In this document: piece after piece, positions 1-64,000 of the stretch | Numbering within the stretch: position 1 is the stretch's first letter | How the letters are laid out: each line of letters starts with the position of its first letter | Assembly (NCBI RefSeq): GCF_039919315.1 | Contig: NZ_JBDSFX010000053.1 | Location: 1,120-65,119, forward strand | Direction: 5' to 3' | Length of the DNA: 64,000 nt | Source: Dyadobacter sp. | GTDB lineage: Bacteria > Bacteroidota > Bacteroidia > Cytophagales > Spirosomataceae | The notes under the pieces: model-generated | Told to the model about the DNA's origin: nothing | Databases searched by the model: none | What the model saw: the letters and a program-made list of their open reading frames with translations, nothing else | Translations under genes and position numbers: made by a program

Positions 1-49
1 GGATGGTACCTCCGTCATTGCCCAGTAATTCATTCCAACAGACAGTATT

Positions 50-3000
50 ATGAAATTTGTTGAAACCATATTAAAGCGTCCGTCGATGATTATCGTGCTT
101 TTTGCGATACTCTTCATCGGAGGATTGGCATCTTATACGCAGCTCAGCTACGTGCTGCTGCCCGAGTTTTCGGTACCAACCATTACCATTACAACATTAT
201 ATCCAGGCGCGGCACCCACGGAAGTGGAAGCTGAGGTCAGCAAGAAGATTGAGGATGCGGTGTCCGGCCTGGATAATATTGAAGAGGTTACCTCCAAATC
301 ATACGAAAGTGCCTCGCTGGTGATCGTGCAGTTCAAAGCCGGTACCGACATTGACAAGGCATTGGAAGATGCGCAGCGCGATGTGAACAACATGCTGAGC
401 GACTTGCCGGACGACGCGGAAACTCCTTCTTTATCCAAAATATCACCCAGTGACCAGCCGATTATGCAGCTGCTGGCTACATCCAATCTACCTAATGAAG
501 TGTTTTATCAGCAGGTAGAGGACAAGTATCTGCCTGTTCTTCAACAGATTCCGGGAGTTGCCGAGATCAACATCGTAGGTGGTGACCAGCGTGAGATCCG
601 CGTGAACGTGAATAATGATAAGCTCAATTTTTACGGGTTGTCGTTGTTGCAGGTCACGCAGGCGATCAACCAGGCCAATGTGGATTTCCCGACTGGAAAA
701 GTAAAAAGTTCTTCCGAAAATATGACACTGCGGCTGGCAGGTAAATTCGCTTCGCTGGACGACATTCGCAGCCTGGTTATCACTTCGCCTGTCAACGGAA
801 GCCCGATCAGGGTAGGTGACGTGGCTGAAATTACCGATGGGCTTACCGATGCGGAGAGTATCAGTCGGTTCAATGGTGTCAACGGGATTGGTATGTTTAT
901 CAAAAAGCAATCCGATGCCAATGCGGTTGAGATCAGTAAATCAGTTCAGGCGAAATTGGCGGCCATTGAGAAAGCCAATGCGAAGGATAAAATCAAATTT
1001 GCGATCGCATACGACAGCAGCATTTTTACATTGGAATCGGTGGAAGCCGTTACCCATGACCTGATCATCGCGGTGATTTTGGTAGCCGTGGTGATGTTGC
1101 TATTCCTGCACAGTTTCCGGAATGCATTCATTGTAATGGTTTCAGTACCAGCCTCATTGATCGCCGCATTCCTTTTTATGTATGTGATGAGCTACTCGCT
1201 CAACCTGATGACATTGCTTGCATTATCATTGGTAATCGGTATCCTGGTCGATGACTCCATTGTAATTTTGGAAAACATCCAGAGACACCTGGAAATGGGT
1301 AAAGATCGGTGGCGGGCCACGGTGGACGGTGTTACCGAAATCGGTTTTGCCGCATTGGCTATTACGCTTGTGATTGTGGTTGTATTTGTTCCGATCACGA
1401 TGGTCAACTCGGTAATCGCGGATTTGCTGCGCCAGTTCTCACTGACAGTGGCATTTGCGACCATGGTCAGTTTGCTGGTAAGTTTCACGCTCACGCCCTG
1501 GATGACTTCGAAAATGGCTCGCATTGAGCACCTTGATCCTAAAAATCCTGTACAGGCATTTTTACTATGGTTTGAAAATGGATTGACCAAGCTGACCAAA
1601 TGGTATCACGGCAGTCTGGAATGGGTACTGAGCCACAAACTGGCATTCTCCGGGATCCTGGTAGCGATATTCGCGATGACAGCCTGGGTAATGGGCCTCG
1701 GGATTATTGGCTCGGAATTCGTCGCGGAAGGTGATCAGGGTAAGTTCCTGTTAACCATGAAGCTCGATAAAAGCGCTTCGTTGCAACAGAACAACCTCAA
1801 TGCGCGAAGTATTGAAGACTACCTGAGGACAAAACCGGAAGTGAAAACCATTTTTGCCAACGTAGGTGGTGCCAGTACCGGGCTGAACAGTTCTGGGCAG
1901 GGCGAAACCAATCGTACCGAGCTCACTGTGGAATTGATTCCTGTGGAAGAAAGGAAAAATGCACAACCTACTGAGGATTATATGCTTGCAGTGAGGAAAG
2001 AACTGGAACAAAAATTTGCGGGTGTGGAATTTAACTCCGCAGCAGTGGGTATGGTAAACTCCGGTACTGCGCCGATCGAGATTTTCCTGAGCGGCGATAA
2101 CCTCGACAAGATCCTGGTTTCGGCCAATGACCTTGCCAATCGTCTGAGAAAAACACCGGGAGCCAATGACGTGAATGTATCGGTGGAAGCCGGAAATCCC
2201 GAAGTCAGGGTGGATATAGATCGTGAGAAAATGGCGAAGCTGGGACTGGATATTCAGACCGTCGGCGCCACGATGCAGAACGCATTTGCTGGTAATGATG
2301 ATTCCAAATACCGGGACAGCGGTGAAGATTATGACATCCGTATCATGCTGGATGCATTTGACCGGAAAAATCCTGACGACGTGAAAAGCATTACTTTTTA
2401 CAGTCCGGCAGCGAAACGCGCGGTACGTCTGGCAGAGTTTGCCGATGTTACATTGAGCACCGGCCCGTCGATCGTGGAACGAAAAAACAGACGTTCATCA
2501 GTGACTGTAACCGCCAATACATTAGGAATTGGTTCGGGAACATTGGTGAGCAATATTCAAGCGAGTTTGGTGCAACATCCCCTTCCTTCTGACGTCATTC
2601 TGACATGGGGAGGCGATGCCAAAAACCAGAGCGAGGGCTTCGGCTCACTGGGGCTGGCTATGTTGGCGGGATTGATGCTGGTGTACTTTATCATGGTATT
2701 GCTTTACGACAGTTTCATTTATCCGTTCGTCGTACTGTTCTCCATTCCGGTTGCCGTGGTAGGAGCGTTGCTGGCGCTGGCATTATCATCCTCAAATATT
2801 GGAATTTTTGCCCTGCTGGGTATGCTGATGCTGATCGGGCTTGTAGTTAAAAATGCAATTCTGATCGTTGACTTTGCAAACCAGCAAAAAGAACAGGGCA
2901 TTCCGTTCCGCAAAGCGATATTGATCGCAGGGGAAGAACGGCTGAGACCGATCCTGATGACGACCATCGCGATGGTGATCGGGATGATACCGATCGCTAC

Positions 3001-3190
3001 GGCGACAGGTGCCGGGGCTGAATGGAAGAACTCGTTAGCCTGGGTTTTGATAGGCGGATTGACCAGTTCTATGCTGCTTACGATCTATCTCGTACCGATG
3101 GCATATTATTTGGTTGACAGGTTAGGTGAGAAATGGGCGGCGTTCAGATTGCGCTCACCCAGGGTTCAGGAAAGTGTTGTTGTGGAGTAA
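50..3190 (+). CDS. AcrB/AcrD/AcrF (HAE1-type) RND efflux permease
   Basis: 1046 aa; N-terminal TM then LLPEFSVPTITITTLYPGAAPTEVEAEV, GILVDDSIVILENI, GLVVKNAILIVDF, RLRPILMTT motifs; two large periplasmic loops. MFP/TolC partners probably lie upstream of the window. Confidence 0.95.
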   Translation: MKFVETILKRPSMIIVLFAILFIGGLASYTQLSYVLLPEFSVPTITITTLYPGAAPTEVEAEVSKKIEDAVSGLDNIEEVTSKSYESASLVIVQFKAGTDIDKALEDAQRDVNNMLSDLPDDAETPSLSKISPSDQPIMQLLATSNLPNEVFYQQVEDKYLPVLQQIPGVAEINIVGGDQREIRVNVNNDKLNFYGLSLLQVTQAINQANVDFPTGKVKSSSENMTLRLAGKFASLDDIRSLVITSPVNGSPIRVGDVAEITDGLTDAESISRFNGVNGIGMFIKKQSDANAVEISKSVQAKLAAIEKANAKDKIKFAIAYDSSIFTLESVEAVTHDLIIAVILVAVVMLLFLHSFRNAFIVMVSVPASLIAAFLFMYVMSYSLNLMTLLALSLVIGILVDDSIVILENIQRHLEMGKDRWRATVDGVTEIGFAALAITLVIVVVFVPITMVNSVIADLLRQFSLTVAFATMVSLLVSFTLTPWMTSKMARIEHLDPKNPVQAFLLWFENGLTKLTKWYHGSLEWVLSHKLAFSGILVAIFAMTAWVMGLGIIGSEFVAEGDQGKFLLTMKLDKSASLQQNNLNARSIEDYLRTKPEVKTIFANVGGASTGLNSSGQGETNRTELTVELIPVEERKNAQPTEDYMLAVRKELEQKFAGVEFNSAAVGMVNSGTAPIEIFLSGDNLDKILVSANDLANRLRKTPGANDVNVSVEAGNPEVRVDIDREKMAKLGLDIQTVGATMQNAFAGNDDSKYRDSGEDYDIRIMLDAFDRKNPDDVKSITFYSPAAKRAVRLAEFADVTLSTGPSIVERKNRRSSVTVTANTLGIGSGTLVSNIQASLVQHPLPSDVILTWGGDAKNQSEGFGSLGLAMLAGLMLVYFIMVLLYDSFIYPFVVLFSIPVAVVGALLALALSSSNIGIFALLGMLMLIGLVVKNAILIVDFANQQKEQGIPFRKAILIAGEERLRPILMTTIAMVIGMIPIATATGAGAEWKNSLAWVLIGGLTSSMLLTIYLVPMAYYLVDRLGEKWAAFRLRSPRVQESVVVE

Positions 3191-3603
3191 ATTAAGGAAA
3201 CGTGCAGTGGGTTAACATCAAAAATTCCTGTTTTGCCTGATAAAAACTAACCAGTCATTGAAGTTTAAAGTTGGTCAGGACTTGACAATTACAGGTCTGG
3301 TCTGGGAAATAAGGCAAAACATTTTTTTTCATTTTAACGGTAAAATACAAAATGAAGGGCATTTTTTTGAACTAGTGGGGCGGGTATCGGGTTATCAATA
3401 AAATTAAATCCTTTCGTGCCGGGACATGCCCTTTTTTTCGGCCCCGGCTTGACGCTGTTACGACGGATTTTTGCCAACTCAACAAACAGGAAAATGACAA
3501 TTTTTACATCACTCACGATTTTCTAAAAAACTTAAACCATGGAAAAGAAAGGCTACAATACCAACTGATCCTACTGATCACTCTTAATCAGACACCTGTC
3601 TGA

Positions 3604-5974
<2,371 letters not shown>

Positions 5975-5978
<4 letters not shown>

Positions 5979-6991
5979 AAGAATGTGTATTCATCACAGG
6001 GGCCAGTGGGTTCATAGGTTACCATCTGGTAGCGACCGCGCTCAAAGCAGGTATGGAAGTACATGCAGCGGTGAGGCCGTCCAGTGATCTGGCCTTTTTG
6101 AAACAGCTTCAAAAAGAGGCAGAACCCGGCACCCTGGTGTTTGAGAATATAGATTTCAGTTCAAAAGAATCTTTAAAATCGTTGCTGGAAAAAGGGGGCT
6201 ATACCTACATCATCCATGCAGCAGGCGTAACGAAGGCAAAAAATGCTGCAGCATATAACCTCGTGAATGCCGAATACTCGCTCAATCTGGCGCAGGCAGC
6301 CATGTCGTCTGATATTCCACTAAGGCGGTTTGTGCTCCTGAGCAGTTTGGCGGCCATTGGCCCGCTGGCCTATGCCGAGGAGCAGCCTATCACGGAGAGC
6401 ACTTTCCCCATTCCGGTGACGGATTACGGAAGAAGCAAGTTACTGGCAGAACAATACCTCGAAACCGTGAGTGGCTTGCCACTCAGCATTATCCGCCCGA
6501 CAGCGGTATACGGTCCCGGCGAAAAGGATTTGTTTGTGCTTTTCAAAACACTCAGCAAAGGCCTCGACGCATACATTGGCAACGGCCCGCAGCGACTGAG
6601 TTTTGTATATGTAAAAGACCTTGTAGCCGCTACCATGGCTGCATTGACCGAAAGTCAAAAAGAAGTGACGGTGTACAACATCTCCGATGGAAATGCTTAC
6701 GACCGTTACGCACTGGCTGACCGTTTCAGGGAAATCAGCGGAAGGCATATTTTTCGCACCCACCTGCCGATGGCACTGGTAAAACTGATAGCGGGATTTC
6801 TGGATTTTGTTTATGGATTTTCATCAACAACACCGGTACTGAACAAAGAGAAGCTGAAAGAACTGACAGCCTCCAACTGGATATGCAGCATTGACGCTGC
6901 GAGGAACAACCTGCAATACCGGCCGCAATATGATCTGCGACAAGGGCTTACGGAAACCCTGATCTGGTACAAAGAGAATAAATGGCTTTAA
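5975..6991 (+). CDS. Extended SDR NAD-dependent epimerase/dehydratase, ceramide reductase (CerR)-like
   Basis: ITGASGFIG Rossmann motif, LSSLAA, YGRSK catalytic motif, RPTAVYGP; ATGA overlap with the upstream gene. Confidence 0.7.
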
Positions 6992-7081
6992 ATTAAATGT
7001 GACCTTTTTGATCATGAGCCGGAGTTCCGGTGCAAATGATGAGACCAAACAAAGGGGCAGCAGGAAACACGTTATGAAAAA

Positions 7082-9649
7082 ATGAAAACATTAATGAAGT
7101 CGGTATGGTTAAAGTTCTTGGTGATCCTGTGTGTAGCACAGATCGGATCGGGAGCGGCCATAGCGCAGACCACAACTATCAAAGGAACTATTACAGATGC
7201 GAAGACCGGTGAAACCCTGCCTTTCGTATCTATTCTGATACCCGGAACCACCATGGGAACCGCTTCCGATTCGGAAGGACGTTATGCTATGACTTTACGG
7301 GAAGATCACTCCACCATTAAATTCACCTACGTCGGCTACCTCAGCATTGAAAAACCGATTGAACCAGGGAAAAACCAGGTGCTTAATATCAAAATGTCAG
7401 TTGACGCTTCGATGTTGAAAGAGGTAACCATTAAAGGAAGGGGACGATACAGAAACAAGGATAATCCTGCTGTACAGCTGATCCGTGAAGTGATTGACCA
7501 TAAGGACCAGAACAAAATGGCCAGCAATGAATTCGTGGAATATGAGCAGTACGAGAAGATTTCGTTTGCGCTGAGCAACCTTTCGGATAATTTCAAGGAA
7601 AAACGGATTTTCAGGAATTATCAGTTTTTGTTCCAGGACCAGGATTCCACTGCCATGGGTGGCAAAAATATTTTGCCTGCCTACATTCAGGAAAAACTGT
7701 CACAGGTTTATTTCCGCAAAAGCCCTTATTCGAAAAAACAATGGGTACTGGCCAACAGACGCGCCGAATTTGATGCCAAGTTTATCGATAATGATGGTCT
7801 GAGCGCTTATTTCAACAGGTTGTATGAAGATATTAACCTGTACGAAAACGATGTGTCGATCGCTACCAACTTATTGTTGAGCCCGATCGCTAACACGGCA
7901 CCCACTTTTTACAAATACTTTATCAGGGATACCATCAAAACGAGTACGCCCTGGCTGGTAGAACTTGGATTTGTTCCCCGTAACAAAACAGACATGCTTT
8001 TTGAAGGCAAGCTGTTTATTACATTGGACGGTAACTACGGTGTTCAAAACGCGTATCTGACAGTCAATAAGGACATTAACCTCAATTTCATGCGTGACCT
8101 CGAAGCACGTCTGGAATATGAAAAAGGCCCGGACGGACGCTACCACCCGATTAAGACTACATTGGGAATGGAGTTTGCATTGGGCGAGAAAAATGCTGGT
8201 TTCTATGGTCAGCGCGTAGTGAATTTCAAAAACTACCTGATCAACCAAACCCGCCCGGACAGCGTTTACAATGGTCCGCGTGAGGAAATCGTGTTTAATC
8301 CTGAGGTGAAAACCGGCGAATCGTACTGGAATAGCGTAAGGCATATTCCACTGGAAAGAATGGAGCTGGATATCTACAAAAACGTAGATACACTGCAAAC
8401 GATCCCGTCATTCCGCCGTACGATGGACATTGCGACCTTGTTTTTATCGGGTTACAAATCCTTTGGGAAAGTAGAAGTTGGTCCGGTCAATACATTTTAC
8501 AGCTTCAACCCGATTGAAGGTTTTAGGCTTCGTTTTGGAGGAAGGACTACTACGGATTTCAGCAAACGCGTTTATTTCGAAACTTATGCGGCCTATGGTT
8601 TCAAGGACCGTAAATGGAAGTACTTTTTGAGTGGTACCTATTCATTCAACAACAAATCTGTTTACCATTTTCCATTGAACTATATCCGGGCGAGTTTTCA
8701 GCGCGATACTAAAATTCCTGGCCAGGATTTACAATTTGTTCAGGAAGATAACTTCCTGCTTTCGTTCAAAAGAGGCGATAACAACCGCTGGCTTTACAAT
8801 GACATTTACAAACTGGAATACGTCCGCGAATTCGAAAGTCGCTTGTCTTACAAAATTGGTTTTACCCAATGGAGACAAACTCCCGCAGGCGTGCTCCGCT
8901 ACGAGAACTTTGACAGAGACAGTGCCTTGCAAAATGTAGGCGGGCTGAGCAATACTGAGGCGAATTTTGAGCTGCGTTATGCGCCGCACGAGCAGTACTA
9001 CCAGGGAAAATTGTACCGGACGCCGATCATTAACAAGTACCCGATCTTCACATTGCGTTACAATGCAGGTTTGAAAGGGGTTTTCGAAGGCCAAAACAAG
9101 TATCACAATGTTGCCCTTAATATTTCAAAACGCGTGTACCTGTCACAGTTTGGCTATGCCGACGTGACGACCGAGGGTAGTTATATTTTTGGTAAAAACA
9201 TATTGTTCCCGTTGCTGTCCATTCACCGTGCCAACCAGACCTATGCTTACCAGCTGAACTCATATAACCTGATGAACTTCCTGGAATTCGTGAGTGATCA
9301 TTATGCCAGCCTGGATGTGCAGTACTATATGAATGGTTTTATTTTCAATAAAATACCATTGCTGAAAAAGTTGAAACTGCGCGAGGTTTTCAGTTTCAAA
9401 GGACTAGTGGGAGGCTTGCGTGATGAGAACAATCCGGCATTGAATCCGTCACTGTTCCGCTTTCCGGTGGATGCGGATGGCAAGCCGATCAGCTATACTT
9501 TATCGCGGGAGCCATACATTGAAGGTAGCGTGGGGGTAGCGAACATTTTCAAGCTGCTTCGTGTGGATCTGGTCAAACGTTTCACATACCTGGACAACCC
9601 GAATGTTTCGGAATGGGGAATTCGGGCGAGGTTCAGGCTTGATTTTTAA
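7082..9649 (+). CDS. Outer-membrane beta-barrel protein with N-terminal carboxypeptidase-regulatory-like domain (DUF5686-type)
   Basis: Signal peptide; IKGTITDAKTGETLPFVSI...SDSEGRY N-domain; FNPIEGFRLRFGG motif; C-terminal RARFRLDF with terminal Phe. Confidence 0.7.
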   Translation: MKTLMKSVWLKFLVILCVAQIGSGAAIAQTTTIKGTITDAKTGETLPFVSILIPGTTMGTASDSEGRYAMTLREDHSTIKFTYVGYLSIEKPIEPGKNQVLNIKMSVDASMLKEVTIKGRGRYRNKDNPAVQLIREVIDHKDQNKMASNEFVEYEQYEKISFALSNLSDNFKEKRIFRNYQFLFQDQDSTAMGGKNILPAYIQEKLSQVYFRKSPYSKKQWVLANRRAEFDAKFIDNDGLSAYFNRLYEDINLYENDVSIATNLLLSPIANTAPTFYKYFIRDTIKTSTPWLVELGFVPRNKTDMLFEGKLFITLDGNYGVQNAYLTVNKDINLNFMRDLEARLEYEKGPDGRYHPIKTTLGMEFALGEKNAGFYGQRVVNFKNYLINQTRPDSVYNGPREEIVFNPEVKTGESYWNSVRHIPLERMELDIYKNVDTLQTIPSFRRTMDIATLFLSGYKSFGKVEVGPVNTFYSFNPIEGFRLRFGGRTTTDFSKRVYFETYAAYGFKDRKWKYFLSGTYSFNNKSVYHFPLNYIRASFQRDTKIPGQDLQFVQEDNFLLSFKRGDNNRWLYNDIYKLEYVREFESRLSYKIGFTQWRQTPAGVLRYENFDRDSALQNVGGLSNTEANFELRYAPHEQYYQGKLYRTPIINKYPIFTLRYNAGLKGVFEGQNKYHNVALNISKRVYLSQFGYADVTTEGSYIFGKNILFPLLSIHRANQTYAYQLNSYNLMNFLEFVSDHYASLDVQYYMNGFIFNKIPLLKKLKLREVFSFKGLVGGLRDENNPALNPSLFRFPVDADGKPISYTLSREPYIEGSVGVANIFKLLRVDLVKRFTYLDNPNVSEWGIRARFRLDF

Positions 9650-9675
9650 GAGAGAAGCTAAAACACCAATTATAT

Positions 9676-10407
9676 ATGAATTATGCAATCATAGCGGCAG
9701 GAGAGGGTTCCAGATTGGCCAAGGAGGGTTTCACACTTCCCAAACCAATGGTAAGCCTCTACGGAGAGATGCTGATAGACAGGCTGATCGGGATTTTTAT
9801 GCGTAATAATGCAGAAAGGATCAAGATCATCATCAACGAAGATTCGGCGAGTCTGGAAAGTCATTTGTCTGAACTGAGCCGGACTATGCCGATTGACATT
9901 GTAAAAAAATCTACGCCGAGTTCATTGCATAGTGTTTACGAGCTTTTGAAAACAGACCCTGAACTGGATTCAGTTTGCCTGACCACCACGGATACCGTTT
10001 TCAAAGAGGAGGAATTCAGCGCATTCATTTCAAAGTTTGAACAAAACCAGCAAATGGAAGGGCAAATGGCGGTTACGTCATTCATTGATGACGAAAGCCC
10101 ATTGTTCGTGACAGTGGATGAAGAGAACCTGATTACTGCTTTTACCGACGACAATAGCACACATACGCCATTTGTTTCCGGTGGAATTTACTGTTTGAGG
10201 AAAAAGGCCATTGAAAATGTAAACCGGGCCGTGGAAGACGGACTGAGCAGAATGCGGAATTTTCAGCGGCAATTGCTGGAAAATGGCGTAAAACTCAAAG
10301 CATATCCTTTTTCCAAAATTGTGGATGTGGACCATGTGAGTGATATCCGTACAGCGGAACTGTTTTTAAGGCCAGAAAATGCGGCTTTGGAAATGATAAC
10401 CAACTAA
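9676..10407 (+). CDS. Nucleotidyltransferase (NTP_transferase family)
   Basis: IIAAGEGSRL...PKPMV signature; DVDHVSDI near the C-terminus. Confidence 0.85.
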   Translation: MNYAIIAAGEGSRLAKEGFTLPKPMVSLYGEMLIDRLIGIFMRNNAERIKIIINEDSASLESHLSELSRTMPIDIVKKSTPSSLHSVYELLKTDPELDSVCLTTTDTVFKEEEFSAFISKFEQNQQMEGQMAVTSFIDDESPLFVTVDEENLITAFTDDNSTHTPFVSGGIYCLRKKAIENVNRAVEDGLSRMRNFQRQLLENGVKLKAYPFSKIVDVDHVSDIRTAELFLRPENAALEMITN

Positions 10408-10458
10408 TTGACACTAATTAATTAAAAGACCGGAGCGTTTTGCCGGTCGCCAGCGTAC

Positions 10459-11328
10459 ATGAATGAATTAGAAATACTGGGCGTTCACCGTAATAAAAAG
10501 TTTTCGCCTAACCATATTGGTAATGATGATGCGATTTTTTCTCTGACAGCAAAAGAACTTGAAAAACTAGGGTGCGATGTCACCATTTGCTGCGAAGATG
10601 AATTTTTGGCCATGGAGCACGTGGAGTATAAAAAAGTGTTCACCATGGCCCGTCAGAAAGAGGTGGTTGCCAAGTTGCAAGTATTGGAAAAGAATGGTGT
10701 CCAGGTTTTGAACTCAGCATTCGGCATTGAAAACTGTTTCAGAACCAACCTGACCAATGCATTGAATTTGAACAATATCCCGGTTGCGGAAAGTTACATT
10801 GTTCCTACGAGTTATCAGGATGATGAAGTTTTTGATAAAATAACAGGCAAGGGTTACTGGATCAAGCGCGGAGATTTTCATGCGATCCATAAAGAAGACG
10901 TTTCCTTTGCTGTTTCCAAATCGGAAGCGAAAGAGATATTGAGGGAGTATGCATTGCGTGACATTCCCGACGCGGTGATTTCCAAACACCTGATCGGCGA
11001 CCTGGTGAAGTTTTACGGAGTGCGTGGTACTGACTTTTTCTTTTGGTTTTATCCCTATGATAACAACCATCATAAATATTCAGAATACCAGGACATCAAT
11101 GGTGAATCGGTTTATTACCCGTTTGATGCATTGAAACTGAAAGATGTGGCGACAGATGCAGCTGGTTTTGTAGGGATTGAAATATATGGTGGAGATGCGA
11201 TTGTCGGCAAAGACGGGAAGTTCAGGATCATCGATTTGAATGATTGGCCAAGTTTTGCACCTTGCCGCGACCAGGCAGCCGGCCATATTGCAGGCATGCT
11301 ATATCAGAAATTTACAAGCGCTAATTAA
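10459..11328 (+). CDS. ATP-grasp fold protein, unknown substrate
   Basis: YWIKRGD, VISKHLIGDLVKFYGV, IYGGDAIV...IIDLNDWPSF (C-terminal ATP-grasp metal-binding motif). Confidence 0.65.
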   Translation: MNELEILGVHRNKKFSPNHIGNDDAIFSLTAKELEKLGCDVTICCEDEFLAMEHVEYKKVFTMARQKEVVAKLQVLEKNGVQVLNSAFGIENCFRTNLTNALNLNNIPVAESYIVPTSYQDDEVFDKITGKGYWIKRGDFHAIHKEDVSFAVSKSEAKEILREYALRDIPDAVISKHLIGDLVKFYGVRGTDFFFWFYPYDNNHHKYSEYQDINGESVYYPFDALKLKDVATDAAGFVGIEIYGGDAIVGKDGKFRIIDLNDWPSFAPCRDQAAGHIAGMLYQKFTSAN

Positions 11329-12302
11329 TGGACACAGCCAGCACCGGAAATACAGTCACAAAAGAAGCAGAAAAAGAGGTTTCTGCATTCGAAAGTTCGC
11401 TCAAATCCAACGACACGGAGGAGCAGATCGACATTTGGTTTTATCGCCCGATAGGGTATCAAATTGCCTTGTTTTGCGCTAAAATTGGTTTGCGGCCTAA
11501 TCCTGTGACCATAATCAGCATATTTTTTGGTGTGGCAGCTGGGATTTTGTTTTACTACCAGGAATTGTGGATCAATGTGATCGGAATGCTTTTGCTGGTT
11601 TTTGCCAATTCGCTGGATAGTGCCGACGGACAGCTGGCCAGGATGACGAATGATAAAAGCAGGCTGGGAAGGATTCTGGACGGAGCGGCAGGCGATTTCT
11701 GGTTCATAGCGATCCACATTGCGATCTGTTTGAGAAGCCAGAATGAAGGATGGAGCGCATGGATATGGGTGCCCGGGGTACTGGCAGGTGCATCGCACGT
11801 AGTACAATCGGCGATGGCGGATTACTATCGGAATGTGCATTTGTTTTTCATCAAAGGAACATCTGGCAGCGAGCTGGATAATAGCGCGGAACTTCAAAAG
11901 GAATACGATAGCCTGAGCTGGTCGAAGAATTTTGGAATGAAATTCATCGCCCGTACTTATTTGAACTATACCAAATTACAGGAAAGCTTTTCACCCAACC
12001 TGCAAAAATTGCTGGCGGTGGTGAGAGGAAAGTACAAGAATGGATTACCGCAGACATTGGTGACCGATTTTCGTGCGCAAAACAAGCCGCTGATGAAGTA
12101 TACCAACATTGTACAGTTCAACACCCGGGTGCTTTTTTTGTTCCTATGGCTGTTTTTGGACCAGTCGTGGATCTATTTTTTCTTTGACATGTTTGTCCTC
12201 AACCCGATCCTTGTATATATGATCGTGAACCAGGAAAAAGTGAGCCGTTATTTTTATCAGCAGATTTCAACTGACAAAACGAATGGGTACCAAGGCGTAT
12301 AA
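11328..12302 (+). CDS. CDP-alcohol phosphotransferase family protein
   Basis: RPNPVT; LDSADGQLARMTNDKSRLGRILD matches DxxDGxxARx8GxxxD; TAATG overlap with the ATP-grasp gene. Confidence 0.9.
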   Translation: MDTASTGNTVTKEAEKEVSAFESSLKSNDTEEQIDIWFYRPIGYQIALFCAKIGLRPNPVTIISIFFGVAAGILFYYQELWINVIGMLLLVFANSLDSADGQLARMTNDKSRLGRILDGAAGDFWFIAIHIAICLRSQNEGWSAWIWVPGVLAGASHVVQSAMADYYRNVHLFFIKGTSGSELDNSAELQKEYDSLSWSKNFGMKFIARTYLNYTKLQESFSPNLQKLLAVVRGKYKNGLPQTLVTDFRAQNKPLMKYTNIVQFNTRVLFLFLWLFLDQSWIYFFFDMFVLNPILVYMIVNQEKVSRYFYQQISTDKTNGYQGV

Positions 12303-13293
12303 AGCCCTTTTCATGGTGATCGGCATCATTTCACTGGGCTATATGATTTATAGCACAGGGCTGACCGTGATTTGGGAAAACGTTCAGAAAACTGGCATTT
12401 GGTTCGTTCCGGTGATGGGTAGCTGGCTTTTAATTTATATACTCAATGCATTCGCTTTCCGGGCGATCATTCGCGAACCTGAGTTACCAGAAAGCAACCT
12501 GTCATTTTGGGCGGTACTAAGGCTCACCATTTCGGGATATGCGATCAATTACATTACGCCATTTGTGGCGCTGGGTGGAGAGCCCTACCGGATTCTGGAA
12601 TTGAAACCTGCGCTGGGGATACAAAAAGCAACATCGTCGGTGCTGCTATACAGCTTAATGCACATGTTTTCGCATGTGTTGTTCTGGCTGGCTTCGATCT
12701 TGCTGATTGTCGCGGTGGTTCCTTTGAGCAATGTAATGCTGGCGGGATGCGGCGTATTACTGGTTACCGGGCTCGTTTTGGGGTACTGGTTTATTAATGT
12801 GTATAAAAAAGGATTTACGGTCAGCACATTCCGTTTGCTTGAAAAAGTCCCTTTTATCAAAACCAGGGCGCGTGAGTTTGCATTGAAAAATGCTGAAAAC
12901 CTGTACGAAGTGGACGAGCAGATCAGGGTACTGTATGCCGAACGAAGAAATGTGTTTTATGCTTCTTTGTTTTACGAGTTTTTGGCCAGGACGATTGGCT
13001 GTCTTGAAATTTTCTTCACAGCACATGCCATTGGTTTGGAAATGAGTTTGTCGCAATCGCTGATTGTAAGCTCAGGTTCATCATTATTTGCCAATCTGAT
13101 CTTCTTTTTCCCCATGCAGCTGGGTACCCGCGAGGGCGGACTGGCGCTGGCTTTGAGAAGTGTAGGCTTGCCAGCGGCACAGGGGATTTTTATAGGAATA
13201 GTGCTCAGGATCAGGGAGATCGTGTGGATCATCATTGGTTTAGCATTGATTACTAAGAAAGTGAAGGTGAAGGAGGAGGTGGTTTTGCAGTGA
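12283..13293 (+). CDS. Lysylphosphatidylglycerol-synthase-TM (flippase-like) membrane protein
   Basis: Multi-TM; NYITPFVALGGEPYR and PMQLGTREGGL motifs; 20-nt overlap with the upstream gene. Confidence 0.8.
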   Translation: MGTKAYKALFMVIGIISLGYMIYSTGLTVIWENVQKTGIWFVPVMGSWLLIYILNAFAFRAIIREPELPESNLSFWAVLRLTISGYAINYITPFVALGGEPYRILELKPALGIQKATSSVLLYSLMHMFSHVLFWLASILLIVAVVPLSNVMLAGCGVLLVTGLVLGYWFINVYKKGFTVSTFRLLEKVPFIKTRAREFALKNAENLYEVDEQIRVLYAERRNVFYASLFYEFLARTIGCLEIFFTAHAIGLEMSLSQSLIVSSGSSLFANLIFFFPMQLGTREGGLALALRSVGLPAAQGIFIGIVLRIREIVWIIIGLALITKKVKVKEEVVLQ

Positions 13294-13391
13294 GCTTTCG
13301 GCAGTCGGCTTTCGGCTGTCAGCTTTAATATTTGGATTAGTAAATTTTAAGAACTTAATAAATGTCTGACGGCTGACGGCCGACAGCCGAA
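13294..13391. repeat. Inverted heptamer-repeat element (REP-like)
   Basis: Left arm GCTTTCG GCAGTCG GCTTTCG GCTGTCA; right arm GTCTGAC GGCTGAC GGCCGAC AGCCGAA (complementary phase); AT-rich spacer. Confidence 0.7.
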
Positions 13392-13397
13392 GTACAA

Positions 13398-14111
13398 ATG
13401 ACAAAAGGAATTCTACTTGATTACGGCGGTACAATTGATACCAACGGCCTGCATTGGGCCAATGTGTTGTGGGAAAGCTACCAGCATAATCAGGTGAATG
13501 TGGACAGGGATGCGTTCGCAAATGCATATAAGTTCGGAGAGCGGGCATTGGCCATCCAGCCGATCATTGAGCCGCATCACGTTTTCTATGATGTTTTGTT
13601 CCTGAAAGTTGAGCAGCAATTCGCTTTTTTGAAAGAGAACGGACACCAGGTAAATGATGCTGCGATTGAAGCAATTGCGAATGAATGTAACCTTTTTGCA
13701 CGCACTACTGTTGAAAAAGCTGCGCCGGTTTTAGCACAACTGTCGCAAAGTTACCCTCTCGTGATGGTTTCCAATTTTTATGGAAACATTCAGAACGTTT
13801 TGAAGGATTTTGGCATTGCCCATTACTTTCAGGCTGTGGTTGAATCTGCTGTCGTCGGTGTCCGGAAACCCGATCCGCAAATTTACAAGCTGGGAATTGA
13901 TTCGCTCGGCTTTCTTCCTGAGGAATGCGTGGTGATCGGGGATTCTTATTCCAAAGACATTTTACCCGCAAAAGCATTGGGCTGCAAAGCATTATGGCTT
14001 AATGTGAAAGGCTGGGAAGATGCCGCTGACCACGAGCAGAAAGTTTCGGTTGCAGATGTTGAGATCACAGATTTTAACCAGACGCCGGACGCAATAAGAA
14101 GTCTGGATTAG
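13398..14111 (+). CDS. HAD-superfamily hydrolase (phosphatase)
   Basis: LLDYGGTIDT motif I, VSNF motif II, RKPDP motif III, GDSYSKD motif IV. Confidence 0.9.
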   Translation: MTKGILLDYGGTIDTNGLHWANVLWESYQHNQVNVDRDAFANAYKFGERALAIQPIIEPHHVFYDVLFLKVEQQFAFLKENGHQVNDAAIEAIANECNLFARTTVEKAAPVLAQLSQSYPLVMVSNFYGNIQNVLKDFGIAHYFQAVVESAVVGVRKPDPQIYKLGIDSLGFLPEECVVIGDSYSKDILPAKALGCKALWLNVKGWEDAADHEQKVSVADVEITDFNQTPDAIRSLD

Positions 14112-14168
14112 TTGTCAACTTTTGTCATGGCAAGAAGGGCTATGATGAAATTAAATTAAAAAATTACC

Positions 14169-15077
14169 ATGTACGACATTTGCACCATAGGGCACATTAC
14201 ACTGGATAAGGTAGTTACGGCCCAATCTGTCAAATACATGCCCGGCGGTACCTCGTTTTATTTTTCAAAAGCGCTCAGGCAATTTGACCTGAAATATATG
14301 CTGGTGACGGCATTGGCGGAGGAGGAAAGTCATATCGTAGCAGGTTTGAGAGACGAGAACATTGAGGTTTTTTCTCAAAACAGCCCCTATACCGTTTACT
14401 TCGAAAATATTTACAGTGCCAATCAGGACCACCGTGAACAGAATGTGCTGCACAAAGCCGCCCCATTCACAGTAGCGCAAATGCCCGCGATTGACGCCAA
14501 GATATTTCACCTCGGCCCGTTGCTTTCGGATGATATCGCTGTCGATCTGTTAAAATCACTCGCTTCCAAAGGAATGGTTTCACTGGATATTCAGGGATAC
14601 CTGCGATATGTGAAGGACAAAAAGGTGTTTTACGAAGACTGGGCTAATAAAAAAGAAGCCTTGCAACATGTTTCCATTCTCAAAGCGAATGAATTTGAAA
14701 TGGAGGTAGTAACAGGCACCAGCGATGTACGCGAAGGCGCACAGTACCTGGCCGACCTGGGAGTGAAAGAAGTGATCATTACGCTTGGCAGCAAAGGTTC
14801 ATTGATCTTCAAAGACAACCATTTTTTCCGGATACCGGCTTTTAAGCCATCGGCAGTAGTGGATGCGACAGGTTGTGGCGATACCTATATGGCCGGATAC
14901 CTGAGTAAAAAAGTAGCGGGAGCAGGTGTGCAGGAAGCGGGCGAATTCGGTGCGGCCATGGCTACATTGAAAATCCAGTCTTCCGGACCATTTTCGGGGG
15001 ATACCGGAATGGTGGAAGAAGTGCTCCGGTATGGTGAATGTGACAGAGAAGTGATTGCCCAGGCAATTTATTTATAG
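14169..15077 (+). CDS. PfkB/ribokinase-family sugar or polyol kinase
   Basis: IGHITLD, PGGTSFY, LDIQG, KANEFE, ITLGSKGS, DATGCGDTY. Confidence 0.9.
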   Translation: MYDICTIGHITLDKVVTAQSVKYMPGGTSFYFSKALRQFDLKYMLVTALAEEESHIVAGLRDENIEVFSQNSPYTVYFENIYSANQDHREQNVLHKAAPFTVAQMPAIDAKIFHLGPLLSDDIAVDLLKSLASKGMVSLDIQGYLRYVKDKKVFYEDWANKKEALQHVSILKANEFEMEVVTGTSDVREGAQYLADLGVKEVIITLGSKGSLIFKDNHFFRIPAFKPSAVVDATGCGDTYMAGYLSKKVAGAGVQEAGEFGAAMATLKIQSSGPFSGDTGMVEEVLRYGECDREVIAQAIYL

Positions 15078-15092
15078 ACGCTTACAACAGTT

Positions 15093-15665
15093 ATGAGATA
15101 CGTAGTCAGCATGTTAATGGCATTGTGCCTGTTGCTTGTTTCGTATTCAGGTAGTTTTTCTTTGGATAAAAAATCGAGTGGAACGGTAGCAGAGCCAGAC
15201 GAATTTCCGATACCGAAGAATGTCCCCGGATTGCTTTTTTATATTCAGCGTGACCCGAATACGAATACAATAGTTTACCAGCTTAACTTCGATCAGCAGG
15301 GCCGGTTAAGTGAGAAGAATCCTGTAAATACGTTCTGGATCCGTTATCCGGAAGGAGGAGGCCGGAAGGAGCTTAACTACCTGCAGCGGAAATTTGCTTA
15401 TGGGATTAATTCCAAAGCAATCGGTAATGCAACGTATGAGCTCAGGTCTGTCGCTTACTCCAAGATGCCGCTGTATCTGCGCAGAGACAACAAGAATGAG
15501 TACCATGTTTATGCCAACATCGACAAAAAGGAGTGTATCCTCAGCCGGGTTTTTATCCGGATCGATGGTGGGACATTTTGGTCGCCCAATGTTTTATATA
15601 TAGAACTGAAAGGCACTGAAACAGCCACGGGTAAAACCGTTATTCAACGTATAAAACCTTCGTGA
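15093..15665 (+). CDS. DUF4833-like secreted protein
   Basis: N-terminal signal-like segment; LFYIQRDPNTNTIVY, LNYLQRKFAYG and GTFWSPNVLYIEL motifs. Confidence 0.65.
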   Translation: MRYVVSMLMALCLLLVSYSGSFSLDKKSSGTVAEPDEFPIPKNVPGLLFYIQRDPNTNTIVYQLNFDQQGRLSEKNPVNTFWIRYPEGGGRKELNYLQRKFAYGINSKAIGNATYELRSVAYSKMPLYLRRDNKNEYHVYANIDKKECILSRVFIRIDGGTFWSPNVLYIELKGTETATGKTVIQRIKPS

Positions 15666-15821
15666 CATGGCTTGATGTTGGTGTTTCATTCTTCGTTTCG
15701 TACCGGTGATCATAGAAATCGTCGGTTATCGGGGTAAGTGGTATGATTTTATACCAAGGTTATGAGCTGCCTATGCTATCTTGTGCTCGGACAAATCTCA
15801 CTCAATTTAACCTACTAACTT

Positions 15822-16574
15822 ATGAAGAATGTTGGAAACGCTACTCAGGACCAGGTATTCAAGGACGAAATCATGAAAGTGTCCGATTTTAAATTCGGAA
15901 CAACAGTGGTAAACGTCTTTGACGACATGGTGAGCAGATCAGTACCGTTTTACAATGAAACCCAGCGGATGCTGGCGGAAATTGCGGCTGATCATGTGAA
16001 TGAAGGAAGTTTCGTGTACGATTTGGGTTGCTCTACAGGAACCACGCTCATTGAGGTGGACAAGCTGATACCCTCCGACATCCGGTTTATCGGCATCGAC
16101 GAGTCAAAGGAAATGTTGGACAAATGTGATCTGAAGTTGCAAGAAGCTGGTTTTGCCCGCCCTTACGATCTCATACCCGCAGACTTGCATCAGGAAGAAC
16201 TTCCGATCCACAATGCCTCGGTAGTGATTTTGTGCCTGACACTTCAGTTTGTACGTCCGCTTTACCGGGAGCGGCTGCTGCGTAACATTTACAATGGTCT
16301 GAATCCTGGCGGCGTGCTGCTGCTCGTGGAAAAAGTGCTGGCCGAAAGCAGTGTTTTTAATCGTGATTTTATCAAATACTATTACAACTACAAACGCCGC
16401 AATCATTACAGCGAAATGGAGATCTCGCAGAAACGCGAGGCGCTTGAAAATGTACTGATTCCCTATAAGTTATCTGAAAATATGCTCCTGTTGAAAGAAA
16501 CAGGCTTCGCCGATTGCGAGGTATTTTTCAAATGGTATAATTTTTCAGGAATGATAGCTTACAAAAAATCATGA
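15822..16574 (+). CDS. cmoA: Carboxy-S-adenosyl-L-methionine synthase (CmoA family)
   Basis: FDDMVSRSVPFY, YDLGCSTG, LTLQFV, EISQKREALENVL (keeps the Arg equivalent to the Cx-SAM-determining Arg of E. coli CmoA), FFKWYNF. Confidence 0.85.
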   Translation: MKNVGNATQDQVFKDEIMKVSDFKFGTTVVNVFDDMVSRSVPFYNETQRMLAEIAADHVNEGSFVYDLGCSTGTTLIEVDKLIPSDIRFIGIDESKEMLDKCDLKLQEAGFARPYDLIPADLHQEELPIHNASVVILCLTLQFVRPLYRERLLRNIYNGLNPGGVLLLVEKVLAESSVFNRDFIKYYYNYKRRNHYSEMEISQKREALENVLIPYKLSENMLLLKETGFADCEVFFKWYNFSGMIAYKKS

Positions 16575-17299
16575 TCACGATCGGTAATTTCTTTTTCACA
16601 TATAGGAACATCTTATTCATAGTCCTGTATCTGTTGCTTTTTATACCCTCTCCAATGCTTTTCAGTCCGGAAGTATTTGGCGAGAAATATTATCTTTTTC
16701 CAATCATCCTGGGTTTGGCGGTCACTTTTGCCGGTGAGCTTATCCGTGGCATTACCATTGGGCTGGCCTACATTATCCGGGGTGGCAAGGACAGGAAAGT
16801 GTACGCCGAAAAGCTGGTGACTGAGGGTATTTTCAGGCATTGCCGGAACCCGCTTTATGTAGGGAATATACTCATGCTGCTCGGTGTAGGAATTTTGTCC
16901 AACTCGTTGATTTATGTAGCGATCGTGATGCCTTTGTTCCTTTTTATTTATCAAACCATCGTGCTGGCAGAGGAAAATTTCCTGCGCAACAAGTTTGGCG
17001 TGGATTTTGACAACTACTGCAAACGCGTAAATCGCTGGCTGATCAATTTTAATGGTCTTTCGGAAACATTCAGCGGTATGCAGTTCAATTACAAACGCTG
17101 GATCTTGAAAGAGTATAATACATTGCTGGTCTGGCTGATAGGAATTTTTGCTCTATTGCTGTTCACGTACCCGCAGGTCGTACCGGACGTAAATTCCAGA
17201 AATACTTTGTTTGGCGTGATCGTGGTTTTCTTGCTGTTGGTATACGGCTATATCAAATATCTAAAAAAGTCAGGGAAGATGACCGATAGCATGGCCTGA
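16571..17299 (+). CDS. ICMT/PEMT-family integral membrane methyltransferase (LmtA-like N-terminus)
   Basis: GNFFFTYRN, GELIR, LVTEGIFRHCRNPLYVGN, EENFLRNKFG..F..Y...V.RW; ATGA overlap with cmoA. Confidence 0.8.
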   Translation: MITIGNFFFTYRNILFIVLYLLLFIPSPMLFSPEVFGEKYYLFPIILGLAVTFAGELIRGITIGLAYIIRGGKDRKVYAEKLVTEGIFRHCRNPLYVGNILMLLGVGILSNSLIYVAIVMPLFLFIYQTIVLAEENFLRNKFGVDFDNYCKRVNRWLINFNGLSETFSGMQFNYKRWILKEYNTLLVWLIGIFALLLFTYPQVVPDVNSRNTLFGVIVVFLLLVYGYIKYLKKSGKMTDSMA

Positions 17300-17335
17300 A
17301 ACCTCAAACAACCCCCTATATTAATTAACTAAATT

Positions 17336-18613
17336 ATGAAAATCGTAATCATTGGAGGAGGATTCGCCGGTGTAAACCTGGCGCTTGATCTTGCAAAAAG
17401 CAGCCAGTTCGAGGTGACGCTGGTGGATAAAAATAATTATAATTTTTTCCCGCCGCTGATTTACCAGGTAGCTACGGCCTTCCTAGAACCTTCCAGTATC
17501 AGTTATCCGTTCCGCAAGCTTTTTTCGGGAAAAGAAAACCTTCACTTCCGTTTGGGAGAATTATTGAAGGTAATTCCAGGCGAAAATAAGATTGTGCTGG
17601 ATAATGGTGAAATGGATTACGATTTTTTGGTTTTTGCAACCGGGGCGGAGACCAATTTCTTTGGCATGGAGAATGTGAAAAGGAACGCCACACCCATGAA
17701 AACCCTGGAAGACGCGATTGGCATGCGGAACAAGATGCTCATGCAAATGGAAAAAGCCACGCTGACCGAAGATCCTGCGGAAGTTAAAAAACTGCTGACC
17801 GTCGTCATTGCCGGAGGCGGGCCAACAGGAGTGGAGATATCAGGCATGTTTGCAGAAATGCGCAATGGTATCCTGCGGAAAGAGTACCCCGAGCTGGCGG
17901 GTAAAGGAAGTGAAATTTACCTCGTGGACGGTGGCGACGCATTGCTATCACCCATGAGCGTCAAATCACAGAAGGATACCTACGAAGCGCTTCGCAAGCT
18001 GGGTGTCAAGATAAAGCTGAATACGCACGTAGCCGATTTTGTGGATGATAAAGTGTTCTTCTCGGAAGGGGACTCTATTGAAAGCAAAACGCTGATATGG
18101 GCGGCCGGCGTCACAGGCAAAGTATTTGAAGGTATTCCGCCGGAAGCGTACGGACGAGGAAGAAGGCTGATCGTAGACGCGTATAACAAAGTAGCTGGCT
18201 CTTACAACATTTACGCAATAGGCGATGCCAGCCTACAGACGACGGATGCAAATTTCCCGAATGGCCATCCGCAGGTGGCACAGGTTGCCATCCAGCAGGG
18301 CAAAAACCTGGCAAGGAATTTCGAGCTCGTGGCCGAGCATTTACCATTGAAGCCATTTGCTTACCACGATAAAGGTTCGATGGCTATCATTGGACGCGCC
18401 AAAGCCGTGGTCGATATGCCTTCGCCGAAGCTGCATTTCAAAGGAGTTATTGCCTGGCTTGCCTGGTTGTTCATTCACCTTGTTTCGCTGATCAACCACC
18501 GCAACAGGATGAAGACGCTGTATAACTGGATGATCGCTTATTTCACAAAGGATCAGTCGCTCAGGATGATCATTAAGCCGTCGGTCACCCAGGAGAAAGT
18601 CGAATCGGTTTAA
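17336..18613 (+). CDS. ndh: Type II NADH dehydrogenase
   Basis: IVIIGGGFAG, FPPLIYQVATA, IAGGGPTGVE, AIGDA, AQVAIQQG, DKGSMAIIGR. Confidence 0.92.
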   Translation: MKIVIIGGGFAGVNLALDLAKSSQFEVTLVDKNNYNFFPPLIYQVATAFLEPSSISYPFRKLFSGKENLHFRLGELLKVIPGENKIVLDNGEMDYDFLVFATGAETNFFGMENVKRNATPMKTLEDAIGMRNKMLMQMEKATLTEDPAEVKKLLTVVIAGGGPTGVEISGMFAEMRNGILRKEYPELAGKGSEIYLVDGGDALLSPMSVKSQKDTYEALRKLGVKIKLNTHVADFVDDKVFFSEGDSIESKTLIWAAGVTGKVFEGIPPEAYGRGRRLIVDAYNKVAGSYNIYAIGDASLQTTDANFPNGHPQVAQVAIQQGKNLARNFELVAEHLPLKPFAYHDKGSMAIIGRAKAVVDMPSPKLHFKGVIAWLAWLFIHLVSLINHRNRMKTLYNWMIAYFTKDQSLRMIIKPSVTQEKVESV

Positions 18614-18672
18614 AAGTATTCAATTTCAACGTTTAAGGTTGGGAGTTTGATAAAAAACACCCAATTTTAATT

Positions 18673-18710
18673 GCCGGTAAGCTACCAGTCAACACCGGTA
18701 GCTTACCGGC
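18673..18710. repeat. Perfect 14-bp inverted repeat (hairpin)
   Basis: GCCGGTAAGCTACC-N10-GGTAGCTTACCGGC; no U-tract follows; ends 15 nt before the next ATG. Confidence 0.8.
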
Positions 18711-18725
18711 CTATACATATATTCC

Positions 18726-21131
18726 ATGGAACCGATCACTATTGATGTTACACAAAACACACCATACGGTCTCCAGAAAATTGACTCTTCAATTTCTTTC
18801 GGAAAATTTATAGATTTTCTGGAAGGTAAAATAGATCAGGAACAAACGGTCAAAAGGACCTTTTTCTCGATGGCTCTCGAAAGACTGAAAGCCAATCCGG
18901 CATTTGAATCGGAAATAGAACTATCCGACATCAGCCAGTTTCAGGAAGAATTAGGGTTGATCTACGGCATGCTAATGCCGCCCATTGCTGACGAGAAGGA
19001 CGTTTTCTGGGCTATGAGTGCCCCACTTACCCCTGTTGTATTTTACGGTACTACCGGTTTTTACAACCTCGTGACTGAAAACGAGACAAGGTGCATTAAA
19101 TGCGACCTGATCGAGGACCAGGGCGTAAATATCAAGCAGAAAACCAAGATGCTGTACTCCTTTATTCTGGAACGCCTCTATCATTTTCCGCCATTGCACC
19201 AGAATGATATGATCATCACATTAAAGGATGATGTGTCAGGAATGCAGAAGTACTATCGCCTCAATCTCGACAACCGTTTCTGTGATGTGTACGCGAAAGG
19301 CAGCCTGCCTGAGCTGGATCTCGATTCGATTCGGGCGGATATGCAGGAATCTTTCGATATTGACACATTCACGACGCTGCTTCCGCATTCCTTGTTCAGG
19401 TTTGAGGGATTTTCACTGATAACCCTTACGGATGTTACCGCGGAACATGCAGTTGAAAATATCAAAAACACGATCCTGGATCGCGCTTCCTATGATCCCA
19501 AAACGTATTTCAACTACGTCGCCGGTGCATTGAAAATGGTCGTGGAAAACCCGCGCATTGATTTCGGCCTGATGGCCGTGCTGCGGGTCAATAATAAGCT
19601 TGTGTTCGACCGGAGCAGTATGCTTTTCAGCAAGCTGATGTCGGCGGCCACCGAGAGTGATATGGCGGAGGAAACCTACCTGAATATGGCAAACCATTAT
19701 TTTCAGTCCCCGAAGCCATTGCTGATGCGTAGCCTGGGCTCCGAGGATGAGAACAAGCAGGATTTTATCAGGATACTGAAAAACGACGGGGTTGAATCCT
19801 ATGCATTGCTGCCGGTTTACTACGATAATAAAGTCGTTGGCGTGCTGGAAGTGTATTCCAAGGAGCAAAAGGCCATTGACGAGAGGGTACTTGCCAAGCT
19901 GGATGTAGCATTGCCGTTGGTCGCTCAGATCATGAAAAACCACATTGACGAGTTCAATGCCGAAATTGAAAATGTGATCAGGGAGAAATTTACCTCTTTG
20001 CAGCCCGCCGTACAATGGCGGTTTCGCGAGACTGCCTGGCACTACCTCAGAGATAAATCGGTGAACCCGCAATCTGCCTCCATTGAAAATATCCATTTCA
20101 AAAATGTGTATCCGCTTTACGGCGCAATCGACATACGGAATTCCACGTTGGAGAGGAACAGCGCACTCAGGGATGATTTACAATTACAATTCAACTTATT
20201 GATAGAAACCTTTACTTTCCTGAAACAAAAACTGGGATTCGGGCTGGCCGATGAAATGATCTACAAATGCAAGAAATGGATTGCAGAAATAGGCGACGAT
20301 TCCACGGACAATGATGAAATGAAAGTGAGGGATTTTCTGGAAAATGAAGCACATCCTTTTTTGCAGCATTTCAAGGAAGACAGTTTGCAGCGGGCCGTTT
20401 TTGGAAATGGTACCGCTGATCCTGCCGAAAAATTACTGAGGGATAATATCGATAAATATTTCGCGATCATCGATGAGCAAAATGGCGCTGCTTACACCAA
20501 CAGGCGTGCATTGGAAGCGTCCATGCAGAAGATTAATTCGGCTGTCAATCTCTATCTGGACCTGTTCAGAAAGGAAATTCAGCAATCCTACCCCTGTTAT
20601 TTCGAAAAATTCAGGACGGATGGCATTGAATATGACATTTACATTGGTCAGTCTATTGAACCGGAAAAAAAATTCAGCGAGCTTTATCTGAAAAATATCA
20701 GACTGTGGCAGCTTACCTCCATGGCGGCGATCGCGAGGATCACCCATTCGCTTATTCCGCAGATGGAGAAACCATTGGAAACCACGCAGTTAATATTCAT
20801 TCATTCCAGTAGCATCGACATTAGTTTCAGGGATGATGAACGACGTTTTGATGTGGAAGGTGCCTACAATATAAGGTACCAGGTGATTAAAAAGCGCATC
20901 GATAAGGTACACATTAAAGGTACCGGTGAGCGCCTGACCCAGCCGGGTAAAATTGCATTGGTATATTTCAATAGTAAATCTGCCGAAGAATATGTAGGCT
21001 ATATCCGGTATTTGCAGGAAAAAAATACTTTAATGAATGATCTTGAATTCCTGGATCTTGAAGAATTGCAGGGTGTAAGTGGTTTGAAAGCGCTGAGAAT
21101 AAGTGTGAACCTGGATTCGGAATGGAGTTAA
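18726..21131 (+). CDS. GAF-domain protein with putative divergent class III nucleotide-cyclase C-terminal region
   Basis: GAF-like LLPVYYDNKVVGVLEVYS; C-terminal LYGAIDIRNST, FEKFRTDGIEY, FDVEGAYNIR. Confidence 0.6.
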   Translation: MEPITIDVTQNTPYGLQKIDSSISFGKFIDFLEGKIDQEQTVKRTFFSMALERLKANPAFESEIELSDISQFQEELGLIYGMLMPPIADEKDVFWAMSAPLTPVVFYGTTGFYNLVTENETRCIKCDLIEDQGVNIKQKTKMLYSFILERLYHFPPLHQNDMIITLKDDVSGMQKYYRLNLDNRFCDVYAKGSLPELDLDSIRADMQESFDIDTFTTLLPHSLFRFEGFSLITLTDVTAEHAVENIKNTILDRASYDPKTYFNYVAGALKMVVENPRIDFGLMAVLRVNNKLVFDRSSMLFSKLMSAATESDMAEETYLNMANHYFQSPKPLLMRSLGSEDENKQDFIRILKNDGVESYALLPVYYDNKVVGVLEVYSKEQKAIDERVLAKLDVALPLVAQIMKNHIDEFNAEIENVIREKFTSLQPAVQWRFRETAWHYLRDKSVNPQSASIENIHFKNVYPLYGAIDIRNSTLERNSALRDDLQLQFNLLIETFTFLKQKLGFGLADEMIYKCKKWIAEIGDDSTDNDEMKVRDFLENEAHPFLQHFKEDSLQRAVFGNGTADPAEKLLRDNIDKYFAIIDEQNGAAYTNRRALEASMQKINSAVNLYLDLFRKEIQQSYPCYFEKFRTDGIEYDIYIGQSIEPEKKFSELYLKNIRLWQLTSMAAIARITHSLIPQMEKPLETTQLIFIHSSSIDISFRDDERRFDVEGAYNIRYQVIKKRIDKVHIKGTGERLTQPGKIALVYFNSKSAEEYVGYIRYLQEKNTLMNDLEFLDLEELQGVSGLKALRISVNLDSEWS

Positions 21132-21174
21132 TAGCAGCGTAACGAAGCGTTTATAATATATAATTGACCTTTCT

Positions 21175-22413
21175 ATGAACTATAACCATCGGCTCGACAA
21201 AGTAAAGCACCACGTCCATCACTTTTTTGGAACCAAATCATTGGCGCAGTTGAGCTATCACAACCTCGTTCATACCGAGGCGGTAGTTTCCAATGCAGTG
21301 AAAATCGCCAATCATTACCGGTTGGAGGACAGGGAGACTTTTATTGTCGTGACCTCGGCCTGGTTTCATGATACGGGATATAGCAGCGGTGAGGCGGCAG
21401 GCCATGAAAAGAGAGGTGCCGAAATGGCGGAGGCGTTTTTGAGGTCTGATGAGATTGATGAAACGGTTATTGACGAGGTAAAAGGCTGCATTATGGCCAC
21501 TATCTGGCCACAAAAGCCGGAGAATTTCCTGCAGCAGATCATGTGCGACGCCGACCTGTTTCATTTTGGAACACCGGAATTCGCTGACTGGAACAAGCTC
21601 GTGCGCAAAGAAGCCGAACAACGATCCGGTAAAAAAATTGACAAATCGGACTGGCGAAAGAGTACCATCAGGTTACTTGAAACCCATACTTTCCAGACTG
21701 ATTACTGCCGTGACTTGCTGGATAAGCAGAAACAGAAGAATCTGGACAAACTGAGAGAAAAAGACCTCGAAGTGGTGGCCGAGAAGGAAAAAGAACGAGA
21801 AGAAGAGATCATAACATTGCCTGTCAGAGAAGAAGGCGTGTCCTTCCCTGAAATGGCCGAGGGGAAAAAGGTCAAAGCGGACAGGCCGGACAAGGGAATT
21901 GAAACCATGTTCAGGATCAGTTCCAATAACCACCAAAGATTGAGTGATATGGCTGATAATAAAGCACATATCATGATCACGACCACATCTATCATTATTT
22001 CAGTTTTGCTGAGTGTGCTCGTCAGGAAGCTGGAAGACAACACCTACCTGATCATTCCGACGATGTTGCTGCTCACCATTTGTATGATCACCATGGTGTT
22101 TTCCATTCTCTCCACCAGGCCTACCATTCCGCACGGAACATTCACGCAGGAGGACATTGATACCAAGAATGTCAACCTGCTTTTCTTTGGTAATTTTTAC
22201 AGAATGTCTTTCACTGACTATTCCAATGGCATGCAGCGCATGATGAATGACCGGGAGTTTTTATACGGAAGCTTAACCAAGGATGTTTATTCTCAGGGTG
22301 TTGTGCTGGGCCGTAAGTATCGGCTGCTCCGGATAGCGTATAATGTTTTTATGTTTGGTATTGTGGTATCCGTGGTCGCATTCGTCATTGCCTCCGTCCT
22401 TTTTGAACATTAA
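21175..22413 (+). CDS. HD phosphohydrolase fused to Pycsar-effector (DUF5706) domain
   Basis: YHNLVHT, WFHDTG, CDADL (HD domain); C-terminal LSDMADNKAHIMIT, 2 TM, LSTRP, NLLFFGNF, LGRKYRLLRIAY, final TM. Confidence 0.85.
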   Translation: MNYNHRLDKVKHHVHHFFGTKSLAQLSYHNLVHTEAVVSNAVKIANHYRLEDRETFIVVTSAWFHDTGYSSGEAAGHEKRGAEMAEAFLRSDEIDETVIDEVKGCIMATIWPQKPENFLQQIMCDADLFHFGTPEFADWNKLVRKEAEQRSGKKIDKSDWRKSTIRLLETHTFQTDYCRDLLDKQKQKNLDKLREKDLEVVAEKEKEREEEIITLPVREEGVSFPEMAEGKKVKADRPDKGIETMFRISSNNHQRLSDMADNKAHIMITTTSIIISVLLSVLVRKLEDNTYLIIPTMLLLTICMITMVFSILSTRPTIPHGTFTQEDIDTKNVNLLFFGNFYRMSFTDYSNGMQRMMNDREFLYGSLTKDVYSQGVVLGRKYRLLRIAYNVFMFGIVVSVVAFVIASVLFEH

Positions 22414-22422
22414 CCGTCGGCT

Positions 22423-24459
22423 ATGGAAGCGTTCCGTTATTTTAATCGTGATATCAGCTGGCTTACTTTTAATGAACGGGTGCTGCTAGAAGCGGGAAAT
22501 GTGACTGTTCCATTGATGGAGCGGATCAGGTTTCTTTCCATTTACTCTTCCAATCTGGATGAATTTTACCGGGTACGCATGCCCTACCTGCAAAAAAGCA
22601 TGCTGGTGGATGGCGAAATAAGCGTCTACGAAAAGGCCCAGGCGATCATTAATAAGCAACAGGACCGGTTTGGAGAAATACTGGGCGGAACTGTCATTCC
22701 TGAGCTCTCCAAGCTGGGTTTTCTATTTTGTTATAAAGAACCCGTCCCCGAATCAGTTGCCGCGCAAACGGTCCGGTACTTTTACGCGCAGGTGGCGGGA
22801 TTTCTTCAACCCGTGTTTCTGAGTGGGGATACCCAGTTTTTTCCCGAGAACAACATGCTCTACCTGGTGGTGATCATGAAGTTCCCACCAGACGAAGAAC
22901 AGGTAGCATTGGTCAATATTCCTACGGCTCATCTCGATCGGTTTCTGAAAGTGACCGAGGGCAATGAAAACTACATTGTTTTCCTGGAAGACATTATCAA
23001 ATACAATCTCAAAAACCTCTTTCCCGGCGCGACGGAAATTCAATCTTACAATATCAAAATAACCAGGGACGCTGAACTGGATTTGCTGGACGAAGACGGC
23101 GAGGATGTTACCGAAAAATTTGAAAAACAGCTCAGCAAGCGGGACTACGGCCTGGCGACGCGGTTGCTATTCCAACCCGGGCTTCCGGTACGCCATTTGC
23201 AGCAGGTTATCAATGTGTTTGACCTCAAAAGGGCGTCGGTTGTAGAGGGAGGACGTTATCATAATCTCAAAGACCTCGCATCATTACCGGTCAATTCGCC
23301 AGCTATTTCCTACCCGGCCTGGCCTGCGGTGCAGGGTATTGAAGGAGTGGATTTGAACACCACCCTGTTTGAAGCATTGGTTGATAGAGATTTGATGGTT
23401 CATGCACCATACCAGACTTACGACACGATTTTGCGGTTTTTTAATGAGGCTGCGATCCATCCCGCGGTGGAGGAGATTTATACGACCATGTACCGGGTTG
23501 CCCACGATTCCAAAATTGCCCACGCACTGATCAGCGCCGCCCGAAACGGCAAAAAGGTGACGGTACTGGTGGAATTGAAGGCGCGGTTTGATGAAGCCAA
23601 CAACATTCGCTGGGCTAAAAAGATGAAATCCGCTGGTGTGAGGATCATGCACAGCATTAACACATTAAAAGTACACGCCAAGCTCGCTTTGGTCAAAAGG
23701 CAGCACACAAGCCATCCCTACCTTGGCCTGCTGGCGACCGGGAACCTTAATGAAGGTACCGCACGCTTTTATACCGACCACATTTTGCTGACGGCGCATC
23801 AGCCGATGTTGAAAGAAGCAGAACAGCTTTTTGGGTTTTTGAGAAAAAAGAAAAAGGCAGAAAAGACAGACGTTCTTACCTTCCGTCACTTGCTCGTAGC
23901 GCAGTTTAACCTGAAAGCGATGTTTCTGGAACTGCTCGATCGTGAAATTGAACATGCGAAAAACGGGTTACCCAGCGGCGTGACCATTAAGCTGAACAAC
24001 CTGGAAGAAGAGGTATTGATCAACAAATTGTACGAAGCCTCCAATGCTGGCGTGAAGATCAATCTGATCGTCAGGAGTATTTGCAGGCTTGTTCCTGGTG
24101 TTCCCGGCCAGAGTGAGAACATTACCGTCAAACGTATTGTAGACCGTTATCTGGAACATGGGCGTGTGTTTGTATTTTTGAACAAAGGCGAGCACGAGGT
24201 ATTTATGGGCTCGGCCGACTGGATGAACCGGAACATTTATCGTAGAATTGAGGTTTGTTTTCCGATCTACAATGAGAAATTAAAGAAGCAGCTCATGGAA
24301 ATCCTGTCTATTCAATGGGCAGATACGGCAAAGGCAGTACTGATTGACAGTGAGTTAAATAATGTTACACTACCCAGCACTGCGGCAAGCATCCGGTCGC
24401 AGGAGGCTATTTACAAGTTTTTGTCGGAGACGGTACCGGATTTTAAACCGACCATTTAA
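22423..24459 (+). CDS. ppk1: Polyphosphate kinase 1
   Basis: NRDISWLTFNERVL, SSNLDEFYRVR, HAPY, VELKARFDEANN, KVHAK, DRYLEHGR, SADWMNRN. Confidence 0.97.
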   Translation: MEAFRYFNRDISWLTFNERVLLEAGNVTVPLMERIRFLSIYSSNLDEFYRVRMPYLQKSMLVDGEISVYEKAQAIINKQQDRFGEILGGTVIPELSKLGFLFCYKEPVPESVAAQTVRYFYAQVAGFLQPVFLSGDTQFFPENNMLYLVVIMKFPPDEEQVALVNIPTAHLDRFLKVTEGNENYIVFLEDIIKYNLKNLFPGATEIQSYNIKITRDAELDLLDEDGEDVTEKFEKQLSKRDYGLATRLLFQPGLPVRHLQQVINVFDLKRASVVEGGRYHNLKDLASLPVNSPAISYPAWPAVQGIEGVDLNTTLFEALVDRDLMVHAPYQTYDTILRFFNEAAIHPAVEEIYTTMYRVAHDSKIAHALISAARNGKKVTVLVELKARFDEANNIRWAKKMKSAGVRIMHSINTLKVHAKLALVKRQHTSHPYLGLLATGNLNEGTARFYTDHILLTAHQPMLKEAEQLFGFLRKKKKAEKTDVLTFRHLLVAQFNLKAMFLELLDREIEHAKNGLPSGVTIKLNNLEEEVLINKLYEASNAGVKINLIVRSICRLVPGVPGQSENITVKRIVDRYLEHGRVFVFLNKGEHEVFMGSADWMNRNIYRRIEVCFPIYNEKLKKQLMEILSIQWADTAKAVLIDSELNNVTLPSTAASIRSQEAIYKFLSETVPDFKPTI

Positions 24460-25341
24460 ATGAAAAGAAAACACTTGCTATTGAATTCGCTTGCATTCCT
24501 GGTTATGCTGGGCATTTCGCTAGACAGCTGCAACTCCACGCAAAAGGAGGAGGTTATTTACAAGGATTACGACCTGAGCAAGCCTGAAAAATTTAATATG
24601 CCGGAAAGCTTGTTCGAGATTTCGGGTCTCACGTTTGTGGATGGCAAGGCCGACACCGTATATGCCATACAGGACGAAGAAGGCAAGCTGTTCAGACTGG
24701 CGTGGGACATACCGAAACAACTACATACGAAATTTGGCAAAAAAGGGGATTATGAGGATGTAGCCATCATGAATGACCAGGCCTATATCCTGAAAAGCAA
24801 TGGTGCCATCTATGCATTGCCGATGTCGGAGACCGTGTTCGAAGAGGCCGACGTAGTGAAGGAACTGAAAGGATTGCTGCCAAAAGGGGAATATGAAGGA
24901 ATGTATGCCGATGCCGAGACCGGCGAATTGTATGTCATTTGTAAAAATTGCGCAGAGGACGATTCCAAAAGCAGTGTCACGGGCTATATATTCAAGCCTA
25001 GCCAGGATACTACCGGAGTGCCGCGCACCGGTGTGCCGCGTACATTCTCGATCAACGTAAATCAGATCAAAGCGATCACTGGTAAGGTTGCGAGAGGTTT
25101 CCGGCCGTCGGGTCTGGCGAAAAATCCGCTGACTAAGGAATGGTATATTATCTCTGCAGTGAACAAGCTGATGGTGGTTACGGATAGCCAATGGAAGGTA
25201 AAAGATGCATTTCCGCTGAATGGTAATATGTTTATACAGCCCGAAGGCATTGCCTTTGACAAAGCAGGCAATTTGTATATTTCCAATGAAGGAGACGATC
25301 TGTTCAGTGGAAATATTCTTAAATTCAAAAAAATAAAATAA
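24460..25341 (+). CDS. SdiA-regulated (YjiK-like) beta-propeller lipoprotein
   Basis: Lipobox LDSC; EISGL, AIQDE, GDYED, YEG, PSG, QPEGIAFD, ISNEG repeats. Confidence 0.75.
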   Translation: MKRKHLLLNSLAFLVMLGISLDSCNSTQKEEVIYKDYDLSKPEKFNMPESLFEISGLTFVDGKADTVYAIQDEEGKLFRLAWDIPKQLHTKFGKKGDYEDVAIMNDQAYILKSNGAIYALPMSETVFEEADVVKELKGLLPKGEYEGMYADAETGELYVICKNCAEDDSKSSVTGYIFKPSQDTTGVPRTGVPRTFSINVNQIKAITGKVARGFRPSGLAKNPLTKEWYIISAVNKLMVVTDSQWKVKDAFPLNGNMFIQPEGIAFDKAGNLYISNEGDDLFSGNILKFKKIK

Positions 25342-25407
25342 CGTTACGATCCTGTTACACGCACCTCATGCTTCTTGCCATATGAGGAGGGTTATCTATT
25401 CAACGAT

Positions 25408-28400
25408 ATGAATGCACATCTCCGATTCTTACTATTGGTCATTTTTGGGATTGGGGTTACTTCCTGCGCCAGTTATAAAACGCATTTTTCTAAGGAAGGC
25501 GCGCAATGGCAGGCATCGTCACCCGATCCAAACCTGGAACTGAAGCATACCATGTACCTGATCGGAGATGCGGGAAACGATAAGCCGGAAAGCCGCGCCC
25601 CTGTGTTGGAATATCTCAAAATCAAGCTGGCGACCGAGTCGAAAAACAGTTCTGCGCTGTTTTTGGGGGATAATATTTACGAATATGGCATGCCGCCGTC
25701 CGAGGATTCGTTGAACAGAGGAGTTGCGGAATACCGAATCAATTCGCAGCTGGAAACACTGGAACATTTTAAGGGACGGCCATTTTTTATCCCAGGAAAT
25801 CACGACTGGCGTGGTTGGGGCGTGAAAGGATTGAAAAGACAGGAAAAATACATTGATAAATATCTCAATGAGCGTCGCGGGAAAACGGATAAGGAGGACT
25901 ATGAAAATTACTTTCTGCCGCTGGATGGTTGCTCAGGCCCCGAGGTGGTTGAAATGAATGATAATGTGGTTGTGATCGTGGCGGATTCGCAGTGGTGGCT
26001 GACCGATTGGGACCGCGATTCGAAGATCAATGATGGCTGCGAAATCAAGAACCGGGAGCAGTTCAAATTTGTGTGGGAGAATGTGATCAGGAAGTACCGT
26101 AACAAAAATGTCGTGATCGCCATGCACCACCCGCCTTACACGTACGGCCCGCACGGGGGGAAATTTACAGTGAAGCAGCACATTTTTCCGCTGACCGAAA
26201 TGAACCCGAAATTGTACATTCCACTGCCGGTAATAGGCAGTCTGAGCGCACTGTTCCGCGCCACGATCGGTTCCCGCCAGGATGTTGCCAACAAACATTA
26301 TAAAGACCTCCGTACAGCTGTACTCGCCGGTGCTAAGAAAAACGGAAAATTCATTTTTGCCAGCGGCCATGAACATGCGTTGCAATTCATCGAAAATGAC
26401 GGACAGGAGTTTATAGTTAGTGGCAGCGGCTCCAAAAAGAGTCCGGTAAGTCTGGGAAAAGGCTCATTGTATTCCTCATCGGCCCTCGGCTATTCCACGC
26501 TCAGCTTTTATGCAGGCGGTGAAACGTGGGTCAAATTCTGGGAAGTAAACCCGGATGGCAAGGATGTGAAACTGGTTTTTCAGCGGAAGATCAAAGACAA
26601 ACAGGAGGCGGAAATACCGGATCCGACCATTGCATTTACAGAATATAACCAGCATAGCGACTCCACAAGCCGTTTTGTGACGAGCAATGTGATCAAACCG
26701 ATCGGTGGTTTACACCGGTTTTTGTTCGGAGAGCACAACCGCCCACTTTATCTTGAAAAATATCCATTCCCGGTACTCGACCTTACTACTTGGAAAGGTG
26801 GTGTGGTTCCTGTGAAACAAGGTGGCGGTAACCAGACTAATTCGCTGAGATTGCGGGACAATGATGGCAAGGAATATTCACTGCGCGGCCTTACCAAAGA
26901 TGTAAGCCGTTTCTTGCCATTTCCATTCAATCAAATGATCGCGGCCAAGTATCTAGTGGAGGATAACTTCCTTTCTACCAATTCATTTGCGCCATTATCG
27001 ATGCCCACGCTGGCGGGAGCAGTGAATGTGTACCATACCAATCCGAGGCTATATTATGTTCCGGCCCAGCCAGGGTTGGCCACTTTTAATGCATTGTTTG
27101 GCGGTACGATGAACCTGCTGGAAGAACGTCCTGACGGTAAAAAGTGGAAGAAAGCAGATTTTTTTGGTAATCCCGACAAGATCGTGAGCACGCCGGAACT
27201 GGTGGAAGAACTGCTTGAAAACAGTAAAAATATCGTGGACGAGGCATGGGCGATCCGTACCAGGCTGTTTGATTTTGTGATTGGAGACTGGGACCGCCAT
27301 GATGACCAATGGGCCTGGTCGTCGGTGAAGCAAAAGGATGGTACTGTACTTTACAGGCCCATCCCACGTGACAGGGACCAAGCTTTTTCCAAATACGACG
27401 GCTTACTGACCGGCGTAGCCAGACTAACATTGCCTTTCCTTCGCCAGCTTCAAAGTTTCAGTCCGGAGATACAGAGTATGAAATGGACGACGTGGAGTGC
27501 ACGGCTTTTTGACCGCACATTTCTGAACGAATTGAGCTGGGAGCAATGGGAGGAGCAGGCTAAATTGATCCAGAAAAACCTGACAGATGACGTGATCGCC
27601 AAATCCTTCGCAGACTGGCCGCAAAAAGCACGTGAAATATCCTCGCCGGAACTGATCAAAAACATCCGTTCTCGCCGCGACGACCTCATTAAGATTGCCA
27701 AAGCACATTACGAGTTTGTGAGTGAGTCTGTCAATGTGATTGGTACTGAGGAGGAGGAGCGTTTTCTGATCGAGCGGCTGGACAACAACCGGACGAGTGT
27801 GACGGTATTTGAAACGGGCAAAGACGGCAAGATCAAACATCAGAACTACCACCGGATTTTCGATGGAAATGTTACCAAATCCATCAATGTGTACGGTAAT
27901 GGTGATTCGGATGAGTTTATTGTCAAAGGTGATGTTGATAAGGGCATTAAGCTCCGGCTGATCGGCGGACTTGGTAAGGACGTGTTTACGGATAGCGCCC
28001 GGGTTACTTCCGGCGGCAAAAAGACGTTGATTTACGACGATCTTAAAAATAATACGATTAATCCAGGCCCGGATACGAAAGACAAAAGGACAAACTTATA
28101 TCGATTCAATGTATACGACCGGAGAAGCGCGGACAGTAATTACGACATTACCATGCCCTTCCCCAACATTGGCGCAAACCCGGACGATGGTTTCATCATT
28201 GGGGGTAATGTGAATATGACCAAGTATGGTTTTAAAAAGGAGCCGTACGCGTCCGCGCAGAGTTTTGGCGGTAGCTATGCGTTCAGTACCAGGGGTTTCA
28301 AAGTCAACTACACGGGTGATTTTATCAATGCCTTCAAGAAGTTTGACTTCTATTTAGACACTTACTATCGTGGCCCGACCTATGCATTCAACTACGCGGG

Positions 28401-29199
28401 ATTGGGGAACACCTCTGAGAGGACTGTGGACGATGCTGATTTTTACCGGGTCAGGCAGTCTATTCTGCACGTTTATCCAGCCATTAAAAAACGTTTCGGT
28501 GGTAACAGTGGGTTCATCACATTAGGCCCGGTTTTCGAGATATCTGACGTGCAGGCTACTGCGGGCAGGTTTATTACCAGCAAGGAGAACGGATTGGGCG
28601 ACGATATTTTTAAAACCAAATATTTTAGCGGGGCGAAGTTTATGTTTGATTTCAACAGCGTTGACAATATCTTTCAGCCGCATTCAGGTATCCGTTTTCA
28701 CACCGGTGTCAACTGGACGTCTGATCTGAACAGCAAAAACAACTTCGCTTCTTTACGTGCCCAGTTTGCTTTTTATAACAGTCTGGATCAGAACGAAAAC
28801 TTTGTACTGGCGTCTCAGATCGGTACCGGTATTAATTTCGGAAAAGGGTACCAGTTCTTTCAAATGCCCACCATTGGCGGAAAGCAGGGACTAAGGGGTT
28901 ATCGCACAGAAAGATTTTACGGGAAATCCAGCATTTGGCATGATACCGACCTCCGGGTGAAGATTGGCAGCAGCTACAACCCTACATTACCATTGACTTA
29001 CGGCGTGTTCGGCAGCTTCGACTACGGACGCGTCTGGTATGGCGATGATGATCCTTCCAAAAACTGGCATTATGACTATGGCGGGGGAATCTGGCTGGCA
29101 CCGGTCGACATTCTGACATTTTCCGTGGGGGTATTTATTCCGAGAGAAAAAAGCGAAGAAAAGCCCCGTATCGCTTTGCAGATCGGCTTCTGGTTCTAA
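25408..29199 (+). CDS. Lipoprotein fusion: calcineurin-like metallophosphoesterase + atypical kinase-like domain + BamA/TamA (Omp85) barrel
   Basis: Lipobox VTSC (ATG 25408 preferred); GDAG, GDNIY, GNHDW, HHP, GHEH; GGGNQT and GDWDRHDDQW; barrel with LRGYRTERFYG and C-terminal IGFWF. Confidence 0.8.
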   Translation: MNAHLRFLLLVIFGIGVTSCASYKTHFSKEGAQWQASSPDPNLELKHTMYLIGDAGNDKPESRAPVLEYLKIKLATESKNSSALFLGDNIYEYGMPPSEDSLNRGVAEYRINSQLETLEHFKGRPFFIPGNHDWRGWGVKGLKRQEKYIDKYLNERRGKTDKEDYENYFLPLDGCSGPEVVEMNDNVVVIVADSQWWLTDWDRDSKINDGCEIKNREQFKFVWENVIRKYRNKNVVIAMHHPPYTYGPHGGKFTVKQHIFPLTEMNPKLYIPLPVIGSLSALFRATIGSRQDVANKHYKDLRTAVLAGAKKNGKFIFASGHEHALQFIENDGQEFIVSGSGSKKSPVSLGKGSLYSSSALGYSTLSFYAGGETWVKFWEVNPDGKDVKLVFQRKIKDKQEAEIPDPTIAFTEYNQHSDSTSRFVTSNVIKPIGGLHRFLFGEHNRPLYLEKYPFPVLDLTTWKGGVVPVKQGGGNQTNSLRLRDNDGKEYSLRGLTKDVSRFLPFPFNQMIAAKYLVEDNFLSTNSFAPLSMPTLAGAVNVYHTNPRLYYVPAQPGLATFNALFGGTMNLLEERPDGKKWKKADFFGNPDKIVSTPELVEELLENSKNIVDEAWAIRTRLFDFVIGDWDRHDDQWAWSSVKQKDGTVLYRPIPRDRDQAFSKYDGLLTGVARLTLPFLRQLQSFSPEIQSMKWTTWSARLFDRTFLNELSWEQWEEQAKLIQKNLTDDVIAKSFADWPQKAREISSPELIKNIRSRRDDLIKIAKAHYEFVSESVNVIGTEEEERFLIERLDNNRTSVTVFETGKDGKIKHQNYHRIFDGNVTKSINVYGNGDSDEFIVKGDVDKGIKLRLIGGLGKDVFTDSARVTSGGKKTLIYDDLKNNTINPGPDTKDKRTNLYRFNVYDRRSADSNYDITMPFPNIGANPDDGFIIGGNVNMTKYGFKKEPYASAQSFGGSYAFSTRGFKVNYTGDFINAFKKFDFYLDTYYRGPTYAFNYAGLGNTSERTVDDADFYRVRQSILHVYPAIKKRFGGNSGFITLGPVFEISDVQATAGRFITSKENGLGDDIFKTKYFSGAKFMFDFNSVDNIFQPHSGIRFHTGVNWTSDLNSKNNFASLRAQFAFYNSLDQNENFVLASQIGTGINFGKGYQFFQMPTIGGKQGLRGYRTERFYGKSSIWHDTDLRVKIGSSYNPTLPLTYGVFGSFDYGRVWYGDDDPSKNWHYDYGGGIWLAPVDILTFSVGVFIPREKSEEKPRIALQIGFWF

Positions 29200-29210
29200 T
29201 CCAGGTCATG

Positions 29211-29702
29211 TTATTTTTCCAGAATACTCAGGTTACCGCTTCCTTCGAGGTAGCAGGCCTTTACTTTTTTGGGATCGTCAATGCCTTTTTCTCTGAGATA
29301 GCTCGCCAGATCTTCTTCCGAAATGAATTCCCGTCTCATATTTTTGAACTGAAATTCGCCGTCCTTAATCAGGATTTTTGGGTTGGCCTGAAAAAAACTA
29401 CTGAACATTTTCGACTGATAACCCAGGTAGTCAATCGCCAGGTCCCAGAAGACGAGCGTGCCCACCAGTACAATGCCTTCCGTGATGCTCTTATAGTCAC
29501 CTGCCATGGCATTCTGCGCCGCATCACCGATCAGTATAATGAGCAGAATGTCGCTCACGCTGAATTGGCCCGTTCCCCGCCGGAAAAACCTGAGCAGCAA
29601 AAAAATAGACCAGTATGTTAATGTTCCCCTGATAAATACTTCAAGCAGTGAAATATTAGGCGTCCACATGTCGTGCCAGTTGATGTCAAGGATTTTTTCC
29701 AT
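29211..29702 (-). CDS. DUF421 (YetF-like) membrane protein
   Basis: RRGTGQFSVSDILLIILIG, PKILIKDGE, LREKGI, LEGSGNLS. Confidence 0.85.
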   Translation of the reverse strand: MEKILDINWHDMWTPNISLLEVFIRGTLTYWSIFLLLRFFRRGTGQFSVSDILLIILIGDAAQNAMAGDYKSITEGIVLVGTLVFWDLAIDYLGYQSKMFSSFFQANPKILIKDGEFQFKNMRREFISEEDLASYLREKGIDDPKKVKACYLEGSGNLSILEK

Positions 29703-30020
29703 AATGAAAAGGATTAATAGTAAGTCAGTAAGATTACTTAATAATCATAAAGCTATTCATTATTGAACAGAATCTTTTGCTGACTTTTTCCTTTGCTGAT
29801 GGTCATAAATTCAGCCCTGATCAATTAAATATCGGCATAAGCCTGGAAAATATTGAAAAAAAAAGAGCCCAAAAGCTAGATGTTCAGCGTGCTTAATAGT
29901 AGTAATTCTACGATCACTACAAAAAAATAATTTTTGATTACGGCTTTTATTCGTTAGAATAGTAGCAAAAAGGAAAATTTTGTAAACACTATATCGCTAC
30001 GGGTGATTAAGAAGTTTTGA

Positions 30021-31406
30021 ATGAAGAACGATAAGGAGGTTGGTTTGGAGGAAACTGGACGGGTCTCGCCGGAAATTATATACCAGGATCTGTTTGAATA
30101 CAACCCGCAGCCAATGTGGGTTTATGACGTGGAAAGTTACCGGATACTCGATGTCAATGAAGCGGCGATAAGGCATTATGGGTATACCAAGGAAGAATTT
30201 TTGATTCTGACCATCAAAGATTTGCGTCCTGAAAAGGACATTCCTATTATTACCGCGGCCGTTGAAATCGTGAAGAAACACGAACGCTTGTTCACCTCAG
30301 GGGTGTACAGACATCAGAAAAAGAATGGCGAAATCATCCAGGTAAGGATCCAGGGGAATATTATTTACATCAATGGACGGAAAGCAGAGCTGATACTGGT
30401 GACGGATATTACCGCGCTGATCGTTGCCGAGACTGAAAAACAAGTCTCGAATGAGAAATTTAAAGCGATATTTCAACAGACCAGCGATGCCATTTTGCTT
30501 GGCGACGATCAGGGATATTGCATTGATTTTAATCAGGCAGCAGTTGACATGTTCGGGTACTCATCAGCAGAACTGAAAAAGGTCAATTTGAATGAGCTGC
30601 TGATCTTGTCTGACGGTATAGCGTTTGCTCGGCTATGGCAGAACTTCCTCAACGGTGACATTCTCAACGGCGTGATGAAGCTCAGAAAAAAAGATGGCTC
30701 TGTTATTTTCGGTGATTTTAATGCCAAACCGCACATTTTACCAAACGTTCATCTCAGCGTGATAACGGATGTGACGGAGCGCATGGAGAAAAAAATAGAG
30801 CTCATTGCGAGTGAGAGGCGTTTTAAGGCGCTGGTGCAAGAGGGCGCCGATCTGATCGCCATTCTGGATATTGAGGGTAATTATATGTTTGTCAGTGAGA
30901 GTAGCGCACGGATTTTAGGTATTCCGCCGGAAGAATTTATCGGTAAAAATGCCTTTGATTATATTCATCCGGAGGATAGAGAGCAGGTGCAGGTATTATT
31001 TTCGACCATCACCGAGCAAAAGCAGATCCGGACAGAGCCATTCCGCTTTATTGATTCAAATGGTGAGTACAGGTGGATCACTACCATTGCAACTAACCTG
31101 ACGGATGATCCGGCTGTGAGAGGCATCGTGACCAATTCCAGGGACATTACCGACACAGTAACGAAGTCGCAGGATCTGGAAAGAAGTAACGAGCTTTACA
31201 GATTGCAGAATGAAAAACTGAAAGAAATCGCATGGACTCAGTCGCATATTGTACGGGCACCCTTAGCGCGGCTCATGGGACTGATTGATTTACTCCAGAT
31301 AGGGGAATGTGGCGATCTTGGGAAGGAAGGAGTACTTACACACATCAAAAGTTCGGCAGATGAATTGGATAGGGTAGTAAAAGATATTGTCCATAAAGCA
31401 GACTAA
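30021..31406 (+). CDS. Multi-PAS protein ending in HisKA-like helices, no HATPase domain
   Basis: Three PAS domains (LFEYNPQPMWVYD; FQQTSDAI; YIHPEDR); SHIVRAPLARLMGL; stop soon afterwards. Confidence 0.85.
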   Translation: MKNDKEVGLEETGRVSPEIIYQDLFEYNPQPMWVYDVESYRILDVNEAAIRHYGYTKEEFLILTIKDLRPEKDIPIITAAVEIVKKHERLFTSGVYRHQKKNGEIIQVRIQGNIIYINGRKAELILVTDITALIVAETEKQVSNEKFKAIFQQTSDAILLGDDQGYCIDFNQAAVDMFGYSSAELKKVNLNELLILSDGIAFARLWQNFLNGDILNGVMKLRKKDGSVIFGDFNAKPHILPNVHLSVITDVTERMEKKIELIASERRFKALVQEGADLIAILDIEGNYMFVSESSARILGIPPEEFIGKNAFDYIHPEDREQVQVLFSTITEQKQIRTEPFRFIDSNGEYRWITTIATNLTDDPAVRGIVTNSRDITDTVTKSQDLERSNELYRLQNEKLKEIAWTQSHIVRAPLARLMGLIDLLQIGECGDLGKEGVLTHIKSSADELDRVVKDIVHKAD

Positions 31407-31411
31407 ATCCA

Positions 31412-31840
31412 ATGTCAATGAGTTCGGAATTGAAAATACTTTTAGTGGACGACGATAAGATCATGCTGTTTCTCCACGAAATGTTCCTGAAAAAGACTGG
31501 CGTACTGTGCGAAACGGTACTCTGCTACAATGGCCAGGAAGCCCTCGATTTTCTGGACACCCAGCAATCTACTCAGACCACCTTTTTGGTTTTGCTGGAT
31601 ATCAATATGCCTGTCATGAATGGATGGGAATTTCTGAGCTCGATCCGAGACCGGCCCCATTTGCCGCCCGTGCACATTGTGATGGTGAGTTCCGCTACTG
31701 AACAATCGGAACGGGAGCGGGCTTTCTCGTTTACCCACGTGATCGATTACCAGGCCAAACCGCTCACGATCGATAGCTGCAAAAAGATCATCGGAGCCGA
31801 ACAGGTTCGCGGTTTTTTTGACGACATCGTATTTGATTAA
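31412..31840 (+). CDS. Single-domain response regulator
   Basis: ILLVDDD, LLDINMPVMNGWEFL, MVSS, KPL. Confidence 0.93.
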   Translation: MSMSSELKILLVDDDKIMLFLHEMFLKKTGVLCETVLCYNGQEALDFLDTQQSTQTTFLVLLDINMPVMNGWEFLSSIRDRPHLPPVHIVMVSSATEQSERERAFSFTHVIDYQAKPLTIDSCKKIIGAEQVRGFFDDIVFD

Positions 31841-31951
31841 ACCCGTTACTAATAAGACGTTGTACAAATTAGAGGGCCTTATGCGTAAAGCCGCCACGGT
31901 TGATTATATTTAATTCCTTTTTGAGTTACATACTATACGAAAACCACCTCT

Positions 31952-33718
31952 TTGAAGAACGTCCCCAACACGGAACCATTTGAAAAGCTATGGCTGCGGG
32001 AGGCTGAGACGAAATCGCGACTGGCGAACAGGCTTTTTTGCATCACTTTTCTGATCTGTAATCCAGCGTCGTCGATCCCGTTTTACCTTGCCGGAGACCC
32101 GTTTTTTTACAATCTGTTTCGTACCCATCTGGTATCGGGCATTTTTATTATTGCACTGATGATCCTGAATTTTAAAAAGATTATTTCCGGTCAGCAAATG
32201 AGTTTTTACACCTACGCGATCCTGATCTTTTTCTACGCCTATCTGCTATCGTTTCCGCACCTATCATATGTTCAATCCTGCCTGAACCTCACGCTGGCGA
32301 TCATTTTCGCGGGACTGGTTCTCAGGTGGCCGCTGAAATATGCGCTGATCATCTCAGGCCTTAGCTTAACGCTTTTTCCTATATCTATCTATTTTTTTAG
32401 TGATATTACGCTGAGCACTTTTTTCATACAGGGTGCCATGTTTTTAACGATTGCCAATTTACTGTTCCCGTTTATCGTCAGGGTGAGCTACCAGAAAGAC
32501 AAACGGGAATTTTATTTCCGATATGCGTTGCAGGCGCATAATGAAGAGCTTGAAAAACAAAAAACGATCGCCGAGAATGTCACGAAGGCCAAGTCGAATT
32601 TTTTGTCAATGATGAGCCATGAGATCAGGACGCCGCTGAATGGGATTGTTGGAATAGTGCATTTAATGATGCTGGAAGAGACCGAGAAAAAAAAGGAGAA
32701 TGAACTGCTTCATACACTCAAATTTTCTGCGGATCATCTCATGGCAGTCGTGAACGAGGTGCTCGATTTCAACAAGATCAATTCCAATCACGTGGTTTTG
32801 GACCCAGTACCATTTGATCCCGGCCTGCTTTTTGAAAACCTTCGGAAAACATTCGTTCCCAAAGCCAATGAGAAAGGGATTGAACTGATTTTTGACATTG
32901 ACCCAGACCTGCCTTCGCAGCTCAATGCGGATACAGTCCGGCTGAACCAGGTCATTACCAACCTGATCCATAACGCTATCAAATTCACTGCTACCGGCTC
33001 TGTCAAATTTGTGGTGAAGGTAGCAGGTAAAGACGACGAGCGCATTTGGCTTGATTTTGAGGTGATAGATACCGGTATTGGCATACCGGCCGAAGAACAA
33101 AGTTCGATATTCGAGATCTTTGCACAAGCCAAGCCTACCGGCCAGCGAGAAAACCTGGGTACCGGTCTCGGTCTGGCGATTACGAAGGAGTTGCTCCGGC
33201 TTTTTGGTGGTGAAATTGCGCTCAAAAGCGAGGTAGGAAAAGGCTCGGTTTTTTCATTTCAACTCAACATGCCTTATCAGGATAAAATAGAACAGGTTAT
33301 GATAGTACCGGAAAAAGAAATGGTCCCCGCGACTTTCCCTCATTTGAAAGTATTGGTTGCCGATGATAACAAGACGAACCTGTTGTTGGCGACATTGCTT
33401 TTGCAACGTAGAAACATTCTTTTTGATACTGCAAGCAATGGCCAGGAAGCCTTTGAAATGTTCCAGAAGAATAGCTACGGCCTCATTTTAATGGACCTGA
33501 GAATGCCGGTAATGGACGGCTTTGAGAGTACTGCCCTGATTCGGCAGGTGAATCAGCAGATACCCATCGTCGCATTGACCGCCTCGGCATTCGAAGATGA
33601 GCGGGAACGCGCCCTGGCCAATGGTTTTACAGGCTACCTCATCAAGCCATTTGTACCCGAAGATTTTTACAATTACATTTTTTCGTTTCTCAACAGCCAG
33701 GCATCCAATGCGGTTTGA
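31952..33718 (+). CDS. Membrane hybrid histidine kinase (HisKA-HATPase-REC)
   Basis: Several N-terminal TMs; MSHEIRTPL, NLIHNAIKFT, DTGIGI, GTGLGL, LMDLRMP. TTG start uncertain. Confidence 0.9.
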   Translation: MKNVPNTEPFEKLWLREAETKSRLANRLFCITFLICNPASSIPFYLAGDPFFYNLFRTHLVSGIFIIALMILNFKKIISGQQMSFYTYAILIFFYAYLLSFPHLSYVQSCLNLTLAIIFAGLVLRWPLKYALIISGLSLTLFPISIYFFSDITLSTFFIQGAMFLTIANLLFPFIVRVSYQKDKREFYFRYALQAHNEELEKQKTIAENVTKAKSNFLSMMSHEIRTPLNGIVGIVHLMMLEETEKKKENELLHTLKFSADHLMAVVNEVLDFNKINSNHVVLDPVPFDPGLLFENLRKTFVPKANEKGIELIFDIDPDLPSQLNADTVRLNQVITNLIHNAIKFTATGSVKFVVKVAGKDDERIWLDFEVIDTGIGIPAEEQSSIFEIFAQAKPTGQRENLGTGLGLAITKELLRLFGGEIALKSEVGKGSVFSFQLNMPYQDKIEQVMIVPEKEMVPATFPHLKVLVADDNKTNLLLATLLLQRRNILFDTASNGQEAFEMFQKNSYGLILMDLRMPVMDGFESTALIRQVNQQIPIVALTASAFEDERERALANGFTGYLIKPFVPEDFYNYIFSFLNSQASNAV

Positions 33719-33743
33719 TGTGTTAATGTCACCAAAATGGAGA

Positions 33744-34277
33744 TTACTTTTCAGATTCTGAAAGGCTAAGGAAAGAGGTTTTAATGGCTTGGTGGTGTTC
33801 CCAGTCGTTCTTTACGAATATAGAACCTATTCCCAGACCTGCCAGGTCAGAATCGTATTTTGAAACTCCAAACTCCACAATGTTTAATGCTTCTTTAAAC
33901 CAAAGATCAAACAGCCTGTGTCGGCATTTGTCGCGGCCTTTGTGGGTATCGCAAATAACAATGATCCCTTGTACAGAAGTGCTTTTCAGGGAATCTGCCA
34001 ATAAATATTGAATTGTTTTTTTCACCCTGGGATCAATCTGTTTAGCCAGGCCAAATCGTTCGTCCTTTGATAAAAGACGAGCTTCACCTGCAATGCCAAC
34101 CGGCCCGAAGGTGAAGCTCAATATGTGATGATCGAATTCTGGATGATCTGGAAAATATCCCTCAGATGTGCTGAAATAGGCTTCGTATGCGATGTGCTGA
34201 TCAGTGATGAACTCATACTTCAATGAGCCTATCTTAACTACATTATACTGGTGTGACGAATTTGATTCCTCTGGCAT
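33744..34277 (-). CDS. Hypothetical protein (DUF6169-like)
   Basis: 177 aa; YEFITD...Y, DPRVKKTI, ICDT..GR...R.RLF..WF pattern recalled from Bacteroidota hypotheticals. Confidence 0.55.
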   Translation of the reverse strand: MPEESNSSHQYNVVKIGSLKYEFITDQHIAYEAYFSTSEGYFPDHPEFDHHILSFTFGPVGIAGEARLLSKDERFGLAKQIDPRVKKTIQYLLADSLKSTSVQGIIVICDTHKGRDKCRHRLFDLWFKEALNIVEFGVSKYDSDLAGLGIGSIFVKNDWEHHQAIKTSFLSLSESEK

Positions 34278-34422
34278 GTACCTCTTCGATGGATATTTCT
34301 CCGTTGAAAAAACGTTCAGTTATGTCCTTATCGTCGAGCATTTTCCTTACTGCTTCTTTCTTACTGAGTTTTTTAGCACCATAGGCAGCTTCTGCCACTG
34401 GTGCACTTGCCGTTTTGTTCAT
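34243..34422 (-). CDS. Small hypothetical protein, 59 aa (below the ORF-track cutoff)
   Basis: My translation: MNKTASAPVAEAAYGAKKLSKKEAVRKMLDDKDITERFFNGEISIEEVHARGIKFVTPV*; overlaps the start of the 177-aa gene by 35 nt. Confidence 0.6.
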   Translation of the reverse strand: MNKTASAPVAEAAYGAKKLSKKEAVRKMLDDKDITERFFNGEISIEEVHARGIKFVTPV

Positions 34423-34578
34423 GGTCTCTTAGTAAACTGGTTGAGTTGTGGGCCTTATATTTCCACAACATACAAATATATAAAATTCGTTTCTCAACTG
34501 AAAAAACCTGGTTAATTGTTGAATTCACACTTCTCTGACTAAAATAATATTTATTAATTCATTCGTTATATATTTTCT

Positions 34579-34586
34579 TAACTTTG
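34579..34586 (+). promoter_or_regulatory. Bacteroidota sigma-A -7 element upstream of the ECF sigma gene
   Basis: TAACTTTG matches TAnnTTTG, 35 nt before the ATG; no clear -33 TTTG seen. Confidence 0.4.
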
Positions 34587-34621
34587 ATTTTTGACAAGGG
34601 AAACAAAGTTCGGACGGCTGC

Positions 34622-35230
34622 ATGATAATTGGTGGAACTTCCTCTCAACTTAGGGATATCCGGCTCTGGAAAGAGCTGATTCAGGGTGACGACCAGGCAT
34701 TGGGTCAGCTGATGCACTTGCACTACAAGGCGCTGGTGAATTACGGATATAAGTTTGTGAAAGATGATGAATTTGTGAAAGACTGTATCCAGGATATTTT
34801 TATCGATCTGTGGAACAGCCGGACGCGCGTGGTCGAGCCTGATCATGTCAAAGCCTACTTATTCGTATCCCTTCGCCGCAAAATTTTCCGTAACCGTCGC
34901 AAACTCAGGTTAACTGAGGAAAGCAATACTGCATTGAATGATGACAGCCAGTTTCCAGTGGAATTTTCACCTGAATGGTGGCTGATCGAAGAAGAAACAT
35001 TGTCCCACAAAACCAGGCTCGTCGCCGAAAAACTGAATGCACTTCCGGTGCGCCAGCGGGAGGTGATCTATCTCAAATATTACCAGGAATTGAGCCGGGA
35101 AGAAATTTCAGATATCCTGTCCATTACTCCTCAAACCGTCTCCAATTTACTCCAACTGGCTTACTCCACGCTGCGAAAACACCTGGATTTGTCCTCCATC
35201 AGCCTTTTTTTATTTATTTTATGCTCTTGA
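34622..35230 (+). CDS. ECF sigma-70 factor
   Basis: GDDQALGQL, DCIQDIFIDLW, KAYLF, LPVRQREVIYLKYYQELS..EI. Confidence 0.93.
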   Translation: MIIGGTSSQLRDIRLWKELIQGDDQALGQLMHLHYKALVNYGYKFVKDDEFVKDCIQDIFIDLWNSRTRVVEPDHVKAYLFVSLRRKIFRNRRKLRLTEESNTALNDDSQFPVEFSPEWWLIEEETLSHKTRLVAEKLNALPVRQREVIYLKYYQELSREEISDILSITPQTVSNLLQLAYSTLRKHLDLSSISLFLFILCS

Positions 35231-35331
35231 ATGTCAAGTAGTTAAAAATAGAGTTATAAAAATTTCAAAAAAAAATATAAATATCATGGTATCTGTCTGG
35301 CTATTCCGGTATCTCGGTAATAACAGCACAT

Positions 35332-36444
35332 ATGCCCCCCATGATGAATTATCGTAAGTATAAGGCAACCGATTTTGTAACTGACCCCTATTTCCGTTCA
35401 TGGGTAATAGAGCAGGATCAGGATGCAGCGAGTTTCTGGGTAGACTGGCTCAATGATAACCCCGACAAAAAGGAAGAGGTGGATGAAGCGCGCGCGTTTT
35501 TGTATGTACTGGCCGAAAAACGGGATCAAACCAATGATGCCGAGATTAGGGACCGGGTGGAGGCCACGTTGAGGATGATTCAGGATCAGGTGGAAGAGAC
35601 GGACACATTGCCGGTTCGGAAACTCTGGTACCTGCGTTACGCACGCATTGCGGCTATGGTTACGCTGGCGCTGGGGCTAGGCTGGTTTGTAAGCCAGTAC
35701 CGGCAGGGCGGATTGCCGGGACAAAAGCCAGTTTCGAGCAGGTACTACGCGGAATCGGGCATTGTGCATTACAATGATACTCCGAAGCCGGTTACCATTG
35801 TTTTGGAGGATAGTAGTACGGTGATTTTGCAACCTGAAAGTGAATTGGAATACCCCAAAACTTTTGAAAAAGACAAAAGAGAAGTGCATTTGAAAGGCGA
35901 AGCTTTCTTCCAGATCACACGCAATCCTAACAGGCCATTCCTGGTACTGACGGACGAGCTCGTAACGCAAGTATTGGGTACGAGCTTTACGGTCAAGTCA
36001 TTTGAGAAAGATAGAAATGCCTCTGTATCAGTTAAAACGGGTAGGGTGTCTGTTTATTCAAAGCTGGAAGAGCAGTCGGCGAAAGAGTCATTATCCAAAG
36101 AAATAAAAGGCGTGGTGCTAAAACCTAACCAGCAGGTCCTGTTCGATAAAGAGGAATCAAGATTAGTAAAAGTGATCGTTAACAGCCCGCAGCGCATTTC
36201 TGATATTCCGGTTACTGCGCTGTTATTCGATGAAATTCCTGTTAAAAATGTTTTCAGGACGCTGGAAACGGAATATGGTATTGAGATAATTTTTAATGAA
36301 GAAGCGCTCTCGGCCTGTCTGCTTACTGCCAATCTTTCGGGATTGCCCATGTATGAGCAGCTGGACCTGATCTGTAAAATCATCAAAGCCCGGTATGAAA
36401 TGATCGACGGGCAGGTGGTTATTTATAGTGACGGGTGTAAATGA
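35332..36444 (+). CDS. FecR-family anti-sigma factor
   Basis: DFVTDPYFRSWV, single TM, REVHLKGEAFF, VLGTSF, V.TGRV, C-terminal DUF4974-like segment. Confidence 0.92.
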   Translation: MPPMMNYRKYKATDFVTDPYFRSWVIEQDQDAASFWVDWLNDNPDKKEEVDEARAFLYVLAEKRDQTNDAEIRDRVEATLRMIQDQVEETDTLPVRKLWYLRYARIAAMVTLALGLGWFVSQYRQGGLPGQKPVSSRYYAESGIVHYNDTPKPVTIVLEDSSTVILQPESELEYPKTFEKDKREVHLKGEAFFQITRNPNRPFLVLTDELVTQVLGTSFTVKSFEKDRNASVSVKTGRVSVYSKLEEQSAKESLSKEIKGVVLKPNQQVLFDKEESRLVKVIVNSPQRISDIPVTALLFDEIPVKNVFRTLETEYGIEIIFNEEALSACLLTANLSGLPMYEQLDLICKIIKARYEMIDGQVVIYSDGCK

Positions 36445-36516
36445 TTTTGTACAGAACTTAAACCACCATTAAAACCAGCGAGATATGAAAAAATAATTAC
36501 GTCATGAACATAAAAA

Positions 36517-36547
36517 AAGCCAATGATGGTTGCGACATCACCGGCTT
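36517..36547 (+). promoter_or_regulatory. Hairpin in the fecR-susC leader
   Basis: AAGCC-AA-TGATG-GTTGCGA-CATCA-CC-GGCTT nested stems preceded by an A-run. Confidence 0.45.
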
Positions 36548-36633
36548 TCCAAATGCCCCACCTTGTAATACCCTCCGAATGCACGGAAAGGGTCCAGTGA
36601 GTTTTTTGCCCCAATCTTTCATTAGAACAAAAA

Positions 36634-39600
36634 GTGTTTAAAGTTATGCCCGGAATTTATTTTCTCAAAACAATTGTGTGGGATACTATGAAATTATCCT
36701 TATTACAGTTATGCATCGCGGTGGTATTCACGGGAGTGACGTTTAGTCATGACCGTTTATCGGCCCAGGAATTATTGGAGAGGCGGATCACGCTCAAAAT
36801 AGAGGACAAGAGCCTGAAAAACGTGCTGTCTTCCATTGAACGGACTTCTGAAATCAAATTTATATATAACCCTAACGAGATCAGGTCGTCGGCCAAAGTG
36901 AATTTTAATGCCTCGAATGAGCCGCTGGCGGACGCATTGAATAAACTTTTTCGTCCCTTGGCAATCCGTTATGAGGTTGCAGGTAAGCAGGTTATGCTTT
37001 TTAAGGAAAATAAAAGCTCCTTTACCGAAGACACTGTTGAGCCGGAAAGCAATGTGGCTACCGAATCCACCGAGGCAGCAGTACTGGCTGGGGTAAAAGG
37101 CAAGGTATCCGACGAAAAAGGCGACGGTTTGCCTGGTGTAAGCGTGGTCGTGAAAGGCACACAACGCGGTACTACTACCAATTCAGCCGGTGTTTACGAT
37201 CTTGAACTTGGCTCGGGAGACAACACGCTGATCTTTTCATTTGTGGGTTATCTGTCTCAGGAAGTGACTGTTGGATCAAGATCTGTAATCGACATTGCCC
37301 TCAAAGTCGATACCAAAGCATTGGAGGAAGTGGTCGTAGTAGGTTATGGTGAAATGAAACGCGCCGACCTGACCACTGCTCAAACCTCTGTAACAGCCAA
37401 GGACATTGCCAGAACGACGAATACCACTTTGGAACAAGCCATTCAAGGTCGCTCTGCGGGTGTGTATGTGACCCAGAACTCAGGCCAGCCTGGCGGGGGG
37501 ATCTCGGTGAATATCCGCGGCGTAAACTCGATCAGCGGAAGTAATGAACCCTTATATGTAGTCGATGGAGTTCAGATCCAGGGACAGTCGGTTTCGTTCG
37601 GGCAGCAGAGCTCATCGAACCCGCTGGCAGGTTTGAATCCTGCTGATATTGAGTCGATTGAAGTATTGCAGGGGCCTTCTGCTACCGCCATTTATGGTTC
37701 CAGGGCTACGAATGGGGTCCTTTTGGTAACTACAAAAAGAGGTAAATCAGGCGATACTAAAATCTCATACGGATATCAATATAGCGTGCAGACGCCGCCT
37801 CCATCATTGAAAGTGATGGACCTGAAACAATATGCGCAGATGGTAGGCGAGTATCACCAGCTTGCCGGAGGCGATACACCCACTGAATTCCTGGACCCGT
37901 CACTGCTGGGCAAAGGAACAGACTGGCAGAAAGAGCTTTTTAAAAATGCCCCGATGAACAAGCATCAGCTCAGCCTGAGCGGGGGAAATGATAAGACAAC
38001 TTACTATTTATCAGGAGAATATCTGAAACAGGAAGGTGTGGCGCTGGGTTCGGGATTTAACCGGTATGCATTCAGATTGAACCTGGACAACAAGCCGAGG
38101 GAATGGGCGACGATCGGAGCAAACCTGAGCTTTAACCAAACCAATGATAACCTGACCACCAGCCAGGAGAATGTGATTTCCAGTGCATTGCAGCTGACGC
38201 CGCAAGTACCTGTCAAAAACATAGACGGTACCTGGGGCGGTGGTGATGAAAACAACGGAGCGAACCAGTTTGCACCCGTTAACCCGATCGCCATTGCCAA
38301 TTTGACTACGAATAAGCTGGTTCGAAGGCAGTTGTTGGGTGGTATCAATGTAGGTGTGAAAATAATGCCGGGATTGAATTTGCGGACTTCATTCAATACA
38401 AACCTGGGTTTTTCAAACTCGTCTTACTATGTGCCCACTTACAAGATCGGCTGGGCGCAGAATGTGACGGCATCGTATAACAATGGATCAGGCGTGAATA
38501 CGTATTGGAACTGGAACCAGTTGCTGGAATATAACAAGCAGTTTGGCAAGCACAGCATTAATGTCATGCTGAGCCATGAGTCGCAGGAGTCGTCCTGGAA
38601 GAACCTGGGCGGTACCAGAACAGGTTTTTTAACCAACGACATTCTCGACCTGGCTGCGGGTGATGCATTAACAGCCAGCAATTCAGGAGGTTCGGGCGAC
38701 TGGGCCATGGAATCATACCTGGGCAGGCTGAACTATAACTACGGCGACAAGTACATTGTGATGGGAACTGTGAGACGCGACGGTTCTGCCAATTTCGGAG
38801 CGGACAACAAATGGGGATTCTTCCCGTCAGTGTCTGCCGCGTGGCGGGTTTCGCAGGAAGCGTTTTTCCAGGTACCTGCTATCAGCGAGTTGAAACTGAG
38901 ATTTGAAACAGGTATTACCGGAAACCAGGGCAGCGGAGGGATTTATTCACCAATGGGTACGGGTACTACACCAACGACAACCGGTTTCTTGCCAACCAAA
39001 TACAGCAATGCAGGTTTGAAATGGGAGGAAACCAAAACCAATAACTTCGGTATCAACCTGGCACTTTTCGAAAACCGCATTCAGTTTGAATTTGACTATT
39101 ATATTAAAAATACGGACAACCTGTTGATGGAGAAGCCATTACCATGGTATATGGGAACCAATGGTAATGGAGCGGTGGGTTCGCCGACTGTGAACATTGG
39201 TGCGCTGCAAAACAAAGGATGGGGTTTCACGGTGAATACCGTCAATATCAACAAGGGCGGGTTCAAATGGGAGTCCAACCTGAACCTTTCCAGTTTCAAA
39301 ACCAAGATCAAGTCATTCTATTCCGACGCGGCTTTTGTAGACCGTACTTCGTGGTGGATGGCCGACTGGACACAGCGATCGGAAGTGGGAAAAGCACCAT
39401 GGTTGTTCCGTGGATATGTGGAGGAAGGTATATTCCAATCCGTTGCTGAGATCGAGAGCAGCGCATTGCCTGTGGATAACAATGGTGTAAAACTGCCGGT
39501 TAATGTCAATAATATTTGGGTCGGTGATGTGAAATTCAAGGATATCAATGGCGACGGCATTATCAATGAAAATGACCAGACGGTGATCGGAAATCCTTGG

Positions 39601-40158
39601 CCGAAGTTGTTTTCAGGATTTACAAATACATTTTCCTACAAAGGCTTCGACCTGAGCGTTTTGCTGACAAGTACCTATGGTAATGATGTTTACAACTATC
39701 TCGGCAAACTGAATACCAATGCAAGCAACATCAATTTGAGCCGTAACCTACTGGTACATGCTATGGATTATGCCAAACCGATTACTAAGGATGACGGTAC
39801 TGTAGGGTTGTCCAACCCCGGCACCGATGTGGCGCGGATCTCGAATGGTCCGAATGGCAACTTCGCGAGACATACCGATAAATGGGTGGAGGACGGTTCC
39901 TTTATCAGACTGAAAAATGTGTCGCTGACTTATAACCTGCCGGTATCGCTGGTATCGCGCCAGAAAGTGATCAGAGGGGCGAGATTTACGGTAGGTGCGC
40001 AAAACCTGGCCACTATTACGGGTTACTCAGGTTTTGACCCGGAGGTAGGTGCCTATGTATCACGTGATGCGAGCGCTTCCAATCAGGCCATCGGCCTCGA
40101 CTACGGACGGTATCCTTTGACACCGGTTTACACATTCAGTTTAGGCTTGGATTTCTAA
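36634..40158 (+). CDS. SusC/RagA TonB-dependent transporter with N-terminal STN extension
   Basis: STN-like domain, LEEVVVVGYG, NEPLYVVDG, SATAIYGSRATNG, WEET, EDGSFIRLKN; true start uncertain (36634-36688). Confidence 0.95.
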   Translation: MFKVMPGIYFLKTIVWDTMKLSLLQLCIAVVFTGVTFSHDRLSAQELLERRITLKIEDKSLKNVLSSIERTSEIKFIYNPNEIRSSAKVNFNASNEPLADALNKLFRPLAIRYEVAGKQVMLFKENKSSFTEDTVEPESNVATESTEAAVLAGVKGKVSDEKGDGLPGVSVVVKGTQRGTTTNSAGVYDLELGSGDNTLIFSFVGYLSQEVTVGSRSVIDIALKVDTKALEEVVVVGYGEMKRADLTTAQTSVTAKDIARTTNTTLEQAIQGRSAGVYVTQNSGQPGGGISVNIRGVNSISGSNEPLYVVDGVQIQGQSVSFGQQSSSNPLAGLNPADIESIEVLQGPSATAIYGSRATNGVLLVTTKRGKSGDTKISYGYQYSVQTPPPSLKVMDLKQYAQMVGEYHQLAGGDTPTEFLDPSLLGKGTDWQKELFKNAPMNKHQLSLSGGNDKTTYYLSGEYLKQEGVALGSGFNRYAFRLNLDNKPREWATIGANLSFNQTNDNLTTSQENVISSALQLTPQVPVKNIDGTWGGGDENNGANQFAPVNPIAIANLTTNKLVRRQLLGGINVGVKIMPGLNLRTSFNTNLGFSNSSYYVPTYKIGWAQNVTASYNNGSGVNTYWNWNQLLEYNKQFGKHSINVMLSHESQESSWKNLGGTRTGFLTNDILDLAAGDALTASNSGGSGDWAMESYLGRLNYNYGDKYIVMGTVRRDGSANFGADNKWGFFPSVSAAWRVSQEAFFQVPAISELKLRFETGITGNQGSGGIYSPMGTGTTPTTTGFLPTKYSNAGLKWEETKTNNFGINLALFENRIQFEFDYYIKNTDNLLMEKPLPWYMGTNGNGAVGSPTVNIGALQNKGWGFTVNTVNINKGGFKWESNLNLSSFKTKIKSFYSDAAFVDRTSWWMADWTQRSEVGKAPWLFRGYVEEGIFQSVAEIESSALPVDNNGVKLPVNVNNIWVGDVKFKDINGDGIINENDQTVIGNPWPKLFSGFTNTFSYKGFDLSVLLTSTYGNDVYNYLGKLNTNASNINLSRNLLVHAMDYAKPITKDDGTVGLSNPGTDVARISNGPNGNFARHTDKWVEDGSFIRLKNVSLTYNLPVSLVSRQKVIRGARFTVGAQNLATITGYSGFDPEVGAYVSRDASASNQAIGLDYGRYPLTPVYTFSLGLDF

Positions 40159-40169
40159 AAACTATCGAG

Positions 40170-41855
40170 ATGAAAAGTTATCAAAAAATATATACCTGGT
40201 TTGCAATCATACTGCCGGTTGCATTGCTGTCGGCCTGTTCGGAAGACTTCCTGGAAAGACCTCCGAAAGACGCTATTGTAGACGCCGGATTTTACCAGAC
40301 CAACGACCAGGTGCTGGCGAGTACCGCATTGCTTTACAGCAAGGTATGGTTCGATTACAATGACAAAGCTTCTTACAACCTGGGCGATTTTCGGGCTGGT
40401 ACTGCATTTTCAGCATGGAATGACAGAGGGAATGTATTGTTCAATACTACCGGCAACACGCCTGAGAATGGCTCGTCATGGCGATCGTTCTTTATCGTGG
40501 TAGGGCAGTCCAACCTGGCCATCCAGAACATTAATAAATACGCAGGACCAGCAGTTACGCCGGAGATAAAGAAACATGCGATTGCCGAAGCGAGGTTTAT
40601 GCGGGCATTGGCCTACCGTTTTCTGGTCATGAATTGGGGCGCAGTTCCGATCATTGAAAACAACCTGACACTGCTCTCAGACACCACGGTACAAAGAAAT
40701 ACGCCTGAAAGCGTTTGGAAATTCATTACCAGCGAAATGCGCCAGGTAGCCGAAGACCTGCCTGAAACACCGGTAAGGCCGGGCCGCATTACTAAATGGT
40801 CGGCAGAAGGAATGCTGGCCAGGTTCTACCTCACGCGTTCAGGGGTGGAGGCAAAAGGCTCAGGCACCCGTAACCAAGCATTTCTGGATAGTGCCAAATA
40901 CTATGCCGAAAGGGTTATCACCACGAGTGGCGCTTCATTGGCAGGCAAGTATAGCGACCTGTTCCTATATCCTTACGACAACAATCCCGAGTCATTATTC
41001 TCATTGCAATGGGTGTATTCTCCCGGTGCCTGGGGGACGCAAAATTCTACGCCAGCATACCTCGCATACAGTTCCGACATTGCCAATGGCGACGGCTGGG
41101 GAGGCGACAAAAGCGCGACATTCTGGATGATGAAGCAGTATGACGGCATCAAGCAAACTTCTGAGACTGTATTGCAGGGACGGACTTTGGACCAAAGATT
41201 AAAAGCAACGTTCATGCTACCGGGAGCGAGTTATCCTGAAATCACCCAGACAATTCCGGGAGGTACGCAAAAACTGGTTTTTCCATTCACCGGATCTGAC
41301 AATAATTTTCTTTCGATCAAAAAATACATTACCGGAAAGGCAGCTGATGTGGGCGGACAGGCCGCTCAGCAAAACTATGGGAATGATACCTACATGCTGC
41401 GTCTGGCTGAAATGTACCTGGTATATGCAGAAGCTGTGCTGGGCAATGCAACCTCGACGAGCGACGCGAAAGCATTGGCATACTACAATAAGGTCCATAC
41501 CCGTGCCGGTCTGTCACCAGTTACAGGTGCGCTTACTTTTGATATGATATTCAAGGAGCGGATCGTAGAATTTGCGATAGAAGGAATGGCATGGTACGAC
41601 CTCGTGAGTCTGCATTACTACAATGCCGCCAAGGCTTATGCGATCCTGAATGAGCAGGACAGAGGGCTTTTCTTCACCAAACCTGATCAATTCCCTAATC
41701 CTACTTCCTGGACATTTACCAAAACTTCCTGGGTAGCGGTGACGGACAGGATGATCAATGCAAACAGTGGCAATTTCCTGCTGCCGATTCCTTCTGCGGA
41801 GCTGAGCCAGGCGCCAAACCTGCAAAAGCCTGCCGTTGATTATTATTCCAAGTAA
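40170..41855 (+). CDS. SusD/RagB lipoprotein
   Basis: Lipobox LSAC, EARFMRALAY, LRLAEMYL, ERIVEFAIEG..W.DL, LPIPSAE. Confidence 0.95.
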   Translation: MKSYQKIYTWFAIILPVALLSACSEDFLERPPKDAIVDAGFYQTNDQVLASTALLYSKVWFDYNDKASYNLGDFRAGTAFSAWNDRGNVLFNTTGNTPENGSSWRSFFIVVGQSNLAIQNINKYAGPAVTPEIKKHAIAEARFMRALAYRFLVMNWGAVPIIENNLTLLSDTTVQRNTPESVWKFITSEMRQVAEDLPETPVRPGRITKWSAEGMLARFYLTRSGVEAKGSGTRNQAFLDSAKYYAERVITTSGASLAGKYSDLFLYPYDNNPESLFSLQWVYSPGAWGTQNSTPAYLAYSSDIANGDGWGGDKSATFWMMKQYDGIKQTSETVLQGRTLDQRLKATFMLPGASYPEITQTIPGGTQKLVFPFTGSDNNFLSIKKYITGKAADVGGQAAQQNYGNDTYMLRLAEMYLVYAEAVLGNATSTSDAKALAYYNKVHTRAGLSPVTGALTFDMIFKERIVEFAIEGMAWYDLVSLHYYNAAKAYAILNEQDRGLFFTKPDQFPNPTSWTFTKTSWVAVTDRMINANSGNFLLPIPSAELSQAPNLQKPAVDYYSK

Positions 41856-41875
41856 CCCAATAATGGTCATTACAA

Positions 41876-43039
41876 ATGCAAAATCACATGAAATTCATAC
41901 ATAAGTCAATGCTGTTGCTGGTCGTAACCATTGCCCTGGCAGCTGTGAGTATGTCTTGCCAGGAAGAGGACCTTCCGAACAATGGCGAGCCGAGTATCAA
42001 ATATGTCCGCATTACCGATCCAGCCTCCGGTGACTCGCTGCTGGTGAGCGCGGGCCAGGGCAGCCTGATCGCGATCGTGGGGGAAAATTTACAAGGAGCG
42101 ACGGAGATTTGGTTCAATGATCAGAAAGCAATTTTGACACCAACCTACATCACCAATAAGACCATTCTGGTAAGCGTTCCTACCTTGATTCCGGCGGTGA
42201 TCGACAACAAAATGAAGATCATTTTTTCCAATGGCAAAACATTGGAACATACTTTCCAGGTAAAGATCAGCGAGCCGCTTATTTCGGGTATGCTCAGTGA
42301 ATATGTACCTGAGGGAGGCGTGGCCACGATACGCGGAGATTACTTTTACGAACCATTGACGGTCACTTTTGCCGGTGGTAAAAAGGGGACGATCGTTTCC
42401 CTGAAAGACCAGGAAATACAGGTAACCGTTCCCGAAGGCGTGCAGCCAGGACAGATCACTGTCACTACCAACTTTGGAGAAACGAAATCAGACTTTTGGT
42501 TTGCCGATAACCGGAACATCTTCCTGAGCAGCGATCCGTTTACAGGCTGGTGGAATGCCGCCTACGTGGTTACCAAGCCAGCCGCAGGCGACCCGGTTGC
42601 TATTAATGGCAATTATATCCGGGTCAAAAAAGCCATCGCAGGCTGGAACTGGATGGAAGTGGCAGGCGGGCCACCGGATGCAATGGGTGCGATCAGCAAG
42701 AATATTCCTGATGAAGCGATATTGAAACCGGCTGACTATAACCTGAAATTTGAAGTAAATACAGTGAAGCCTTACAACAACAATGTGCTGAAAATCAGTG
42801 CCGGGCTGAGTACGGGCTTTGATGATACGCCTTATCAATGGTTGCCGCCTTACGATACCAAGGGGGAATGGCGAACAGTGGTCATTCCGTTTGAAGAAGT
42901 AGCGGGAAGCTACAAAGCGAAGCTGGAAGTGAACAAGAATGGGTACTATACCAGGCTGTTGTTCCACGGCGGTGGCGATCTGGATGCCGATATTTCGTTC
43001 GATAATTTCAGGATCGTACCCAAATCACTTCGTAAATAA
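41876..43039 (+). CDS. Surface glycan-binding lipoprotein (IPT/TIG + CBM-like C-terminal domain)
   Basis: Lipobox SMSC; two IPT-like repeats; C-terminal LKFEVNT...WRTVVIP...FDNFRIVP. Confidence 0.75.
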   Translation: MQNHMKFIHKSMLLLVVTIALAAVSMSCQEEDLPNNGEPSIKYVRITDPASGDSLLVSAGQGSLIAIVGENLQGATEIWFNDQKAILTPTYITNKTILVSVPTLIPAVIDNKMKIIFSNGKTLEHTFQVKISEPLISGMLSEYVPEGGVATIRGDYFYEPLTVTFAGGKKGTIVSLKDQEIQVTVPEGVQPGQITVTTNFGETKSDFWFADNRNIFLSSDPFTGWWNAAYVVTKPAAGDPVAINGNYIRVKKAIAGWNWMEVAGGPPDAMGAISKNIPDEAILKPADYNLKFEVNTVKPYNNNVLKISAGLSTGFDDTPYQWLPPYDTKGEWRTVVIPFEEVAGSYKAKLEVNKNGYYTRLLFHGGGDLDADISFDNFRIVPKSLRK

Positions 43040-43060
43040 TCATTCAAAAGCGCTGTAAAA

Positions 43061-43915
43061 ATGAAGATATTAATATTGAACAGGAGACTACTCTCTCTGA
43101 TATGCATGATCCTGTCCGTCACTTTCATTACCGCTTGTAATGATGATGACGACGAAGTAAATTCCTCCGAGGTTCAATTGCTGAGCTTCGGGCCTTCGGG
43201 TGTGAAGCCGGGCGAGGAGATCAGTTTTATCGGGAACAATCTGGATAAAGTAACTTCCATAGAACTCACCGGTGCGAGCGTACCCAGTTCTGCATTTATA
43301 AAAAAGACGGCAGAACTGATCACGATTACAGTTCCAAAGGAAACCGAGGAAGGACTGGTCACATTGAAAACCACTGCGGGAGACATTGTTTCCAAAACAA
43401 TATTGAGCTTCGAGGTGCCTGTGATCATTAAAACCGTAACTGCCGAGGCCAAGCCGGGCACTAATGTGACCATTACCGGGGAATTTTTGAACTGGGTAAC
43501 AGGCGTAAGGTTCGCGCAGGATACTACCGTGACCAAGTTCGTGAGCCAAACATTGACCGAACTCGTGGTGACCGTACCTGTGAATGCGCAAACAGGCGCG
43601 CTCGTGTTGTACTCCGGAGGAACTGAGCCATTGAGCACTGAAACGGAAAAAGCGCTGGTCGTTACTTTACCTGCCATTGCGACTTTGGCCCCTAACCCTG
43701 CTGTGAAAGGCAAAAACCTGACGATCACAGGAACCAACCTGGATCTGGCGGAAGGCGTGCTGTTTACCGGATCGGCTGCGGCTGTAACCAAATTCGTGAG
43801 TAAATCGGCCACGCAGATCGTGGTGACGGTACCAGCGGACGCGGCCAAAGGGAAAGTATCATTGGTAACCTACTCCAAAGTAGAGGTGCCGTCGAAGGAT
43901 GAATTGAAATTGTAG
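43061..43915 (+). CDS. IPT/TIG-repeat lipoprotein (three repeats)
   Basis: Lipobox ITAC; repeats PGEEISFIGNNL, PGTNVTITGEFL, KGKNLTITGTNL. Confidence 0.8.
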   Translation: MKILILNRRLLSLICMILSVTFITACNDDDDEVNSSEVQLLSFGPSGVKPGEEISFIGNNLDKVTSIELTGASVPSSAFIKKTAELITITVPKETEEGLVTLKTTAGDIVSKTILSFEVPVIIKTVTAEAKPGTNVTITGEFLNWVTGVRFAQDTTVTKFVSQTLTELVVTVPVNAQTGALVLYSGGTEPLSTETEKALVVTLPAIATLAPNPAVKGKNLTITGTNLDLAEGVLFTGSAAAVTKFVSKSATQIVVTVPADAAKGKVSLVTYSKVEVPSKDELKL

Positions 43916-43952
43916 AGTGCCGTTTAGTTAACCACTTCATTGACAAGCTAAG

Positions 43953-43987
43953 GCTAGCGGAACATCGGTTTCGCTGGCTTTTTTTTT
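43953..43987 (+). terminator. Intrinsic terminator of the PUL
   Basis: GCTAGCGGAAC-ATCG-GTTTCGCTGGC 11-bp stem (2 G-U pairs) followed by T9. Confidence 0.85.
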
Positions 43988-44052
43988 GTTTGAATGCAAA
44001 GGTATTTTCGTGAATTTTTGAATGTAAATTGGGATTTCAAAAACCTGAACCC

Positions 44053-45336
44053 ATGAAACGCAGAAAACTTATAAAAAGCCTTTCCTCCATTCCCTTGCTG
44101 GGCGCATTACCATTCCTTTCTAAAAATGCCGAGGCTACTTCTGTGCGTAAAAAGAGAGATATTATTGAAGAACTCGGCATCCGGACATTCATCAATGCAG
44201 CGGGGACGCTGACTTATATGTCGGGCTGCATTATGCAGGAAGAGGTAGTGGAGACGATAGAAAATACTTCGAAACATTTTTGCATGATCGACGAAGTGCA
44301 GGATAAGGTAGGCGAGAAGATCGCCAAACTCGTACATTCCGAAGCTGCTATGGTGACCTGCGGGGCATTTTCAGCCATGACTCTCGGCCTGGCCGGCGTG
44401 CTGACCGGAACCGATGTCAGAAAAGTGGAACAGCTCCCGCATATTGAGGGTACGGGTATGAAATCAGAGGTGATTTGTCAGAAATCTCATAATGAACGTT
44501 ACAATCATGCTTTTTTGAACACAGGTTGTACGGTAGTTGAGGTTGAAACCATAGACGATGTGGAAAGGGCGATCAGCGAAAAAACGGCGCTCCTTCATTT
44601 CCTGAACATTACTGCAAACCTGGGGCAGGTCAAGCATGAACACTGGGTTGCATTGGGCAAAAAGTACAACATCCCTACCTCTATAGACATCGCAGCTGAC
44701 GTTCCTCCTGTTTCAAATCTTTGGAAATTCAATGAAATGGGTTTCGATATGGTTTTTATTTCCGGTGGAAAAGCCATGCGCGGTCCGCAGAGTGCGGGAA
44801 TTTTGATGGGAAAGAAAAATATCATCGAAGCCGCCCGCCTGAACTCCCCTCCGCGGGGATTTACGGTTGCTCGCGGGCTTAAAGTGAACAAGGAAGAAAT
44901 CCTCGGCATGTATGTCGCGCTGGAAAAATTCATTGCGGGTGATCATGAGAGAAAGTGGAAAGAGTGGGAATCTCAGGTAGCGCATATTGAAAATGCTGTG
45001 AAGGATTTGTCCGGCATTACCACACAAGTATCCATTCCCGAATTGGGAAACATCACGCCGACATTGACAATCAGCTGGGACGATAGCATCGTGAAATTGA
45101 CAGGTCGGGAAATGCGGGACCGGCTACGAAACGGCAGTCCGTCCATAGAAGCAGGTTTTTCAGGATTGCCCTTATATCACTACCAGGCTGGCTCCGATTC
45201 CATAGACCCGACCGTAGCGGAGACCTTGAAAGGAGTAAACCTCGTAAGGGTAACCGCATGGATGCTCCAACCCGGAGAATTCAGGGTCGTTGCAAAAAGG
45301 ATCAAAACAGAATTAGTGCTCGCAGGTGCAAGCTGA
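44053..45336 (+). CDS. SelA/DgaE-like PLP-dependent enzyme with twin-arginine-type leader
   Basis: FINAAGTLT, TCGAFSA, DIAAD, ISGGKAMRGPQSAG, RGLKVNKEE; N-terminus MKRRKLIKSLSSIPLLG...AEA. ATG 44053 preferred. Confidence 0.75.
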   Translation: MKRRKLIKSLSSIPLLGALPFLSKNAEATSVRKKRDIIEELGIRTFINAAGTLTYMSGCIMQEEVVETIENTSKHFCMIDEVQDKVGEKIAKLVHSEAAMVTCGAFSAMTLGLAGVLTGTDVRKVEQLPHIEGTGMKSEVICQKSHNERYNHAFLNTGCTVVEVETIDDVERAISEKTALLHFLNITANLGQVKHEHWVALGKKYNIPTSIDIAADVPPVSNLWKFNEMGFDMVFISGGKAMRGPQSAGILMGKKNIIEAARLNSPPRGFTVARGLKVNKEEILGMYVALEKFIAGDHERKWKEWESQVAHIENAVKDLSGITTQVSIPELGNITPTLTISWDDSIVKLTGREMRDRLRNGSPSIEAGFSGLPLYHYQAGSDSIDPTVAETLKGVNLVRVTAWMLQPGEFRVVAKRIKTELVLAGAS

Positions 45337-45369
45337 AAAAATGGAAGGAAGTTGAGTAGTAGGCTCCGG

Positions 45370-45579
45370 TCAGGCAGCGATTTGATTACCAACGGAAGAT
45401 CGTAAGTCTTCTATCTGGTGCTGCAAAAGCCAGTTGCGGAAATCGGTAACATTCTGAGGCTCATAATGTACAATACGGCCGTCCGTTAGCATGATCGTAA
45501 ATACTTCATGAGCATGGATGTACTTTCGTAGTTGAACAATACAGAATTCAAATCCAGGGAAATAATAGTTTGTTTGCAT
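45370..45579 (-). CDS. Hypothetical protein, 69 aa
   Basis: Stand-alone ORF in an otherwise intergenic space; plausible composition. Confidence 0.5.
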   Translation of the reverse strand: MQTNYYFPGFEFCIVQLRKYIHAHEVFTIMLTDGRIVHYEPQNVTDFRNWLLQHQIEDLRSSVGNQIAA

Positions 45580-45814
45580 GCGTTTTCAGGGTTTGCAAAG
45601 GATTTTGATCATGTTTTTTGCTACATTTCAATATGTTAGCAACATGTAACTGGCAAAAAATATGCCTCTTTAACTACCTGGAACGTTTAAGCAGAGTCTT
45701 AGCTTGTAGTTGAGTATGGGGATCTTCGTAGCGAAATTTCTACAAAAAAATCGGATTTGGAACCGACGGGTCTAAGTTACTATTATTTTTATAAATGATA
45801 GCATTTAGCTAGAT

Positions 45815-48800
45815 TTGAGATTTGTAGAATTAATTTATGTTATTGCAATTATACCATACGAATTGCTCTTGAAGAGGCTTTTTATCATCCTACTTTTTAT
45901 TTTTTGGACGTCAGAAAATGTGTTGGCCCAAGCTGGCTACACGGTTTCTCATTTTACTGATGACAATGGTTTGCCGCAGAACAGTGTGAAAGGTCTGGCG
46001 CCCGACAACGACGGGTATATCTGGCTGGCGACTGAAAATGGCCTCGCCCGTTTTGACGGTCATCGTTTCTATAACATCGAGAAATCTGCGCTGGGAATCA
46101 CCAGCAACCGTTTTTATCTTTTGATGCCTTCGTTGCAAGCCGATGGTACGGATGCAAAGGATCAACGAAACACGCTTGTGTATGCCGCGACGGATGCCGG
46201 TGAATATGCGAGGATTGGGAACGGGACGGCATTTTATGATTCAGCGTATACCAACGGAAGGATGAAGCGGCTCCCATTTATGCGAAATGGTGCCAGCAAC
46301 ACTTTCCTGGCCAGCGGTTTACCTACTTTCATGAGCAACATTGCAAAGCCGGAACACTACGTCATTCCCGTCGGATATGGAAACAGCAATGCGTATGTGA
46401 TCGACAGTACATCCGTATCGTTTTACAATGACCAGCAGCGACTCTACAAAGTACCTTTCGCCGATCAATCCTTTTGGACATTCTTCACAATGGGCCGTCT
46501 GCTTTACCATATGGATGATGACGGTTTCATTGCCAAAGTCACCGGTAACGGTGTTTCGAAGGTTGGCATTTCCGGGGACCTGATCAGGGATAATGGCTAT
46601 GACACTCAATTGACCGGGCTTACGTTATACTGGAACATTGCCAGCGATCAGGTTTGTTTTTATTTTCGCAAGAAACTGTATTCCGTTGATAATGAGCGGA
46701 ATGGCAGGTTGGCAACCAAACTGATATTGCAGGATTTTGACCTGGAAGAATTGAATATACAAACAGTTCACCGGGACGCTACGAACGGGACAATTTTCAT
46801 GGGCAGTATTTCGGATGGTTTTTATGTCCTGACAAAACATTCATTTGAGACGCTGCGGCACCAGGGAAAGGACATGGACAATGTGTTTTACGCGCAGCTG
46901 GATTATGGCAAAAACGCAGTCATGACGCCGACCGGGGTTATTTTGGAAAAAGACCCGGTAACCGGAAAGACCTTCTCCGGCAAACTGCCTTTTTTGGAAA
47001 AAATCAATCCGAATGATAAACGAACGCTTTTGAGAGATAAGGCGGGTTATATCTGGGTCAAGGCGGGGGACAAATTGTATCAGCTGGACATTGCTAATGA
47101 GAAAGTGATCCATGTATGGAGTTTTAGTGAAGAGGTCAAGCATATTTTTCAGGATAGCCGCGGCAACATCTGGATTGGTCTTGCCGAAAAAGGAGTGTAC
47201 CTCATCGATCTCTCGCAACCAGACTTCAAACCAAGGCACATTCAGGATGACATCAGGGTAACGTATTTTGAACAGGATCGGGCTGGAAAAGTGCTAGCCG
47301 GAACCATCAACGGACTTTACACATTTGATGCCGACGGTCATAAGAATGGCTTGGTACCCGGCACGGAGGACCTGTACATCAAAAGTATGTTCGTTGATCG
47401 TGGTGATCGTCTCTGGATGGTGGTCAATCAGGAAGGGCTGGTTTTATACGAACATAAAAAATTGATCAGCTTTCCGCTCGACAAAAACAGGTACCTGGGC
47501 AGTCCGCATTGCATTGTGGATGATACCAAAGGGTTTTTCTGGATACCAACAGATAAAGGGTTATTCCAGGTAGCGATCGAAGATTTGCTGAACTATGCCA
47601 AATCGCCGGTTTCGGAGCTCTTCTATATGTATCATGCAAAGGGCGACGGACTGCTGACGAACGAGTTCAATGGAGGTTGCCAGCCTTGCTCGGCGAGAAT
47701 AGATAATGGCTACATTTCGCTTCCTTCGTTGAATGGACTGGTCTGGTTCAAGCCTGAGCAGATTACAGCCAATGTTCCGGCAGGCCGCATTGTTTTAGAC
47801 CGCATACAGGTGAACAATAGCTTTCTGGCCACTACCGGGGATACATTAACGTTGCCCGGAGAACCCGTCCAGACCAAATTTTACTTTTCAACGCCCTACT
47901 ACGGCAATTCCAATAACCTGAGCTTATCCTATGCATTACTGAAAGAAGGGCATGCTGTCACACCAGCGGACTGGATTCCGATTTTAGGCCCCGATTTTAG
48001 CATTACATTTGCCAACCTGGATCCTGGGGCGCACAAGCTCATTGTGAGGAAAATGAATGGTTTTGGTAAAAACAATTACACCATCCGCACGATCTTGGTG
48101 ATAGTTCCACCACTATGGTACCAAACCTGGTGGGTAAGGGTGCTGTTCCTGATCGGTGCGGTGCTCATTATCTATCTTTACAATACTTTAAGGCTTAGAA
48201 ACATTTCAAACGAAAATGCGCGACTGGAAGAAATCGTGGCAAAACGTACCGAGCGCCTCAACCGCGCGCTGAGCGACATTGAAGAATCCAAAACCGAAAT
48301 GAGCCGACAGATACACATGCTGTCGAGGTTGCTGGCTTCGATCACCCACGACATTCAATCCCCGCTTAACTACATTATGCTTACCTCCGGCGCGATACCT
48401 GCCATGGTGCAACGCGGCGAGCTGAATGAGGTGACCGAAATAGGACAGGTGATTTCCAATTCTTCGCAACGGATGAGCGATCTGCTGCGTGGATTGCTGG
48501 ATTACATTAAGCTGCATGTTTACGGAAACAGTGTGCAGTTTGAAGATGTTAACCTCCGGATCCTTGTAGAAAACAAATACCAGATCTTTCAAAATGTCAT
48601 TGAGCTCAACGGGAACCAGTTTTTGAACGAAATACCGGACCATCTCACCGTTTCTTCCGACTACCAGATGCTGGCCATCATGATCCATAACCTCATTGAT
48701 AACGCAACCAAATTTACATGCAAAGGCGTGATCCGGGTTTTTTCTGAAATGAATGAGCAGGGCCAGGTCAGGCTGATGATTGCCAACACAGGAGAGGGGA

Positions 48801-48991
48801 TATCCGATGAACTGATGGAGGTGATCAATGCTGCGGTAACGGAGGAGGCTGACGACGTGATGAGGCCTTTCGGACGAAAAACGGGGCTGGGGTTGCTGAT
48901 CGTTAAAGAAATAGCGGAGCTGATACACGTTAAACTCTCATTGACCCGATCGCCCGAAACCTGTTTTGTAATGACGTTTCCATCCATGTAA
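45815..48991 (+). CDS. Sensor histidine kinase with periplasmic beta-propeller (HTCS-like sensor) region
   Basis: DNGLPQNSVK...GYIWLATENGL propeller repeats, EFNGG, PPLWYQTWW + TM, SITHDIQSPL, NLIDNATKF, TGLGL. Confidence 0.88.
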   Translation: MRFVELIYVIAIIPYELLLKRLFIILLFIFWTSENVLAQAGYTVSHFTDDNGLPQNSVKGLAPDNDGYIWLATENGLARFDGHRFYNIEKSALGITSNRFYLLMPSLQADGTDAKDQRNTLVYAATDAGEYARIGNGTAFYDSAYTNGRMKRLPFMRNGASNTFLASGLPTFMSNIAKPEHYVIPVGYGNSNAYVIDSTSVSFYNDQQRLYKVPFADQSFWTFFTMGRLLYHMDDDGFIAKVTGNGVSKVGISGDLIRDNGYDTQLTGLTLYWNIASDQVCFYFRKKLYSVDNERNGRLATKLILQDFDLEELNIQTVHRDATNGTIFMGSISDGFYVLTKHSFETLRHQGKDMDNVFYAQLDYGKNAVMTPTGVILEKDPVTGKTFSGKLPFLEKINPNDKRTLLRDKAGYIWVKAGDKLYQLDIANEKVIHVWSFSEEVKHIFQDSRGNIWIGLAEKGVYLIDLSQPDFKPRHIQDDIRVTYFEQDRAGKVLAGTINGLYTFDADGHKNGLVPGTEDLYIKSMFVDRGDRLWMVVNQEGLVLYEHKKLISFPLDKNRYLGSPHCIVDDTKGFFWIPTDKGLFQVAIEDLLNYAKSPVSELFYMYHAKGDGLLTNEFNGGCQPCSARIDNGYISLPSLNGLVWFKPEQITANVPAGRIVLDRIQVNNSFLATTGDTLTLPGEPVQTKFYFSTPYYGNSNNLSLSYALLKEGHAVTPADWIPILGPDFSITFANLDPGAHKLIVRKMNGFGKNNYTIRTILVIVPPLWYQTWWVRVLFLIGAVLIIYLYNTLRLRNISNENARLEEIVAKRTERLNRALSDIEESKTEMSRQIHMLSRLLASITHDIQSPLNYIMLTSGAIPAMVQRGELNEVTEIGQVISNSSQRMSDLLRGLLDYIKLHVYGNSVQFEDVNLRILVENKYQIFQNVIELNGNQFLNEIPDHLTVSSDYQMLAIMIHNLIDNATKFTCKGVIRVFSEMNEQGQVRLMIANTGEGISDELMEVINAAVTEEADDVMRPFGRKTGLGLLIVKEIAELIHVKLSLTRSPETCFVMTFPSM

Positions 48992-49000
48992 CTTTAAGGC

Positions 49001-50010
49001 ATGGGAAATCAGCAAAAACAATTCGTGATGGGCATGCTGGCTTATGCCTCGCAGAGAGATTTGTCAGCAGAAAAATTGTGCCGACTGTCGGATATAGACC
49101 TTTCCACGTTAATGGAAAGCGAATATTCCAATTTCTCGACCAAGCAGCTCAACGATTTATGGATGAATGCGTGCCATTTAAGTAGCGATCCGCATTTCGG
49201 GTTACATCTGGGGAATCGGTACAGCTTGCGGCACTCGGTATTGTGGGCGAGATCGTAAAAAGCAGCACTACCGTGGGACAGGCCATTACCCAGGCAGCAT
49301 CACTTACGGGGCTGATCACGGATATGTTTGCGATGGAGGTGGAGCAAGGGAAAAGTGACTTTACGATCCGTCTGATACCTGTGGAACCAAAGCGGAAGGA
49401 CGCGCCGGTTGCTTTTGAGCAAACGCTACACTTCTTTATGGTATTCGTCATTCACGAGCTGGACGGATTGATACTCGCCAAAATCCAACCCAAAGCAGTA
49501 CATTTTCCATCTTCGGCCATTGATTCGAAGGAACTGGAAAGGGTACTAAGATGCCGGCCTGTCAAAAAAAGAGAGGAGTATGCCATTACTTTTGACAATA
49601 AATATTGGGACCTCCCCATTCTCACAGCGAATTACGAATTACAAAAAAGCCTTCTTGAAAAAGTAGCGACAATCATCGGAAAAGACGCTGCGACAGAAAC
49701 GTACCAGTCGAAGATCTACCAGCATTTGTTGAAAAACGCCTATCTTGGCATTGTCCCACTGGAAGAGATCGCGGCGAATTTCAATGTCAGCACACGCAGC
49801 CTTCAACGGAAATTAAAGGAAGAGAATGTCACGTACCAGGAGCTGGCAGACCAGGTACGCAAGTCGCTGGCTATCCATTACCTCGATTCCGGAAGCTACT
49901 ATGTGAAGGAAATCTCCTACATGCTGGGCTACAATGAGCTGAGCGCTTTTTCCAGAGCCTTCAAGAGATGGACAGGTACGACACCAGCGTTGTATCAGAA
50001 GCAGGCGTAG
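49001..50010 (+). pseudogene. AraC-family regulator split by a single-base frameshift in a G run
   Basis: ORF1 reads ...DPHFGLHLG; the alternative frame from 49213 continues ESVQLAALGIVGEIVK... to an intact HTH (RSLQRKL, LGYNELSAFSRAFKRWTG). G4 at 49210-49213; G5 would restore one ORF. Confidence 0.85.
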
Positions 50011-50047
50011 CTTTTCGCAAAAGGCCCTAAGGGCTCGCGTGCAAGCC

Positions 50048-52402
50048 TTACTTCCTGTACGACGAGATCTTGGCGTACAATTCTGCCGGGCTGAAAGGTT
50101 TGCTGACATAATCATTCATGCCGACGGTGAATGCGATGTCCTTAATGTCGAGCATGGCTGATGCTGTGAGCGCAATGATCGGAAGCTCCGCGTATTTGGC
50201 TTCCGGCAATTGCCGGATTCTCAGAGTAGCCTCATAGCCATCCATTTCGGGCATTTGCAAGTCCATCAGTACCAAGTCGTAATCATTCTCCTGCACTTTC
50301 TGAAGAGCGATCAGGCCATTTTCTGCTACGTCATATTCTACCTCCCATTGTTTCATGAAATTCTTCATCAGAAAGACATTGATCGCGTTGTCTTCCACAA
50401 TGAGAAGCTTCATTCCTTTCAGGCTGAATGTATTTTTAGAGATACCGTTTGTGTGCTCTCCGAGCGGTTTTTGGCCCACCTTAAAAGGCATGCTAAAATA
50501 AAAAACGGAGCCTTTTCCCTGCTCGCTCGTCACGTGGATGCTGATTTGCTGTAATTCCAGCAGTTTTTTGGTGATAGTAAGCCCCAGGCCGGAGCCGCCG
50601 TATTTTCGGGTCGTATCAGAAGTGGCCTGTGTGAAGCTGTCAAATATATTTTCAAGCTTTTCCTTAGGAATACCTATACCGGTATCTTCCACTTTGAAAT
50701 CAATAGTAACCGTCTCATTTTCACGTTTTGAGATGGAGGCAGAAATGGTCACCTTACCCTTTTCGGTAAACTTAACGGCATTGCTCACCAGGTTGGTTAA
50801 TATCTGACCGAGCCGTACGGGATCGCCTATCACCACCATGTTGAGATCTATATCAACGATCAGTTTGAGGTTGATCCCCTTTTCATTCGCTTTTTGCAGC
50901 ACGCCAGAGCGAATATTTTCAAGTAAAAGAAGGATATTGAAATCCACCTCTTCAAACTCGATTTTGCCAGCTTCAATTTTACTGAAATCGAGAATGTCGT
51001 TGATCAGGACGAGCAGGTTTTCTGCGGAGAATTTGAGAATGTTCAGAAATTCCATTTGCTCAGGTTTCGGGTCCTGCTGCAAAAGAAGGTGTGTAAAGCC
51101 GATCACCGCATTCATGGGTGTACGGATTTCATGACTCATCGTGGAAAGAAACTGCGACTTGGCGACCGCAGCCATTTCAGCCTCTTCCTTTGCTTTGATC
51201 AGTTCTGCCTCAGTTTTTTTGTGTGTATCAATGTCCATGATCGCACCATACAGCTTCACAACCCTTCCGGCTTGATCCAAAAAAGGCTTTCCTATGGCAT
51301 GGATAAACTTGATTTTACCGTCGGGCAGTACGATCCGCAGGTCAAAACTTGCCGGGTTGAGGTGGTTGATCGCGTCCTTAATGTGTGATTTGTAGAGGTG
51401 CAGATCATCCGGGTGGATCATCTTGGAAAACAGCTCCGTGTCAGGGCCGCCGCTGTCGGGTTCCAGGCCGAATATCCTGAAAGCCTCATCGGACCAGTAA
51501 TTTTGCCCGGTAATGAGGTCAGCCTCCCAGCTACCTGAGTGGGTAAGCTGCTGCGATTCTGCCAGCATGGCTTCATTGCGGCGGATCACCTCTTCGGCGC
51601 GTTTTCTGTGGCTGATATCGTGCCATACCACCAGCAGTATTTTTTTGTTACTGATCAGTACCGGGTTCAAAGTAACCTCTACAGGAAACTCCTCCCCATT
51701 CATTTTTTTATGGATCCATTCAAACCGGTTGTACCCCGTTTCGTAGGCTATCCGATCCATTTCGGAAGCTTTTTCCGCGGATGTTCTGCCATCGGGCTGA
51801 TACTCGGGAGAGAATCTGGCAGGGTGAATGGACAACAGCTCGCTCTTGTTTTTGCAGAGCAGCATCTTTACGGCCGCCTCATTACAATCCACAATACCGG
51901 TTTCATCCAGCAGCAAATGAGCGTCGGTTGAATATTGAAAGATAACGCTCAGCTTTTCCTCCACGATCTTTCGCTCCGTCAGGTCCTGCAACACACCGTC
52001 CAGCCTTGGGAGCTGGTCCTGATCTATTTTCTGATCGTGTATATCCGAAATCGAACCAACCATACGTTCGGGTTTGCCATTTTCAAACTTGGCTGTACCT
52101 CTGCATTCGAAGTGACGATAACCGTTTTTCTTGGTTTTAAGTCTCACCCTGACCAGGTAGGGCACATTGTTTTCCAACTGCGCTTTGATCGCCTCGGTCA
52201 CAATGATGCGGTCGTCGGGATGAACAAACTTCTCGGTAAATACCCCGTAGCCGGGAGTTATTTCTCCTGGCTCGTACCCCAGCAGTTCGAAAAGACGGTC
52301 GGACCAAACCTGTTTTCCGGTCTGAATCTCCCAATCCCATATTCCGGCGTTGACGCCGGAAATAACCATCTCTAAAGACGCGGGTGCAAATTGGGATTTC
52401 AT
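50048..52402 (-). CDS. Cytoplasmic multi-PAS hybrid histidine kinase
   Basis: GIWDWE, PAS_3 repeats, MSHEIRTPMN, NLVSNAVKFT, GGSGLGL, LMDLQMP. Confidence 0.93.
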   Translation of the reverse strand: MKSQFAPASLEMVISGVNAGIWDWEIQTGKQVWSDRLFELLGYEPGEITPGYGVFTEKFVHPDDRIIVTEAIKAQLENNVPYLVRVRLKTKKNGYRHFECRGTAKFENGKPERMVGSISDIHDQKIDQDQLPRLDGVLQDLTERKIVEEKLSVIFQYSTDAHLLLDETGIVDCNEAAVKMLLCKNKSELLSIHPARFSPEYQPDGRTSAEKASEMDRIAYETGYNRFEWIHKKMNGEEFPVEVTLNPVLISNKKILLVVWHDISHRKRAEEVIRRNEAMLAESQQLTHSGSWEADLITGQNYWSDEAFRIFGLEPDSGGPDTELFSKMIHPDDLHLYKSHIKDAINHLNPASFDLRIVLPDGKIKFIHAIGKPFLDQAGRVVKLYGAIMDIDTHKKTEAELIKAKEEAEMAAVAKSQFLSTMSHEIRTPMNAVIGFTHLLLQQDPKPEQMEFLNILKFSAENLLVLINDILDFSKIEAGKIEFEEVDFNILLLLENIRSGVLQKANEKGINLKLIVDIDLNMVVIGDPVRLGQILTNLVSNAVKFTEKGKVTISASISKRENETVTIDFKVEDTGIGIPKEKLENIFDSFTQATSDTTRKYGGSGLGLTITKKLLELQQISIHVTSEQGKGSVFYFSMPFKVGQKPLGEHTNGISKNTFSLKGMKLLIVEDNAINVFLMKNFMKQWEVEYDVAENGLIALQKVQENDYDLVLMDLQMPEMDGYEATLRIRQLPEAKYAELPIIALTASAMLDIKDIAFTVGMNDYVSKPFSPAELYAKISSYRK

Positions 52403-52597
52403 TGGAAATCAGTTGGATTTATTTCTTTAAATTTAGTATAAATTCGAGTTTCTCATCATCAAATCGGTGCAAGGATTTTACTTCCTGATACATTAAATAT
52501 AAAAAATTATTTTTCGGTTAAATCGTCTTCTCCGATTGTCATGAAAATATGTTTCTTGAAAAAATATTTGCGTGTTAATTTTTAATAAGTTTATTTT

Positions 52598-52616
52598 GTC
52601 TATCATATTTATAGAC
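52598..52616. promoter_or_regulatory. Palindromic operator candidate
   Basis: GTCTAT-CATATTT-ATAGAC perfect 6-7-6 inverted repeat upstream of the sulfatase locus. Confidence 0.55.
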
Positions 52617-52681
52617 TATATGATTTTGTCAGATTAACCACCAGTCAGGCAAAACATGATTTCAAAATTCTTACCGTACCT

Positions 52682-52783
52682 ATGAAAGCGAAAGATTTAC
52701 TTCTCCTTCCGAATGTTTACGCCGGCAAGATGGTGGTTACCGTTTGTTCCCGCCCCATGCCCCCCCGTCGTTCCTGTTGTTGA
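52682..52783 (+). CDS. Putative Cys-rich leader peptide (33 aa)
   Basis: MKAKDLLLLPNVYAGKMVVTVCSRPMPPRRSCC*; ends in TGT TGT TGA; lies in the 5' leader of susC. Confidence 0.55.
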   Translation: MKAKDLLLLPNVYAGKMVVTVCSRPMPPRRSCC

Positions 52784-52989
52784 CCCCGCAAGAAGTCAGT
52801 ATTCAGGTTATCCCGAATTTTAAGGACTGATTCCGAGCCTATGCGCTGTCTTTTCGACCGTGTTTCGTAGGTGATCGTTTGTATAGGCCGTTCATTTGCC
52901 ACTCCGGAAGCGGGGCTGACATGTTGCGTATATATACGATGGTTATCACATTATCCATCCTGCATTATCCATCCTATTGCTCATTAATA

Positions 52990-55900
52990 ATGATTAAGAA
53001 AATTTACTACCTGATTATTTTATCAGGTTCGCTGCTATTCGGCGCTGACTATGCCAGAGCCCAGGACGTCATATCCGGCGTTGTCAAGGACGAATCAGGA
53101 CAGACCTTGCCCGGTGCCACAGTTGTGGAGAAAGGATCTGCCAGATACGCGCTGACGGACGTGGACGGCAAGTTCAGCATCGCTGCTGCCAAAGAATTTC
53201 CATTTACATTACAAATCAACATCACAGGGTTCCAGCAGCAGGAAATTGAGATCTACGAGCTCACTACCGAGGCTGTAGAAATAATCTTGAAGACGGCCAA
53301 CGTGCTCGATGAAGTGGTGGTAATCGGTTATGGTGAACAAAAAAGGAAAGACATTACCGGTTCGGTAGCTTCGGTGCCGATTGAAATAAAAAGCCAGCCG
53401 GTCGCCTCCGTGGAGCGTTTGTTACAAGGCTCAGTAGCGGGAGCCGTGGTTACGCAAACTTCCGGCCAGCCGGGCGGAGGCGTCAGCGTACAGATCCGCG
53501 GGAACAACTCCATTACCGCCGGTAGCGATCCATTGTACGTCATCGACGGTTTTCCGATCAACAATGATTACTCGGTAGCAGATGCTGGTGTAACGGACGG
53601 TTCGAAAATCAACCCGCTGTCTTCCATTAGTACGGCAGATATTGAGAATATCGACGTTTTGAAAGATGCCTCTGCGACTGCAATTTACGGATCTCGCGGT
53701 GCGAATGGCGTTGTGATTATTACCACCAAAAGTGGTACTAAAAACAAGTCTTCTGTCAACTATGACGCCTATTATGGAACTCAGCAGGTTTTAAGAACGA
53801 TTCCATTACTTAATGCGGCTCAATGGTGGCAATTAAGGAAAGATGCAGCTGTCAATTCCGGCAAAACGGCTTCCATTCCGAGCGTAACAGGTTACTCACT
53901 GGACACGACCGGTGCCGGTACCGACTGGCAGGACGCAGCATTCAGAAAAGCGTCCATTCAAAGCCATAACCTGTCCATTCTCTCAGGATCAGACAAAACC
54001 AAGCTGGCGTTTTCAGGTAATTATTTCAAACAAAATGGTATCCTGCAAAACACCAATTTCAGACGTTTATCAGCACGCGTCAATCTGGATCACCAGTATA
54101 ATGACCGTTTCCGCATTTTTACGAGCCTATCGGCCAGTAATACCAAGGCTAATGTAGCTCCTACGGCCATTGTAGGCAATTTGTTGCAAACTCCGCCGGC
54201 GCTACCGGTTTACCAGAATGATGGTTCGTTTGTGATCAACAGCCCATTCGAATCGGCGTTGCAAAACCCGATCAACTCTCTTTACAACCAATTAAACGAA
54301 ACCATTACGAACCGTTTTCTGGGTAACATTTCCGGCGAGTACACCATTGCTGACGGCTTAAAAGCGAAGATTTTGGTCGGTGCGGACATCATTGGTAATA
54401 AGCAAAACCGTTACCTGCCAAGTACCACGGCAGAAGGTCAGGCTTTGAGCGGAGATGCAATAGTAGGTTCAGTATTTACCAGTAACTGGCTGAATGAGAA
54501 CACGATCAGCTATGACAAGGAAATCAATGAAAAGAATAAAATCAATGCGGTAGCAGGTTTCACGGCACAGGTTTCCGAAACCAAAGGTGCGGTTGCAGAA
54601 GCTGCCGGATTCGCAACCGACGCGTTTGAATACAATAACCTGGCAACCGGTATCACCAACATTGCACCACGTTCGCTGGCTAGCAAATGGGCACTTGCAT
54701 CGTATCTGGGCAGGATCAACTACATTTTCGACGAGCGTTACCTGTTTACTTTTACATTACGCGCCGATGGATCCTCCCGTTTTGGCGAGGGTAAAAAATG
54801 GGGATACTTCCCGTCAGCAGCATTTGGCTGGAATGTCAATGAGGAAAAATTCTTTCAGCAGTTCAAAAAAGTCAGTTTGCTGAAACTGCGTTTGAGCGCG
54901 GGAACGACCGGGAATCAGAACATTCCTTCGTACCAGTCACTTTCTCAGCTGAGCTACTTCCGATACAATTTTTCAAACACGACTGTATCAGGTTATGCGC
55001 CTAATACGGTTCCCAATGCGAACCTGGGCTGGGAAAAAACATTCCAGGTTGATGCCGGAATTGACTTGGGCTTGTACAAAAACCGTATCAGCATCATTGC
55101 CGATTATTATTACAAAAGAACGACCGACCTGCTGCTGACCAGGACTGTACCAGGTACTTCGGGCCTCTCCGATTTCTACAATGGTCAGGCGTCTGTGGTG
55201 TACCAGAACATTGGAGAAGTGTCTAACCAGGGATTTGAACTGTATGTCAATTCCCGCAACCTGGAAGGCGCCTTCAAGTGGAATACCATTTTCATTTATT
55301 CTAAAAATACCAACAAGATCCTGAGCCTGGGCGACGGCGTAAACCAGATCATTCCGGTTATTTCCAATCCATCCATTGCGAAGGTAGGTTATCCGCTAGG
55401 TTCATTCATTGTCTATAAAACGGACGGTATCATTCAACACGGCGAAACGCCGCTTACGCCTCAGCAAAACAAAAGCCCGGGTGGACAGAAGTACCAGGAT
55501 ATCAATGGTGACGGCGTGATCACACAGGCTGGTGACCGGGTTGTGATCTCCAATCAGCCAGGGTTTACAACTGGACTCACCAACACATTCAGCTACAAAG
55601 GTTTTGACCTGACAGTTTTCTTCCAGGCGTCCATTGGCGGTAAATTGTACAATGCCAACCGCGCTAACCTCGAACTGGCAACGGGGTATGTGAATGGATC
55701 TGACGTGCTGCTGAACCGGTGGTCTGCTACCAACACCAATACCGAGGTAAAAGCCGCATTCCAGGATCCTGCGATCACTATTTCCGACCGGTTTATCGAA
55801 GACGCGACTTACTATCGTTTGAAAAACCTGTCATTCGGATACACTTTCCCAAAAACGCTGCTTTCGAAGGCAAGGATCGACAATCTGAGGATTTACGTAT

Positions 55901-56049
55901 CGGCGCAGAACCCGAAAACATGGACCAAATACACCGGTTTCGATCCCGAGGTGAGTTTGAACGGCCAATCGCTGATTAACAAAGGCATTGACCAGGGCGT
56001 TTACCCGAATAACAAATCTTACCAGGTCGGATTATCATTAACATTCTGA
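52990..56049 (+). CDS. SusC/RagA TonB-dependent transporter (sulfatase locus)
   Basis: Signal peptide from ATG 52990 (MIKKIYYL...ARAQD); LDEVVVIGYG, DASATAIYGSRGANG, LGWEKT, EDATYYRLKN. Confidence 0.95.
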   Translation: MIKKIYYLIILSGSLLFGADYARAQDVISGVVKDESGQTLPGATVVEKGSARYALTDVDGKFSIAAAKEFPFTLQINITGFQQQEIEIYELTTEAVEIILKTANVLDEVVVIGYGEQKRKDITGSVASVPIEIKSQPVASVERLLQGSVAGAVVTQTSGQPGGGVSVQIRGNNSITAGSDPLYVIDGFPINNDYSVADAGVTDGSKINPLSSISTADIENIDVLKDASATAIYGSRGANGVVIITTKSGTKNKSSVNYDAYYGTQQVLRTIPLLNAAQWWQLRKDAAVNSGKTASIPSVTGYSLDTTGAGTDWQDAAFRKASIQSHNLSILSGSDKTKLAFSGNYFKQNGILQNTNFRRLSARVNLDHQYNDRFRIFTSLSASNTKANVAPTAIVGNLLQTPPALPVYQNDGSFVINSPFESALQNPINSLYNQLNETITNRFLGNISGEYTIADGLKAKILVGADIIGNKQNRYLPSTTAEGQALSGDAIVGSVFTSNWLNENTISYDKEINEKNKINAVAGFTAQVSETKGAVAEAAGFATDAFEYNNLATGITNIAPRSLASKWALASYLGRINYIFDERYLFTFTLRADGSSRFGEGKKWGYFPSAAFGWNVNEEKFFQQFKKVSLLKLRLSAGTTGNQNIPSYQSLSQLSYFRYNFSNTTVSGYAPNTVPNANLGWEKTFQVDAGIDLGLYKNRISIIADYYYKRTTDLLLTRTVPGTSGLSDFYNGQASVVYQNIGEVSNQGFELYVNSRNLEGAFKWNTIFIYSKNTNKILSLGDGVNQIIPVISNPSIAKVGYPLGSFIVYKTDGIIQHGETPLTPQQNKSPGGQKYQDINGDGVITQAGDRVVISNQPGFTTGLTNTFSYKGFDLTVFFQASIGGKLYNANRANLELATGYVNGSDVLLNRWSATNTNTEVKAAFQDPAITISDRFIEDATYYRLKNLSFGYTFPKTLLSKARIDNLRIYVSAQNPKTWTKYTGFDPEVSLNGQSLINKGIDQGVYPNNKSYQVGLSLTF

Positions 56050-57644
56050 TGAAGCCAACATTAATTCCAATGAAAATGAAAGCATTTAAATATATCGTTC
56101 TCGCGATCACCACCATAGCGGCCACTTCCTGCGAAGAGTTCCTGAAAGAGGAGCCGGAAGCTTTTCTCTCAGAAGATCAATATTACAAAACGCAGGCGGA
56201 TGCTATCAATGCAGTTAATGCCGTTTACTTCTTCCTGAATTCGGGAGGTTCGTCCATTCAGACTCCCTACAATACATTGTTCAACACGGGTATGAACATG
56301 GCCAGCGACGACGAAGATCCAGGCCCTGGCGCGACCAACCCGGATGTACGTTCCTTGTCCGTTCAGGCGCATTCGTCGACCAACTTGCGGATTTATGAGC
56401 TTTGGCAGCAACATTATGCGGCCATTAAAAAAGCCAATGTTGTTTTGGAAAAAATTCCTGCGATTGACTTTGATAACACCGTAAAAGCCAGACTGATAGG
56501 CGAAACGAAATTCCTTCGGGCGTTGTATTATTTCAACCTGGTGCGGCTTTACGGCGACATTCCATTGATTTTGGAATACCAAAAATTCGTGAATGCAGCT
56601 GATTACGCCATCGCCAAAACGCCTTCTACGCAGGTCTACGATCAGATTGTGAAGGATTTGACAGAGGCTGCAAGCGTGCTTCCTGCGACTTATGCGTCCC
56701 CGAATATAGGTAGAGCGACTGCCGGTGCTGCCAAAGCATTACTTGCGAAAGTATACCTGACCAAAGCTTCGTTGCCATTGAAAGTGTCTGCAAACTACTC
56801 GGATGCGGTTAGTAAGGCGGAGGAAGTGCTTTCTTCCGCTGATGGCGGAACCGGGACTTATGGTTATGGTTTGGTCAACAATTATGCGGAAGTTTTTCTT
56901 CCGGCTTTTAAAAATAATAAAGAACACATTTTCTCTGCTCAGTTCAAGTCCAATTCTCTGGCGCAGGGAAATAATGAAAGTCCTCGTGCGATACTTTCCG
57001 GGATTCCGGGACTGAGCGGGAATTATGCTCATATGGTGCGCTACTATACGGTGGGCACTGATAAGTTTTTCAGTATTTACAAATTGTTTAAACCTACGGA
57101 TAAGCGTCGGGACGTCACTTTTGTGAGGAATTTCACTAGCCCTACCAATGGACGAAAATATGGATTGAGCATTGCTAATACTGCGGTTCCAAGCGACTCG
57201 ACACCTTTCTGGAACAAATGGTGGGACCCTAATTCTACTGCGGTAACCAACCAGTCGGCTGCTAATGTGCCGATCATTCGTTACTCCGAGCTGCTCTTGA
57301 TCCATGCGGAGGCCGAAAATGAGGTCAATGGCCCGACTGACAAAGCTTACAAATCACTGAACAAAGTCCGTAACCGTGCAGGTTTGCCCAATTTGACTGC
57401 TGGTATCACCAAAGACCAGTTCCGGGATTCATTGTACCTCGACCGTCGTTTGGAACTGGTTTACGAGTACCAGCGCTGGTTTGATCTGATCCGTCAGCGT
57501 GACGCGGCTTATAACGGCACTTTTGTGAAGAACCTGCATAAAGTCGGGAAGACCAATGCTGCACCGAAGCACGCATTTTACCCGATCCCGCAGTCAGAAA
57601 TTGATAACAATGCATTGCTGAAACAAAACCCGCTTTGGGAATAA
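56049..57644 (+). CDS. SusD/RagB lipoprotein
   Basis: Lipobox ATSC, GETKFLRALYYFNLVRLYG, IRYSELLL, RRLELVYE..RWFDL, YPIPQSE; TGATG overlap with susC. Confidence 0.95.
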   Translation: MKPTLIPMKMKAFKYIVLAITTIAATSCEEFLKEEPEAFLSEDQYYKTQADAINAVNAVYFFLNSGGSSIQTPYNTLFNTGMNMASDDEDPGPGATNPDVRSLSVQAHSSTNLRIYELWQQHYAAIKKANVVLEKIPAIDFDNTVKARLIGETKFLRALYYFNLVRLYGDIPLILEYQKFVNAADYAIAKTPSTQVYDQIVKDLTEAASVLPATYASPNIGRATAGAAKALLAKVYLTKASLPLKVSANYSDAVSKAEEVLSSADGGTGTYGYGLVNNYAEVFLPAFKNNKEHIFSAQFKSNSLAQGNNESPRAILSGIPGLSGNYAHMVRYYTVGTDKFFSIYKLFKPTDKRRDVTFVRNFTSPTNGRKYGLSIANTAVPSDSTPFWNKWWDPNSTAVTNQSAANVPIIRYSELLLIHAEAENEVNGPTDKAYKSLNKVRNRAGLPNLTAGITKDQFRDSLYLDRRLELVYEYQRWFDLIRQRDAAYNGTFVKNLHKVGKTNAAPKHAFYPIPQSEIDNNALLKQNPLWE

Positions 57645-57665
57645 TAGCTTTCCTGTGATAGGATC

Positions 57666-59258
57666 ATGATTGATTCGTTGAAAAAAATAGTTGCCTTCCT
57701 GGTATGGATAGTCGCGGTGCTTGTGTATCCGGCTGTCCATGCGCAGGACCAATCCCAAAAACCCAATATCATCCTCATTCTGGCCGACGATTTGGGTTTT
57801 TCGGATCTAGGTAGTTTTGGCTCTGAAATCAAAACACCTAACCTGGATAAACTAGCGGCGAATGGTTTGCGGTTAACACAGTTCTACAACAGCGGTAGAT
57901 GCTGCCCTTCCCGAGCCTCCCTTTTAACGGGACTTTATCCGCATCAGGCTGGGGTAGGGGATATGGTTCAGGACAAAGGTGCGTCGGCATATCAGGGCTA
58001 CCTGAGTGAAAACAGTGTGACGATTGCTCAATTATTGAAAACGGCAGGTTATCATACGATTGTTTCAGGCAAATGGCACGTTGGTCTGGTACCATCCGCA
58101 CTGGCCCACAATCGTGGTTTTGATCATTCATTTACATTACAAAACAATGGCAGCAGTTATTTCAACTCCGAACCACTTTATAACGACGGCCGGAAGGTAA
58201 CATTCCTGCTCAATGGGAAGGAAATTCACCGGCAGGATTCGTCGAAGTACCTTACCCAGGCCATTACCGATTTTGCGATTCAATCATTGGATCAAGTGAA
58301 AAACGATACTAATCCCTTTTTCCTTTATCTGGCCTATAATGCGCCGCATTGGCCGATACAGGCATTGCCGGAAGACATTACCCGCTACAAAGGCAAGTAT
58401 CTGCAAGGCTGGGACTCGGTGAGGGCGGCCAGATTTCAAAAACAGATAGAGCTGGGTATTATTTCAAAAGAGTGGACCCTTTCGGACCGGTATGAAAATG
58501 CGCCCGACTGGAACACGCTATCGAATGCTGAAAAGGAACATTGGGACACCCGTATGGCCATTTATGCCGCTATGGTAGACCGGATGGATCATAGCATAGG
58601 CGAAGTCCTGGCCAAACTAAAACAGCTCAAAAAGGACGAGAATACATTAATCCTCTTCATTTCGGATAACGGCGGAAGTGGCGATACTGTGAAACAATGG
58701 GACTATGTGACCCAAAAAAACGGAGAGCCAGGCTCGGTGGCATCTATCGACAGCTACGATCCGCCCTGGGGCAATGTCAGCAACACACCATTCAAGTTAT
58801 TCAAGAAAAATACACATGAAGGCGGAGTCGCATCACCATTCATCGCCTACTTTCCGGGAACTGTGAAACCGGGTACAATAAGCCACCAGGTAGCGCACCT
58901 CACCGACATTATGCCAACTTTCCTGGATTTGGCCGGGATCAAATATCCATCGGAATTCAATGGTAAACGACTAGTAGCCGCGGAGGGAATTTCATTGAAA
59001 AATTTGTTCAAAAACCCTCAGTTAACAAAGCCAAAGACTATTTTCTGGGAACATGAAGGCAGCCGGGCGGTGCGGCAAAATGACTGGAAACTTGTGGCGG
59101 AAATTAATCAGCCGTGGGAGTTATACAATTTGAAGAAAGACCGCACGGAGACGCACAATCTGGCAAATCAATACCCGGAAAAAGTATTGGAACTACAAAA
59201 GGAATATCTGGAATGGTCGCGGAAAGTGGGTGTGGTGGATTGGAATACGATCAAGTGA
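57666..59258 (+). CDS. Arylsulfatase (formylglycine-dependent S1 family, Cys-type)
   Basis: PNIILILADDLG, CCPSRASLLTG, SGKWHVG, APHWP. Confidence 0.93.
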   Translation: MIDSLKKIVAFLVWIVAVLVYPAVHAQDQSQKPNIILILADDLGFSDLGSFGSEIKTPNLDKLAANGLRLTQFYNSGRCCPSRASLLTGLYPHQAGVGDMVQDKGASAYQGYLSENSVTIAQLLKTAGYHTIVSGKWHVGLVPSALAHNRGFDHSFTLQNNGSSYFNSEPLYNDGRKVTFLLNGKEIHRQDSSKYLTQAITDFAIQSLDQVKNDTNPFFLYLAYNAPHWPIQALPEDITRYKGKYLQGWDSVRAARFQKQIELGIISKEWTLSDRYENAPDWNTLSNAEKEHWDTRMAIYAAMVDRMDHSIGEVLAKLKQLKKDENTLILFISDNGGSGDTVKQWDYVTQKNGEPGSVASIDSYDPPWGNVSNTPFKLFKKNTHEGGVASPFIAYFPGTVKPGTISHQVAHLTDIMPTFLDLAGIKYPSEFNGKRLVAAEGISLKNLFKNPQLTKPKTIFWEHEGSRAVRQNDWKLVAEINQPWELYNLKKDRTETHNLANQYPEKVLELQKEYLEWSRKVGVVDWNTIK

Positions 59259-59310
59259 AAGTTTTAAAACGCAGGAATTTCAAAGTATTGATCATCATAA
59301 ATTATCGATT

Positions 59311-61620
59311 ATGAAAAGAATAATATTACGTTTCAACCGCTGGGCACTGGCCGCATTTACATTGTGGTCAGCAAGCGCAATTGCCCAGCATGCACCTACT
59401 CAGCCTTATCAGGGGAAAATTGGGAAGACAGTTGCAGACACGCAGCAGTCGTGGCCGGAAAAGAAAAAAGCACCCAAAGGCGCGCCGAATGTGGTTTGGA
59501 TTTTGCTGGACGACATAGGTTATGGAGCAGTGAGCACATTCGGTGGACTCATTAATACGCCTACACTGGACAGTCTCGCCAATAATGGTTTACGATATAC
59601 CAATTTCCATACGACCGCGATTTGCGCACCAACCCGCGCGGCATTACTCACGGGACGCAACCAGCATTCGGCGCATATGGGATTATTCCCTGAAACTGCG
59701 ATCGGTACGCCAGGTTACGACGCGATTATGCCTTTTGAAAAAGCGACCATTGCGGAAATCCTGAAAGACAATGGGTACAACACGTTTGCATTAGGAAAAT
59801 GGCACATTACGCCGCTGGCCGATCTTACACCGTCCGGGCCATTTAACCGCTGGCCAACCGGACGAGGGTTTGAACAGTTTTACGGATTCCCATCCCGCGG
59901 CAGCATTGACCAGTGGCACCCCGAGCTATGGGAAGGTACCCATCGTGAACCGGATCGTCAGGATGGCAAGCATTTCAATGAATTACTGGCCAATCGGGCG
60001 ATCAGGTATTTGTCCGGACAAAAATCAGGCAACCCTGACAAGCCATTTTTCCTTTACATCGCTACCGGTGCAGGCCATGCGCCACATCAGGTTGCAAAGC
60101 AATGGTCGGACAAGTACAAAGGGAAATTTGACGGTGGCTGGGACGAGTACCGCGAAAAGGTGCTTGCCAATCAGATCAAACTGGGTGTAGTACCAAAAAA
60201 CACGAAATTGACAGACCGTAATGCGGGAATCAAGGCTTGGAATACGCTTTCGGCGGACGAGAAGAAGCTATACGCACGGTTTATGGAAACCTATGCGGGA
60301 TTCCTGGAATATACAGATTACGAAATTGGTCGGGTGATCAAGCATATCAAAGATTCCGGGCAACTGGATAATACTTTGGTGATCGTTTCGGTGGGCGATA
60401 ATGGAGCAAGTAAGGAAGGAACATTTGTAGGGACGGTCAATAATTTCGGCGCGGAATTGCCGGAGGAACAAAGGCTTAAAAAGAACCTGGAACAGATTGA
60501 CCTGATCGGTACCGAGTTTTCAAAAGTGAATTATCCACTGGGATGGGCGGCTGCCACCAATGTTCCGTTTCGGCAATGGAAGCAGGATGCGAATGCTGAG
60601 GGCGGCACGCATAATCCTTTAATCGTTTTTTATCCAAAAGGCATTCAGGAAAAAGGGGGGATTAGGAACCAGTACGGTCACGTGATTGATATTTTGCCTA
60701 CTACTTTGGAACTGACGAACATCAAGGCGCCGACGGCTGTGAATGGTATCAAACAAGATCCGATTGAGGGTACAAGCCTGGTTTATAGCTTAAATGACGC
60801 TGCCGCTAAAAATCGTCACCTTGTTCAGTATTATGAGATCAAAGGTTCAAGATCGATCTACAAAGACGGCTGGAAAGCTGGCGCATTGCACGTGAGAGGC
60901 CAGGAGTTTGAGAAAGACAAATGGGAGCTTTATAACCTGACTGAGGATTTTAATGAAGCCAATGATCTTGCCACTACCCAGCCTGCCAAGTTGAAAAAGC
61001 TGCGGGCATTGTTTGAAAGCGAGGCTACGAAGTATAATGTGTACCCGTTGAAAGACGGTACTGAGCCTTTTACTTTGCCAACGGCTTATAATGATGTGGA
61101 CAAAGTCGTGCTCTATCCCGGCCAGTCTACGATCATTGACATTGGCAGTCCGTTTGCGCTGAAACGTTCATTTTCCCTGGTAGCGGATGTGGAAAATCTG
61201 GGAGTAGAAACGGAAGGTGTGTTATTGTCACGCGGAGGCAGCGTGGGCGGTCTGAGCTTTTTTATTCAAAACCATAAGTTGCAGTTTGTCTATGCGGTTG
61301 GCGATGGGACGAAATATACGGCAAGTTCCGAAAATACCACGCTTCCGATCGGCAAGGCGGAATTGAAAGTCAGTGTGAAATATGATCAGAATGGTACGGG
61401 GTTGATCAGTTTGTATGCCAATAATATCAAAGTAGGCGAGACCTCTATTGGAAAAACTTCGGACGCATTGTACCTGCATGAAGGAGTGAATGTCGGTTTT
61501 GACGACCTGACACCGGTAGGGGATACCTATAAAGTGCCTTTTACCTATACGGGCAAAATCACTAAGGTGACTATTGATCTGGACCAGGACCAGCAGGCGC
61601 AATTGCGGACTGGGAAATGA
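59311..61620 (+). CDS. Arylsulfatase (S1 family, Cys-type) with C-terminal LamG-like domain
   Basis: PNVVWILLDDIG, CAPTRAALLTGRN, GKWH, HAPH; signal peptide from ATG 59311. Confidence 0.92.
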   Translation: MKRIILRFNRWALAAFTLWSASAIAQHAPTQPYQGKIGKTVADTQQSWPEKKKAPKGAPNVVWILLDDIGYGAVSTFGGLINTPTLDSLANNGLRYTNFHTTAICAPTRAALLTGRNQHSAHMGLFPETAIGTPGYDAIMPFEKATIAEILKDNGYNTFALGKWHITPLADLTPSGPFNRWPTGRGFEQFYGFPSRGSIDQWHPELWEGTHREPDRQDGKHFNELLANRAIRYLSGQKSGNPDKPFFLYIATGAGHAPHQVAKQWSDKYKGKFDGGWDEYREKVLANQIKLGVVPKNTKLTDRNAGIKAWNTLSADEKKLYARFMETYAGFLEYTDYEIGRVIKHIKDSGQLDNTLVIVSVGDNGASKEGTFVGTVNNFGAELPEEQRLKKNLEQIDLIGTEFSKVNYPLGWAAATNVPFRQWKQDANAEGGTHNPLIVFYPKGIQEKGGIRNQYGHVIDILPTTLELTNIKAPTAVNGIKQDPIEGTSLVYSLNDAAAKNRHLVQYYEIKGSRSIYKDGWKAGALHVRGQEFEKDKWELYNLTEDFNEANDLATTQPAKLKKLRALFESEATKYNVYPLKDGTEPFTLPTAYNDVDKVVLYPGQSTIIDIGSPFALKRSFSLVADVENLGVETEGVLLSRGGSVGGLSFFIQNHKLQFVYAVGDGTKYTASSENTTLPIGKAELKVSVKYDQNGTGLISLYANNIKVGETSIGKTSDALYLHEGVNVGFDDLTPVGDTYKVPFTYTGKITKVTIDLDQDQQAQLRTGK

Positions 61621-61759
61621 TTGTCAGGACACCGCAATAGAGGAATGTCAAATCGCATGATGTTACATGTCTGACGGCATTTTAAAATAAAATGTCACAT
61701 TTAATACACCTAAATCGCGTAGCGACGTACCATCGATACCAAACGGACCAACAATTCGA

Positions 61760-63580
61760 ATGAACAAACAACTGGTAACAATCTTCTTAGCAATATTCAT
61801 TTTCGGCGAAATCAATGCGCAGGATCGTCCGAACATCCTGTGGATTGTAAGCGAGGATAATACCACGATGCTAGGCAGTTACGGCGACAAATTCGCGACT
61901 ACGCCTAACCTGGACAAATTTGCTTCCGAAAGCATCCGGTACAAAAATGCATTCTCGACCGCACCGGTGTGTGCGCCTTCGCGTAACACATTGATCACAG
62001 GCATGTACCCGCCTTCCCTAGGCACAGAACATATGCGGAGCGAATATCCGGTACCTGATTTTGTGAGATTCTTTCCCAGGTATTTGCGGGAAGCAGGTTA
62101 CTATACGACCAACAATGCCAAAAAAGATTACAACACGGACGATCAGTCTGCGGAAGCGTGGGACGAATCGAGCAACAAGGCTACTTACAAAAACCGCAAG
62201 CCCGGTCAGCCTTTTTTCGCTGTTTTTAATCTGAATGTTTCGCATGAAAGTTCATTGCACGAGCCCGTGGCATCATTACATCACGACCCAGAGAAAGTGG
62301 TTTTGCCGCCTTACCATCCGGCCACTCCCGAGCTGAAACACGATTGGGCGCAGTACTACGACAAGCTGGAAGAAATGGACCGGCAGTTTGCGCAGCTTTT
62401 GAAGGAATTGCAGGATGAAGGCCTGGCCGAAAACACGATTGTTTTTTACTATGCAGATAATGGTGGCGTGCTGGCTCGTAGCAAGCGGTTTATGTACGAA
62501 TCAGGTCTGCATGTACCATTGATCATTCATCTACCTCCAAAGTATGCTCATTTAGCTAAGGAAAAACAAGGGACGGTGTCGGACAGGCTGGTCACTTTTC
62601 TGGACTTCGCGCCTACGGTTTTGAGTCTTACGGATATCAAAGTTCCTGACTATATGCAAGGCGGTGCTTTTTTAGGGAAACAGCAGAAACCGGAATCAGA
62701 GTATGCGTATGGCTTTCGCGGCAGAATGGACGAGCGGATTGACATGTCGAGATCGGTTCGTGATAAGAAATATCGTTACATCCGGAATTATTTGCCCAAT
62801 AAAATTTACGGTCAGTACCTGGAATATCTGTGGCGTGCGCCGTCGGTGAAATCCTGGGAGGATGCTTACAAAGCGGGAAAACTGAATGCTGATCAGTCGA
62901 AATTCTGGGAGGCGAAGCCTGCCGAGGAGCTATTCGATGTGGATGCTGACCCGCATAACATTCGTAACCTTGCCGGTGACGCGAAGTATAAGTCGGAACT
63001 CGTGCGCATGCGAAAAGCGAATGATCAATGGGTTCGAAAATTGAAAGATGTAGGGTTTATCCCGGAAGCAATACTTTATGAAATCGCGAAGGAAACACCG
63101 CTGTACGATTATGCAAGAAGCGGCCAATACGATCTGGAAAAGATCATTGCCACGGCTGACATTGCGTCTTCACGAAATCCTGCGCATTCAAAAGAATTGA
63201 TTAAAAGGCTCACCGACAATGATCCAGCGGTAAGATACTGGGCGGCGACCGGCCTGGCTGTCTTGAACGATGGTTCAGCGAAAGATTTGTTGAAAAAGTG
63301 CCTGAGTGACTCGGAGGCTGCTGTTCGGATTGCGGCAGCAGAAGCATTATATGTAACAAACACCGACAAACCGGGCGCGGTAGCAGCGTTAACAGAAGCT
63401 TTGAAAAGCGACAATCCTTATGTTCGCCTGCAGGCATTAAACATTTTGGATTTGATCGGTCAGGACGCAAAACCGGCGCTGGAACTGGTCAAGAAAATAG
63501 CAGATCAGAAGGCTGAAATGTTTGATTATGATATTCGTGCGGCGAAGGTGCTTTTGGAGAATTTAGGGAAGAGTGAATAA
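61760..63580 (+). CDS. Sulfatase (S1 family, Cys-type) with C-terminal HEAT repeats
   Basis: PNILWIVSED, CAPSRNTLITG; C-terminal DPAVRYWAA, EAAVRIAAAEAL, NPYVRLQAL. Confidence 0.9.
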   Translation: MNKQLVTIFLAIFIFGEINAQDRPNILWIVSEDNTTMLGSYGDKFATTPNLDKFASESIRYKNAFSTAPVCAPSRNTLITGMYPPSLGTEHMRSEYPVPDFVRFFPRYLREAGYYTTNNAKKDYNTDDQSAEAWDESSNKATYKNRKPGQPFFAVFNLNVSHESSLHEPVASLHHDPEKVVLPPYHPATPELKHDWAQYYDKLEEMDRQFAQLLKELQDEGLAENTIVFYYADNGGVLARSKRFMYESGLHVPLIIHLPPKYAHLAKEKQGTVSDRLVTFLDFAPTVLSLTDIKVPDYMQGGAFLGKQQKPESEYAYGFRGRMDERIDMSRSVRDKKYRYIRNYLPNKIYGQYLEYLWRAPSVKSWEDAYKAGKLNADQSKFWEAKPAEELFDVDADPHNIRNLAGDAKYKSELVRMRKANDQWVRKLKDVGFIPEAILYEIAKETPLYDYARSGQYDLEKIIATADIASSRNPAHSKELIKRLTDNDPAVRYWAATGLAVLNDGSAKDLLKKCLSDSEAAVRIAAAEALYVTNTDKPGAVAALTEALKSDNPYVRLQALNILDLIGQDAKPALELVKKIADQKAEMFDYDIRAAKVLLENLGKSE

Positions 63581-63784
63581 CTATTGCTTAGACTTTTCAT
63601 GAAATCCAGTCCAATCTACTTTTTCGAGAATTTCCGTCATACGCCGGTTCTTTTCCTTGAAGAAAGGATCCTCGGCTAATCGTGCAAATAGGGCCTCATT
63701 AATTTCAGGAAAAGAATCATCTGGGGTAACCTTCCCTATTAATTCCTTGCTTGCTTTTTGCGATTTTTCTTTTGTGGGCGGCAT
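63581..63784 (-). CDS. Small hypothetical protein, 67 aa
   Basis: ORF track; supported by a paralog immediately upstream sharing LF...A..PFFK.K...L.KVDW...EKS. Confidence 0.7.
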   Translation of the reverse strand: MPPTKEKSQKASKELIGKVTPDDSFPEINEALFARLAEDPFFKEKNRRMTEILEKVDWTGFHEKSKQ

Positions 63785-63870
63785 AATGTGTGTGACTTAA
63801 AGAATTTAATTTACGAATTTGAATGAATACGGCTCGTATGGCCAATGAGTTTCGTTAGAAATACCTACTT

Positions 63871-64000
63871 CTACGATTTTTCAGAAATCTGGGACCAATC
63901 TACCTTTGACAACGCTTCCTCGGCTTCCTGATGTTTTCTCTTGAAGAATGGTGACTGAGCCATAATTTCAAAGAGTGTCTCGTCGGAGAGATGAGAAGGA
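63871..64000 (-). CDS. Partial small hypothetical protein (5' end beyond window), paralog of 63581..63784
   Basis: My translation of 63999 to 63871: ...PSHLSDETLFEIMAQSPFFKRKHQEAEEALSKVDWSQISEKS*. Confidence 0.7.
   Translation of the reverse strand, partial: PSHLSDETLFEIMAQSPFFKRKHQEAEEALSKVDWSQISEKS

What the first reader, a model, noticed from the sequence alone, without database searches (positions are those of the whole stretch)
10459..11328. ATP-grasp protein with an ITPK1-like C-terminal motif inside a lipid head-group operon
Seen: YGGDAIV...IIDLNDWPSF, with Asp where RimK/ligase-type ATP-grasps usually show EVN. Established: inositol-phosphate kinases of the ITPK1 family are ATP-grasp enzymes with an IDINxFP motif, known from eukaryotes and Asgard archaea. 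Inference: a bacterial inositol-phosphate kinase making an InsP2 for CDP activation. That would give a phosphorylated lipid intermediate and explain why the operon also needs a HAD phosphatase.
Basis: inference. Interest (0 to 1): 0.6.

Follow-up and report, generated by a model that had tools for sequence, protein, structure and literature searches.

The report
Orphan ATP-grasp enzyme in inositol-lipid operon
This Dyadobacter gene encodes an unnamed ATP-using enzyme that almost always sits between the genes Bacteroidota are thought to use to attach inositol head groups to membrane lipids; the published pathway model omits it, and it most likely adds a phosphate to the head-group precursor, though no assay exists.

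Summary
ORF 10459-11328 (289 aa) carries YGGDAIV...IIDLNDWPSF and folds as a complete three-domain ATP-grasp enzyme (pLDDT 94.9).

It matches no Pfam family. It is not an ITPK1 member. Structure (RimK Z 21.6, ITPK1 19.4) and profile comparison (RimK 97.7%, ITPK1 51-79%) both place it nearer RimK/LysX ligases. It is not a normal RimK either: the Gly-rich loop, DIR, FRxN..GG and ExN motifs are replaced. D259xN261 never shows Glu in 146 representatives. Profile search against PDB sequences matches that C-terminal block to ITPK1-family kinases.

Context is the stronger evidence. In nearly all of 80 Bacteroidota loci the order is NTP-transferase, this gene, CDP-alcohol transferase, HAD. This is the unverified "alternative inositol lipid cluster" of Heaver 2022, which never mentions this gene. 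Fusions join it to the nucleotidyltransferase. The HAD fuses only to the membrane proteins.

No activity has been measured. This scan has noted the same gene on other genomes.

The parts
10459..11328 (+). Orphan ATP-grasp protein (P0001, 289 aa), the finding itself
   Evidence: Translation. AF2 model pLDDT 94.9, three-domain ATP-grasp. No Pfam family. 4864 homologues, all 'hypothetical' or 'ATP-grasp domain'.
10864..10866 (+). K136, predicted ATP-phosphate-binding lysine (WxKRGD)
   Evidence: K in 150 of 151 representatives. Aligned to RimK's 'VVKL' Lys and ITPK1 K157.
11008..11010 (+). K184 (LVKFYGV), at the position of the ligase Arg (RimK DIR, PsnB DVR)
   Evidence: K in 148 of 150 representatives. 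Aligned to Arg of RimK and PsnB. Aligned to ITPK1 K199 but not.
11185..11205 (+). YGGDAIV block with D246, first Mg ligand
   Evidence: D in 143 of 148. Aligned to ITPK1 D281 and RimK 'GVD'.
11227..11256 (+). IIDLNDWPSF block with D259-x-N261, Mg ligands in the ITPK1-like DxN form
   Evidence: D in 141 of 146, never E; N in 143 of 145. Aligned to ITPK1 D295/N297 and RimK E-V-N.
9676..10407 (+). NTP-transferase, IPCT-like cytidylyltransferase candidate
   Evidence: PF00483/PF12804. Full-length match to T. maritima inositol-1-phosphate cytidylyltransferase 4jd0, E 1.7e-3. Fused to the ATP-grasp in several protein clusters.
11328..12302 (+). CDP-alcohol phosphotransferase (DIPPS/BEPIS-like); its start overlaps the ATP-grasp stop by 1 nt
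   Evidence: PF01066. Best solved relative is AF2299 IPCT/DIPPS, 1.3e-6. Overlap shown.
12283..13293 (+). LPG_synthase_TM / HpnL-like membrane protein (flippase-like)
   Evidence: PF03706, TIGR03476. An orthologue is fused to the HAD in P0490.
13398..14111 (+). HAD-IA phosphatase
   Evidence: PF00702/PF13419. Orthologues are fused C-terminally to the CDP-OH transferase or the LPG_synthase_TM protein.
14169..15077 (+). PfkB kinase resembling TM0415, a myo-inositol kinase
   Evidence: PF00294. TM0415 8e-34 over the full length. TM0415 is a PPi-dependent myo-inositol kinase (PMC5931981).
15093..15665 (+). DUF4833 protein, travels with the PfkB gene in Spirosomaceae
   Evidence: PF16117. Synteny.
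7082..9649 (+). DUF5686 / CarboxypepD_reg protein, recurrent neighbour of inositol-lipid clusters
   Evidence: Also next to the T. forsythia cluster. Heaver 2022 notes such a neighbour.
3634..6991 (+). Ceramide backbone genes: serine palmitoyltransferase, GNAT-like (bCerS-type) and SDR (CerR-type)
Evidence: NF047600 at 728 bits, over the cut-off. GNAT and epimerase Pfam hits.

Best explanation
P0001 belongs to an unclassified ATP-grasp family that is a core, overlooked component of the CDP-inositol-type lipid head-group module of Bacteroidota (NTP-transferase, ATP-grasp, CDP-alcohol phosphotransferase, HAD). Its most likely role is a kinase, not a ligase. It would use ATP to put a second phosphate on the inositol monophosphate, which is supplied by inositol-phosphate synthase or, in this genome, by the TM0415-like PfkB inositol kinase. 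The neighbouring cytidylyltransferase would activate the bisphosphate to CDP-inositol-phosphate. The CDP-alcohol transferase would pass it to ceramide or diacylglycerol, giving a phosphorylated inositol lipid. The membrane-tethered HAD would remove the extra phosphate. Shown here: the fold, the intact ATP/Mg site, the altered ligase motifs, the synteny and the fusions. Inferred: the kinase chemistry, the substrate, the order of the kinase and cytidylyltransferase steps, and the phosphorylated intermediate. One possible rationale, also inference, is stereochemical. The synthase makes D-Ins3P, whereas canonical inositol lipids are linked through position 1. A 1-kinase paired with a 3-phosphatase would correct this in a CDP-inositol route.
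For: (1) The fold is confident (pLDDT 94.9) and is a full ATP-grasp. K136, D246, D259 and N261 are near-invariant in 151 representatives, so it should bind ATP-Mg. (2) RimK-clade ligase motifs are replaced. The GtqG loop becomes RGDxxAxxxxDV, DiR becomes LVK, fr.N.h.GG becomes KFGlE..NG, and EvN becomes DxN. The DxN..P block matches ITPK1-family kinases. (3) The nearest named non-self cluster by language-model features is an Asgard Ins134_P3_kin cluster at 0.97; this is a lead only. (4) In nearly all of 80 loci from Dyadobacter to Tannerella, Parabacteroides, Muribaculaceae and Sphingobacterium the order is NTPtr-GRASP-CDPOH-(LPGtm)-HAD, often beside an inositol-phosphate synthase gene. (5) Recurrent fusions exist in many independent contigs: NTPtr-GRASP and NTPtr-GRASP-CDPOH. 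The HAD is fused only to the two membrane proteins. This places GRASP on the soluble precursor side and HAD on the lipid-product side. (6) The partners resemble CDP-inositol enzymes: IPCT 4jd0 and AF2299 IPCT/DIPPS. (7) InsP supply is covered by other genes. The PfkB is TM0415-like. T. forsythia has no inositol synthesis genes and uses only exogenous inositol (PMC4587543), and it carries a 54%-identical PfkB. The ATP-grasp is therefore not needed as the first kinase. (8) The end products reported for carriers of this cluster are plain inositol-phospho-dihydroceramides (PMC9246714; PMC4587543). That leaves no role for an amide or ester ligase but does allow a transient phosphate. (9) ITPK1 is known to phosphorylate Ins1P and Ins3P (PMC6900528), so the chemistry has precedent on this fold.
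Against: Overall the family is closer to amide-forming ligases than to ITPK1. VIA Z scores are RimK 21.6 and LysX/ArgX 21.4-21.6 against HsITPK1 19.4 and EhITPK1 17.5. hhalign against a RimK-family profile gives 97.7%, E 1.6e-12 over 267 columns, against 51-79% and E 1.5e-5 to 1.6e-4 for a less diverse vertebrate ITPK1 profile. There is no Pfam PF05770 hit. The K184-to-K199 equivalence is alignment-dependent, present and absent. According to Megson 2015 (the primary paper was not read), the Rhodothermus CDP-inositol lipid operon is described as only synthase, IPCT and BEPIS, with no ATP-grasp or HAD, so the extra phosphate is not chemically required. Spending an ATP and then discarding the phosphate looks wasteful. 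No enzyme assay, mutant or lipid intermediate exists for any family member.
Confidence: 0.4

Rival explanations
1. It is a RimK/LysX-type carboxylate ligase. It would activate a carboxylate, such as an amino acid or a protein or peptide C-terminus, as an acyl-phosphate and join it to an amine or hydroxyl, for example a transient or unnoticed acylation of the head group or of a carrier protein.
For: The closest structural and profile relatives are RimK, LysX/ArgX and PsnB. Weak NCBIfam hits to rimK_fam and MptN. Most ATP-grasp enzymes are ligases (established knowledge).
Against: Four RimK-clade motifs are replaced, including the conserved Arg (K in 148 of 150) and the Glu of ExN (never E). No aminotransferase, amino-acid or carrier-protein gene is conserved in the Bacteroidota module. 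The lipids reported from carriers have an unmodified inositol phosphate head group. The genome has its own true RimK elsewhere.
Confidence: 0.15
2. It is a free myo-inositol kinase in a dephosphorylate-then-rephosphorylate or salvage route. The HAD would turn D-Ins3P into inositol (or inositol is imported), the ATP-grasp would make Ins1P, and this would be activated to CDP-inositol and transferred with no phosphorylated lipid intermediate.
For: The same gene set is explained, and so is the stereochemical problem. T. forsythia builds its lipids only from exogenous inositol. NTPtr-GRASP fusions fit consecutive soluble steps.
Against: The HAD is repeatedly fused to the CDP-alcohol transferase or the flippase-like membrane protein and never to the soluble enzymes. 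That points to a lipid-side substrate. T. forsythia keeps the HAD although it has no Ins3P to dephosphorylate. A dedicated TM0415-like inositol kinase is present in this cluster and in T. forsythia and P. distasonis. ITPK1 enzymes do not phosphorylate free inositol.
Confidence: 0.1
3. It is a lipid kinase in a 'CDP-ceramide' route. The ATP-grasp would phosphorylate ceramide or diacylglycerol, the NTP-transferase would make the CDP-lipid, the CDP-alcohol transferase would add Ins3P as PIP synthase does, and the HAD would remove the 3-phosphate.
For: It explains the kinase, nucleotidyltransferase, transferase and phosphatase, and also the same fusion pattern. The CDP-alcohol transferase also gives weak hits to PIP/AIP synthases. 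In this window the module is fused to ceramide backbone genes.
Against: The NTP-transferase is a small soluble sugar-phosphate-type enzyme that aligns end to end with inositol-1-phosphate cytidylyltransferase. The best solved relative of the transferase uses CDP-inositol. No ATP-grasp lipid kinase is known to me (from memory). The ATP-grasp model shows no membrane segment.
Confidence: 0.07
4. It is a regulatory or sensing ATP-binding module rather than a pathway enzyme.
For: The domain also occurs at the C-terminus of a PAS-HisKA-HATPase_c sensor kinase. That cluster has 54 members on many contigs.
Against: The full catalytic set is near-invariant, including in the sensor-kinase fusion. The gene is translationally coupled within a biosynthetic operon and is fused to biosynthetic enzymes.
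Confidence: 0.05

Closest known systems
ITPK1 / inositol 1,3,4-trisphosphate 5/6-kinase family (Pfam PF05770 + PF17927; PDB 2qb5, 1z2n, 7pup, 8oxe)
   Same: Three-domain ATP-grasp fold, with Z 17.5-19.4 over about 250-266 residues. The C-terminal G.D....G...IDxN.(F/W)P block has Asp, not Glu. There is a genomic link to inositol-phosphate synthesis, as for the Lokiarchaeal ITPKs that flank synthase genes. ITPK1 accepts Ins1P and Ins3P.
   Different: No PF05770 or PF17927 hit. Profile similarity is weak, at 51-79% and about 15% identity. The N-terminal and central parts resemble RimK/LysX instead. It is bacterial, sits in a lipid head-group operon and is fused to a cytidylyltransferase. Activity is unknown.
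RimK / LysX / ArgX alpha-L-glutamate-type ATP-grasp ligases (PF08443; PDB 4iwx, 5k2m, 3vpb)
   Same: Best structural matches, with Z 21.4-21.6. Best profile match, at 97.7% and E 1.6e-12 over the full length. Same size and domain order.
   Different: Scores far below family cut-offs: rimK_fam 23 bits against 143. The Gly-rich loop, DIR Arg, FRxN..GG and ExN motifs are all replaced. There is no carrier-protein or amino-acid context.
'Putative alternative inositol lipid cluster' of Bacteroides (Phocaeicola) vulgatus and Prevotella (Heaver et al. 2022, PMC9246714)
   Same: [quoted passage not shown] Carriers make inositol-phospho-dihydroceramide.
   Different: The paper and its held supplements never mention the ATP-grasp gene. 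Locus tags RS13095 and RS13105 leave room for one gene between them; that this gene is the homologue is my inference. The paper proposes plain CDP-inositol and a HAD acting as a PI-to-ceramide transferase. The Dyadobacter version lacks an adjacent synthase and adds ceramide backbone genes, PfkB and DUF4833.
Rhodothermus marinus IPS-IPCT-BEPIS operon (Jorge et al. 2015, as described in PMC4587543) and the archaeal/Thermotoga IPCT-DIPPS-phosphatase pathway
   Same: CDP-inositol-type logic. The transferase and cytidylyltransferase are their nearest characterised relatives. DIPPS also yields a phosphorylated product that a phosphatase finishes (established knowledge).
   Different: Those systems have no ATP-grasp. 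In DIP synthesis the extra phosphate comes from the acceptor Ins3P, not from a kinase.
PIP synthase plus PIP phosphatase route (Mycobacterium; B. thetaiotaomicron BT_1523/BT_1525)
   Same: The logic of a phosphorylated inositol lipid intermediate that is then dephosphorylated.
   Different: The donor is CDP-diacylglycerol and the phosphate comes from Ins3P. The phosphatase is PgpA-like, not HAD. There is no ATP-grasp and no soluble cytidylyltransferase.

Membership tests
ATP-grasp superfamily | Three-domain ATP-grasp fold | tested here: met
   AF2 pLDDT 94.9. At least 500 Foldseek hits at E<=1e-3, all of the top ones ATP-grasp. Z up to 21.6 over the whole chain.
ATP-grasp superfamily | ATP-binding Lys and three acidic/amide Mg ligands | tested here: met
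   K136 in 150 of 151, D246 in 143 of 148, D259 in 141 of 146, N261 in 143 of 145.
ITPK1 (PF05770/PF17927) | Sequence reaches the Pfam family threshold | tested here: not met
   No hit for P0001 even at E<=10. Only 5 of 69 relatives give marginal hits, best E 0.058.
ITPK1 (PF05770/PF17927) | IDxNxFP Mg-binding block with Asp (D295/N297 in the human enzyme) | tested here: met
   IIDLNDWPSF aligned to VIDINAFPGY, VVDVNVFPSY and IVDLNYLPSF. ITPK1 numbering checked.
ITPK1 (PF05770/PF17927) | Lys at the K199 position (LYKVFVVG) | tested here: inconclusive
   K184 aligns to K199, but the profile-profile alignment shifts this segment. K184 aligns robustly to the Arg of RimK and PsnB.
ITPK1 (PF05770/PF17927) | Closest relatives by structure and profile are ITPKs | tested here: not met
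   RimK/LysX rank above ITPK1 by about 2 Z units and by hhalign score, 90 against 38-46. The ITPK1 profile used was less diverse.
ITPK1 (PF05770/PF17927) | Inositol phosphate kinase activity | not testable with these tools
   Needs an enzyme assay.
RimK/LysX ligases (PF08443, TIGR00768) | Sequence reaches the family threshold | tested here: not met
   rimK_fam 23 bits against a cut-off of 143.4. No Pfam RimK hit for P0001. 5 of 69 relatives are marginal.
RimK/LysX ligases (PF08443, TIGR00768) | E-x-N Mg-binding motif | tested here: not met
   D259 is never E in 146 representatives. It is aligned to RimK EVN.
RimK/LysX ligases (PF08443, TIGR00768) | Conserved Arg of the D-I-R strand and the F-R-x-N...G-G motif | tested here: not met
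   K184 in 148 of 150. FRSN is aligned to KFG-L, and only NG is retained.
RimK/LysX ligases (PF08443, TIGR00768) | Gly-rich G-T-Q-G-x-G flexible loop after the ATP Lys | tested here: not met
   Replaced by RGDxxAxxxxDV with an invariant D147.
Bacteroidota 'alternative inositol lipid cluster' (Heaver 2022) | [quoted passage not shown] | tested here: met
   Window genes at 9676-14111. The same order is seen in nearly all of 80 loci.
Bacteroidota 'alternative inositol lipid cluster' (Heaver 2022) | Inositol-3-phosphate synthase next to the cluster | tested here: not met
   None in the window. A sub-threshold MIPS-like ORF lies on another contig. Many other loci do have an adjacent synthase gene. 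Here a TM0415-like inositol kinase is in the cluster instead.
Bacteroidota 'alternative inositol lipid cluster' (Heaver 2022) | Product is an inositol phospholipid or sphingolipid | not testable with these tools
   Needs lipidomics of Dyadobacter and of mutants.

The most novel reading that the evidence does not exclude
This would be the first bacterial ATP-grasp inositol-phosphate kinase. It would have evolved from the RimK-like ligase clade and not from ITPK1. It would make an inositol bisphosphate that is activated to a so far undescribed nucleotide, CDP-inositol-phosphate. Inositol sphingolipids of Prevotella, Phocaeicola, Parabacteroides, Tannerella and soil Cytophagales would then be built through a phosphorylated lipid intermediate that a membrane-tethered HAD phosphatase finishes.
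Probability: 0.4. Interest if true: 0.75.

Novelty: new variant of a known kind. Interest (0 to 1): 0.6.

Why it matters
Inositol sphingolipids are major membrane lipids of gut and oral Bacteroidota. They make up about 25% of membrane lipids in Tannerella forsythia (PMC4587543) and affect fitness in the host (PMC9246714). The "alternative" pathway, which dominates in Prevotella, has never been verified. Its published model leaves out a gene that is as conserved as the three genes it names.

If the ATP-grasp is a kinase, the model must change. The donor would be CDP-inositol-phosphate and the HAD would be a lipid phosphatase. Inositol-phosphate kinase chemistry would then exist in bacteria on a scaffold that arose separately from eukaryotic and Asgard ITPK1.

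The question can be tested directly with one recombinant enzyme and two deletions in genetically tractable Bacteroidales.

Tried and rejected
The genomic context of the fused proteins and of the sensor-kinase fusion could not be read. Cluster membership was used instead.
- No RNA holder is listed for this stretch, so expression and co-transcription could not be examined.
- The sigma-70 promoter and terminator scan gave nothing interpretable inside the operon. Bacteroidota promoters are not covered by it.
- A phylum-wide even sample found the family in only 4 of 121 genomes. That is too few for a co-occurrence test of ATP-grasp against HAD.
- I tested whether three other carriers lack serine palmitoyltransferase. 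This was inconclusive: the hits of 350-491 bits are below the 640-bit cut-off, and the model also rings in most control genomes.
- Loci without a HAD or transferase hit (L066, L033) were checked for a replacement phosphatase such as PgpA. None was found. L033 has a BACON-domain gene inserted, and L066 is an incomplete cluster.
- Residue-level structural superposition on ITPK1 and RimK was not possible, because the fold tools return ranges only. Sequence alignment of the central strand to ITPK1 is unstable.
- The RimK versus ITPK1 profile comparison is not fully balanced. The RimK profile had Neff 2.6 and the vertebrate ITPK1 profile 1.5. No Asgard or plant ITPK sequences could be fetched.
- Complex prediction was not run. 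I do not claim binding, and the natural fusions already show the functional link.
- Heaver's suggestion that the HAD transfers phosphoinositol from PI to ceramide was considered and set aside. HAD enzymes transfer phosphoryl groups through an aspartyl-phosphate (established knowledge).
Full report
**Observation.** The ORF at 10459-11328 on the + strand encodes 289 residues. YGGDAIV is residues 243-249 and IIDLNDWPSF is residues 257-266, corresponding to nt 11185-11256. The start lies 51 nt after the stop of an NTP-transferase gene. The TAA stop shares one base with the ATG of a CDP-alcohol phosphotransferase gene.

**What the protein is.**
- It matches no Pfam family, even at E<=10. In NCBIfam it gives only a 23-bit partial hit to rimK_fam, whose cut-off is 143.
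- It has thousands of homologues, with 4864 at E<=1e-3 in the 90% clusters. The named ones come from Dyadobacter (83% identity), Runella, Larkinella, Pedobacter and Sediminibacterium. All are labelled hypothetical or 'ATP-grasp domain-containing'.
- An exhaustive search of 50%-identity representatives finds 986 clusters, 263 of them below 1e-30.
- With 69 diverse relatives as the alignment, AlphaFold2 gives a model with pLDDT 94.9 and pTM 0.91.

- The model is a complete three-domain ATP-grasp.
- Against one representative per 40% cluster of the PDB, the top rows are:
  - RimK, Z 21.6, rmsd 3.3 over 258 residues
  - LysX/ArgX, Z 21.6 and 21.4
  - a RimK-domain protein, Z 21.1
  - carbamoyl-phosphate synthetase, Z 20.6
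  - D-Ala-D-Ala ligase, Z 19.9
  - synapsin, Z 19.7
- The inositol kinases follow: human ITPK1 19.4, PPIP5K2 18.8, potato ITPK1 18.5, AtITPK4 18.2 and Entamoeba ITPK1 17.5.
- Foldseek agrees. ArgX, Ddl and PsnB come first, and an ITPK1 appears at rank 47.
- By overall structure the protein therefore sits slightly closer to amide-forming ligases than to ITPK1. A gap of about 2 Z units at Z of about 20 does not decide function.

**Sequence-profile comparison.**
- A profile of the family searched against PDB sequences finds PsnB (6e-5), Entamoeba ITPK1 (1e-4), AtITPK4 (7e-4), human ITPK1 (3e-3) and ArgX (5e-3).
- The ITPK hits rest entirely on the C-terminal block, residues 218-281. The ligase hits rest on residues 60-125.
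- hhalign against single sequences is a tie: ITPK1 52.6% and E. coli RimK 42%.
- With family profiles on both sides the tie breaks. A RimK-family profile of 13 sequences gives 97.7%, E 1.6e-12, over 267 columns from residue 4 to 287. An ITPK1 profile of 11 vertebrate sequences gives 51-79%, E 1.5e-5 to 1.6e-4.
- The ITPK1 profile is less diverse, so the comparison is not fully balanced. Taken together with the structure, I still conclude that the family belongs to the RimK-like branch of ATP-grasp enzymes and is not an ITPK1 family member.
- The genome has a genuine RimK elsewhere.

**Active site.** The family is not an ordinary RimK-type ligase either. I compared 151 cluster representatives of the family with the conserved columns of the RimK alignment, using the high-confidence alignment.

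| Feature | RimK family | This family |
|---|---|---|
| ATP lysine | kept | K136, 150 of 151 |
| Gly-rich loop | GtqG.gv | RGDxxAxxxxDV, with D147 in 147 of 151 |
| Strand motif | DiR | LVK, with K184 in 148 of 150 |
| Next motif | fr.N.h.GG | KFGlE..NG |
| Mg-binding motif | EvN | DxN, with D259 in 141 of 146, never Glu |

- The last state, with the following aromatic-Pro, is the ITPK1 form. ITPK1 residue numbers D281, D295, N297, K157 and K199 were checked.
- Whether K184 equals ITPK1 K199 depends on the alignment. says yes and says no, so I count it as inconclusive.
- R11, R65 and R95 are also highly conserved. This would suit an anionic substrate but does not prove one.

**Genomic context.** This is the stronger line of evidence.
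- The window carries, all on the + strand:
  - serine palmitoyltransferase (728 bits, over the cut-off)
  - a GNAT-like gene
  - an SDR
  - a DUF5686/CarboxypepD_reg protein
  - an NTP-transferase
  - the ATP-grasp
  - a CDP-alcohol phosphotransferase
  - an LPG_synthase_TM/HpnL-like membrane protein
  - a HAD-IA phosphatase
  - a PfkB kinase
  - DUF4833
- A scan of one genome per species returned at least 591 loci. In the 80 best, the order NTP-transferase, ATP-grasp, CDP-alcohol transferase, (LPG_synthase_TM), HAD is nearly universal. These loci come from Dyadobacter, Runella, Larkinella, Sphingobacterium, Parapedobacter, Dysgonomonas, Parabacteroides, Tannerella, Muribaculaceae and Prevotellaceae. 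An inositol-phosphate synthase gene is often adjacent. It was confirmed by Pfam in L033.
- This is the 'putative alternative inositol lipid cluster' that Heaver et al. defined from B. vulgatus by its NTP-transferase (BVU_RS13095), phosphatidyltransferase (RS13105) and HAD (RS13115). They proposed it to explain inositol-phospho-dihydroceramide in B. vulgatus and Prevotella veroralis (PMC9246714).
- Neither that paper nor its held supplements mention an ATP-grasp. I found no later paper in the library that does.

**Partners and precursor supply.**
- The NTP-transferase aligns end to end with Thermotoga inositol-1-phosphate cytidylyltransferase.
- The best solved relative of the transferase is the Archaeoglobus IPCT/DIPPS protein AF2299.
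- The PfkB is 8e-34 to TM0415 over its full length. TM0415 is a pyrophosphate-dependent myo-inositol kinase (PMC5931981).
- The Dyadobacter genome has no canonical PF07994 synthase. It has a sub-threshold MIPS-like ORF on another contig.
- T. forsythia lacks inositol synthesis genes and builds its inositol-phospho-dihydroceramides solely from exogenous inositol. Its authors could find neither an inositol kinase nor an IPCT (PMC4587543).
- I find that T. forsythia has the full four-gene module (L069), preceded by a permease. It also has a 54%-identical homologue of the PfkB elsewhere in the genome.
- Supply of inositol monophosphate is therefore covered either by a synthase or by the PfkB. The ATP-grasp is kept in both situations, so it is unlikely to be the first kinase.

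**Fusions.**
- Independent protein clusters, each seen on several contigs from several sources, fuse NTP-transferase to ATP-grasp (about 500-550 aa, seven clusters).
- Others fuse NTP-transferase, ATP-grasp and CDP-alcohol transferase (814-818 aa).
- A search for long proteins containing the HAD found about a hundred clusters. In those that carry a second Pfam domain, the HAD orthologue is joined to one of two membrane proteins and never to the ATP-grasp or the NTP-transferase:
  - the CDP-alcohol transferase; in P0457 that part is 54% identical to the window's enzyme and the HAD lies at the C-terminus
  - the LPG_synthase_TM protein; in P0490 that part is 43% identical
- These pairings were confirmed.
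- The pattern places the ATP-grasp on the soluble, pre-activation side and the HAD at the membrane on the product side.

**Mechanism.**
The ATP-grasp phosphorylates the inositol monophosphate. The cytidylyltransferase activates the bisphosphate. The transferase puts phospho-inositol-phosphate on ceramide or diacylglycerol. The HAD removes the extra phosphate.
- ITPK1 shows that this fold can phosphorylate Ins1P and Ins3P.
- A rationale, which is my inference, is stereochemical. The synthase product is D-Ins3P. A CDP-inositol route from it would link the lipid through position 3. A 1-kinase followed later by a 3-phosphatase would give the canonical 1-linkage, as the PIP-synthase route does by other means.
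- Against this reading stand four points: the family's kinship with ligases, the apparent waste of ATP, the absence of any assay, and the report that the Rhodothermus CDP-inositol lipid operon is described without an ATP-grasp or HAD (second-hand).
- I put this model at about 0.4.
- The rivals are:
  - a true ligase (0.15)
  - a free-inositol kinase with the HAD acting upstream (0.1; disfavoured by the HAD fusions and by the separate PfkB)
  - a lipid kinase in a CDP-ceramide route (0.07; disfavoured by the IPCT-like soluble NTP-transferase)
  - a regulatory ATP-binding module (0.05; suggested only by a sensor-kinase fusion)

**Relation to earlier work in this scan.** The scan has already flagged this same ATP-grasp gene on other genomes, and earlier follow-ups reached a similar reading. 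I treated those notes as leads only. Derived here independently:
- the balanced RimK versus ITPK1 profile test
- the motif-by-motif comparison
- the HAD fusion survey
- the T. forsythia PfkB result

**Verdict.** The feature is real. It is an uncharacterised ATP-grasp family that is a core part of a known but unverified pathway. It is neither an ITPK1 nor a normal RimK, and it is probably a kinase. Its function remains to be shown at the bench.

Noticed in passing
Protein P0264 and its cluster (not in the window): A 691-aa sensor histidine kinase (PAS_3, HisKA, HATPase_c) ends in a domain of this ATP-grasp family with the full catalytic residue set. The cluster has 54 members on many contigs. 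The reason a two-component sensor carries this domain is unexplained.
   Followed up: partly
L069:7536-12506 (Tannerella forsythia ATCC 43037) and L084: Megson et al. 2015 reported no IPCT and no inositol kinase candidate in T. forsythia. The BEPIS-like transferase is in fact flanked by an NTP-transferase, the ATP-grasp and a HAD, and is preceded by an Asp-Al_Ex/TrkA_C permease. A TM0415-like PfkB (54% identical to the window's) lies on another contig.
   Followed up: partly
window:14169-15077: The PfkB kinase is most similar to TM0415, a pyrophosphate-dependent myo-inositol kinase (8e-34). I did not check whether the five PPi-signature residues (K171, F221, R229, R232, M266 of TM0415) are present.
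   Followed up: partly
window:15093-15665: A DUF4833 gene follows the PfkB in all Spirosomaceae loci and in Parapedobacter. It sits next to the DUF5686 gene in Sediminibacterium and Ferruginibacter loci. Its function is unknown.
   Followed up: no
L001:1294-2487 (-), contig C10 of the same genome: A 397-aa ORF of the inositol-3-phosphate synthase family scores 295 bits against TIGR03450, whose cut-off is 638. It has PF01658 but no PF07994 hit. It may be a divergent synthase or a related enzyme.
   Followed up: partly
L033:8181-9269 and L071:8109-9242: pdxA (4-hydroxythreonine-4-phosphate dehydrogenase family) lies directly upstream of the NTP-transferase in L033 and L071. ORFs of similar size (370-385 aa) sit in the same place in four other Bacteroidales loci, but they were not annotated.
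   Followed up: no
L033:10884-12656: In Dysgonomonas sp. 25, a 590-aa protein with three BACON domains occupies the place of the CDP-alcohol transferase between the ATP-grasp and the HAD.
   Followed up: no
Genome G104, contigs C9 and C51: One Bacteroidota genome has three copies of the ATP-grasp gene. Two are in tandem on C51, and one of those has an internal TAA. There is a HAD copy near each site.
   Followed up: no
window:3634-6991: Serine palmitoyltransferase, a GNAT-like gene and an SDR overlap by 4 nt each and are joined to the head-group module in one co-oriented row in all Spirosomaceae loci. Backbone and head-group genes therefore form one locus here.
   Followed up: partly

Follow-up and report, generated by a model that had tools for sequence, protein, structure and literature searches.

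The cmoA–mMT locus

In the window, that is, the whole 64,000-nucleotide stretch of Dyadobacter DNA that we analyzed, a gene for a carboxy-SAM (Cx-SAM) synthase, cmoA, shares its last nucleotides with the first codon of a second gene. We use "mMT" as a working name for the product of the latter, the 242-aa membrane enzyme of the ICMT fold encoded at 16571-17299. The two genes and their junctions are laid out as follows.

15666-15821, + strand: intergenic gap 5' of cmoA, 156 nt between the DUF4833 gene (which ends at 15665) and cmoA
15822-16574, + strand: cmoA, 250 aa, Cx-SAM synthase, matching TIGR00740 and aligning end to end with 4gek and 1im8
16434-16436, + strand: codon of CmoA Arg205 in the ISQKR motif, aligned with E. 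coli Arg199
16571-16574, + strand: ATGA overlap of the cmoA stop and the mMT start, read from the sequence
16571-17299, + strand: mMT, 242 aa, integral membrane transferase of the ICMT/PEMT fold, assigned by PF04191, AlphaFold/Foldseek and linkage

Both open reading frames are real, and the ATGA overlap pointed out in the preliminary description is indeed present at their junction; judging from it, cmoA is translationally coupled with mMT. The junction measures −1 to +10 nt in most of 80 related loci. The promoter of the cmoA–mMT unit presumably lies in the 156-nt gap; a promoter and terminator scan, which used a sigma-70-type consensus unsuited to the host phylum, gave counts no different from those of shuffled sequences and found no promoter.

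By its sequence, the product of 15822-16574 is a bona fide CmoA, as had been proposed from its EISQKR arginine motif. It reaches 245.8 bits on TIGR00740, above the curated equivalog cutoff of 193.3, with residues 9 to 248 covering model positions 1 to 239, and it aligns over its full length with E. coli 4gek and H. influenzae 1im8 (phmmer E, ∼1e-47). CmoA enzymes turn SAM and prephenate into Cx-SAM, and a chorismate mutase is encoded in the Dyadobacter genome itself. In the E. coli enzyme, Arg199 forms a salt bridge to the Cx-SAM carboxylate (PMC3663124); the alignment shows that the equivalents of this arginine and of Tyr39, Asp62, Asp89, Asp117 and Glu164 are kept in Dyadobacter CmoA and that E. 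coli Asn132 is replaced by cysteine. In a phylogenetic tree, the cmoB-linked CmoAs form a clade with 100/100 support, separated by a branch of 4.1 from the mMT-linked CmoAs; the latter are thus a lineage apart, and pairwise distances among the CmoAs are correlated with those among the mMTs (r = 0.70).

Linkage of the pair across genomes

The absence of cmoB from the window, stated in the preliminary description, extends to the whole genome (99.97% complete), where TIGR00452 finds nothing better than 26.5 bits (cutoff, 275); no CmoB/TglF-like protein was found in this genome either. CmoA occurs in 13 genomes of an even sample of 401 from the phylum, where mMT and cmoB are mutually exclusive: six of the 13 carry an mMT ortholog (at least 241 bits) directly downstream and lack cmoB, and seven carry an adjoining cmoB and lack an mMT ortholog, these counts including related genomes, with the six pair carriers spanning four genera. 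Not one of the 401 genomes has an mMT ortholog without CmoA (the next-best match scores 85.7 bits), and the mMT-linked CmoA lineage does not occur without mMT. At mMT loci of named genomes, cmoA lies immediately upstream on the same strand in 80 of 80 cases, so the linkage on which the earlier reading depended is conserved. The cmoA–mMT pair is a self-contained two-gene module, and no third conserved gene was found across 85 Bacteroidota loci or the loci of other phyla.

The pair also recurs in Alphaproteobacteria (Ensifer, Rhizobium and Sinorhizobium), in Gemmatirosa (Gemmatimonadota), in a Phycisphaerales MAG (Planctomycetota) and on an Eisenbacteria contig. In each of these non-Bacteroidota pairs the adjoining CmoA scores above the cutoff, and coupling to cmoA was seen outside the phylum wherever a neighboring gene could be read. 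The mMT family as a whole comprises at least 150 to 220 clusters at 50% identity. In three cluster representatives of different origin, mMT is fused with a chorismate mutase (CM_2, 56 to 59 bits against a cutoff of 27); each adjoins cmoA, and one was assembled twice independently. Judged by these sequences, the fusion is present in three independent lineages. Chorismate mutase produces prephenate, the carboxyl donor for CmoA, and the fusions therefore tie mMT to prephenate/Cx-SAM chemistry. One fusion contains an OmpA-like domain, and one locus contains a FabA-like gene.

Fold and conserved residues of mMT

The assignment of the second gene product to the ICMT/PEMT family of membrane proteins was borne out by both profile and structure comparisons. 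mMT scores 45.9 bits on Pfam PEMT (PF04191; gathering threshold, 25), matches ICMT (PF04140) weakly and has profile matches to the structures 4a2n, 5vg9 and 5v7p. A Foldseek search with its AlphaFold model (pLDDT, 84.8; pTM, 0.80) retrieved Ma-ICMT (4a2n; probability, 1.00) and Tc-ICMT (probability, 0.98). Besides the ICMT fold, mMT has the cofactor motifs RxPxYxG and EE, and its catalytic loops are predicted to be cytoplasmic—where Cx-SAM is made—because of the positive-inside distribution and the cytoplasmic chorismate mutase fusion. The conserved elements are the following.

16583-16609, + strand: GNFFFTYRN, N-terminal motif of mMT with G5, N6, F9 and R12, from the conservation table; the LmtA model aligns from residue 5
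16745-16747, + strand: R59, aligned with beetle ICMT Arg173 and kept in 97% of 118 representatives
16769-16789, + strand: YIIRGGK loop with R70 (codon 16778-16780), the family-defining Y[ILVM]xRGG motif
16838-16867, + strand: HCRNPLYVGN, cofactor-binding motif of the ICMT superfamily, from the alignment to 4a2n and 5vg9
16970-16975, + strand: E134-E135, EE motif of the ICMT cofactor pocket, from the alignment, 97 to 98% conserved
17027-17038, + strand: VNRW motif, whose R155 is kept in 91% of the mMT family, in the cytoplasmic stretch that follows the EE helix

The best NCBIfam model for mMT is LmtA (TIGR04571), with residues 5 to 218 aligned to positions 11 to 220 of 252 at 70.4 bits, far under the cutoff of 325. 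The resemblance of the GNFFFTYR N terminus to LmtA, suggested in the preliminary description, is genuine in that G5, N6, F9 and R12 are common to LmtA-like proteins. We nevertheless ruled out that mMT is an LmtA ortholog, because a far better LmtA-like paralog sits elsewhere in the genome (G000:C92:66111-66803; 220 bits compared to 70 for mMT); by sequence, mMT is a divergent relative of LmtA.

In the cofactor-binding motif, R92, N93, P94 and Y96 are 98 to 100% conserved among the 118 representatives; this motif reads RHPxY in canonical members of the ICMT superfamily and RNP in mMT. CmoB Lys91 and Arg315 and an arginine of CmoX recognize the Cx-SAM carboxylate and give these enzymes selectivity over SAM; because the fold differs, mMT has no position homologous to them. 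In mMT, R70 of the YIxRGG loop is a candidate reader of the extra carboxylate. Of the 118 mMT cluster representatives, 102 from different phyla contain the Y[ILVM]xRGG motif, with R70 invariant, compared to none of 20 unlinked paralogs; LmtA-like and short paralogs have threonine at the position of R70, and the loop is the sole low-confidence loop of the AlphaFold model. On the acceptor side, Arg173 of the beetle enzyme Tc-ICMT positions the acceptor carboxylate (PMC8358657), and its equivalent in mMT, R59, may likewise bind an anionic acceptor group. Arg246 of Tc-ICMT aligns with the non-basic Q128/T129/I130 of mMT. Having just one of the two acceptor-carboxylate arginines, mMT does not qualify as an ICMT proper, and since the Arg246 equivalent is not conserved, the group that it modifies may be something other than a carboxylate or phosphate. 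This loss is not a trait specific to mMT, as the "YQxIV" form also occurs in short unlinked paralogs. R155 is common to mMT and the short ICMT-like paralogs and is not found in the LmtA-like ones.

Proposed reaction and relation to known Cx-SAM systems

The reading advanced in the preliminary description, Cx-SAM-dependent carboxymethylation of a lipid, is supported, because the genome lacks cmoB, the linkage of the pair is conserved, the pair recurs in other phyla and mMT is fused to chorismate mutase. From these lines of evidence we infer that mMT uses Cx-SAM, and we consider it probable that it is a Cx-SAM-dependent carboxymethyltransferase whose acceptor lies in the membrane and is modified from the cytoplasmic side. 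CmoA would turn SAM and prephenate into Cx-SAM in the cytoplasm; the cytoplasm-facing cofactor pocket of mMT would bind Cx-SAM in place of SAM; and mMT would then move the -CH2-COO- group onto an anionic oxygen (phosphate or carboxylate) of an acceptor embedded in the inner leaflet of the cytoplasmic membrane. Most likely, the acceptor would be either lipid A, on which LmtA also acts, or a different envelope lipid phosphate, yielding an O-carboxymethyl (glycolyl) ester.

Two acceptors had been put forward, a lipid A phosphate and the sphingolipid of the neighboring locus. The flanking genes of Bacteroidota loci contain no clue to the acceptor. Outside the phylum, 4 of ∼13 sampled loci lie in envelope contexts, with ArnT-like PMT_2, ArnC-like, GT2, LAB_N and PAP2 genes and PhoQ-like two-component systems as neighbors, and these contexts favor lipid A or another envelope lipid phosphate. 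The sphingolipid, in contrast, fared less well: only ∼16 to 18 Dyadobacter loci have the DUF4833/PfkB/HAD head-group genes in synteny with the pair, an arrangement that the remaining Dyadobacter and every other taxon lack, so that we rejected the link as a conserved association and keep it as a possible genus-specific hint.

An unlikely alternative is that mMT carries out Cx-SAM-dependent transfer to a different kind of acceptor, which could be a polyprenyl phosphate carrier, a membrane-anchored protein modified at its terminus or a small hydrophobic metabolite. This alternative draws on the uninformative Bacteroidota contexts, on the fact that ICMT itself works on proteins, on the polyprenyl phosphate carriers used by ArnT/ArnC-type genes, and on the one fusion with an OmpA-like domain and the one locus with a FabA-like gene. 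Against it, the closest full-length characterized model is that of LmtA, a lipid A phosphate methyltransferase; the association with PAP2, ArnT-like, LAB_N and PhoQ-like genes is typical of lipid A remodeling; and the stand-alone nature of the pair in many genomes speaks for an acceptor from core metabolism.

We see little chance that mMT is an ordinary SAM methyltransferase that merely neighbors cmoA, with CmoA feeding an unrecognized soluble transferase, for example, a non-CmoB tRNA ho5U34 carboxymethyltransferase. All ICMT-family enzymes characterized so far do use SAM (PMC11069360, PMC4402001), and TrhO is encoded in six of the six pair-carrying genomes, so ho5U34 may exist in their tRNA. 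However, TrhO is generic, being found in 211 of the 401 genomes, mostly without CmoA, and is thus uninformative as a sign of a tRNA role. Moreover, the following observations speak against a mere neighbor: mMT orthologs that never occur without CmoA, an mMT-linked CmoA lineage that never occurs without mMT, a cmoA/mMT overlap suited to translational coupling, chorismate mutase fused to mMT in three lineages and a genome with no CmoB/TglF-like protein. Comparably improbable is a CmoM-like role, in which mMT would use SAM to methyl-esterify a carboxymethyl group put on by another Cx-SAM-dependent enzyme. ICMT and RhlM are carboxyl O-methyltransferases, the anion-positioning arginine (R59) is kept in mMT, and E. 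coli cmo5U is methylated further by CmoM (PMC6599085); yet this role requires a third enzyme, whereas neither a third conserved gene at the 85 Bacteroidota loci and in other phyla nor a CmoB-like transferase in the genome was found, and it leaves the family-specific R70 loop without explanation. Finally, that the mMT-linked CmoAs produce some SAM derivative distinct from Cx-SAM or act as plain methyltransferases, in which case a group other than carboxymethyl would be transferred, is suggested by their long branch and the Asn132-to-Cys change but is very improbable, given the score above the equivalog cutoff, the conserved equivalents of Arg199 and the five other residues, and the chorismate mutase fusion and operon links, which argue for prephenate as the co-substrate.

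To our knowledge, Cx-SAM is rare, with only four acceptor classes known (tRNA, RiPP thiol, peptidyl-cytidylate and phage DNA), each of which is modified by soluble transferases with a Rossmann fold. If mMT is indeed a Cx-SAM-dependent carboxymethyltransferase, a membrane consumer of the ICMT fold would add both a new enzyme fold and membrane lipids as substrates to this chemistry, with a predicted mass signature of +58.005 Da for carboxymethyl transfer. It would also account for the lack of CmoB in about half of the sampled CmoA-positive genomes of the phylum and in CmoA-positive genomes of several other phyla; give a function to clusters that databases label "isoprenylcysteine carboxyl methyltransferase family protein"; and make the annotation of the adjoining genes as tRNA-modifying CmoA misleading. 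Should the acceptor be lipid A or another envelope lipid, this would be a new kind of envelope remodeling in abundant soil and rhizosphere bacteria. More tentatively, we speculate that mMT is the first integral-membrane Cx-SAM enzyme of the ICMT fold and O-carboxymethylates lipid A or another envelope lipid phosphate at the cytoplasmic face, which would be a hitherto unrecognized class of modification of envelope lipids, with a phosphoglycolyl-type head group; it would occur in soil Bacteroidota, rhizobia, Gemmatimonadota, Planctomycetota and further groups, be under PhoQ-like control in some lineages and possibly offer a carboxylate handle for further decoration. In agreement with the earlier statement that no example of such chemistry had been described, a literature search returned no description of CmoA with an ICMT/Ste14/LmtA/PEMT partner or of a carboxymethylated lipid A or other lipid.

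The recruitment of CmoA homologs beside a dedicated transferase for a new acceptor has precedents in TglE/TglF, MccS/MccB-CTD and phage CmoA/CmoX, which use Cx-SAM on a peptide thiol, a peptidyl-cytidylate and a DNA cytosine, respectively (PMC10491745, PMC12783734). The transferases TglF, MccB-CTD and CmoX have soluble class I methyltransferase folds; none is membrane bound and none acts on lipids. The CmoA/CmoB system, which makes cmo5U34 in E. coli tRNA, is likewise an adjacent, often coupled two-gene cascade in which the partner moves the carboxymethyl group, and Dyadobacter CmoA passes the same curated model, although it belongs to a separate lineage. Since its partner is an integral membrane protein of the ICMT fold and not a soluble Rossmann-fold enzyme like CmoB, tRNA is very unlikely to be the acceptor of mMT. 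ICMT/Ste14 and bacterial RhlM resemble mMT in fold, in the RxPxY...EE motifs and in the arginine on the helix before the pocket (Arg173 in Tc-ICMT, R59 in mMT); they differ in that their acceptors are prenylcysteine and rhamnolipid, their cofactor is SAM and they are not associated with CmoA, and mMT is missing the Arg246 equivalent. The best characterized model for mMT over nearly its full length is LmtA from Leptospira interrogans, the lipid A 1-phosphate O-methyltransferase. The cofactor of LmtA is SAM, its gene has no link to cmoA, and mMT differs from LmtA-like proteins in having the YIxRGG loop and lacking their "YYER" arginine. In common with mMT, LmtA has the GNxxFxxR motif at its N-terminal end, as many helices and a pocket that faces the cytoplasm, and it alkylates a membrane lipid on an anionic phosphate oxygen.

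The cmoA-membrane enzyme gene pair and its linkage

The preliminary description had reported a CmoA with its arginine motif joined by an ATGA overlap to a membrane protein of the ICMT/PEMT type, and this observation proved correct in every particular, as the ORFs, scores, and motif bear out. The features concerned are the following:

15666-15821, gap between the DUF4833 gene and cmoA, 156 nt only, versus a 212-aa gene in ten Dyadobacter loci
15822-16574 (+), first ORF, cmoA, 250 aa
16215-16217, CmoA Cys132 in VILCLTLQF, Asn132 in the E. coli and H. influenzae CmoAs
16434-16436, codon of CmoA Arg205 in ISQKR, aligned with E. coli Arg199
16571-16574, ATGA stop/start overlap of first and second ORF, as read in the sequence
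16571-17299 (+), second ORF, co-directional, membrane enzyme (here mMT), 242 aa
17336-18613, type II NADH dehydrogenase (NDH-2) gene, starting 36 nt past the mMT gene, synteny in Dyadobacter only

The first ORF scores 245.8 bits against the NCBIfam equivalog model for CmoA (cutoff, 193.3), aligns along its whole length with two crystal structures (E. coli CmoA, 4gek, and H. influenzae YecO, 1im8), and keeps the cofactor-contacting residues of E. coli CmoA, including the equivalent of Arg199, which forms a salt bridge to the carboxylate of carboxy-SAM (PMC3663124). Asn132, which is hydrogen bonded to the methionine moiety of the cofactor, is the residue replaced by cysteine in the window. The second ORF passes the Pfam PEMT threshold (45.9 bits; cutoff, 25) and matches ICMT weakly; among NCBIfam models it is closest to Leptospira LmtA, with an alignment over residues 5 to 218 that scores only 70.4 bits versus a cutoff of 325. 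Homologs of 90% identity were found in Dyadobacter.

The window's genome (7.76 Mb, 99.97% complete) encodes exactly one true CmoA, and the absence of cmoB first remarked on for the window holds genome-wide, the CmoB model reaching no more than 26.5 bits (cutoff, 275). Across 401 genomes drawn evenly from the Bacteroidota, CmoA exceeds its cutoff in 13. Six of these, from four genera, carry an mMT ortholog (54 to 100% identity, 241 to 524 bits) immediately downstream of cmoA and lack CmoB; the other seven carry cmoB immediately adjacent to cmoA and lack an mMT ortholog. In the reverse search of these 401 genomes, mMT found matches above 241 bits only in the same six, the next-best match anywhere reaching 85.7 bits (35% identity). 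By our own arithmetic, the chance of all six orthologs falling within the 13 CmoA-positive genomes is ∼3e-10 and that of the clean 6/7 split versus cmoB is ∼6e-4, values that overstate independence because relatedness among the genomes is ignored.

A scan of one genome per species returned at least 479 loci with mMT relatives, the best 80 of which (63 to 83% identity) were examined for linkage. These include Dyadobacter, Hymenobacter, Rufibacter, Pedobacter, Arcticibacter, Parapedobacter, Niastella, Terrimonas, and Chryseobacterium populi, along with many Chitinophagaceae and Sphingobacteriaceae MAGs. In every one of these best 80, cmoA lies directly upstream on the same strand, with junctions mostly between an overlap and 10 nt (widest gap, 607 nt), so that the co-occurrence check suggested in the preliminary description comes out at 6/6 in the phylum sample and 80/80 in the named loci. 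Dyadobacter sp. BHUBP1 has two copies of the pair on different contigs (L026 and L029), the second of which (72% identity) groups with Dyadobacter sp. BE34. Clustering of all flanking ORFs yielded no third conserved gene, and the DUF4833, PfkB, HAD, and NDH-2 neighbors are shared only with about 16 to 18 Dyadobacter loci; the pair is thus a stand-alone module whose place beside the sphingolipid/head-group locus is a genus-level feature, and the functional link to that locus suggested earlier as one option finds no counterpart outside Dyadobacter. The gene filling the DUF4833-cmoA gap in the ten Dyadobacter loci (e.g., L012:2601-3239) encodes a membrane protein.

CmoA lineages, distribution, and chorismate mutase fusions

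In a maximum-likelihood tree, nine cmoB-linked CmoAs (seven from the phylum plus those of E. coli and H. influenzae) are recovered as a single group (support, 100/100), separated by a branch length of 4.1 from 85 membrane-partner-linked CmoAs, within which branching is largely taxonomic. The window's CmoA shares 49 to 58% identity with its membrane-partner-linked counterparts in rhizobia and Gemmatirosa but only 32 to 40% with the cmoB-linked CmoAs from within the Bacteroidota. For CmoA and partner, pairwise distances correlate (r = 0.70, 83 loci), which fits co-inheritance, although shared phylogeny alone also yields correlation. Some CmoA-like proteins (L119, L120, and L121, from genomes G299, G242, and G005) score 101 to 164 bits, below cutoff, lack the SQKR arginine motif and an adjacent mMT ortholog, and belong to a different methyltransferase family.

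Outside the Bacteroidota, where the contexts are a small, nonrandom sample, tblastn against annotated plasmids found 18 Ensifer/Rhizobium/Sinorhizobium records and one of Gemmatirosa. Directly upstream lies cmoA in 5/5 plasmid loci examined, annotated as such in both records with a gene table and above cutoff in both loci scored (Ensifer canadensis and Gemmatirosa). When 1.84 billion cluster representatives were searched exhaustively with an HMM, 224 clusters matched at E ≤ 1e-30; scores were at least 157 bits throughout the top 150, versus 76 to 111 bits for the phylum's unlinked paralogs with the same profile. On the contigs of ten representatives, a gene above the CmoA cutoff (213 to 267 bits) adjoins the mMT gene in nine; the tenth contig is 1.5 kb long and its neighboring gene partial.

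Three cluster representatives (P0194, P0253, and P0258), from a soil metagenome, a Phycisphaerales MAG, and an Eisenbacteria contig, combine an mMT bearing all signature motifs with a C-terminal type II chorismate mutase domain (Pfam CM_2, 56 to 59 bits; cutoff, 27). At 50% identity the three cluster separately, and one of them was recovered in independent assemblies of two data sets; cmoA is the next gene after the fusion in all three loci. Chorismate mutase makes prephenate, the carboxyl donor from which CmoA forms carboxy-SAM (PMC10491745). It is difficult to account for mMT being joined to the enzyme that supplies CmoA's co-substrate if mMT does not consume CmoA's product. The window's genome likewise encodes a chorismate mutase of its own. 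The fusion also places the mMT C terminus in the cytoplasm, in agreement with the positive-inside charge pattern, which puts loops 64-94 and 135-177, with the cofactor motifs, on that side. Further fusions (P0237/L138:6001-7329, P0131, and P0174) carry, respectively, an extra transmembrane segment with an OmpA-like peptidoglycan-binding domain, a second ICMT-like domain (six cluster members), and a DUF2141 domain.

The membrane enzyme and its candidate acceptor

AlphaFold, given 41 sequences, models mMT with confidence (pLDDT 84.8, pTM 0.80), and the structures closest to the model are Ma-ICMT (probability 1.00) and beetle ICMT (0.98). The cofactor motifs HCRNPLYVGN (equivalent to RHPxY) and E134-E135 are 97 to 100% conserved among 118 full-length cluster representatives. 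R59 aligns with beetle ICMT Arg173, one of two arginines positioning the acceptor's carboxylate (PMC8358657), whereas the second, Arg246, has no basic equivalent; this suggests, without proving, that the acceptor nucleophile is an anionic oxygen. What sets the mMT family apart from related proteins is the loop Y67-I68-x-R70-G71-G72: Y[ILVM]xRGG is found in 102/118 representatives and in 0/20 unlinked paralogs, which have Thr at the R70 position. Within the model, confidence is low in this loop alone, as would be expected if it becomes ordered on ligand binding. By analogy with CmoB, CmoX, and CmoA, which recognize the extra carboxylate of carboxy-SAM via Lys or Arg (PMC3663124, PMC10491745), we infer that R70 is a candidate residue for carboxy-SAM recognition.

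LmtA is a lipid A 1-phosphate methyltransferase (PMC4402001), and the resemblance to it pointed out in the preliminary description stands for the architecture and for G5, N6, F9, and R12, common to both, but does not extend to orthology. A distinct paralog in the same genome, outside the window (G000:C92:66111-66803; L100:2965-3720, minus strand), matches the LmtA model full-length at 220 bits (cutoff, 325) versus 70.4 for mMT, which rules out mMT as the LmtA ortholog and makes it a sister-type enzyme. The paralog's family (∼245 to 250 aa; signature TSGRNT...VRHPLY...YYERIMxAEE) is present in about 17/401 genomes, never adjacent to cmoA, and is a candidate SAM-dependent lipid A phosphate methyltransferase in Bacteroidota.

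Bacteroidota contexts are silent on the acceptor. In other phyla, envelope-remodeling genes lie beside the pair in four of about 13 sampled loci:

Ensifer canadensis: cmoA-mMT, response regulator, histidine kinase, PAP2 phosphatase
Phycisphaerales MAG: mMT/chorismate mutase, cmoA, ArnT-like PMT_2 gene
L133: PAP2-GT2 fusion and PMT_2, divergent from response regulator, PhoQ-like kinase, cmoA, mMT
L136: two-component system, divergent from the co-oriented PMT, GT2, LAB_N, cmoA, mMT

Such gene sets typify regulated envelope modification of the lipid A or polyprenyl-phosphate-linked kind. Given these contexts and the LmtA-type architecture, lipid A or another envelope lipid phosphate is the leading, if still tentative, candidate; the acceptor may instead be another membrane lipid, polyprenyl phosphate, a hydrophobic metabolite, or a protein terminus. 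At L138:4341-9684, cmoA is directly preceded by a gene of the inositol-monophosphatase family, and a PfkB kinase gene lies 1.4 kb downstream of the mMT gene, an order reminiscent of the window's HAD-PfkB-DUF4833-cmoA that could hint at an inositol-phosphate theme.

Comparison with known carboxy-SAM systems

Carboxy-SAM may alternatively serve tRNA in pair-carrying genomes, all six of which encode the tRNA U34 hydroxylase TrhO, but TrhO occurs in 211 of the 401 genomes (CmoA in 13, CmoB in 7), nearly all without CmoA, and its presence therefore carries no weight. The ho5U34 of most aerobic Bacteroidota may stay ho5U or be methylated to mo5U.

The preliminary description knew of no example of carboxymethyl transfer to a lipid, and full-text literature searches likewise returned no paper joining CmoA with ICMT, Ste14, LmtA, or PEMT (the original carboxy-SAM discovery paper lay outside their coverage) and no report of carboxymethylated lipid A. 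On the sequence evidence, we rate the pair as a putative two-enzyme carboxy-SAM cascade, in which the transferase fold and acceptor class would be new: the carboxy-SAM users named in reviews (CmoB, TglF, MccB-CTD, and CmoX) are all soluble (PMC10491745), whereas mMT is a membrane enzyme.

What the first reader, a model, noticed from the sequence alone, without database searches (positions are those of the whole stretch)
52656..52989. Cys-Cys leader peptide: candidate cysteine-sensing attenuator for the sulfatase locus
Seen: a 33-aa uORF (52682-52783) ending ...VC SRPMPPRR SCC-stop, with 3 Cys and 3 Met upstream of S-depleted genes. A 9-aa uORF (52656-52685) overlaps its start (ATGA). The 3' part is very C-rich. 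GTTGACCCCGC (52779-52789, spanning the stop) can pair 10/11 with GCGGGGCTGAC (52910-52920), and GCCCC upstream is an alternative partner. A 13-bp direct repeat CATTATCCATCCT occurs at 52949 and 52963. No classical hairpin-U terminator is evident. Inference: ribosome stalling at Cys codons controls readthrough, possibly Rho-dependent; I know of no described example for Bacteroidota Sus loci.
Basis: partly seen in the sequence, partly recalled or inferred. Interest (0 to 1): 0.7.

Follow-up and report, generated by a model that had tools for sequence, protein, structure and literature searches.

The report
Cysteine-codon leader ORF, sulfur-scavenging regulon
The 33-codon reading frame ending in Cys-Cys-stop is one copy of a leader conserved across Dyadobacter and related genera, placed before sulfatase and outer-membrane uptake genes whose proteins are almost free of sulfur, so it most likely switches sulfur scavenging on when ribosomes run short of cysteine.

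Summary
The uORF at 52682-52783 (MKAKD...RRSCC*) precedes a SusC/SusD/three-sulfatase operon. That SusC has no Cys and no internal Met in 1019 aa.

The genus is Dyadobacter. A shared leader recurs 1-11 times per genome in 56 of 62 species. It has a promoter-like box, a palindrome GTCTAT-N7-ATAGAC, and a hairpin with the invariant loop A(A/G)CCACC. Of 103 copies, 64 carry an 18-53 codon ORF with at least 2 Cys in its last 9 residues (2.3 expected), and 49 of these end exactly Cys-stop. The ORF stays open to an ATG 19-45 nt after the loop in 52 of 52 leaders, against 13 and 2 in the other two frames. A GGUGG complementary to the loop lies inside the ORF, a median of 32 nt before the Cys cluster.

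Downstream genes are sulfatases, SusC-type receptors, a binding-protein-like gene, rhodanese-thioredoxin and an ECF sigma factor.

I read it as a cysteine-sensing ribosome-stalling leader. The output step is unresolved. There is no excess of intrinsic terminators and no Cys-tract pairing with the main start. Pyrimidine-rich flanks, a long spacer and a rho gene make Rho-dependent termination the best guess.

The closest published analogue is the mycobacterial polycysteine sORFs.

The parts
52567..52598 (+). Promoter-like region: TTTG (52567-52570), 21 nt, then TTTATTTTG (52590-52598). It resembles the Bacteroidota -33 TTTG / -7 TAnnTTTG type promoter.
   Evidence: The box TTAYTTTG directly 5' of the palindrome, with TTG/TTTG about 21 nt upstream, is shared by most paralogous leaders. 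The transcription start is inferred, not mapped.
52598..52616 (.). Palindrome GTCTATCATATTTATAGAC (GTCTAT-N7-ATAGAC). It overlaps the inferred transcription start and is a presumed operator of an unidentified sulfur regulator.
   Evidence: The pattern TTTGTCTAY-N8-9-TAG-N5-35-CCACC is found in 56 of 62 Dyadobacter genomes, with almost no control matches. The palindrome also stands directly before sulfatase genes that have no leader: L012, L014 and G000 C51.
52624..52654 (+). Hairpin P1: stem 52624-52635 with 52643-52654; 7-nt loop AACCACC at 52636-52642.
   Evidence: In 114 distinct copies, 73% of stem cells are paired against 49% in shuffles. The covariation score is 0.64 against 0.23, reached by 0 of 500 shuffles, and slid registers give 0.32 or less. 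Loop sequences: AACCACC 75, AGCCACC 23, TACCACC 14.
52656..52685 (+). 9-aa ORF overlapping the start of the main uORF.
   Evidence: Present in this genome only. The ATG is ACG in the nearest relative and absent in the other orthologs. Judged incidental.
52682..52783 (+). Leader ORF of 33 codons: MKAKDLLLLPNVYAGKMVVTVCSRPMPPRRSCC*.
   Evidence: It is intact in all 13 orthologs despite in-frame length changes. In 52 of 52 leaders defined only by GGTGG plus a Cys tail, the frame stays open to an ATG 19-45 nt after the loop; the other frames give 13 of 52 and 2 of 52.
52732..52738 (+). Element B, GGUGGUU, complementary to the P1 loop AACCACC. It lies inside the uORF (codons Met-Val-Val).
   Evidence: GGTGG lies 25-80 nt before the uORF end in 53 of 63 leaders; shuffles give a mean of 2.4 and a maximum of 7. 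The flanking pair is A-U 31, G-C 4, G-U 4, other 14, for example AGCCACC with GGUGGCU in L058, L083, L110 and L113. From the end of B to the first Cys codon of the cluster: median 32 nt, interquartile range 29-32; here 38 nt.
52739..52774 (+). Pyrimidine-rich, G-poor tract between B and the terminal Cys codons. It includes the internal Cys codon at 52745-52747.
   Evidence: Family average at -40 to -20 from the stop: C 0.33, T 0.35, G 0.15. The C/G ratio around the uORF end has a median of 1.36 against 1.0 in the genome.
52775..52783 (+). TGT TGT TGA: two terminal Cys codons and the stop. This is the presumed sensing site.
   Evidence: 64 of 103 leaders have at least 2 Cys in the last 9 residues, against 2.3 expected and a maximum of 8. 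49 of the 64 end Cys-stop. Cys makes up 35% of the tail and 1.9% of the rest. TGT is used in 74% of cases against 42% genome-wide, and TGA in 78% against 27%.
52784..52989 (+). Untranslated spacer of 206 nt before SusC. It holds a genome-specific insertion of about 65 nt (about 52860-52925), the palindrome CGTATATATACG (52927-52938) and the tandem repeat (52949-52975).
   Evidence: One search shows the alignment with the orthologs. No terminator is found. The motif (G/A)CGTATAT recurs in 17 leaders.
52990..63580 (+). Controlled operon: SusC-type TonB-dependent receptor (52990-56049), SusD (56049-57644) and three sulfatases (57666-59258, 59230-61620, 61760-63580).
   Evidence: Pfam assignments are.

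Best explanation
The region 52567-52989 is the promoter and 5' leader of a sulfur-scavenging operon (SusC, SusD, three sulfatases). It belongs to a regulon-wide leader family of Dyadobacter and other Spirosomataceae.

Shown by comparison:
- A shared promoter-like box and palindrome.
- A hairpin whose loop is always A(A/G)CCACC.
- An ATG about 37 nt further on that opens a short ORF.
- A GGUGG complementary to the loop inside that ORF.
- About 30 nt later, 2-5 Cys codons, usually directly followed by the stop.
- A spacer of 70-310 nt without a terminator, then the first structural gene.

Inferred mechanism. The leader ORF is translated. When charged tRNA-Cys is plentiful, the ribosome runs through the Cys codons and leaves at the stop. 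The pyrimidine-rich RNA around the ORF end is then bare, and expression of the operon is cut down in the long spacer, most likely by Rho. When cysteine is short, the ribosome stalls on the Cys codons, perhaps with a second one queued on the GGUGG exactly one ribosome length behind. It covers or blocks that RNA, so transcription and translation reach SusC and the sulfatases, which free sulfate from sulfate esters.

The palindrome probably adds a second, transcription-factor layer. The role of the loop:GGUGG pairing is not known. It encloses the start codon of the first ORF of the transcript. It may time or gate translation of the leader, or be the element that a ribosome queue displaces.
For: - Family and statistics: the pattern is in 56 of 62 genomes, with controls near 0. 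64 of 103 leaders carry a Cys-tailed ORF against 2.3 expected.
- Translation: 52 of 52 frames stay open to a positioned ATG, against 13 and 2 in the other frames. Orthologs keep the frame through length changes from 33 to 53 codons.
- Codon identity rather than a fixed RNA word: TGT and TGC are mixed; Ser, Pro or Arg codons are interspersed; all three stop codons occur.
- When the stop is displaced by 3-9 codons, the Cys codons keep their distance from GGUGG.
- Sulfur logic: the downstream genes are sulfatases, SusC/TonB receptors, rhodanese-thioredoxin and others. Their proteins are sulfur-poor: SusC has 0 Cys and 0 internal Met; in the second operon on C75, a 1009-aa SusC has 1 Cys and 1 Met.
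- Internal Met is not enriched once the GGUGG-linked AUG is set aside, so the signal is Cys.
- Spread: the same design occurs in four or more other Spirosomataceae genera and in a Chitinophagaceae MAG.
- Rho-type output: no excess of intrinsic terminators; C/G ratio 1.36 and YC density 0.16 around the ORF end against 1.0 and 0.116 in the genome; a rho gene is present; long spacers.
- Precedent: cysteine-responsive polycysteine sORFs in mycobacteria (bioRxiv 10.1101/834739).
Against: - There are no expression data: no mapped transcription start, no ribosome profiling, no test with cysteine.
- The output step is not shown. The rut-like composition is modest. No conserved structure was found in the spacer of the binding-protein group. 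The spacer of this window differs from that of most orthologs.
- This copy has only two terminal Cys codons, while most orthologs have four.
- The bias towards TGT and TGA, and the conserved loop:GGUGG pair, show that RNA-level constraints also act on the ORF. Part of the conservation therefore need not be about the peptide's codons.
- About a third of the leaders, for example the rhodanese group, have the hairpin and GGUGG but no Cys ORF. The hairpin system therefore works without it.
Confidence: 0.62

Rival explanations
1. Translational or structural attenuation of the mycobacterial type. The stalled ribosome prevents an RNA pairing that otherwise hides the start region of SusC, or remodels the loop:GGUGG pairing so that the start region opens. 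No transcription termination is involved.
For: This is the proven mechanism of the closest published analogue. Bacteroidota start sites depend on unstructured RNA (my own knowledge). GGUGG pairs slightly better with main-start regions than shuffled versions do, -8.2 against -7.3 kcal/mol, p = 0.0035. In leaders without a uORF, the loop:GGUGG pair brackets or touches the main start codon: L044, L106, L030, L068.
Against: The Cys segment pairs no better with the main start than shuffled versions, -8.42 against -8.56 kcal/mol. Predicted pairing of the Cys segment with the start region averages 0.03. The spacer is 70-310 nt long and not conserved between paralogs.
Confidence: 0.17
2. The conserved thing is an RNA element: the CCACC-loop hairpin, GGUGG and a UGU-rich tract, bound by a protein, a small RNA or a ligand. 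The reading frame is a by-product or only a helper.
For: The hairpin and GGUGG are conserved even in leaders without a Cys ORF. TGT and TGA are over-used relative to the genome. A second structured RNA with an invariant GGUGGUU core sits in the same regulon.
Against: The frame is open to a positioned ATG in 52 of 52 leaders, against 13 and 2 in the other frames. Length changes are in frame. Cys codons are interchangeable and interspersed with other codons. The Cys tail is absent from the hairpin-only leaders, so it is a separable module. There is no Rfam match.
Confidence: 0.1
3. Classical leader-peptide transcription attenuation with alternative antiterminator and intrinsic-terminator hairpins, as in the trp, his and leu leaders.
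For: A short ORF with clustered codons for the relevant amino acid stands ahead of genes that supply it. Such designs with terminators were noted for polycysteine leaders of other phyla in earlier notes of this scan (unchecked).
Against: There is no terminator-like site on the + strand of this leader. Family-wide, 11 of 63 leaders have one against 7.4 in shuffles.
Confidence: 0.04
4. The ORF encodes a functional small Cys-rich peptide, for example a metal or sulfur carrier, or a modified peptide. It is co-expressed with the operon and does not act as a sensor.
For: The ORF is conserved and its C-terminal Cys cluster is the conserved part of the peptide.
Against: Apart from Cys and the RNA-constrained Val-Val, the peptides share no residues between paralog groups. 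Length and sequence of the middle part drift freely. A Cys-rich product at the head of operons whose proteins avoid Cys and Met is the opposite of sulfur economy. No signal peptide or modification enzyme is linked.
Confidence: 0.04
5. Chance ORF. Control of the operon rests only on the transcription factor that binds the palindrome.
For: The palindrome alone precedes some sulfatase genes.
Against: The statistics, and conservation across genera.
Confidence: 0.03

Closest known systems
Mycobacterial polycysteine leaderless short ORFs (Ms5788A and the 'Cys ribulon'; Canestrari et al., bioRxiv 10.1101/834739)
   Same: A short ORF with two or more consecutive Cys codons heads the operon. Several sulfur- or cysteine-related operons of one genome share the design. 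The sensing principle proposed there and shown by mutation, ribosome pausing for lack of Cys-tRNA, is the one inferred here.
   Different: - Not leaderless: the ATG lies about 75-80 nt from the inferred start, behind a conserved hairpin.
- The Cys codons sit at the very end of the ORF.
- No pairing of the Cys tract with the downstream start region was found.
- The targets are sulfate-ester scavenging and outer-membrane uptake genes, not cysteine biosynthesis.
- A shared promoter/palindrome and a loop:GGUGG pairing are added.
- The phylum is Bacteroidota.
tnaC leader of the E. coli tryptophanase operon (ribosome stalled at the leader's end blocks Rho; my own knowledge)
   Same: A leader ORF of about 24-33 codons. 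The regulatory event occurs at the last codons or the stop, with TGA preferred. A spacer of about 200 nt has no intrinsic terminator. C-rich RNA lies next to the stop codon. The proposed action is to hide RNA from Rho.
   Different: tnaC senses free tryptophan through the nascent peptide and blocked release. Here no peptide motif is conserved and the signal would be lack of Cys-tRNA. Rho dependence is not shown here.
Classical leader-peptide attenuators, including the Bacteroidota Trp leader (Rfam RF01692 Bacteroid-trp; my own knowledge)
   Same: A translated leader with clustered codons of the sensed amino acid. It shows that ribosome-mediated leaders exist in this phylum.
   Different: There is no terminator/antiterminator pair and no Rfam match.
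Sulfate-starvation-induced regulons with sulfur-poor proteins (Pseudomonas and E. coli Cbl/CysB-controlled ats, ssu and tau genes; my own knowledge)
   Same: Sulfatases and uptake systems are induced by sulfur shortage. The induced proteins are depleted in Cys and Met.
   Different: Those are controlled by LysR-type activators, not by a leader ORF. Here uptake is through SusC/SusD-type outer-membrane machinery.

Membership tests
Classical leader-peptide transcription attenuator (trp/his type) | Short translated leader ORF with clustered codons for the sensed amino acid | tested here: met
   At sequence level: 64 of 103 leaders have a Cys tail, and 52 of 52 frames are open to a positioned ATG. 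Translation itself was not observed.
Classical leader-peptide transcription attenuator (trp/his type) | Intrinsic terminator with a mutually exclusive antiterminator after the leader ORF | tested here: not met
   None on the + strand of this leader. Family-wide, 11 of 63 against 7.4 in shuffles. The candidate pairing is not conserved.
Mycobacterial polycysteine leaderless sORF attenuators | At least two consecutive Cys codons in an sORF heading sulfur-related operons, at several loci per genome | tested here: met
   There are three full copies in this genome and 1-11 per genome across the genus.
Mycobacterial polycysteine leaderless sORF attenuators | Leaderless mRNA: the start codon is at the transcription start | tested here: not met
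   The ATG lies 19-45 nt after a conserved hairpin, which itself follows the promoter-like box. The transcription start is inferred, not mapped.
Mycobacterial polycysteine leaderless sORF attenuators | The Cys-tract region base-pairs with the ribosome-binding region of the next gene | tested here: not met
   Duplex energy -8.42 against -8.56 kcal/mol for shuffled versions. Pair probability 0.03.
tnaC-type Rho-dependent leader control | C-rich, G-poor Rho loading site next to the leader's stop codon | tested here: inconclusive
   C/G median 1.36 against 1.0; YC density 0.16 against 0.116; p = 5e-13 against genome windows. The effect is modest.
tnaC-type Rho-dependent leader control | Rho factor present; long spacer without an intrinsic terminator | tested here: met
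   A rho gene is present: PF07497 at 119.7 bits in a 601-aa frame. Spacers are 70-310 nt, 206 nt here.
tnaC-type Rho-dependent leader control | Termination in the spacer depends on Rho and is relieved by the stalled ribosome | not testable with these tools
   This needs Rho depletion or inhibition, Term-seq or in vitro transcription.
Any Rfam family | Match to a curated covariance model | tested here: not met
   No match with E below 0.1 in 52300-53100. No match at gathering score in 12 related leaders.

The most novel reading that the evidence does not exclude
Spirosomataceae would run a two-layer sulfur-starvation regulon. Its RNA layer would be a collision sensor. The GGUGG that pairs with the invariant CCACC hairpin loop sits one ribosome length before the Cys codons (median 32 nt). 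Only a queue of two ribosomes on the Cys codons would therefore hold GGUGG away from the loop. The freed loop, or the masked pyrimidine tract, would then switch the operon on. The same CCACC loop would also talk to the GGUGGUU core of a second, undescribed structured RNA found in the same regulon. That would make a family of leaders built from exchangeable modules (hairpin, Cys ORF, structured RNA) in a phylum that lacks Shine-Dalgarno initiation.
Probability: 0.15. Interest if true: 0.85.

Novelty: new variant of a known kind. Interest (0 to 1): 0.66.

Why it matters
Regulation of Sus-like loci in Bacteroidota is usually explained by hybrid two-component systems, SusR-type regulators, ECF sigma/anti-sigma pairs and antisense RNAs. 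A ribosome-read cysteine sensor in front of SusC/SusD and sulfatase operons would add another kind of control.

It would also mark these 'polysaccharide-type' loci as sulfur-scavenging systems rather than carbon-foraging ones. A SusC with no Met or Cys at all supports that reading.

The finding gives a clean, multi-copy natural test set of more than 100 leaders with and without the Cys ORF. That set can address how leader-peptide control works in bacteria without Shine-Dalgarno initiation and without an intrinsic terminator.

I found a published description of cysteine-codon attenuation only for mycobacteria. This case, together with unchecked notes from other windows of this scan, suggests the principle is much more widespread.

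Tried and rejected
- Rfam on the region and on 12 related leaders: nothing.
- Sigma-70 and terminator scan: no + strand terminator.
- DNA search of this genome with the 3' leader: no repeats.
- Intrinsic terminators family-wide: not enriched.
- Pairing of the Cys tract with the main start region: none.
- Consensus structure of the spacer in the binding-protein group: none found.
- Met enrichment in the leader peptides: none beyond the AUG that belongs to the GGUGG element.
- ECF-type promoter reading of the CGTATAT motif: no conserved -35-like partner seen by eye, so left open.
- My first claim that GGUGG is 'frame-independent': withdrawn, because 50 of 53 copies are in one frame. That follows from the translated, length-constrained stretch between GGUGG and the Cys codons.
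- The covariation of the loop:GGUGG pair is only modest once the anchored core is set aside.
The spread outside the genus rests.
- One literature search timed out.

Full report
**Observation.** The window stretch 52403-52989 lies between a divergent hybrid histidine kinase (50048-52402, minus strand) and a SusC-type receptor that starts at 52990.

- the 33-codon ORF at 52682-52783, MKAKDLLLLPNVYAGKMVVTVCSRPMPPRRSCC*;
- the overlapping 9-codon ORF;
- the C-rich 3' part;
- the 10/11 complementarity of 52779-52789 with 52910-52920, two of the pairs being G-U;
- the direct repeat at 52949 and 52963;
- the lack of a hairpin plus U-run terminator.

The operon behind it encodes SusC, SusD and three sulfatases. 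The claim of sulfur-poor genes is confirmed and is striking. SusC has no Cys and no internal Met in 1019 residues. SusD has 1 Cys and 5 Met. Sulfatase 2 has 1 Cys and 4 Met in 796 residues. The background for 3165 long frames of the genome is 0.74% Cys and 2.1% Met.

**Orthologs.** A DNA search in related genomes matched only the 5' part of the leader, 52552-52704. Reading the matched loci showed that the whole design is kept.

Thirteen orthologous SusC leaders carry an intact ORF. It starts ATGAAAGCGAAAGA and ends in CCSCC, CCPCC or SCSCC followed by TGA. The middle part varies from 33 to 53 codons, always in frame. One ortholog, L058, has a threefold 15-nt repeat there.

The nearest relative (L060) and the window form a sub-lineage whose spacer after the uORF differs from the other eleven.
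- the ATG of the 9-codon ORF is ACG;
- the 3' partner of the 10/11 pairing lies in a window-specific insertion of about 65 nt;
- the tandem repeat is degenerate.

**A leader family.** The 5' part recurs at other loci. The pattern TTTGTCTAY-N8-9-TAG-N5-35-CCACC is found in 56 of 62 genomes of the genus, 1-11 times each. The reversed control pattern is almost absent. Record titles identify the genus as Dyadobacter.

The window's genome has three full copies:
- the window itself;
- C75, with uORF MKSMNQYSSQCKIVPMVVSCLYFWLPSDSCCCC*, before a binding-protein-like gene, sulfatases and a second SusC/SusD;
- C101, with uORF MNFHSEQVTYIDPMVVSSPLFPPLKESCC*, before a sulfatase.

I collected 103 non-identical copies.
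- 64 carry an ORF of 18-53 codons that starts 19-70 nt after CCACC and has at least two Cys among its last nine residues. Shuffled leaders give 2.3 on average and 8 at most.
- In 49 of the 64 the last Cys is the last codon before the stop.
- Cys makes up 35% of the tail and 1.9% of the rest.

TGT and TGC are mixed. Ser, Pro or Arg codons are interspersed. All three stop codons occur. What is kept is therefore the codon meaning rather than one RNA word. Even so, TGT (74% against 42% in the genome) and TGA (78% against 27%) are preferred.

Internal Met is not enriched once the AUG that belongs to the GGUGG element is set aside.

**Is the frame read from the upstream ATG?** I took 52 leaders defined only by an in-frame GGTGG and a Cys tail. 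In all 52 the frame stays open upstream to an ATG that lies 19-45 nt after the CCACC loop. In the other two frames this holds for 13 and 2 of the 52. Together with the in-frame length changes among orthologs, this is strong sequence-level evidence for translation from that ATG.

First, CCACC is the loop of a hairpin. In the window the stem is 52624-52635 with 52643-52654 and the loop is AACCACC. In 114 distinct copies:
- the eight stem positions are paired in 73% of cells, against 49% in shuffles;
- the covariation score is 0.64 against 0.23, reached by 0 of 500 shuffles;
- slid registers give 0.32 or less;
- the loop is AACCACC (75), AGCCACC (23) or TACCACC (14).

Second, GGTGG, the complement of the loop, lies 25-80 nt before the uORF end in 53 of 63 leaders. 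Shuffles give a mean of 2.4 and a maximum of 7. In the window it is GGTGGTT at 52732-52738.

Flanking positions give some support for pairing: A-U 31, G-C 4, G-U 4, other 14. AGCCACC pairs with GGUGGCU in four leaders. The covariation score is 0.089 against 0.066, reached by 0 of 500 shuffles. This support is modest.

From the end of GGUGG to the first Cys codon of the cluster the median is 32 nt, with an interquartile range of 29-32. That is about one ribosome length.

Where the stop is displaced by several codons, the Cys codons keep this distance. This points to the Cys codons, not the stop, as the sensed site.

In leaders without a Cys ORF, the hairpin and a GGUGG are still present, and the pair brackets or touches the start codon of the main gene.

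**What the regulon is.** The genes behind these leaders are:
- sulfatases;
- SusC/TonB-dependent receptors;
- a binding-protein-like gene;
- a rhodanese-thioredoxin fusion;
- an ECF sigma factor;
- fatty-acid-hydroxylase-family membrane proteins preceded by a 39-residue membrane peptide;
- several proteins without a Pfam match.

The second operon of this genome is as sulfur-poor as the first. Its 1009-residue SusC has 1 Cys and 1 Met.

The promoter-like box and palindrome also stand directly before sulfatase genes that have no leader. A transcription-factor layer probably exists beside the leader.

Outside Dyadobacter, the full design, including tails such as CCCCC*, CCCCR*, CCC* and LCC*, occurs in Rhabdobacter and at least three further Spirosomataceae genera, and in one Chitinophagaceae MAG.

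**Mechanism.** The sensing step is ribosome stalling on Cys codons when Cys-tRNA is short. It is inferred from the anatomy, from the sulfur logic, and from the mycobacterial precedent in which polycysteine short ORFs were shown by mutation to be cysteine-responsive attenuators (bioRxiv 10.1101/834739).

The output step is not resolved.
- Intrinsic terminators are not enriched between uORF and main gene: 11 of 63 against 7.4 in shuffles.
- The Cys segment does not pair preferentially with the main start region: -8.42 against -8.56 kcal/mol, and a pair probability of 0.03.
- No consensus structure was found in the spacer of the largest paralog group.
- The whole window leader folds no better than shuffles.

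What is common to the paralogs is the following:
- pyrimidine-rich, G-poor flanks on both sides of the Cys codons;
- a C/G ratio of 1.36 against 1.0 and a higher YC density;
- a pyrimidine after the stop in 49 of 63 leaders;
- a spacer of 70-310 nt;
- a rho gene in the genome.

This fits a tnaC-like scheme. A ribosome held at the end of the leader ORF keeps Rho off the RNA or blocks its path. I rate this the most likely output, at about 0.4 given that the sensor reading is right. A translational or structural switch that involves the loop:GGUGG pair comes next.

**Comparison and novelty.** The element fails the defining structural features of classical attenuators, because it has no terminator. 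It also fails those of the mycobacterial class, because it is not leaderless and shows no pairing of the Cys tract with the start region. It shares their sensing principle. It matches no Rfam family.

My literature searches found no description of a cysteine-codon leader in Bacteroidota.

Earlier notes of this scan are unchecked AI notes and not independent evidence. They report:
- a Met/Cys-rich leader ORF before sulfur-poor binding-protein/SusC operons in Bacteroidales;
- many polycysteine leaders with terminators in other phyla;
- the sulfur-free SusC of this very window.

These agree with my reading and lower the surprise of the principle. The Spirosomataceae design is distinct in three ways: the CCACC-loop hairpin, GGUGG at one ribosome length from the Cys codons, and no terminator, in front of sulfatase loci.

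I therefore file it as a new variant of a known kind.

**Limits.**
- The counts include related sequences, so the shuffle statistics overstate independence.
- The window's own copy has only two terminal Cys codons.

Noticed in passing
G000 contig C54:88790-88900 (also C54:95119 and C82:40283); L010, L041, L046, L048, L050, L053, L071, L075, L086, L090, L097: A second conserved structured RNA of about 95-110 nt sits in the same sulfur-regulon leaders. Its outer helix is CCGGAAAUAUCCC...GGGAUAUUUCCGG, which covaries to CUCCUGAUACCC...GGGUAUCAGGAG. Its inner helix is GGCAGU...ACUGUC, and its invariant core is GAUUUUCGGUGGUUGUCAAUU. It follows the Cys uORF in the membrane-protein leaders, and stands alone before a sulfatase and a SusC. 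The core 13-mer is in 57 of 62 Dyadobacter genomes. There is no Rfam match. It is a candidate riboswitch-like element whose GGUGGUU is complementary to the CCACC loop.
   Followed up: partly
window 52990-56049: The SusC-type receptor has no Cys and no Met after the initiator in 1019 residues. The whole operon is sulfur-poor, which marks it as a sulfur-starvation system rather than a carbon-foraging locus.
   Followed up: yes
window 52927-52938; L008, L027, L076, L089, L093, L094, L095 and the SusC orthologs: The motif (G/A)CGTATAT(A/G)C, often followed by AAGKTA, lies 45-95 nt before the start of SusC-type and arylsulfatase genes in 17 leaders of different paralog groups. In the window it is the 12-nt palindrome CGTATATATACG. 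Its function is unknown: a second promoter, an operator or an RNA site.
   Followed up: partly
G000 contig C75:174877-186200: A second sulfur-poor operon stands behind a CCCC-tailed leader. It encodes a binding-protein-like gene (0 Cys), a sulfatase, a SusC (1009 aa, 1 Cys, 1 Met), a SusD and two more sulfatases.
   Followed up: partly
G000 C51:122439 (minus strand); L012; L014: The promoter-like box and the palindrome GTCTAY-N7-ATAGA stand directly before sulfatase genes, with no hairpin and no uORF. The palindrome is therefore a separable module, presumably an operator of an unidentified regulator. It has the T-N11-A form typical of LysR-type sites.
   Followed up: no
L009, L040 (second site), L077, L088: Leaders of rhodanese-thioredoxin fusion genes keep the CCACC-loop hairpin and a downstream GGUGG but have no Cys-tailed ORF.
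   Followed up: no
L043, L044: Two degenerate variants. In L043 the leader ORF is fused in frame to the binding-protein-like gene. In L044 the sulfatase itself starts at the ATGGTGGTT of the GGUGG element.
   Followed up: no
window 52860-52925 versus L060: This genome carries an insertion of about 65 nt in the spacer relative to its nearest relative.
   Followed up: yes
L058, middle of the leader ORF: A threefold 15-nt tandem repeat (GRSLPGRSLPGRSLPGR) lies inside the leader ORF and is in frame. It shows that the middle of the peptide is free to vary while the frame is kept.
   Followed up: no

Follow-up and report, generated by a model that had tools for sequence, protein, structure and literature searches.

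The Dyadobacter locus analyzed here encodes a SusC-type transporter whose mature part lacks methionine and cysteine, a SusD lipoprotein and predicted S1 sulfatases, behind a conserved leader that ends in tandem cysteine codons. We consider a sulfate-ester uptake and desulfation system, induced upon sulfur limitation, to be the probable function of the region 52585-61620, which may extend to 63580. The initial annotation had proposed that this SusC/SusD locus scavenges sulfur and not carbon. This reading is strengthened by the polycysteine leader, SAM-I riboswitches in orthologous operons, a putative operator, the AtsA-like character of the sulfatases and the lack of glycoside hydrolases (GHs) and polysaccharide lyases (PLs), although it remains a prediction from sequence.

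The window is a 64,000-nt stretch of DNA from a soil Dyadobacter sp. (GCF_039919315.1, contig NZ_JBDSFX010000053.1, forward strand, 1,120-65,119). The following features were delineated:

52585..52630, + strand: promoter-like block with a putative operator (palindrome GTCTAT-N7-ATAGAC, TTTG in front)
52628..52650, + strand: 5' hairpin with loop AACCACC, based on stem covariation
52682..52783, + strand: leader ORF MKAKDLLLLPNVYAGKMVVTVCSRPMPPRRSCC with a Cys-Cys-stop end, based on comparison of homologues
52990..56049, + strand: SusC/RagA-type TonB-dependent transporter (TIGR04056, TIGR04057, Plug, CarboxypepD_reg)
56049..57644, + strand: SusD-family lipoprotein (PF07980 and PF14322)
57666..59258, + strand: SulfA, periplasmic S1 (formylglycine) sulfatase, AtsA-like (PF00884)
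59311..61620, + strand: SulfB, S1 sulfatase of 769 aa with a C-terminal extension (PF00884)
61760..63580, + strand: SulfC, S1 sulfatase with C-terminal HEAT repeats (PF00884 and HEAT_2)

Gene content of the locus

The transporter matches the SusC/RagA models over its full length (TIGR04056, 854.6 bits against a cut-off of 368.25; TIGR04057, 68.4 against 46.2; PF07715 and PF13715 are also matched) and is adjoined by the SusD lipoprotein gene, the start of which overlaps the SusC stop. All three sulfatases match PF00884 and display the C/S-x-P/A-x-R signature in its CxPxR form (CCPSR at residue 79 in SulfA, CAPTR in SulfB and CAPSR in SulfC). The genome comprises five PF03781 loci for the formylglycine-generating enzyme, one of which is located in an operator-bearing operon, and the three proteins are predicted to be formylglycine-dependent on these grounds. 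The closest solved relatives of SulfA are 7ALL (8e-100) and, over nearly its full length, the arylsulfatase 1HDH of P. aeruginosa (1.4e-96), while those of SulfB belong to the 1HDH family (~5e-70). SulfA and SulfB thus resemble AtsA and are predicted to act as arylsulfatases. Genes for CysH and CysD are present in the genome.

It is uncertain whether SulfC belongs to the operon: a gap of 140 nt separates it from SulfB, and its synteny is kept in the loci of several relatives (L033-L037, L040 and L050). Orthologous SusC/SusD pairs without adjoining sulfatases also occur (L039 and L041-L046), which counts against a role in sulfur scavenging. In Chryseolinea, Fulvivirgaceae and YF14B1-type loci, a sulfatase gene of ~775-786 aa follows SusD, with only the start of the gene lying within each locus examined.

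As SusC/SusD and sulfatases together are the usual mark of polysaccharide utilization loci (PULs) for sulfated glycans, the locus could be an ordinary carbon PUL, in which low methionine has a cause other than sulfur economy, such as the protection of surface proteins against oxidation or the saving of costs in proteins expressed at high levels. We regard this as unlikely. In Pfam scans covering the five genes of the operon and the flanking regions, no GH, PL or carbohydrate esterase was detected; besides SusC/SusD, the matches were limited to sulfatases and kinases, an AraC regulator, DUF6934 and one aldehyde dehydrogenase. Among the orthologous loci compared, no HTCS, ECF-sigma/anti-sigma or SusR regulator is conserved with the locus, and the upstream gene varies (a hybrid histidine kinase (HK) here, a PAS-HK or FA_hydroxylase gene elsewhere). 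Assignment as a canonical glycan-degrading PUL was rejected on both counts, namely the lack of carbohydrate-active enzymes and of a conserved dedicated regulator.

Methionine and cysteine content

Recounting the translations reproduced the composition reported in the initial annotation. SusC (52990-56049, 1019 aa) contains no methionine besides its initiator and no cysteine, so that the mature protein of 995 aa after signal-peptide cleavage is free of both. The mature SusD has three methionines (82, 84 and 329) and a single cysteine, the lipidated Cys28 of the lipobox. SulfB, the 769-aa sulfatase, has three internal methionines (123, 140 and 325), and its sole cysteine is Cys105 of the catalytic motif. 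The other SusC in the window (36634-40158) has 14 methionines in its mature part and its SusD has 12, as had been estimated.

The low sulfur content also holds against the rest of the genome. Among ~90 full-length SusC proteins, with a median Met+Cys content of 1.2-1.3%, the target is the lowest or second lowest; its SusD ranks 1/66 and SulfB 1/22 among the SusD proteins and sulfatases of the genome, respectively. Low methionine and cysteine are also known from the proteins that Pseudomonas and E. coli induce upon sulfate starvation, and here too Met+Cys lies far below that of class-matched proteins. Since cysteine is near 0% in every SusC of this genome, only the missing methionine is informative for SusC. 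Its methionine z-score is -3.0 relative to 91 other SusC proteins, whereas Trp, Tyr and Phe are normal, which argues against the carbon PUL. A further argument against it is that the ~90 other SusC proteins, which reside in the same cell envelope, keep ~12 methionines each.

The depletion is neither uniform across the locus nor exclusive to it. SulfA is mildly depleted (1.4% Met+Cys) and SulfC shows no depletion relative to sulfatases (2.1%), the latter speaking against sulfur scavenging. The six lowest-sulfur sulfatases of the genome are all located behind the operator (Mann-Whitney p = 0.005). A second methionine-free SusC, on contig C1, lies outside the operator regulon and has no link to a sulfatase; depletion alone is therefore not diagnostic, and this protein favors the carbon PUL. 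The same can be said of the lowest-sulfur proteins of the genome in general, which are for the most part outer-membrane or secreted proteins.

Across relatives, 19 SusC orthologues contain 0-4 Met+Cys over the ungapped 995 aa, and nine contain none at all, whereas a control SusC orthogroup of similar divergence keeps 12-17 methionines, 10 of them invariant. The SusC proteins of the Chryseolinea, Fulvivirgaceae and YF14B1-type loci have two methionines. In these loci, and in the C75 cluster of this genome, the operon is headed by a PstS-like binding protein that lacks methionine and cysteine in 110/120 homologues, with identities as low as 57%; the binding-protein family is sulfur-free down to ~37% identity.

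The missing methionine could also be a historical accident, namely a methionine-poor ancestor that spread horizontally and whose composition has no present selective value. New methionine appears in 11/407 variable columns of the SusC orthologues against 16/314 in the control, about half of which would be gains. The rate of new methionines thus roughly equals the control-derived expectation, so that this comparison does not demonstrate that purifying selection still acts on SusC in the genus. In addition, SusC shares 79% identity with a SusC in another family, which suggests recent horizontal spread and hence fewer independent lineages. Still, we judge such an accident very improbable. A negative-binomial fit to 91 non-regulon SusC proteins puts the probability of zero Met+Cys in 995 aa at ~3e-5 for this class, the depletion is common to SusC, SusD, SulfB, a paralogue clade at 55% and the binding-protein family, and it coincides with regulatory elements predicted to sense sulfur status.

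Operator, 5' hairpin and leader ORF

Three conserved elements, the operator, the 5' hairpin and the leader ORF, are located ~390 nt upstream of SusC. The palindrome of the putative operator is perfect, with halves GTCTAT (52598-52603) and ATAGAC (52611-52616) separated by N7, and the block is invariant across the aligned orthologous upstream regions. With a weight matrix derived from 39 sites, nine sites reach the score cut-off in the 7.76-Mb genome, eight of which precede sulfatase, SusC or sulfur-free genes, and the pattern is essentially limited to Dyadobacter and other Cytophagales. The predicted regulon is sulfatase-specific and links the locus to the other sulfatase and sulfur-free genes.

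The hairpin, with its 7-nt loop AACCACC (52636-52642), would form the 5' end of the transcript or lie close to it. Its stem covaries over 41 distinct versions: at pair -3:+5, 18 versions have G-C and 20 have U-A, pair -9:+11 takes six pair types, and 179/246 cells are paired in register compared to 75-134 when slid. The loop has a perfect complement, GGUGGUU, within the leader ORF (52732-52738); as the CCACC and GGUGG cores are invariant, this pairing is without covariation support.

The leader ORF comprises 33 codons, and its tandem TGT TGT (52775-52780) abuts the stop codon TGA (52781-52783). Homologous ORFs were collected in 47 distinct versions, all ending in a cysteine run (CC, CCC, CCCC or CCxCC), with cysteine immediately before the stop in 36. 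Cysteine accounts for 39% of the last eight residues versus 2.7% elsewhere, and both codons are used (TGT 138 times, TGC 44 times). Under a strict criterion, a polycysteine ORF accompanies 35/44 Cytophagales motif sites versus 0/24 chance motif matches in other phyla; this genome has four such leaders (C53, C101, C54 and C75). Among the homologous ORFs, which span 21-53 codons, the reading frame, the start (MKA...) and the stop are maintained. The varied run, the use of both codons and the preserved frame are consistent with decoding, rather than a fixed nucleotide motif, being the target of selection. In having a conserved short 5' ORF rich in tandem codons of the amino acid presumed to be sensed, the leader agrees with ribosome-mediated leader-peptide attenuators.

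Alternatively, the leader may not sense Cys-tRNA at all but be an untranslated RNA or DNA element or encode a functional cysteine-rich peptide, with control exerted by an operator-binding regulator alone (and the riboswitch where present). No canonical intrinsic terminator was found between the leader ORF and SusC (52783-52990), and local folds around the cysteine codons are mostly no better than those of shuffled sequence, both of which count against the main reading. The terminator search, pairing and fold comparisons yielded no defined attenuation structures, such as alternative terminator/antiterminator hairpins over the regulatory codons, and the operator by itself could account for co-regulation. 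An untranslated element accords poorly with the retained reading frame and the variable run at the stop, and a functional peptide with the poor conservation outside the cysteine run between leader types and the lack of peptide-modifying or export genes accompanying the ORF. We therefore hold a non-sensing leader to be improbable and favor a cysteine-responsive one.

In other Cytophagales genera, the polycysteine ORF is likewise found at the orthologous operon, joined by a SAM-I riboswitch at three loci. These loci, L148, L149 and L162, have an RF00162 match ahead of the binding-protein gene (76.4, 71.6 and 71.6 bits; gathering score 44.4), and in L148 and L149 it lies between an operator of the same type and the polycysteine ORF. 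For the target, RF00162 has no match in the window at the gathering score and none at E<=1 within 52560-53000, which counts against the main reading. These leaders and riboswitches in orthologous operons argue further against a carbon PUL.

Proposed mode of action and known systems

In the mechanism that we propose, SusC/SusD would capture organic sulfate esters and import them across the outer membrane. Periplasmic AtsA-like sulfatases, matured by the formylglycine-generating enzyme, would release sulfate for assimilation by the CysD/CysH pathway of the cell. Expression would be set by a promoter with the palindromic operator common to the other sulfatase loci of the genome. Limiting Cys-tRNA would stall the ribosome at the tandem cysteine codons and so relieve attenuation of the downstream genes, with the AACCACC loop and its GGUGGUU complement probably being part of the switch. 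Induction by sulfur limitation, stalling as its signal, the sense in which control operates and the class of substrate are all inferred from the elements described above. The abundant components would be purged of methionine and cysteine because the kit must be made while both are scarce.

Sulfur sparing, polycysteine attenuators and TonB-dependent sulfate-ester uptake are each of an already known kind. In Pseudomonas, the atsACBR-sftR-atsK-sftP cluster encodes the arylsulfatase AtsA and the TonB-dependent receptor SftP (PMC3596284), and atsA of PAO1 is induced >95-fold by sulfur starvation (PMC12581299). The cluster belongs to the response to sulfate starvation. The Dyadobacter locus likewise pairs an outer-membrane TonB-dependent receptor with AtsA-type arylsulfatases, for predicted sulfur scavenging. 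In contrast, it uses a SusC/SusD pair, as is typical of PULs in Bacteroidota, has no ABC importer in the locus, and displays complete depletion in SusC (0/995 residues). Control would differ as well, with the LysR-type CysB/SftR in Pseudomonas versus a polycysteine leader and palindromic operator in Dyadobacter, and a SAM riboswitch in relatives.

Mycobacterial polycysteine leaderless short ORFs form the 'Cys ribulon' of Canestrari et al., in which two consecutive cysteine codons suffice for cysteine-responsive attenuation (10.1101/834739). Both devices place a short ORF with at least two consecutive cysteine codons before sulfur- or cysteine-related operons, occur at several independent loci per genome and have ribosome pausing at scarce Cys-tRNA as their proposed signal. 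Whereas the mycobacterial mRNA is leaderless, a 5' UTR of several tens of nt with a conserved hairpin is predicted in Dyadobacter; there, 70-97 nt separate the promoter motif from the start of the short ORF, which follows the hairpin. The two devices belong to different phyla, and the Dyadobacter targets are predicted to serve uptake and scavenging instead of biosynthesis. The Cytophagales leader is also accompanied by an operator and, in certain genera, by a SAM-I aptamer. Since Bacteroidota do not depend on Shine-Dalgarno pairing, sequestration of the RBS, the mechanism shown for Ms5788A, does not have to hold here.

More tentatively, and with somewhat more doubt than conviction, we suggest that Cytophagales may own a mobile, PUL-shaped machine for acquiring sulfur instead of carbon, in which an oxyanion-binding protein free of sulfur is joined by SusC/SusD and an AtsA-like sulfatase under an undescribed composite leader. 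The latter would have four layers: the operator, the polycysteine ORF, a hairpin whose AACCACC loop contacts a GGUGGUU loop or strand and, in some genera, a SAM-I aptamer that directly adjoins the sensor ORF at its start. If so, the leader would integrate SAM and Cys-tRNA status, and attenuation of this ribosome-dependent type would be new, in a phylum without Shine-Dalgarno initiation.

With the sulfated-glycan PULs of Bacteroides (mucin, glycosaminoglycans) and marine bacteria (carrageenan, ulvan), the locus shares a SusC/SusD pair and, downstream of it, S1 formylglycine sulfatases that carry signal peptides. It differs from them by the absence of GHs/PLs and of a conserved HTCS, ECF-sigma or SusR-type regulator, by sulfatases nearest to the arylsulfatase (AtsA) group, and by sulfur-purged components under predicted sulfur-linked regulation. 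Elemental sulfur sparing is represented by the alternative phycobiliproteins of cyanobacteria and by sulfur-assimilation enzymes of E. coli and yeast. Proteins required under sulfur scarcity selectively lose methionine and cysteine there as well; the present case goes beyond these examples by the total elimination in an outer-membrane barrel of ~1000 residues and by its extension over a whole operator-defined Cytophagales regulon.

Sulfur content of the SusC/SusD-sulfatase locus

The ORFs in 52879-63580 were re-derived and their Met and Cys residues were counted; the start of the SusC gene (52990-56049) is backed by an alignment of orthologous N-termini. Family assignments are secure for SusC (TIGR04056, 854.6 bits), for SusD (56049-57644; PF07980 and PF14322) and for all three sulfatases, SulfA (57666-59258), SulfB (59311-61620) and SulfC (61760-63580), which match PF00884. 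The initial annotation had described a SusC without internal Met or Cys, and the recount bears this out: the initiator is the sole Met among 1019 aa, Cys is absent, and the mature protein, with the signal peptide removed, comprises 995 residues with zero sulfur. Its description of a SusD with three Met and a lipidated Cys, and of a 769-aa sulfatase (SulfB) with three internal Met and only its catalytic Cys, is reproduced as well (Met 82, 84 and 329 and the lipobox Cys28 in SusD; three internal Met and one Cys, inside the catalytic CAPTR motif, in SulfB), as are the 14 and 12 Met of the other SusC and SusD in the window. Internal Met number five in SulfA, whose Cys are the CC of its CCPSR motif, and ten in SulfC, which also contains two Cys.

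The comparison with all SusC and SusD of the genome that the annotation had proposed was made in the 7.76 Mb Dyadobacter assembly (110 contigs, crude gene calls). SusC lies at the bottom of ~90 full-length homologues (median Met+Cys 1.2-1.3%), and the target SusD and SulfB have the lowest Met+Cys among 66 SusD and 22 sulfatases, respectively. Fitting a negative-binomial distribution to the 91 SusC that do not belong to the regulon described below gives a probability of ~3e-5 for zero in 995 aa. The lowest-sulfur proteins of the genome are mostly outer-membrane or secreted, so that a class-matched comparison is needed, and because Cys is near zero in every SusC, only Met is informative for this family. 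In the composition of the target SusC only Met deviates strongly (z = -3.0), with Ile and Gln making up for it; the normal content of Trp, Tyr and Phe speaks against a general avoidance of oxidisable residues.

Orthologues of SusC from ~18 Dyadobacter genomes (75-89% identity) align without gaps over the mature 995 aa and all contain 0-4 Met+Cys, with none in nine of them. A control orthogroup of similar divergence, consisting of the other SusC in the window (36634-40158) and its same-genus orthologues, has kept 12-17 Met with ten invariant positions. When selection against Met was tested within the genus, the gain rate in the target group was close to the control expectation; with new Met appearing at about the control-derived rate, the test does not demonstrate that purifying selection still acts in Dyadobacter. 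The Met gains cluster in lineages whose SusC/SusD pair lost the sulfatases, a pattern that is suggestive and phylogenetically confounded.

Sulfatases and locus type

SulfA aligns over nearly its full length with the Pseudomonas aeruginosa arylsulfatase AtsA (1HDH, 1.4e-96), and the catalytic part of SulfB aligns with the AtsA family (4.6e-70). Sulfur starvation raises atsA >95-fold in strain PAO1 (PMC12581299), and a TonB-dependent receptor forms part of the Pseudomonas ats/sft clusters (PMC3596284). Cys-type motifs are present in all three target sulfatases, and the genome encodes FGE as well as CysH/CysD. SusC/SusD loci are nearly always interpreted as carbohydrate-foraging and automated PUL annotation would label this one 'sulfated glycan'; no GH or PL was found at the target locus, and no PUL-type regulator conserved with it.

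Two further proteins are encoded at 45815-50010 of the window. The first, a 1058-aa Reg_prop/HisKA/HATPase protein, has neither the receiver nor the HTH domain usual for hybrid two-component PUL regulators. After it comes a distinct AraC-type protein of 255 aa, in which the Arabinose_bd match begins at model position 62; the two may represent a split or rearranged regulator.

Putative operator, poly-Cys leader and proposed control

Alignment of the 590 nt preceding SusC with the corresponding stretches of orthologous loci delineated a conserved block ~390 nt 5' of the SusC start, composed of a palindrome, a small hairpin and a short ORF. Two of these parts are located as follows:

52598-52616: perfect palindrome GTCTAT-N7-ATAGAC, TTTG-prefixed, identified in the upstream alignment (putative operator)
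52682-52783, + strand: leader ORF, encoding MKAKDLLLLPNVYAGKMVVTVCSRPMPPRRSCC followed by a stop codon

A palindrome scan of a public genome collection returned 66 DNA stretches with at least one match. A short ORF ending in a Cys run lies downstream of 35 of the 44 sites in Dyadobacter and other Cytophagales, and at 0/24 matches in unrelated phyla. A weight matrix built on 39 sites finds nine operator sites in the genome, eight of which precede sulfatase-related or sulfur-free genes, as listed here:

Contig C53: target locus
Contig C51: sulfatase operon including an FGE gene
Contig C75: paralogous SusC/SusD-sulfatase cluster
Contig C75: sulfur-free 321-aa PstS-like binding protein and a sulfatase
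Contig C101: lone sulfatase
Contig C54: SusC/SusD-sulfatase set; a sulfatase; a fatty-acid-hydroxylase-family gene

The six lowest-sulfur sulfatases of the genome are all located behind the operator, and poly-Cys leaders are present at four of the regulon loci. No single regulator family was common to all sites when the neighboring genes were searched; NarL-type two-component pairs flank two operator clusters and a Crp-like gene flanks one.

In total, 47 distinct leader ORFs of 21-53 codons were collected, 36 of which end in Cys directly before the stop. Cys makes up 39% of their final eight residues versus 2.7% elsewhere. The run takes the forms CC, CCC, CCCC and CCxCC and uses both Cys codons, which fits selection on tRNA-Cys decoding rather than on a fixed nucleotide motif. 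When the whole genome was scanned for short ORFs with a Cys run, irrespective of the other elements, ~37 hits resembling chance matches came up, none of them at an identified sulfur-related gene except for the four regulon loci. A 9-codon ORF (MISKFLPYL, 52656-52685), the stop of which overlaps the leader ORF start (ATGA), is probably non-functional, as its ATG is missing from the closest orthologous leaders.

The second element of the block, a 5' hairpin presenting AACCACC, is real as judged by covariation across the aligned leaders: in register, 179 of the 246 cells form pairs, compared with 75-134 when the alignment is slid, and three to six types of base pair occur at several of the paired positions. 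The loop has a perfect complement, GGUGGUU, which lies within codons 17-19 of the leader ORF in the target type and in the apical loop of a second hairpin in other leader types, unpaired in 13/13 minimum-energy folds. The putative CCACC:GGUGG pairing displays no covariation, since the complementary cores are invariant, and its flanks pair poorly. Besides the 5' hairpin, folding an alignment of 16 leaders revealed no structure robustly shared among them, and folds around the Cys codons (12 segments) remained at shuffle level except in two loci, L044 (z = -2.0) and L148 (z = -5.3). A candidate pairing of 52779-52789 with 52910-52920 was rejected, its 3' partner not being kept in the 15 closest leader homologues. 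An Rfam search of the window and the Dyadobacter leader loci gave no known RNA family. A consensus scan of the stretch from the leader ORF to SusC detected no terminator, which makes a translational or Rho-dependent mode possible.

The best-supported reading of these sequence features is dual control, in which an operator-binding factor would set transcription and, when Cys-tRNA is scarce, ribosomes would stall at the tandem Cys codons and thereby relieve attenuation. For mycobacterial poly-Cys short ORFs, relief of attenuation by ribosome stalling has been shown and two Cys codons suffice (10.1101/834739); the target leader resembles these in its proposed stalling on tandem Cys codons. Cysteine-sensing leader ORFs, so far shown in mycobacteria, would extend to the Bacteroidota, for which very little is known about sulfur regulation and about leader-peptide attenuation without Shine-Dalgarno initiation.

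Two other sulfur-poor receptors were rejected as operator genes, as their matrix scores are background. The TonB-dependent receptor on contig C73 (14954-17521; score -7.7) has 855 aa and no Met or Cys past residue 30; in L044 and L046, from two relatives, its orthologues adjoin the SusC/SusD locus, and a Cytophagales MAG (L110) has a comparable receptor preceded by the palindrome. The SusC on contig C1 (252560-256045; score -17.3) has one Met and no Cys in 1030 aa, and is accompanied by a sigma/FecR pair, SusD, a PSCyt1-PSCyt2-PSD1 protein and a DUF1501 protein, without operator or sulfatase. PF04116 fatty-acid-hydroxylase-family membrane proteins are encoded directly behind poly-Cys leaders on contig C54 (95394-96467) and in the loci L043 (1828-2949), L053 (6271-7101) and L112 (5293-6237), and such a gene is the first ahead of the SusC/SusD pair in many Dyadobacter genomes; lipid remodelling away from sulfonolipids under sulfur limitation is a speculative possibility. 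A rhodanese-thioredoxin fusion (0 Met, 2 Cys) lies 3' of SulfC in several relatives (L033:2642-3364; also L034, L036, L052 and L099) and behind the operator in D. koreensis, and is absent downstream of SulfC in the window.

Related modules beyond Dyadobacter

The PstS-like periplasmic protein on contig C75 (175138-176103) belongs to a family in which 110 of 120 homologues lack Met and Cys in the mature part, and distant members (37-43% identity) still have 0-2 Met. The source annotation is phosphate-binding and the PF12849 match is weak (L099 homologue); the protein may bind sulfate or sulfate esters. In Chryseolinea, a Fulvivirgaceae bacterium and Cytophagaceae bacterium YF14B1, its gene heads an operon continuing with SusC (2 Met), SusD (2-4 Met) and a ~780-aa sulfatase. 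The same operator-like palindrome recurs upstream, together with a hairpin bearing CCACC and a poly-Cys short ORF that ends in CCCC, CCCCCMC or CCCCTCL before the stop. The Chryseolinea (L148, 76.4 bits) and Fulvivirgaceae (L149, 71.6 bits) leaders additionally contain a SAM-I riboswitch (RF00162, gathering score 44.4) between promoter and short ORF, its 3' end 3-10 nt from the ORF start codon; locus L162 likewise combines a SAM-I (71.6 bits), 5' of the binding-protein gene, with a poly-Cys short ORF. The occurrence of SAM-I in orthologous leaders independently supports a response of the module to sulfur amino-acid status.

The target SusC shares 79% identity with the YF14B1-type SusC (L150:6969-10013) of another Cytophagales family, a value matching that among orthologues within the genus, versus 51-55% with the in-genome paralogue, which identifies the target and the YF14B1-type SusC as orthologues. 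This high cross-family identity suggests that the module moved horizontally within the Cytophagales. The binding-protein family is patchy, occurring in 16/251 genomes and 13/118 genera of the order.

Convergent comparative evidence supports the view, put forward in the initial annotation, that the locus scavenges sulfur under starvation, and indicates mining of sulfur from organic sulfate esters as its likely purpose. Such esters make up a large share of soil sulfur. Sulfur sparing, TonB-dependent sulfate-ester uptake, poly-Cys attenuators and SAM-I riboswitches are each known already; their combination, a sulfur-dedicated, sulfur-purged SusC/SusD with such a leader in Bacteroidota, is not described in the literature searched, which contained no report of SusC/SusD sulfur scavenging or of Cys leaders in this phylum. 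Met-free SusC/SusD, poly-Cys leader ORFs, SAM-I riboswitches and the GTCTAT-N7-ATAGAC operator can serve as sequence markers for similar loci. The 995-residue sulfur-free barrel illustrates elemental sparing in unusually pure form and lends itself to direct tests in Dyadobacter strains that can be cultured.

The Chryseolinea operon is adjoined by genes for a cysteine desulfurase and an SrpI-like encapsulin shell (L148:1-2733). Further SAM-I riboswitches (L148:2829-2930; L149:3328-3430) precede small hydrolase genes and, in L149, PhyH-family genes as well. Together, the encapsulin, the desulfurase and the extra riboswitches look like a local 'sulfur island'.
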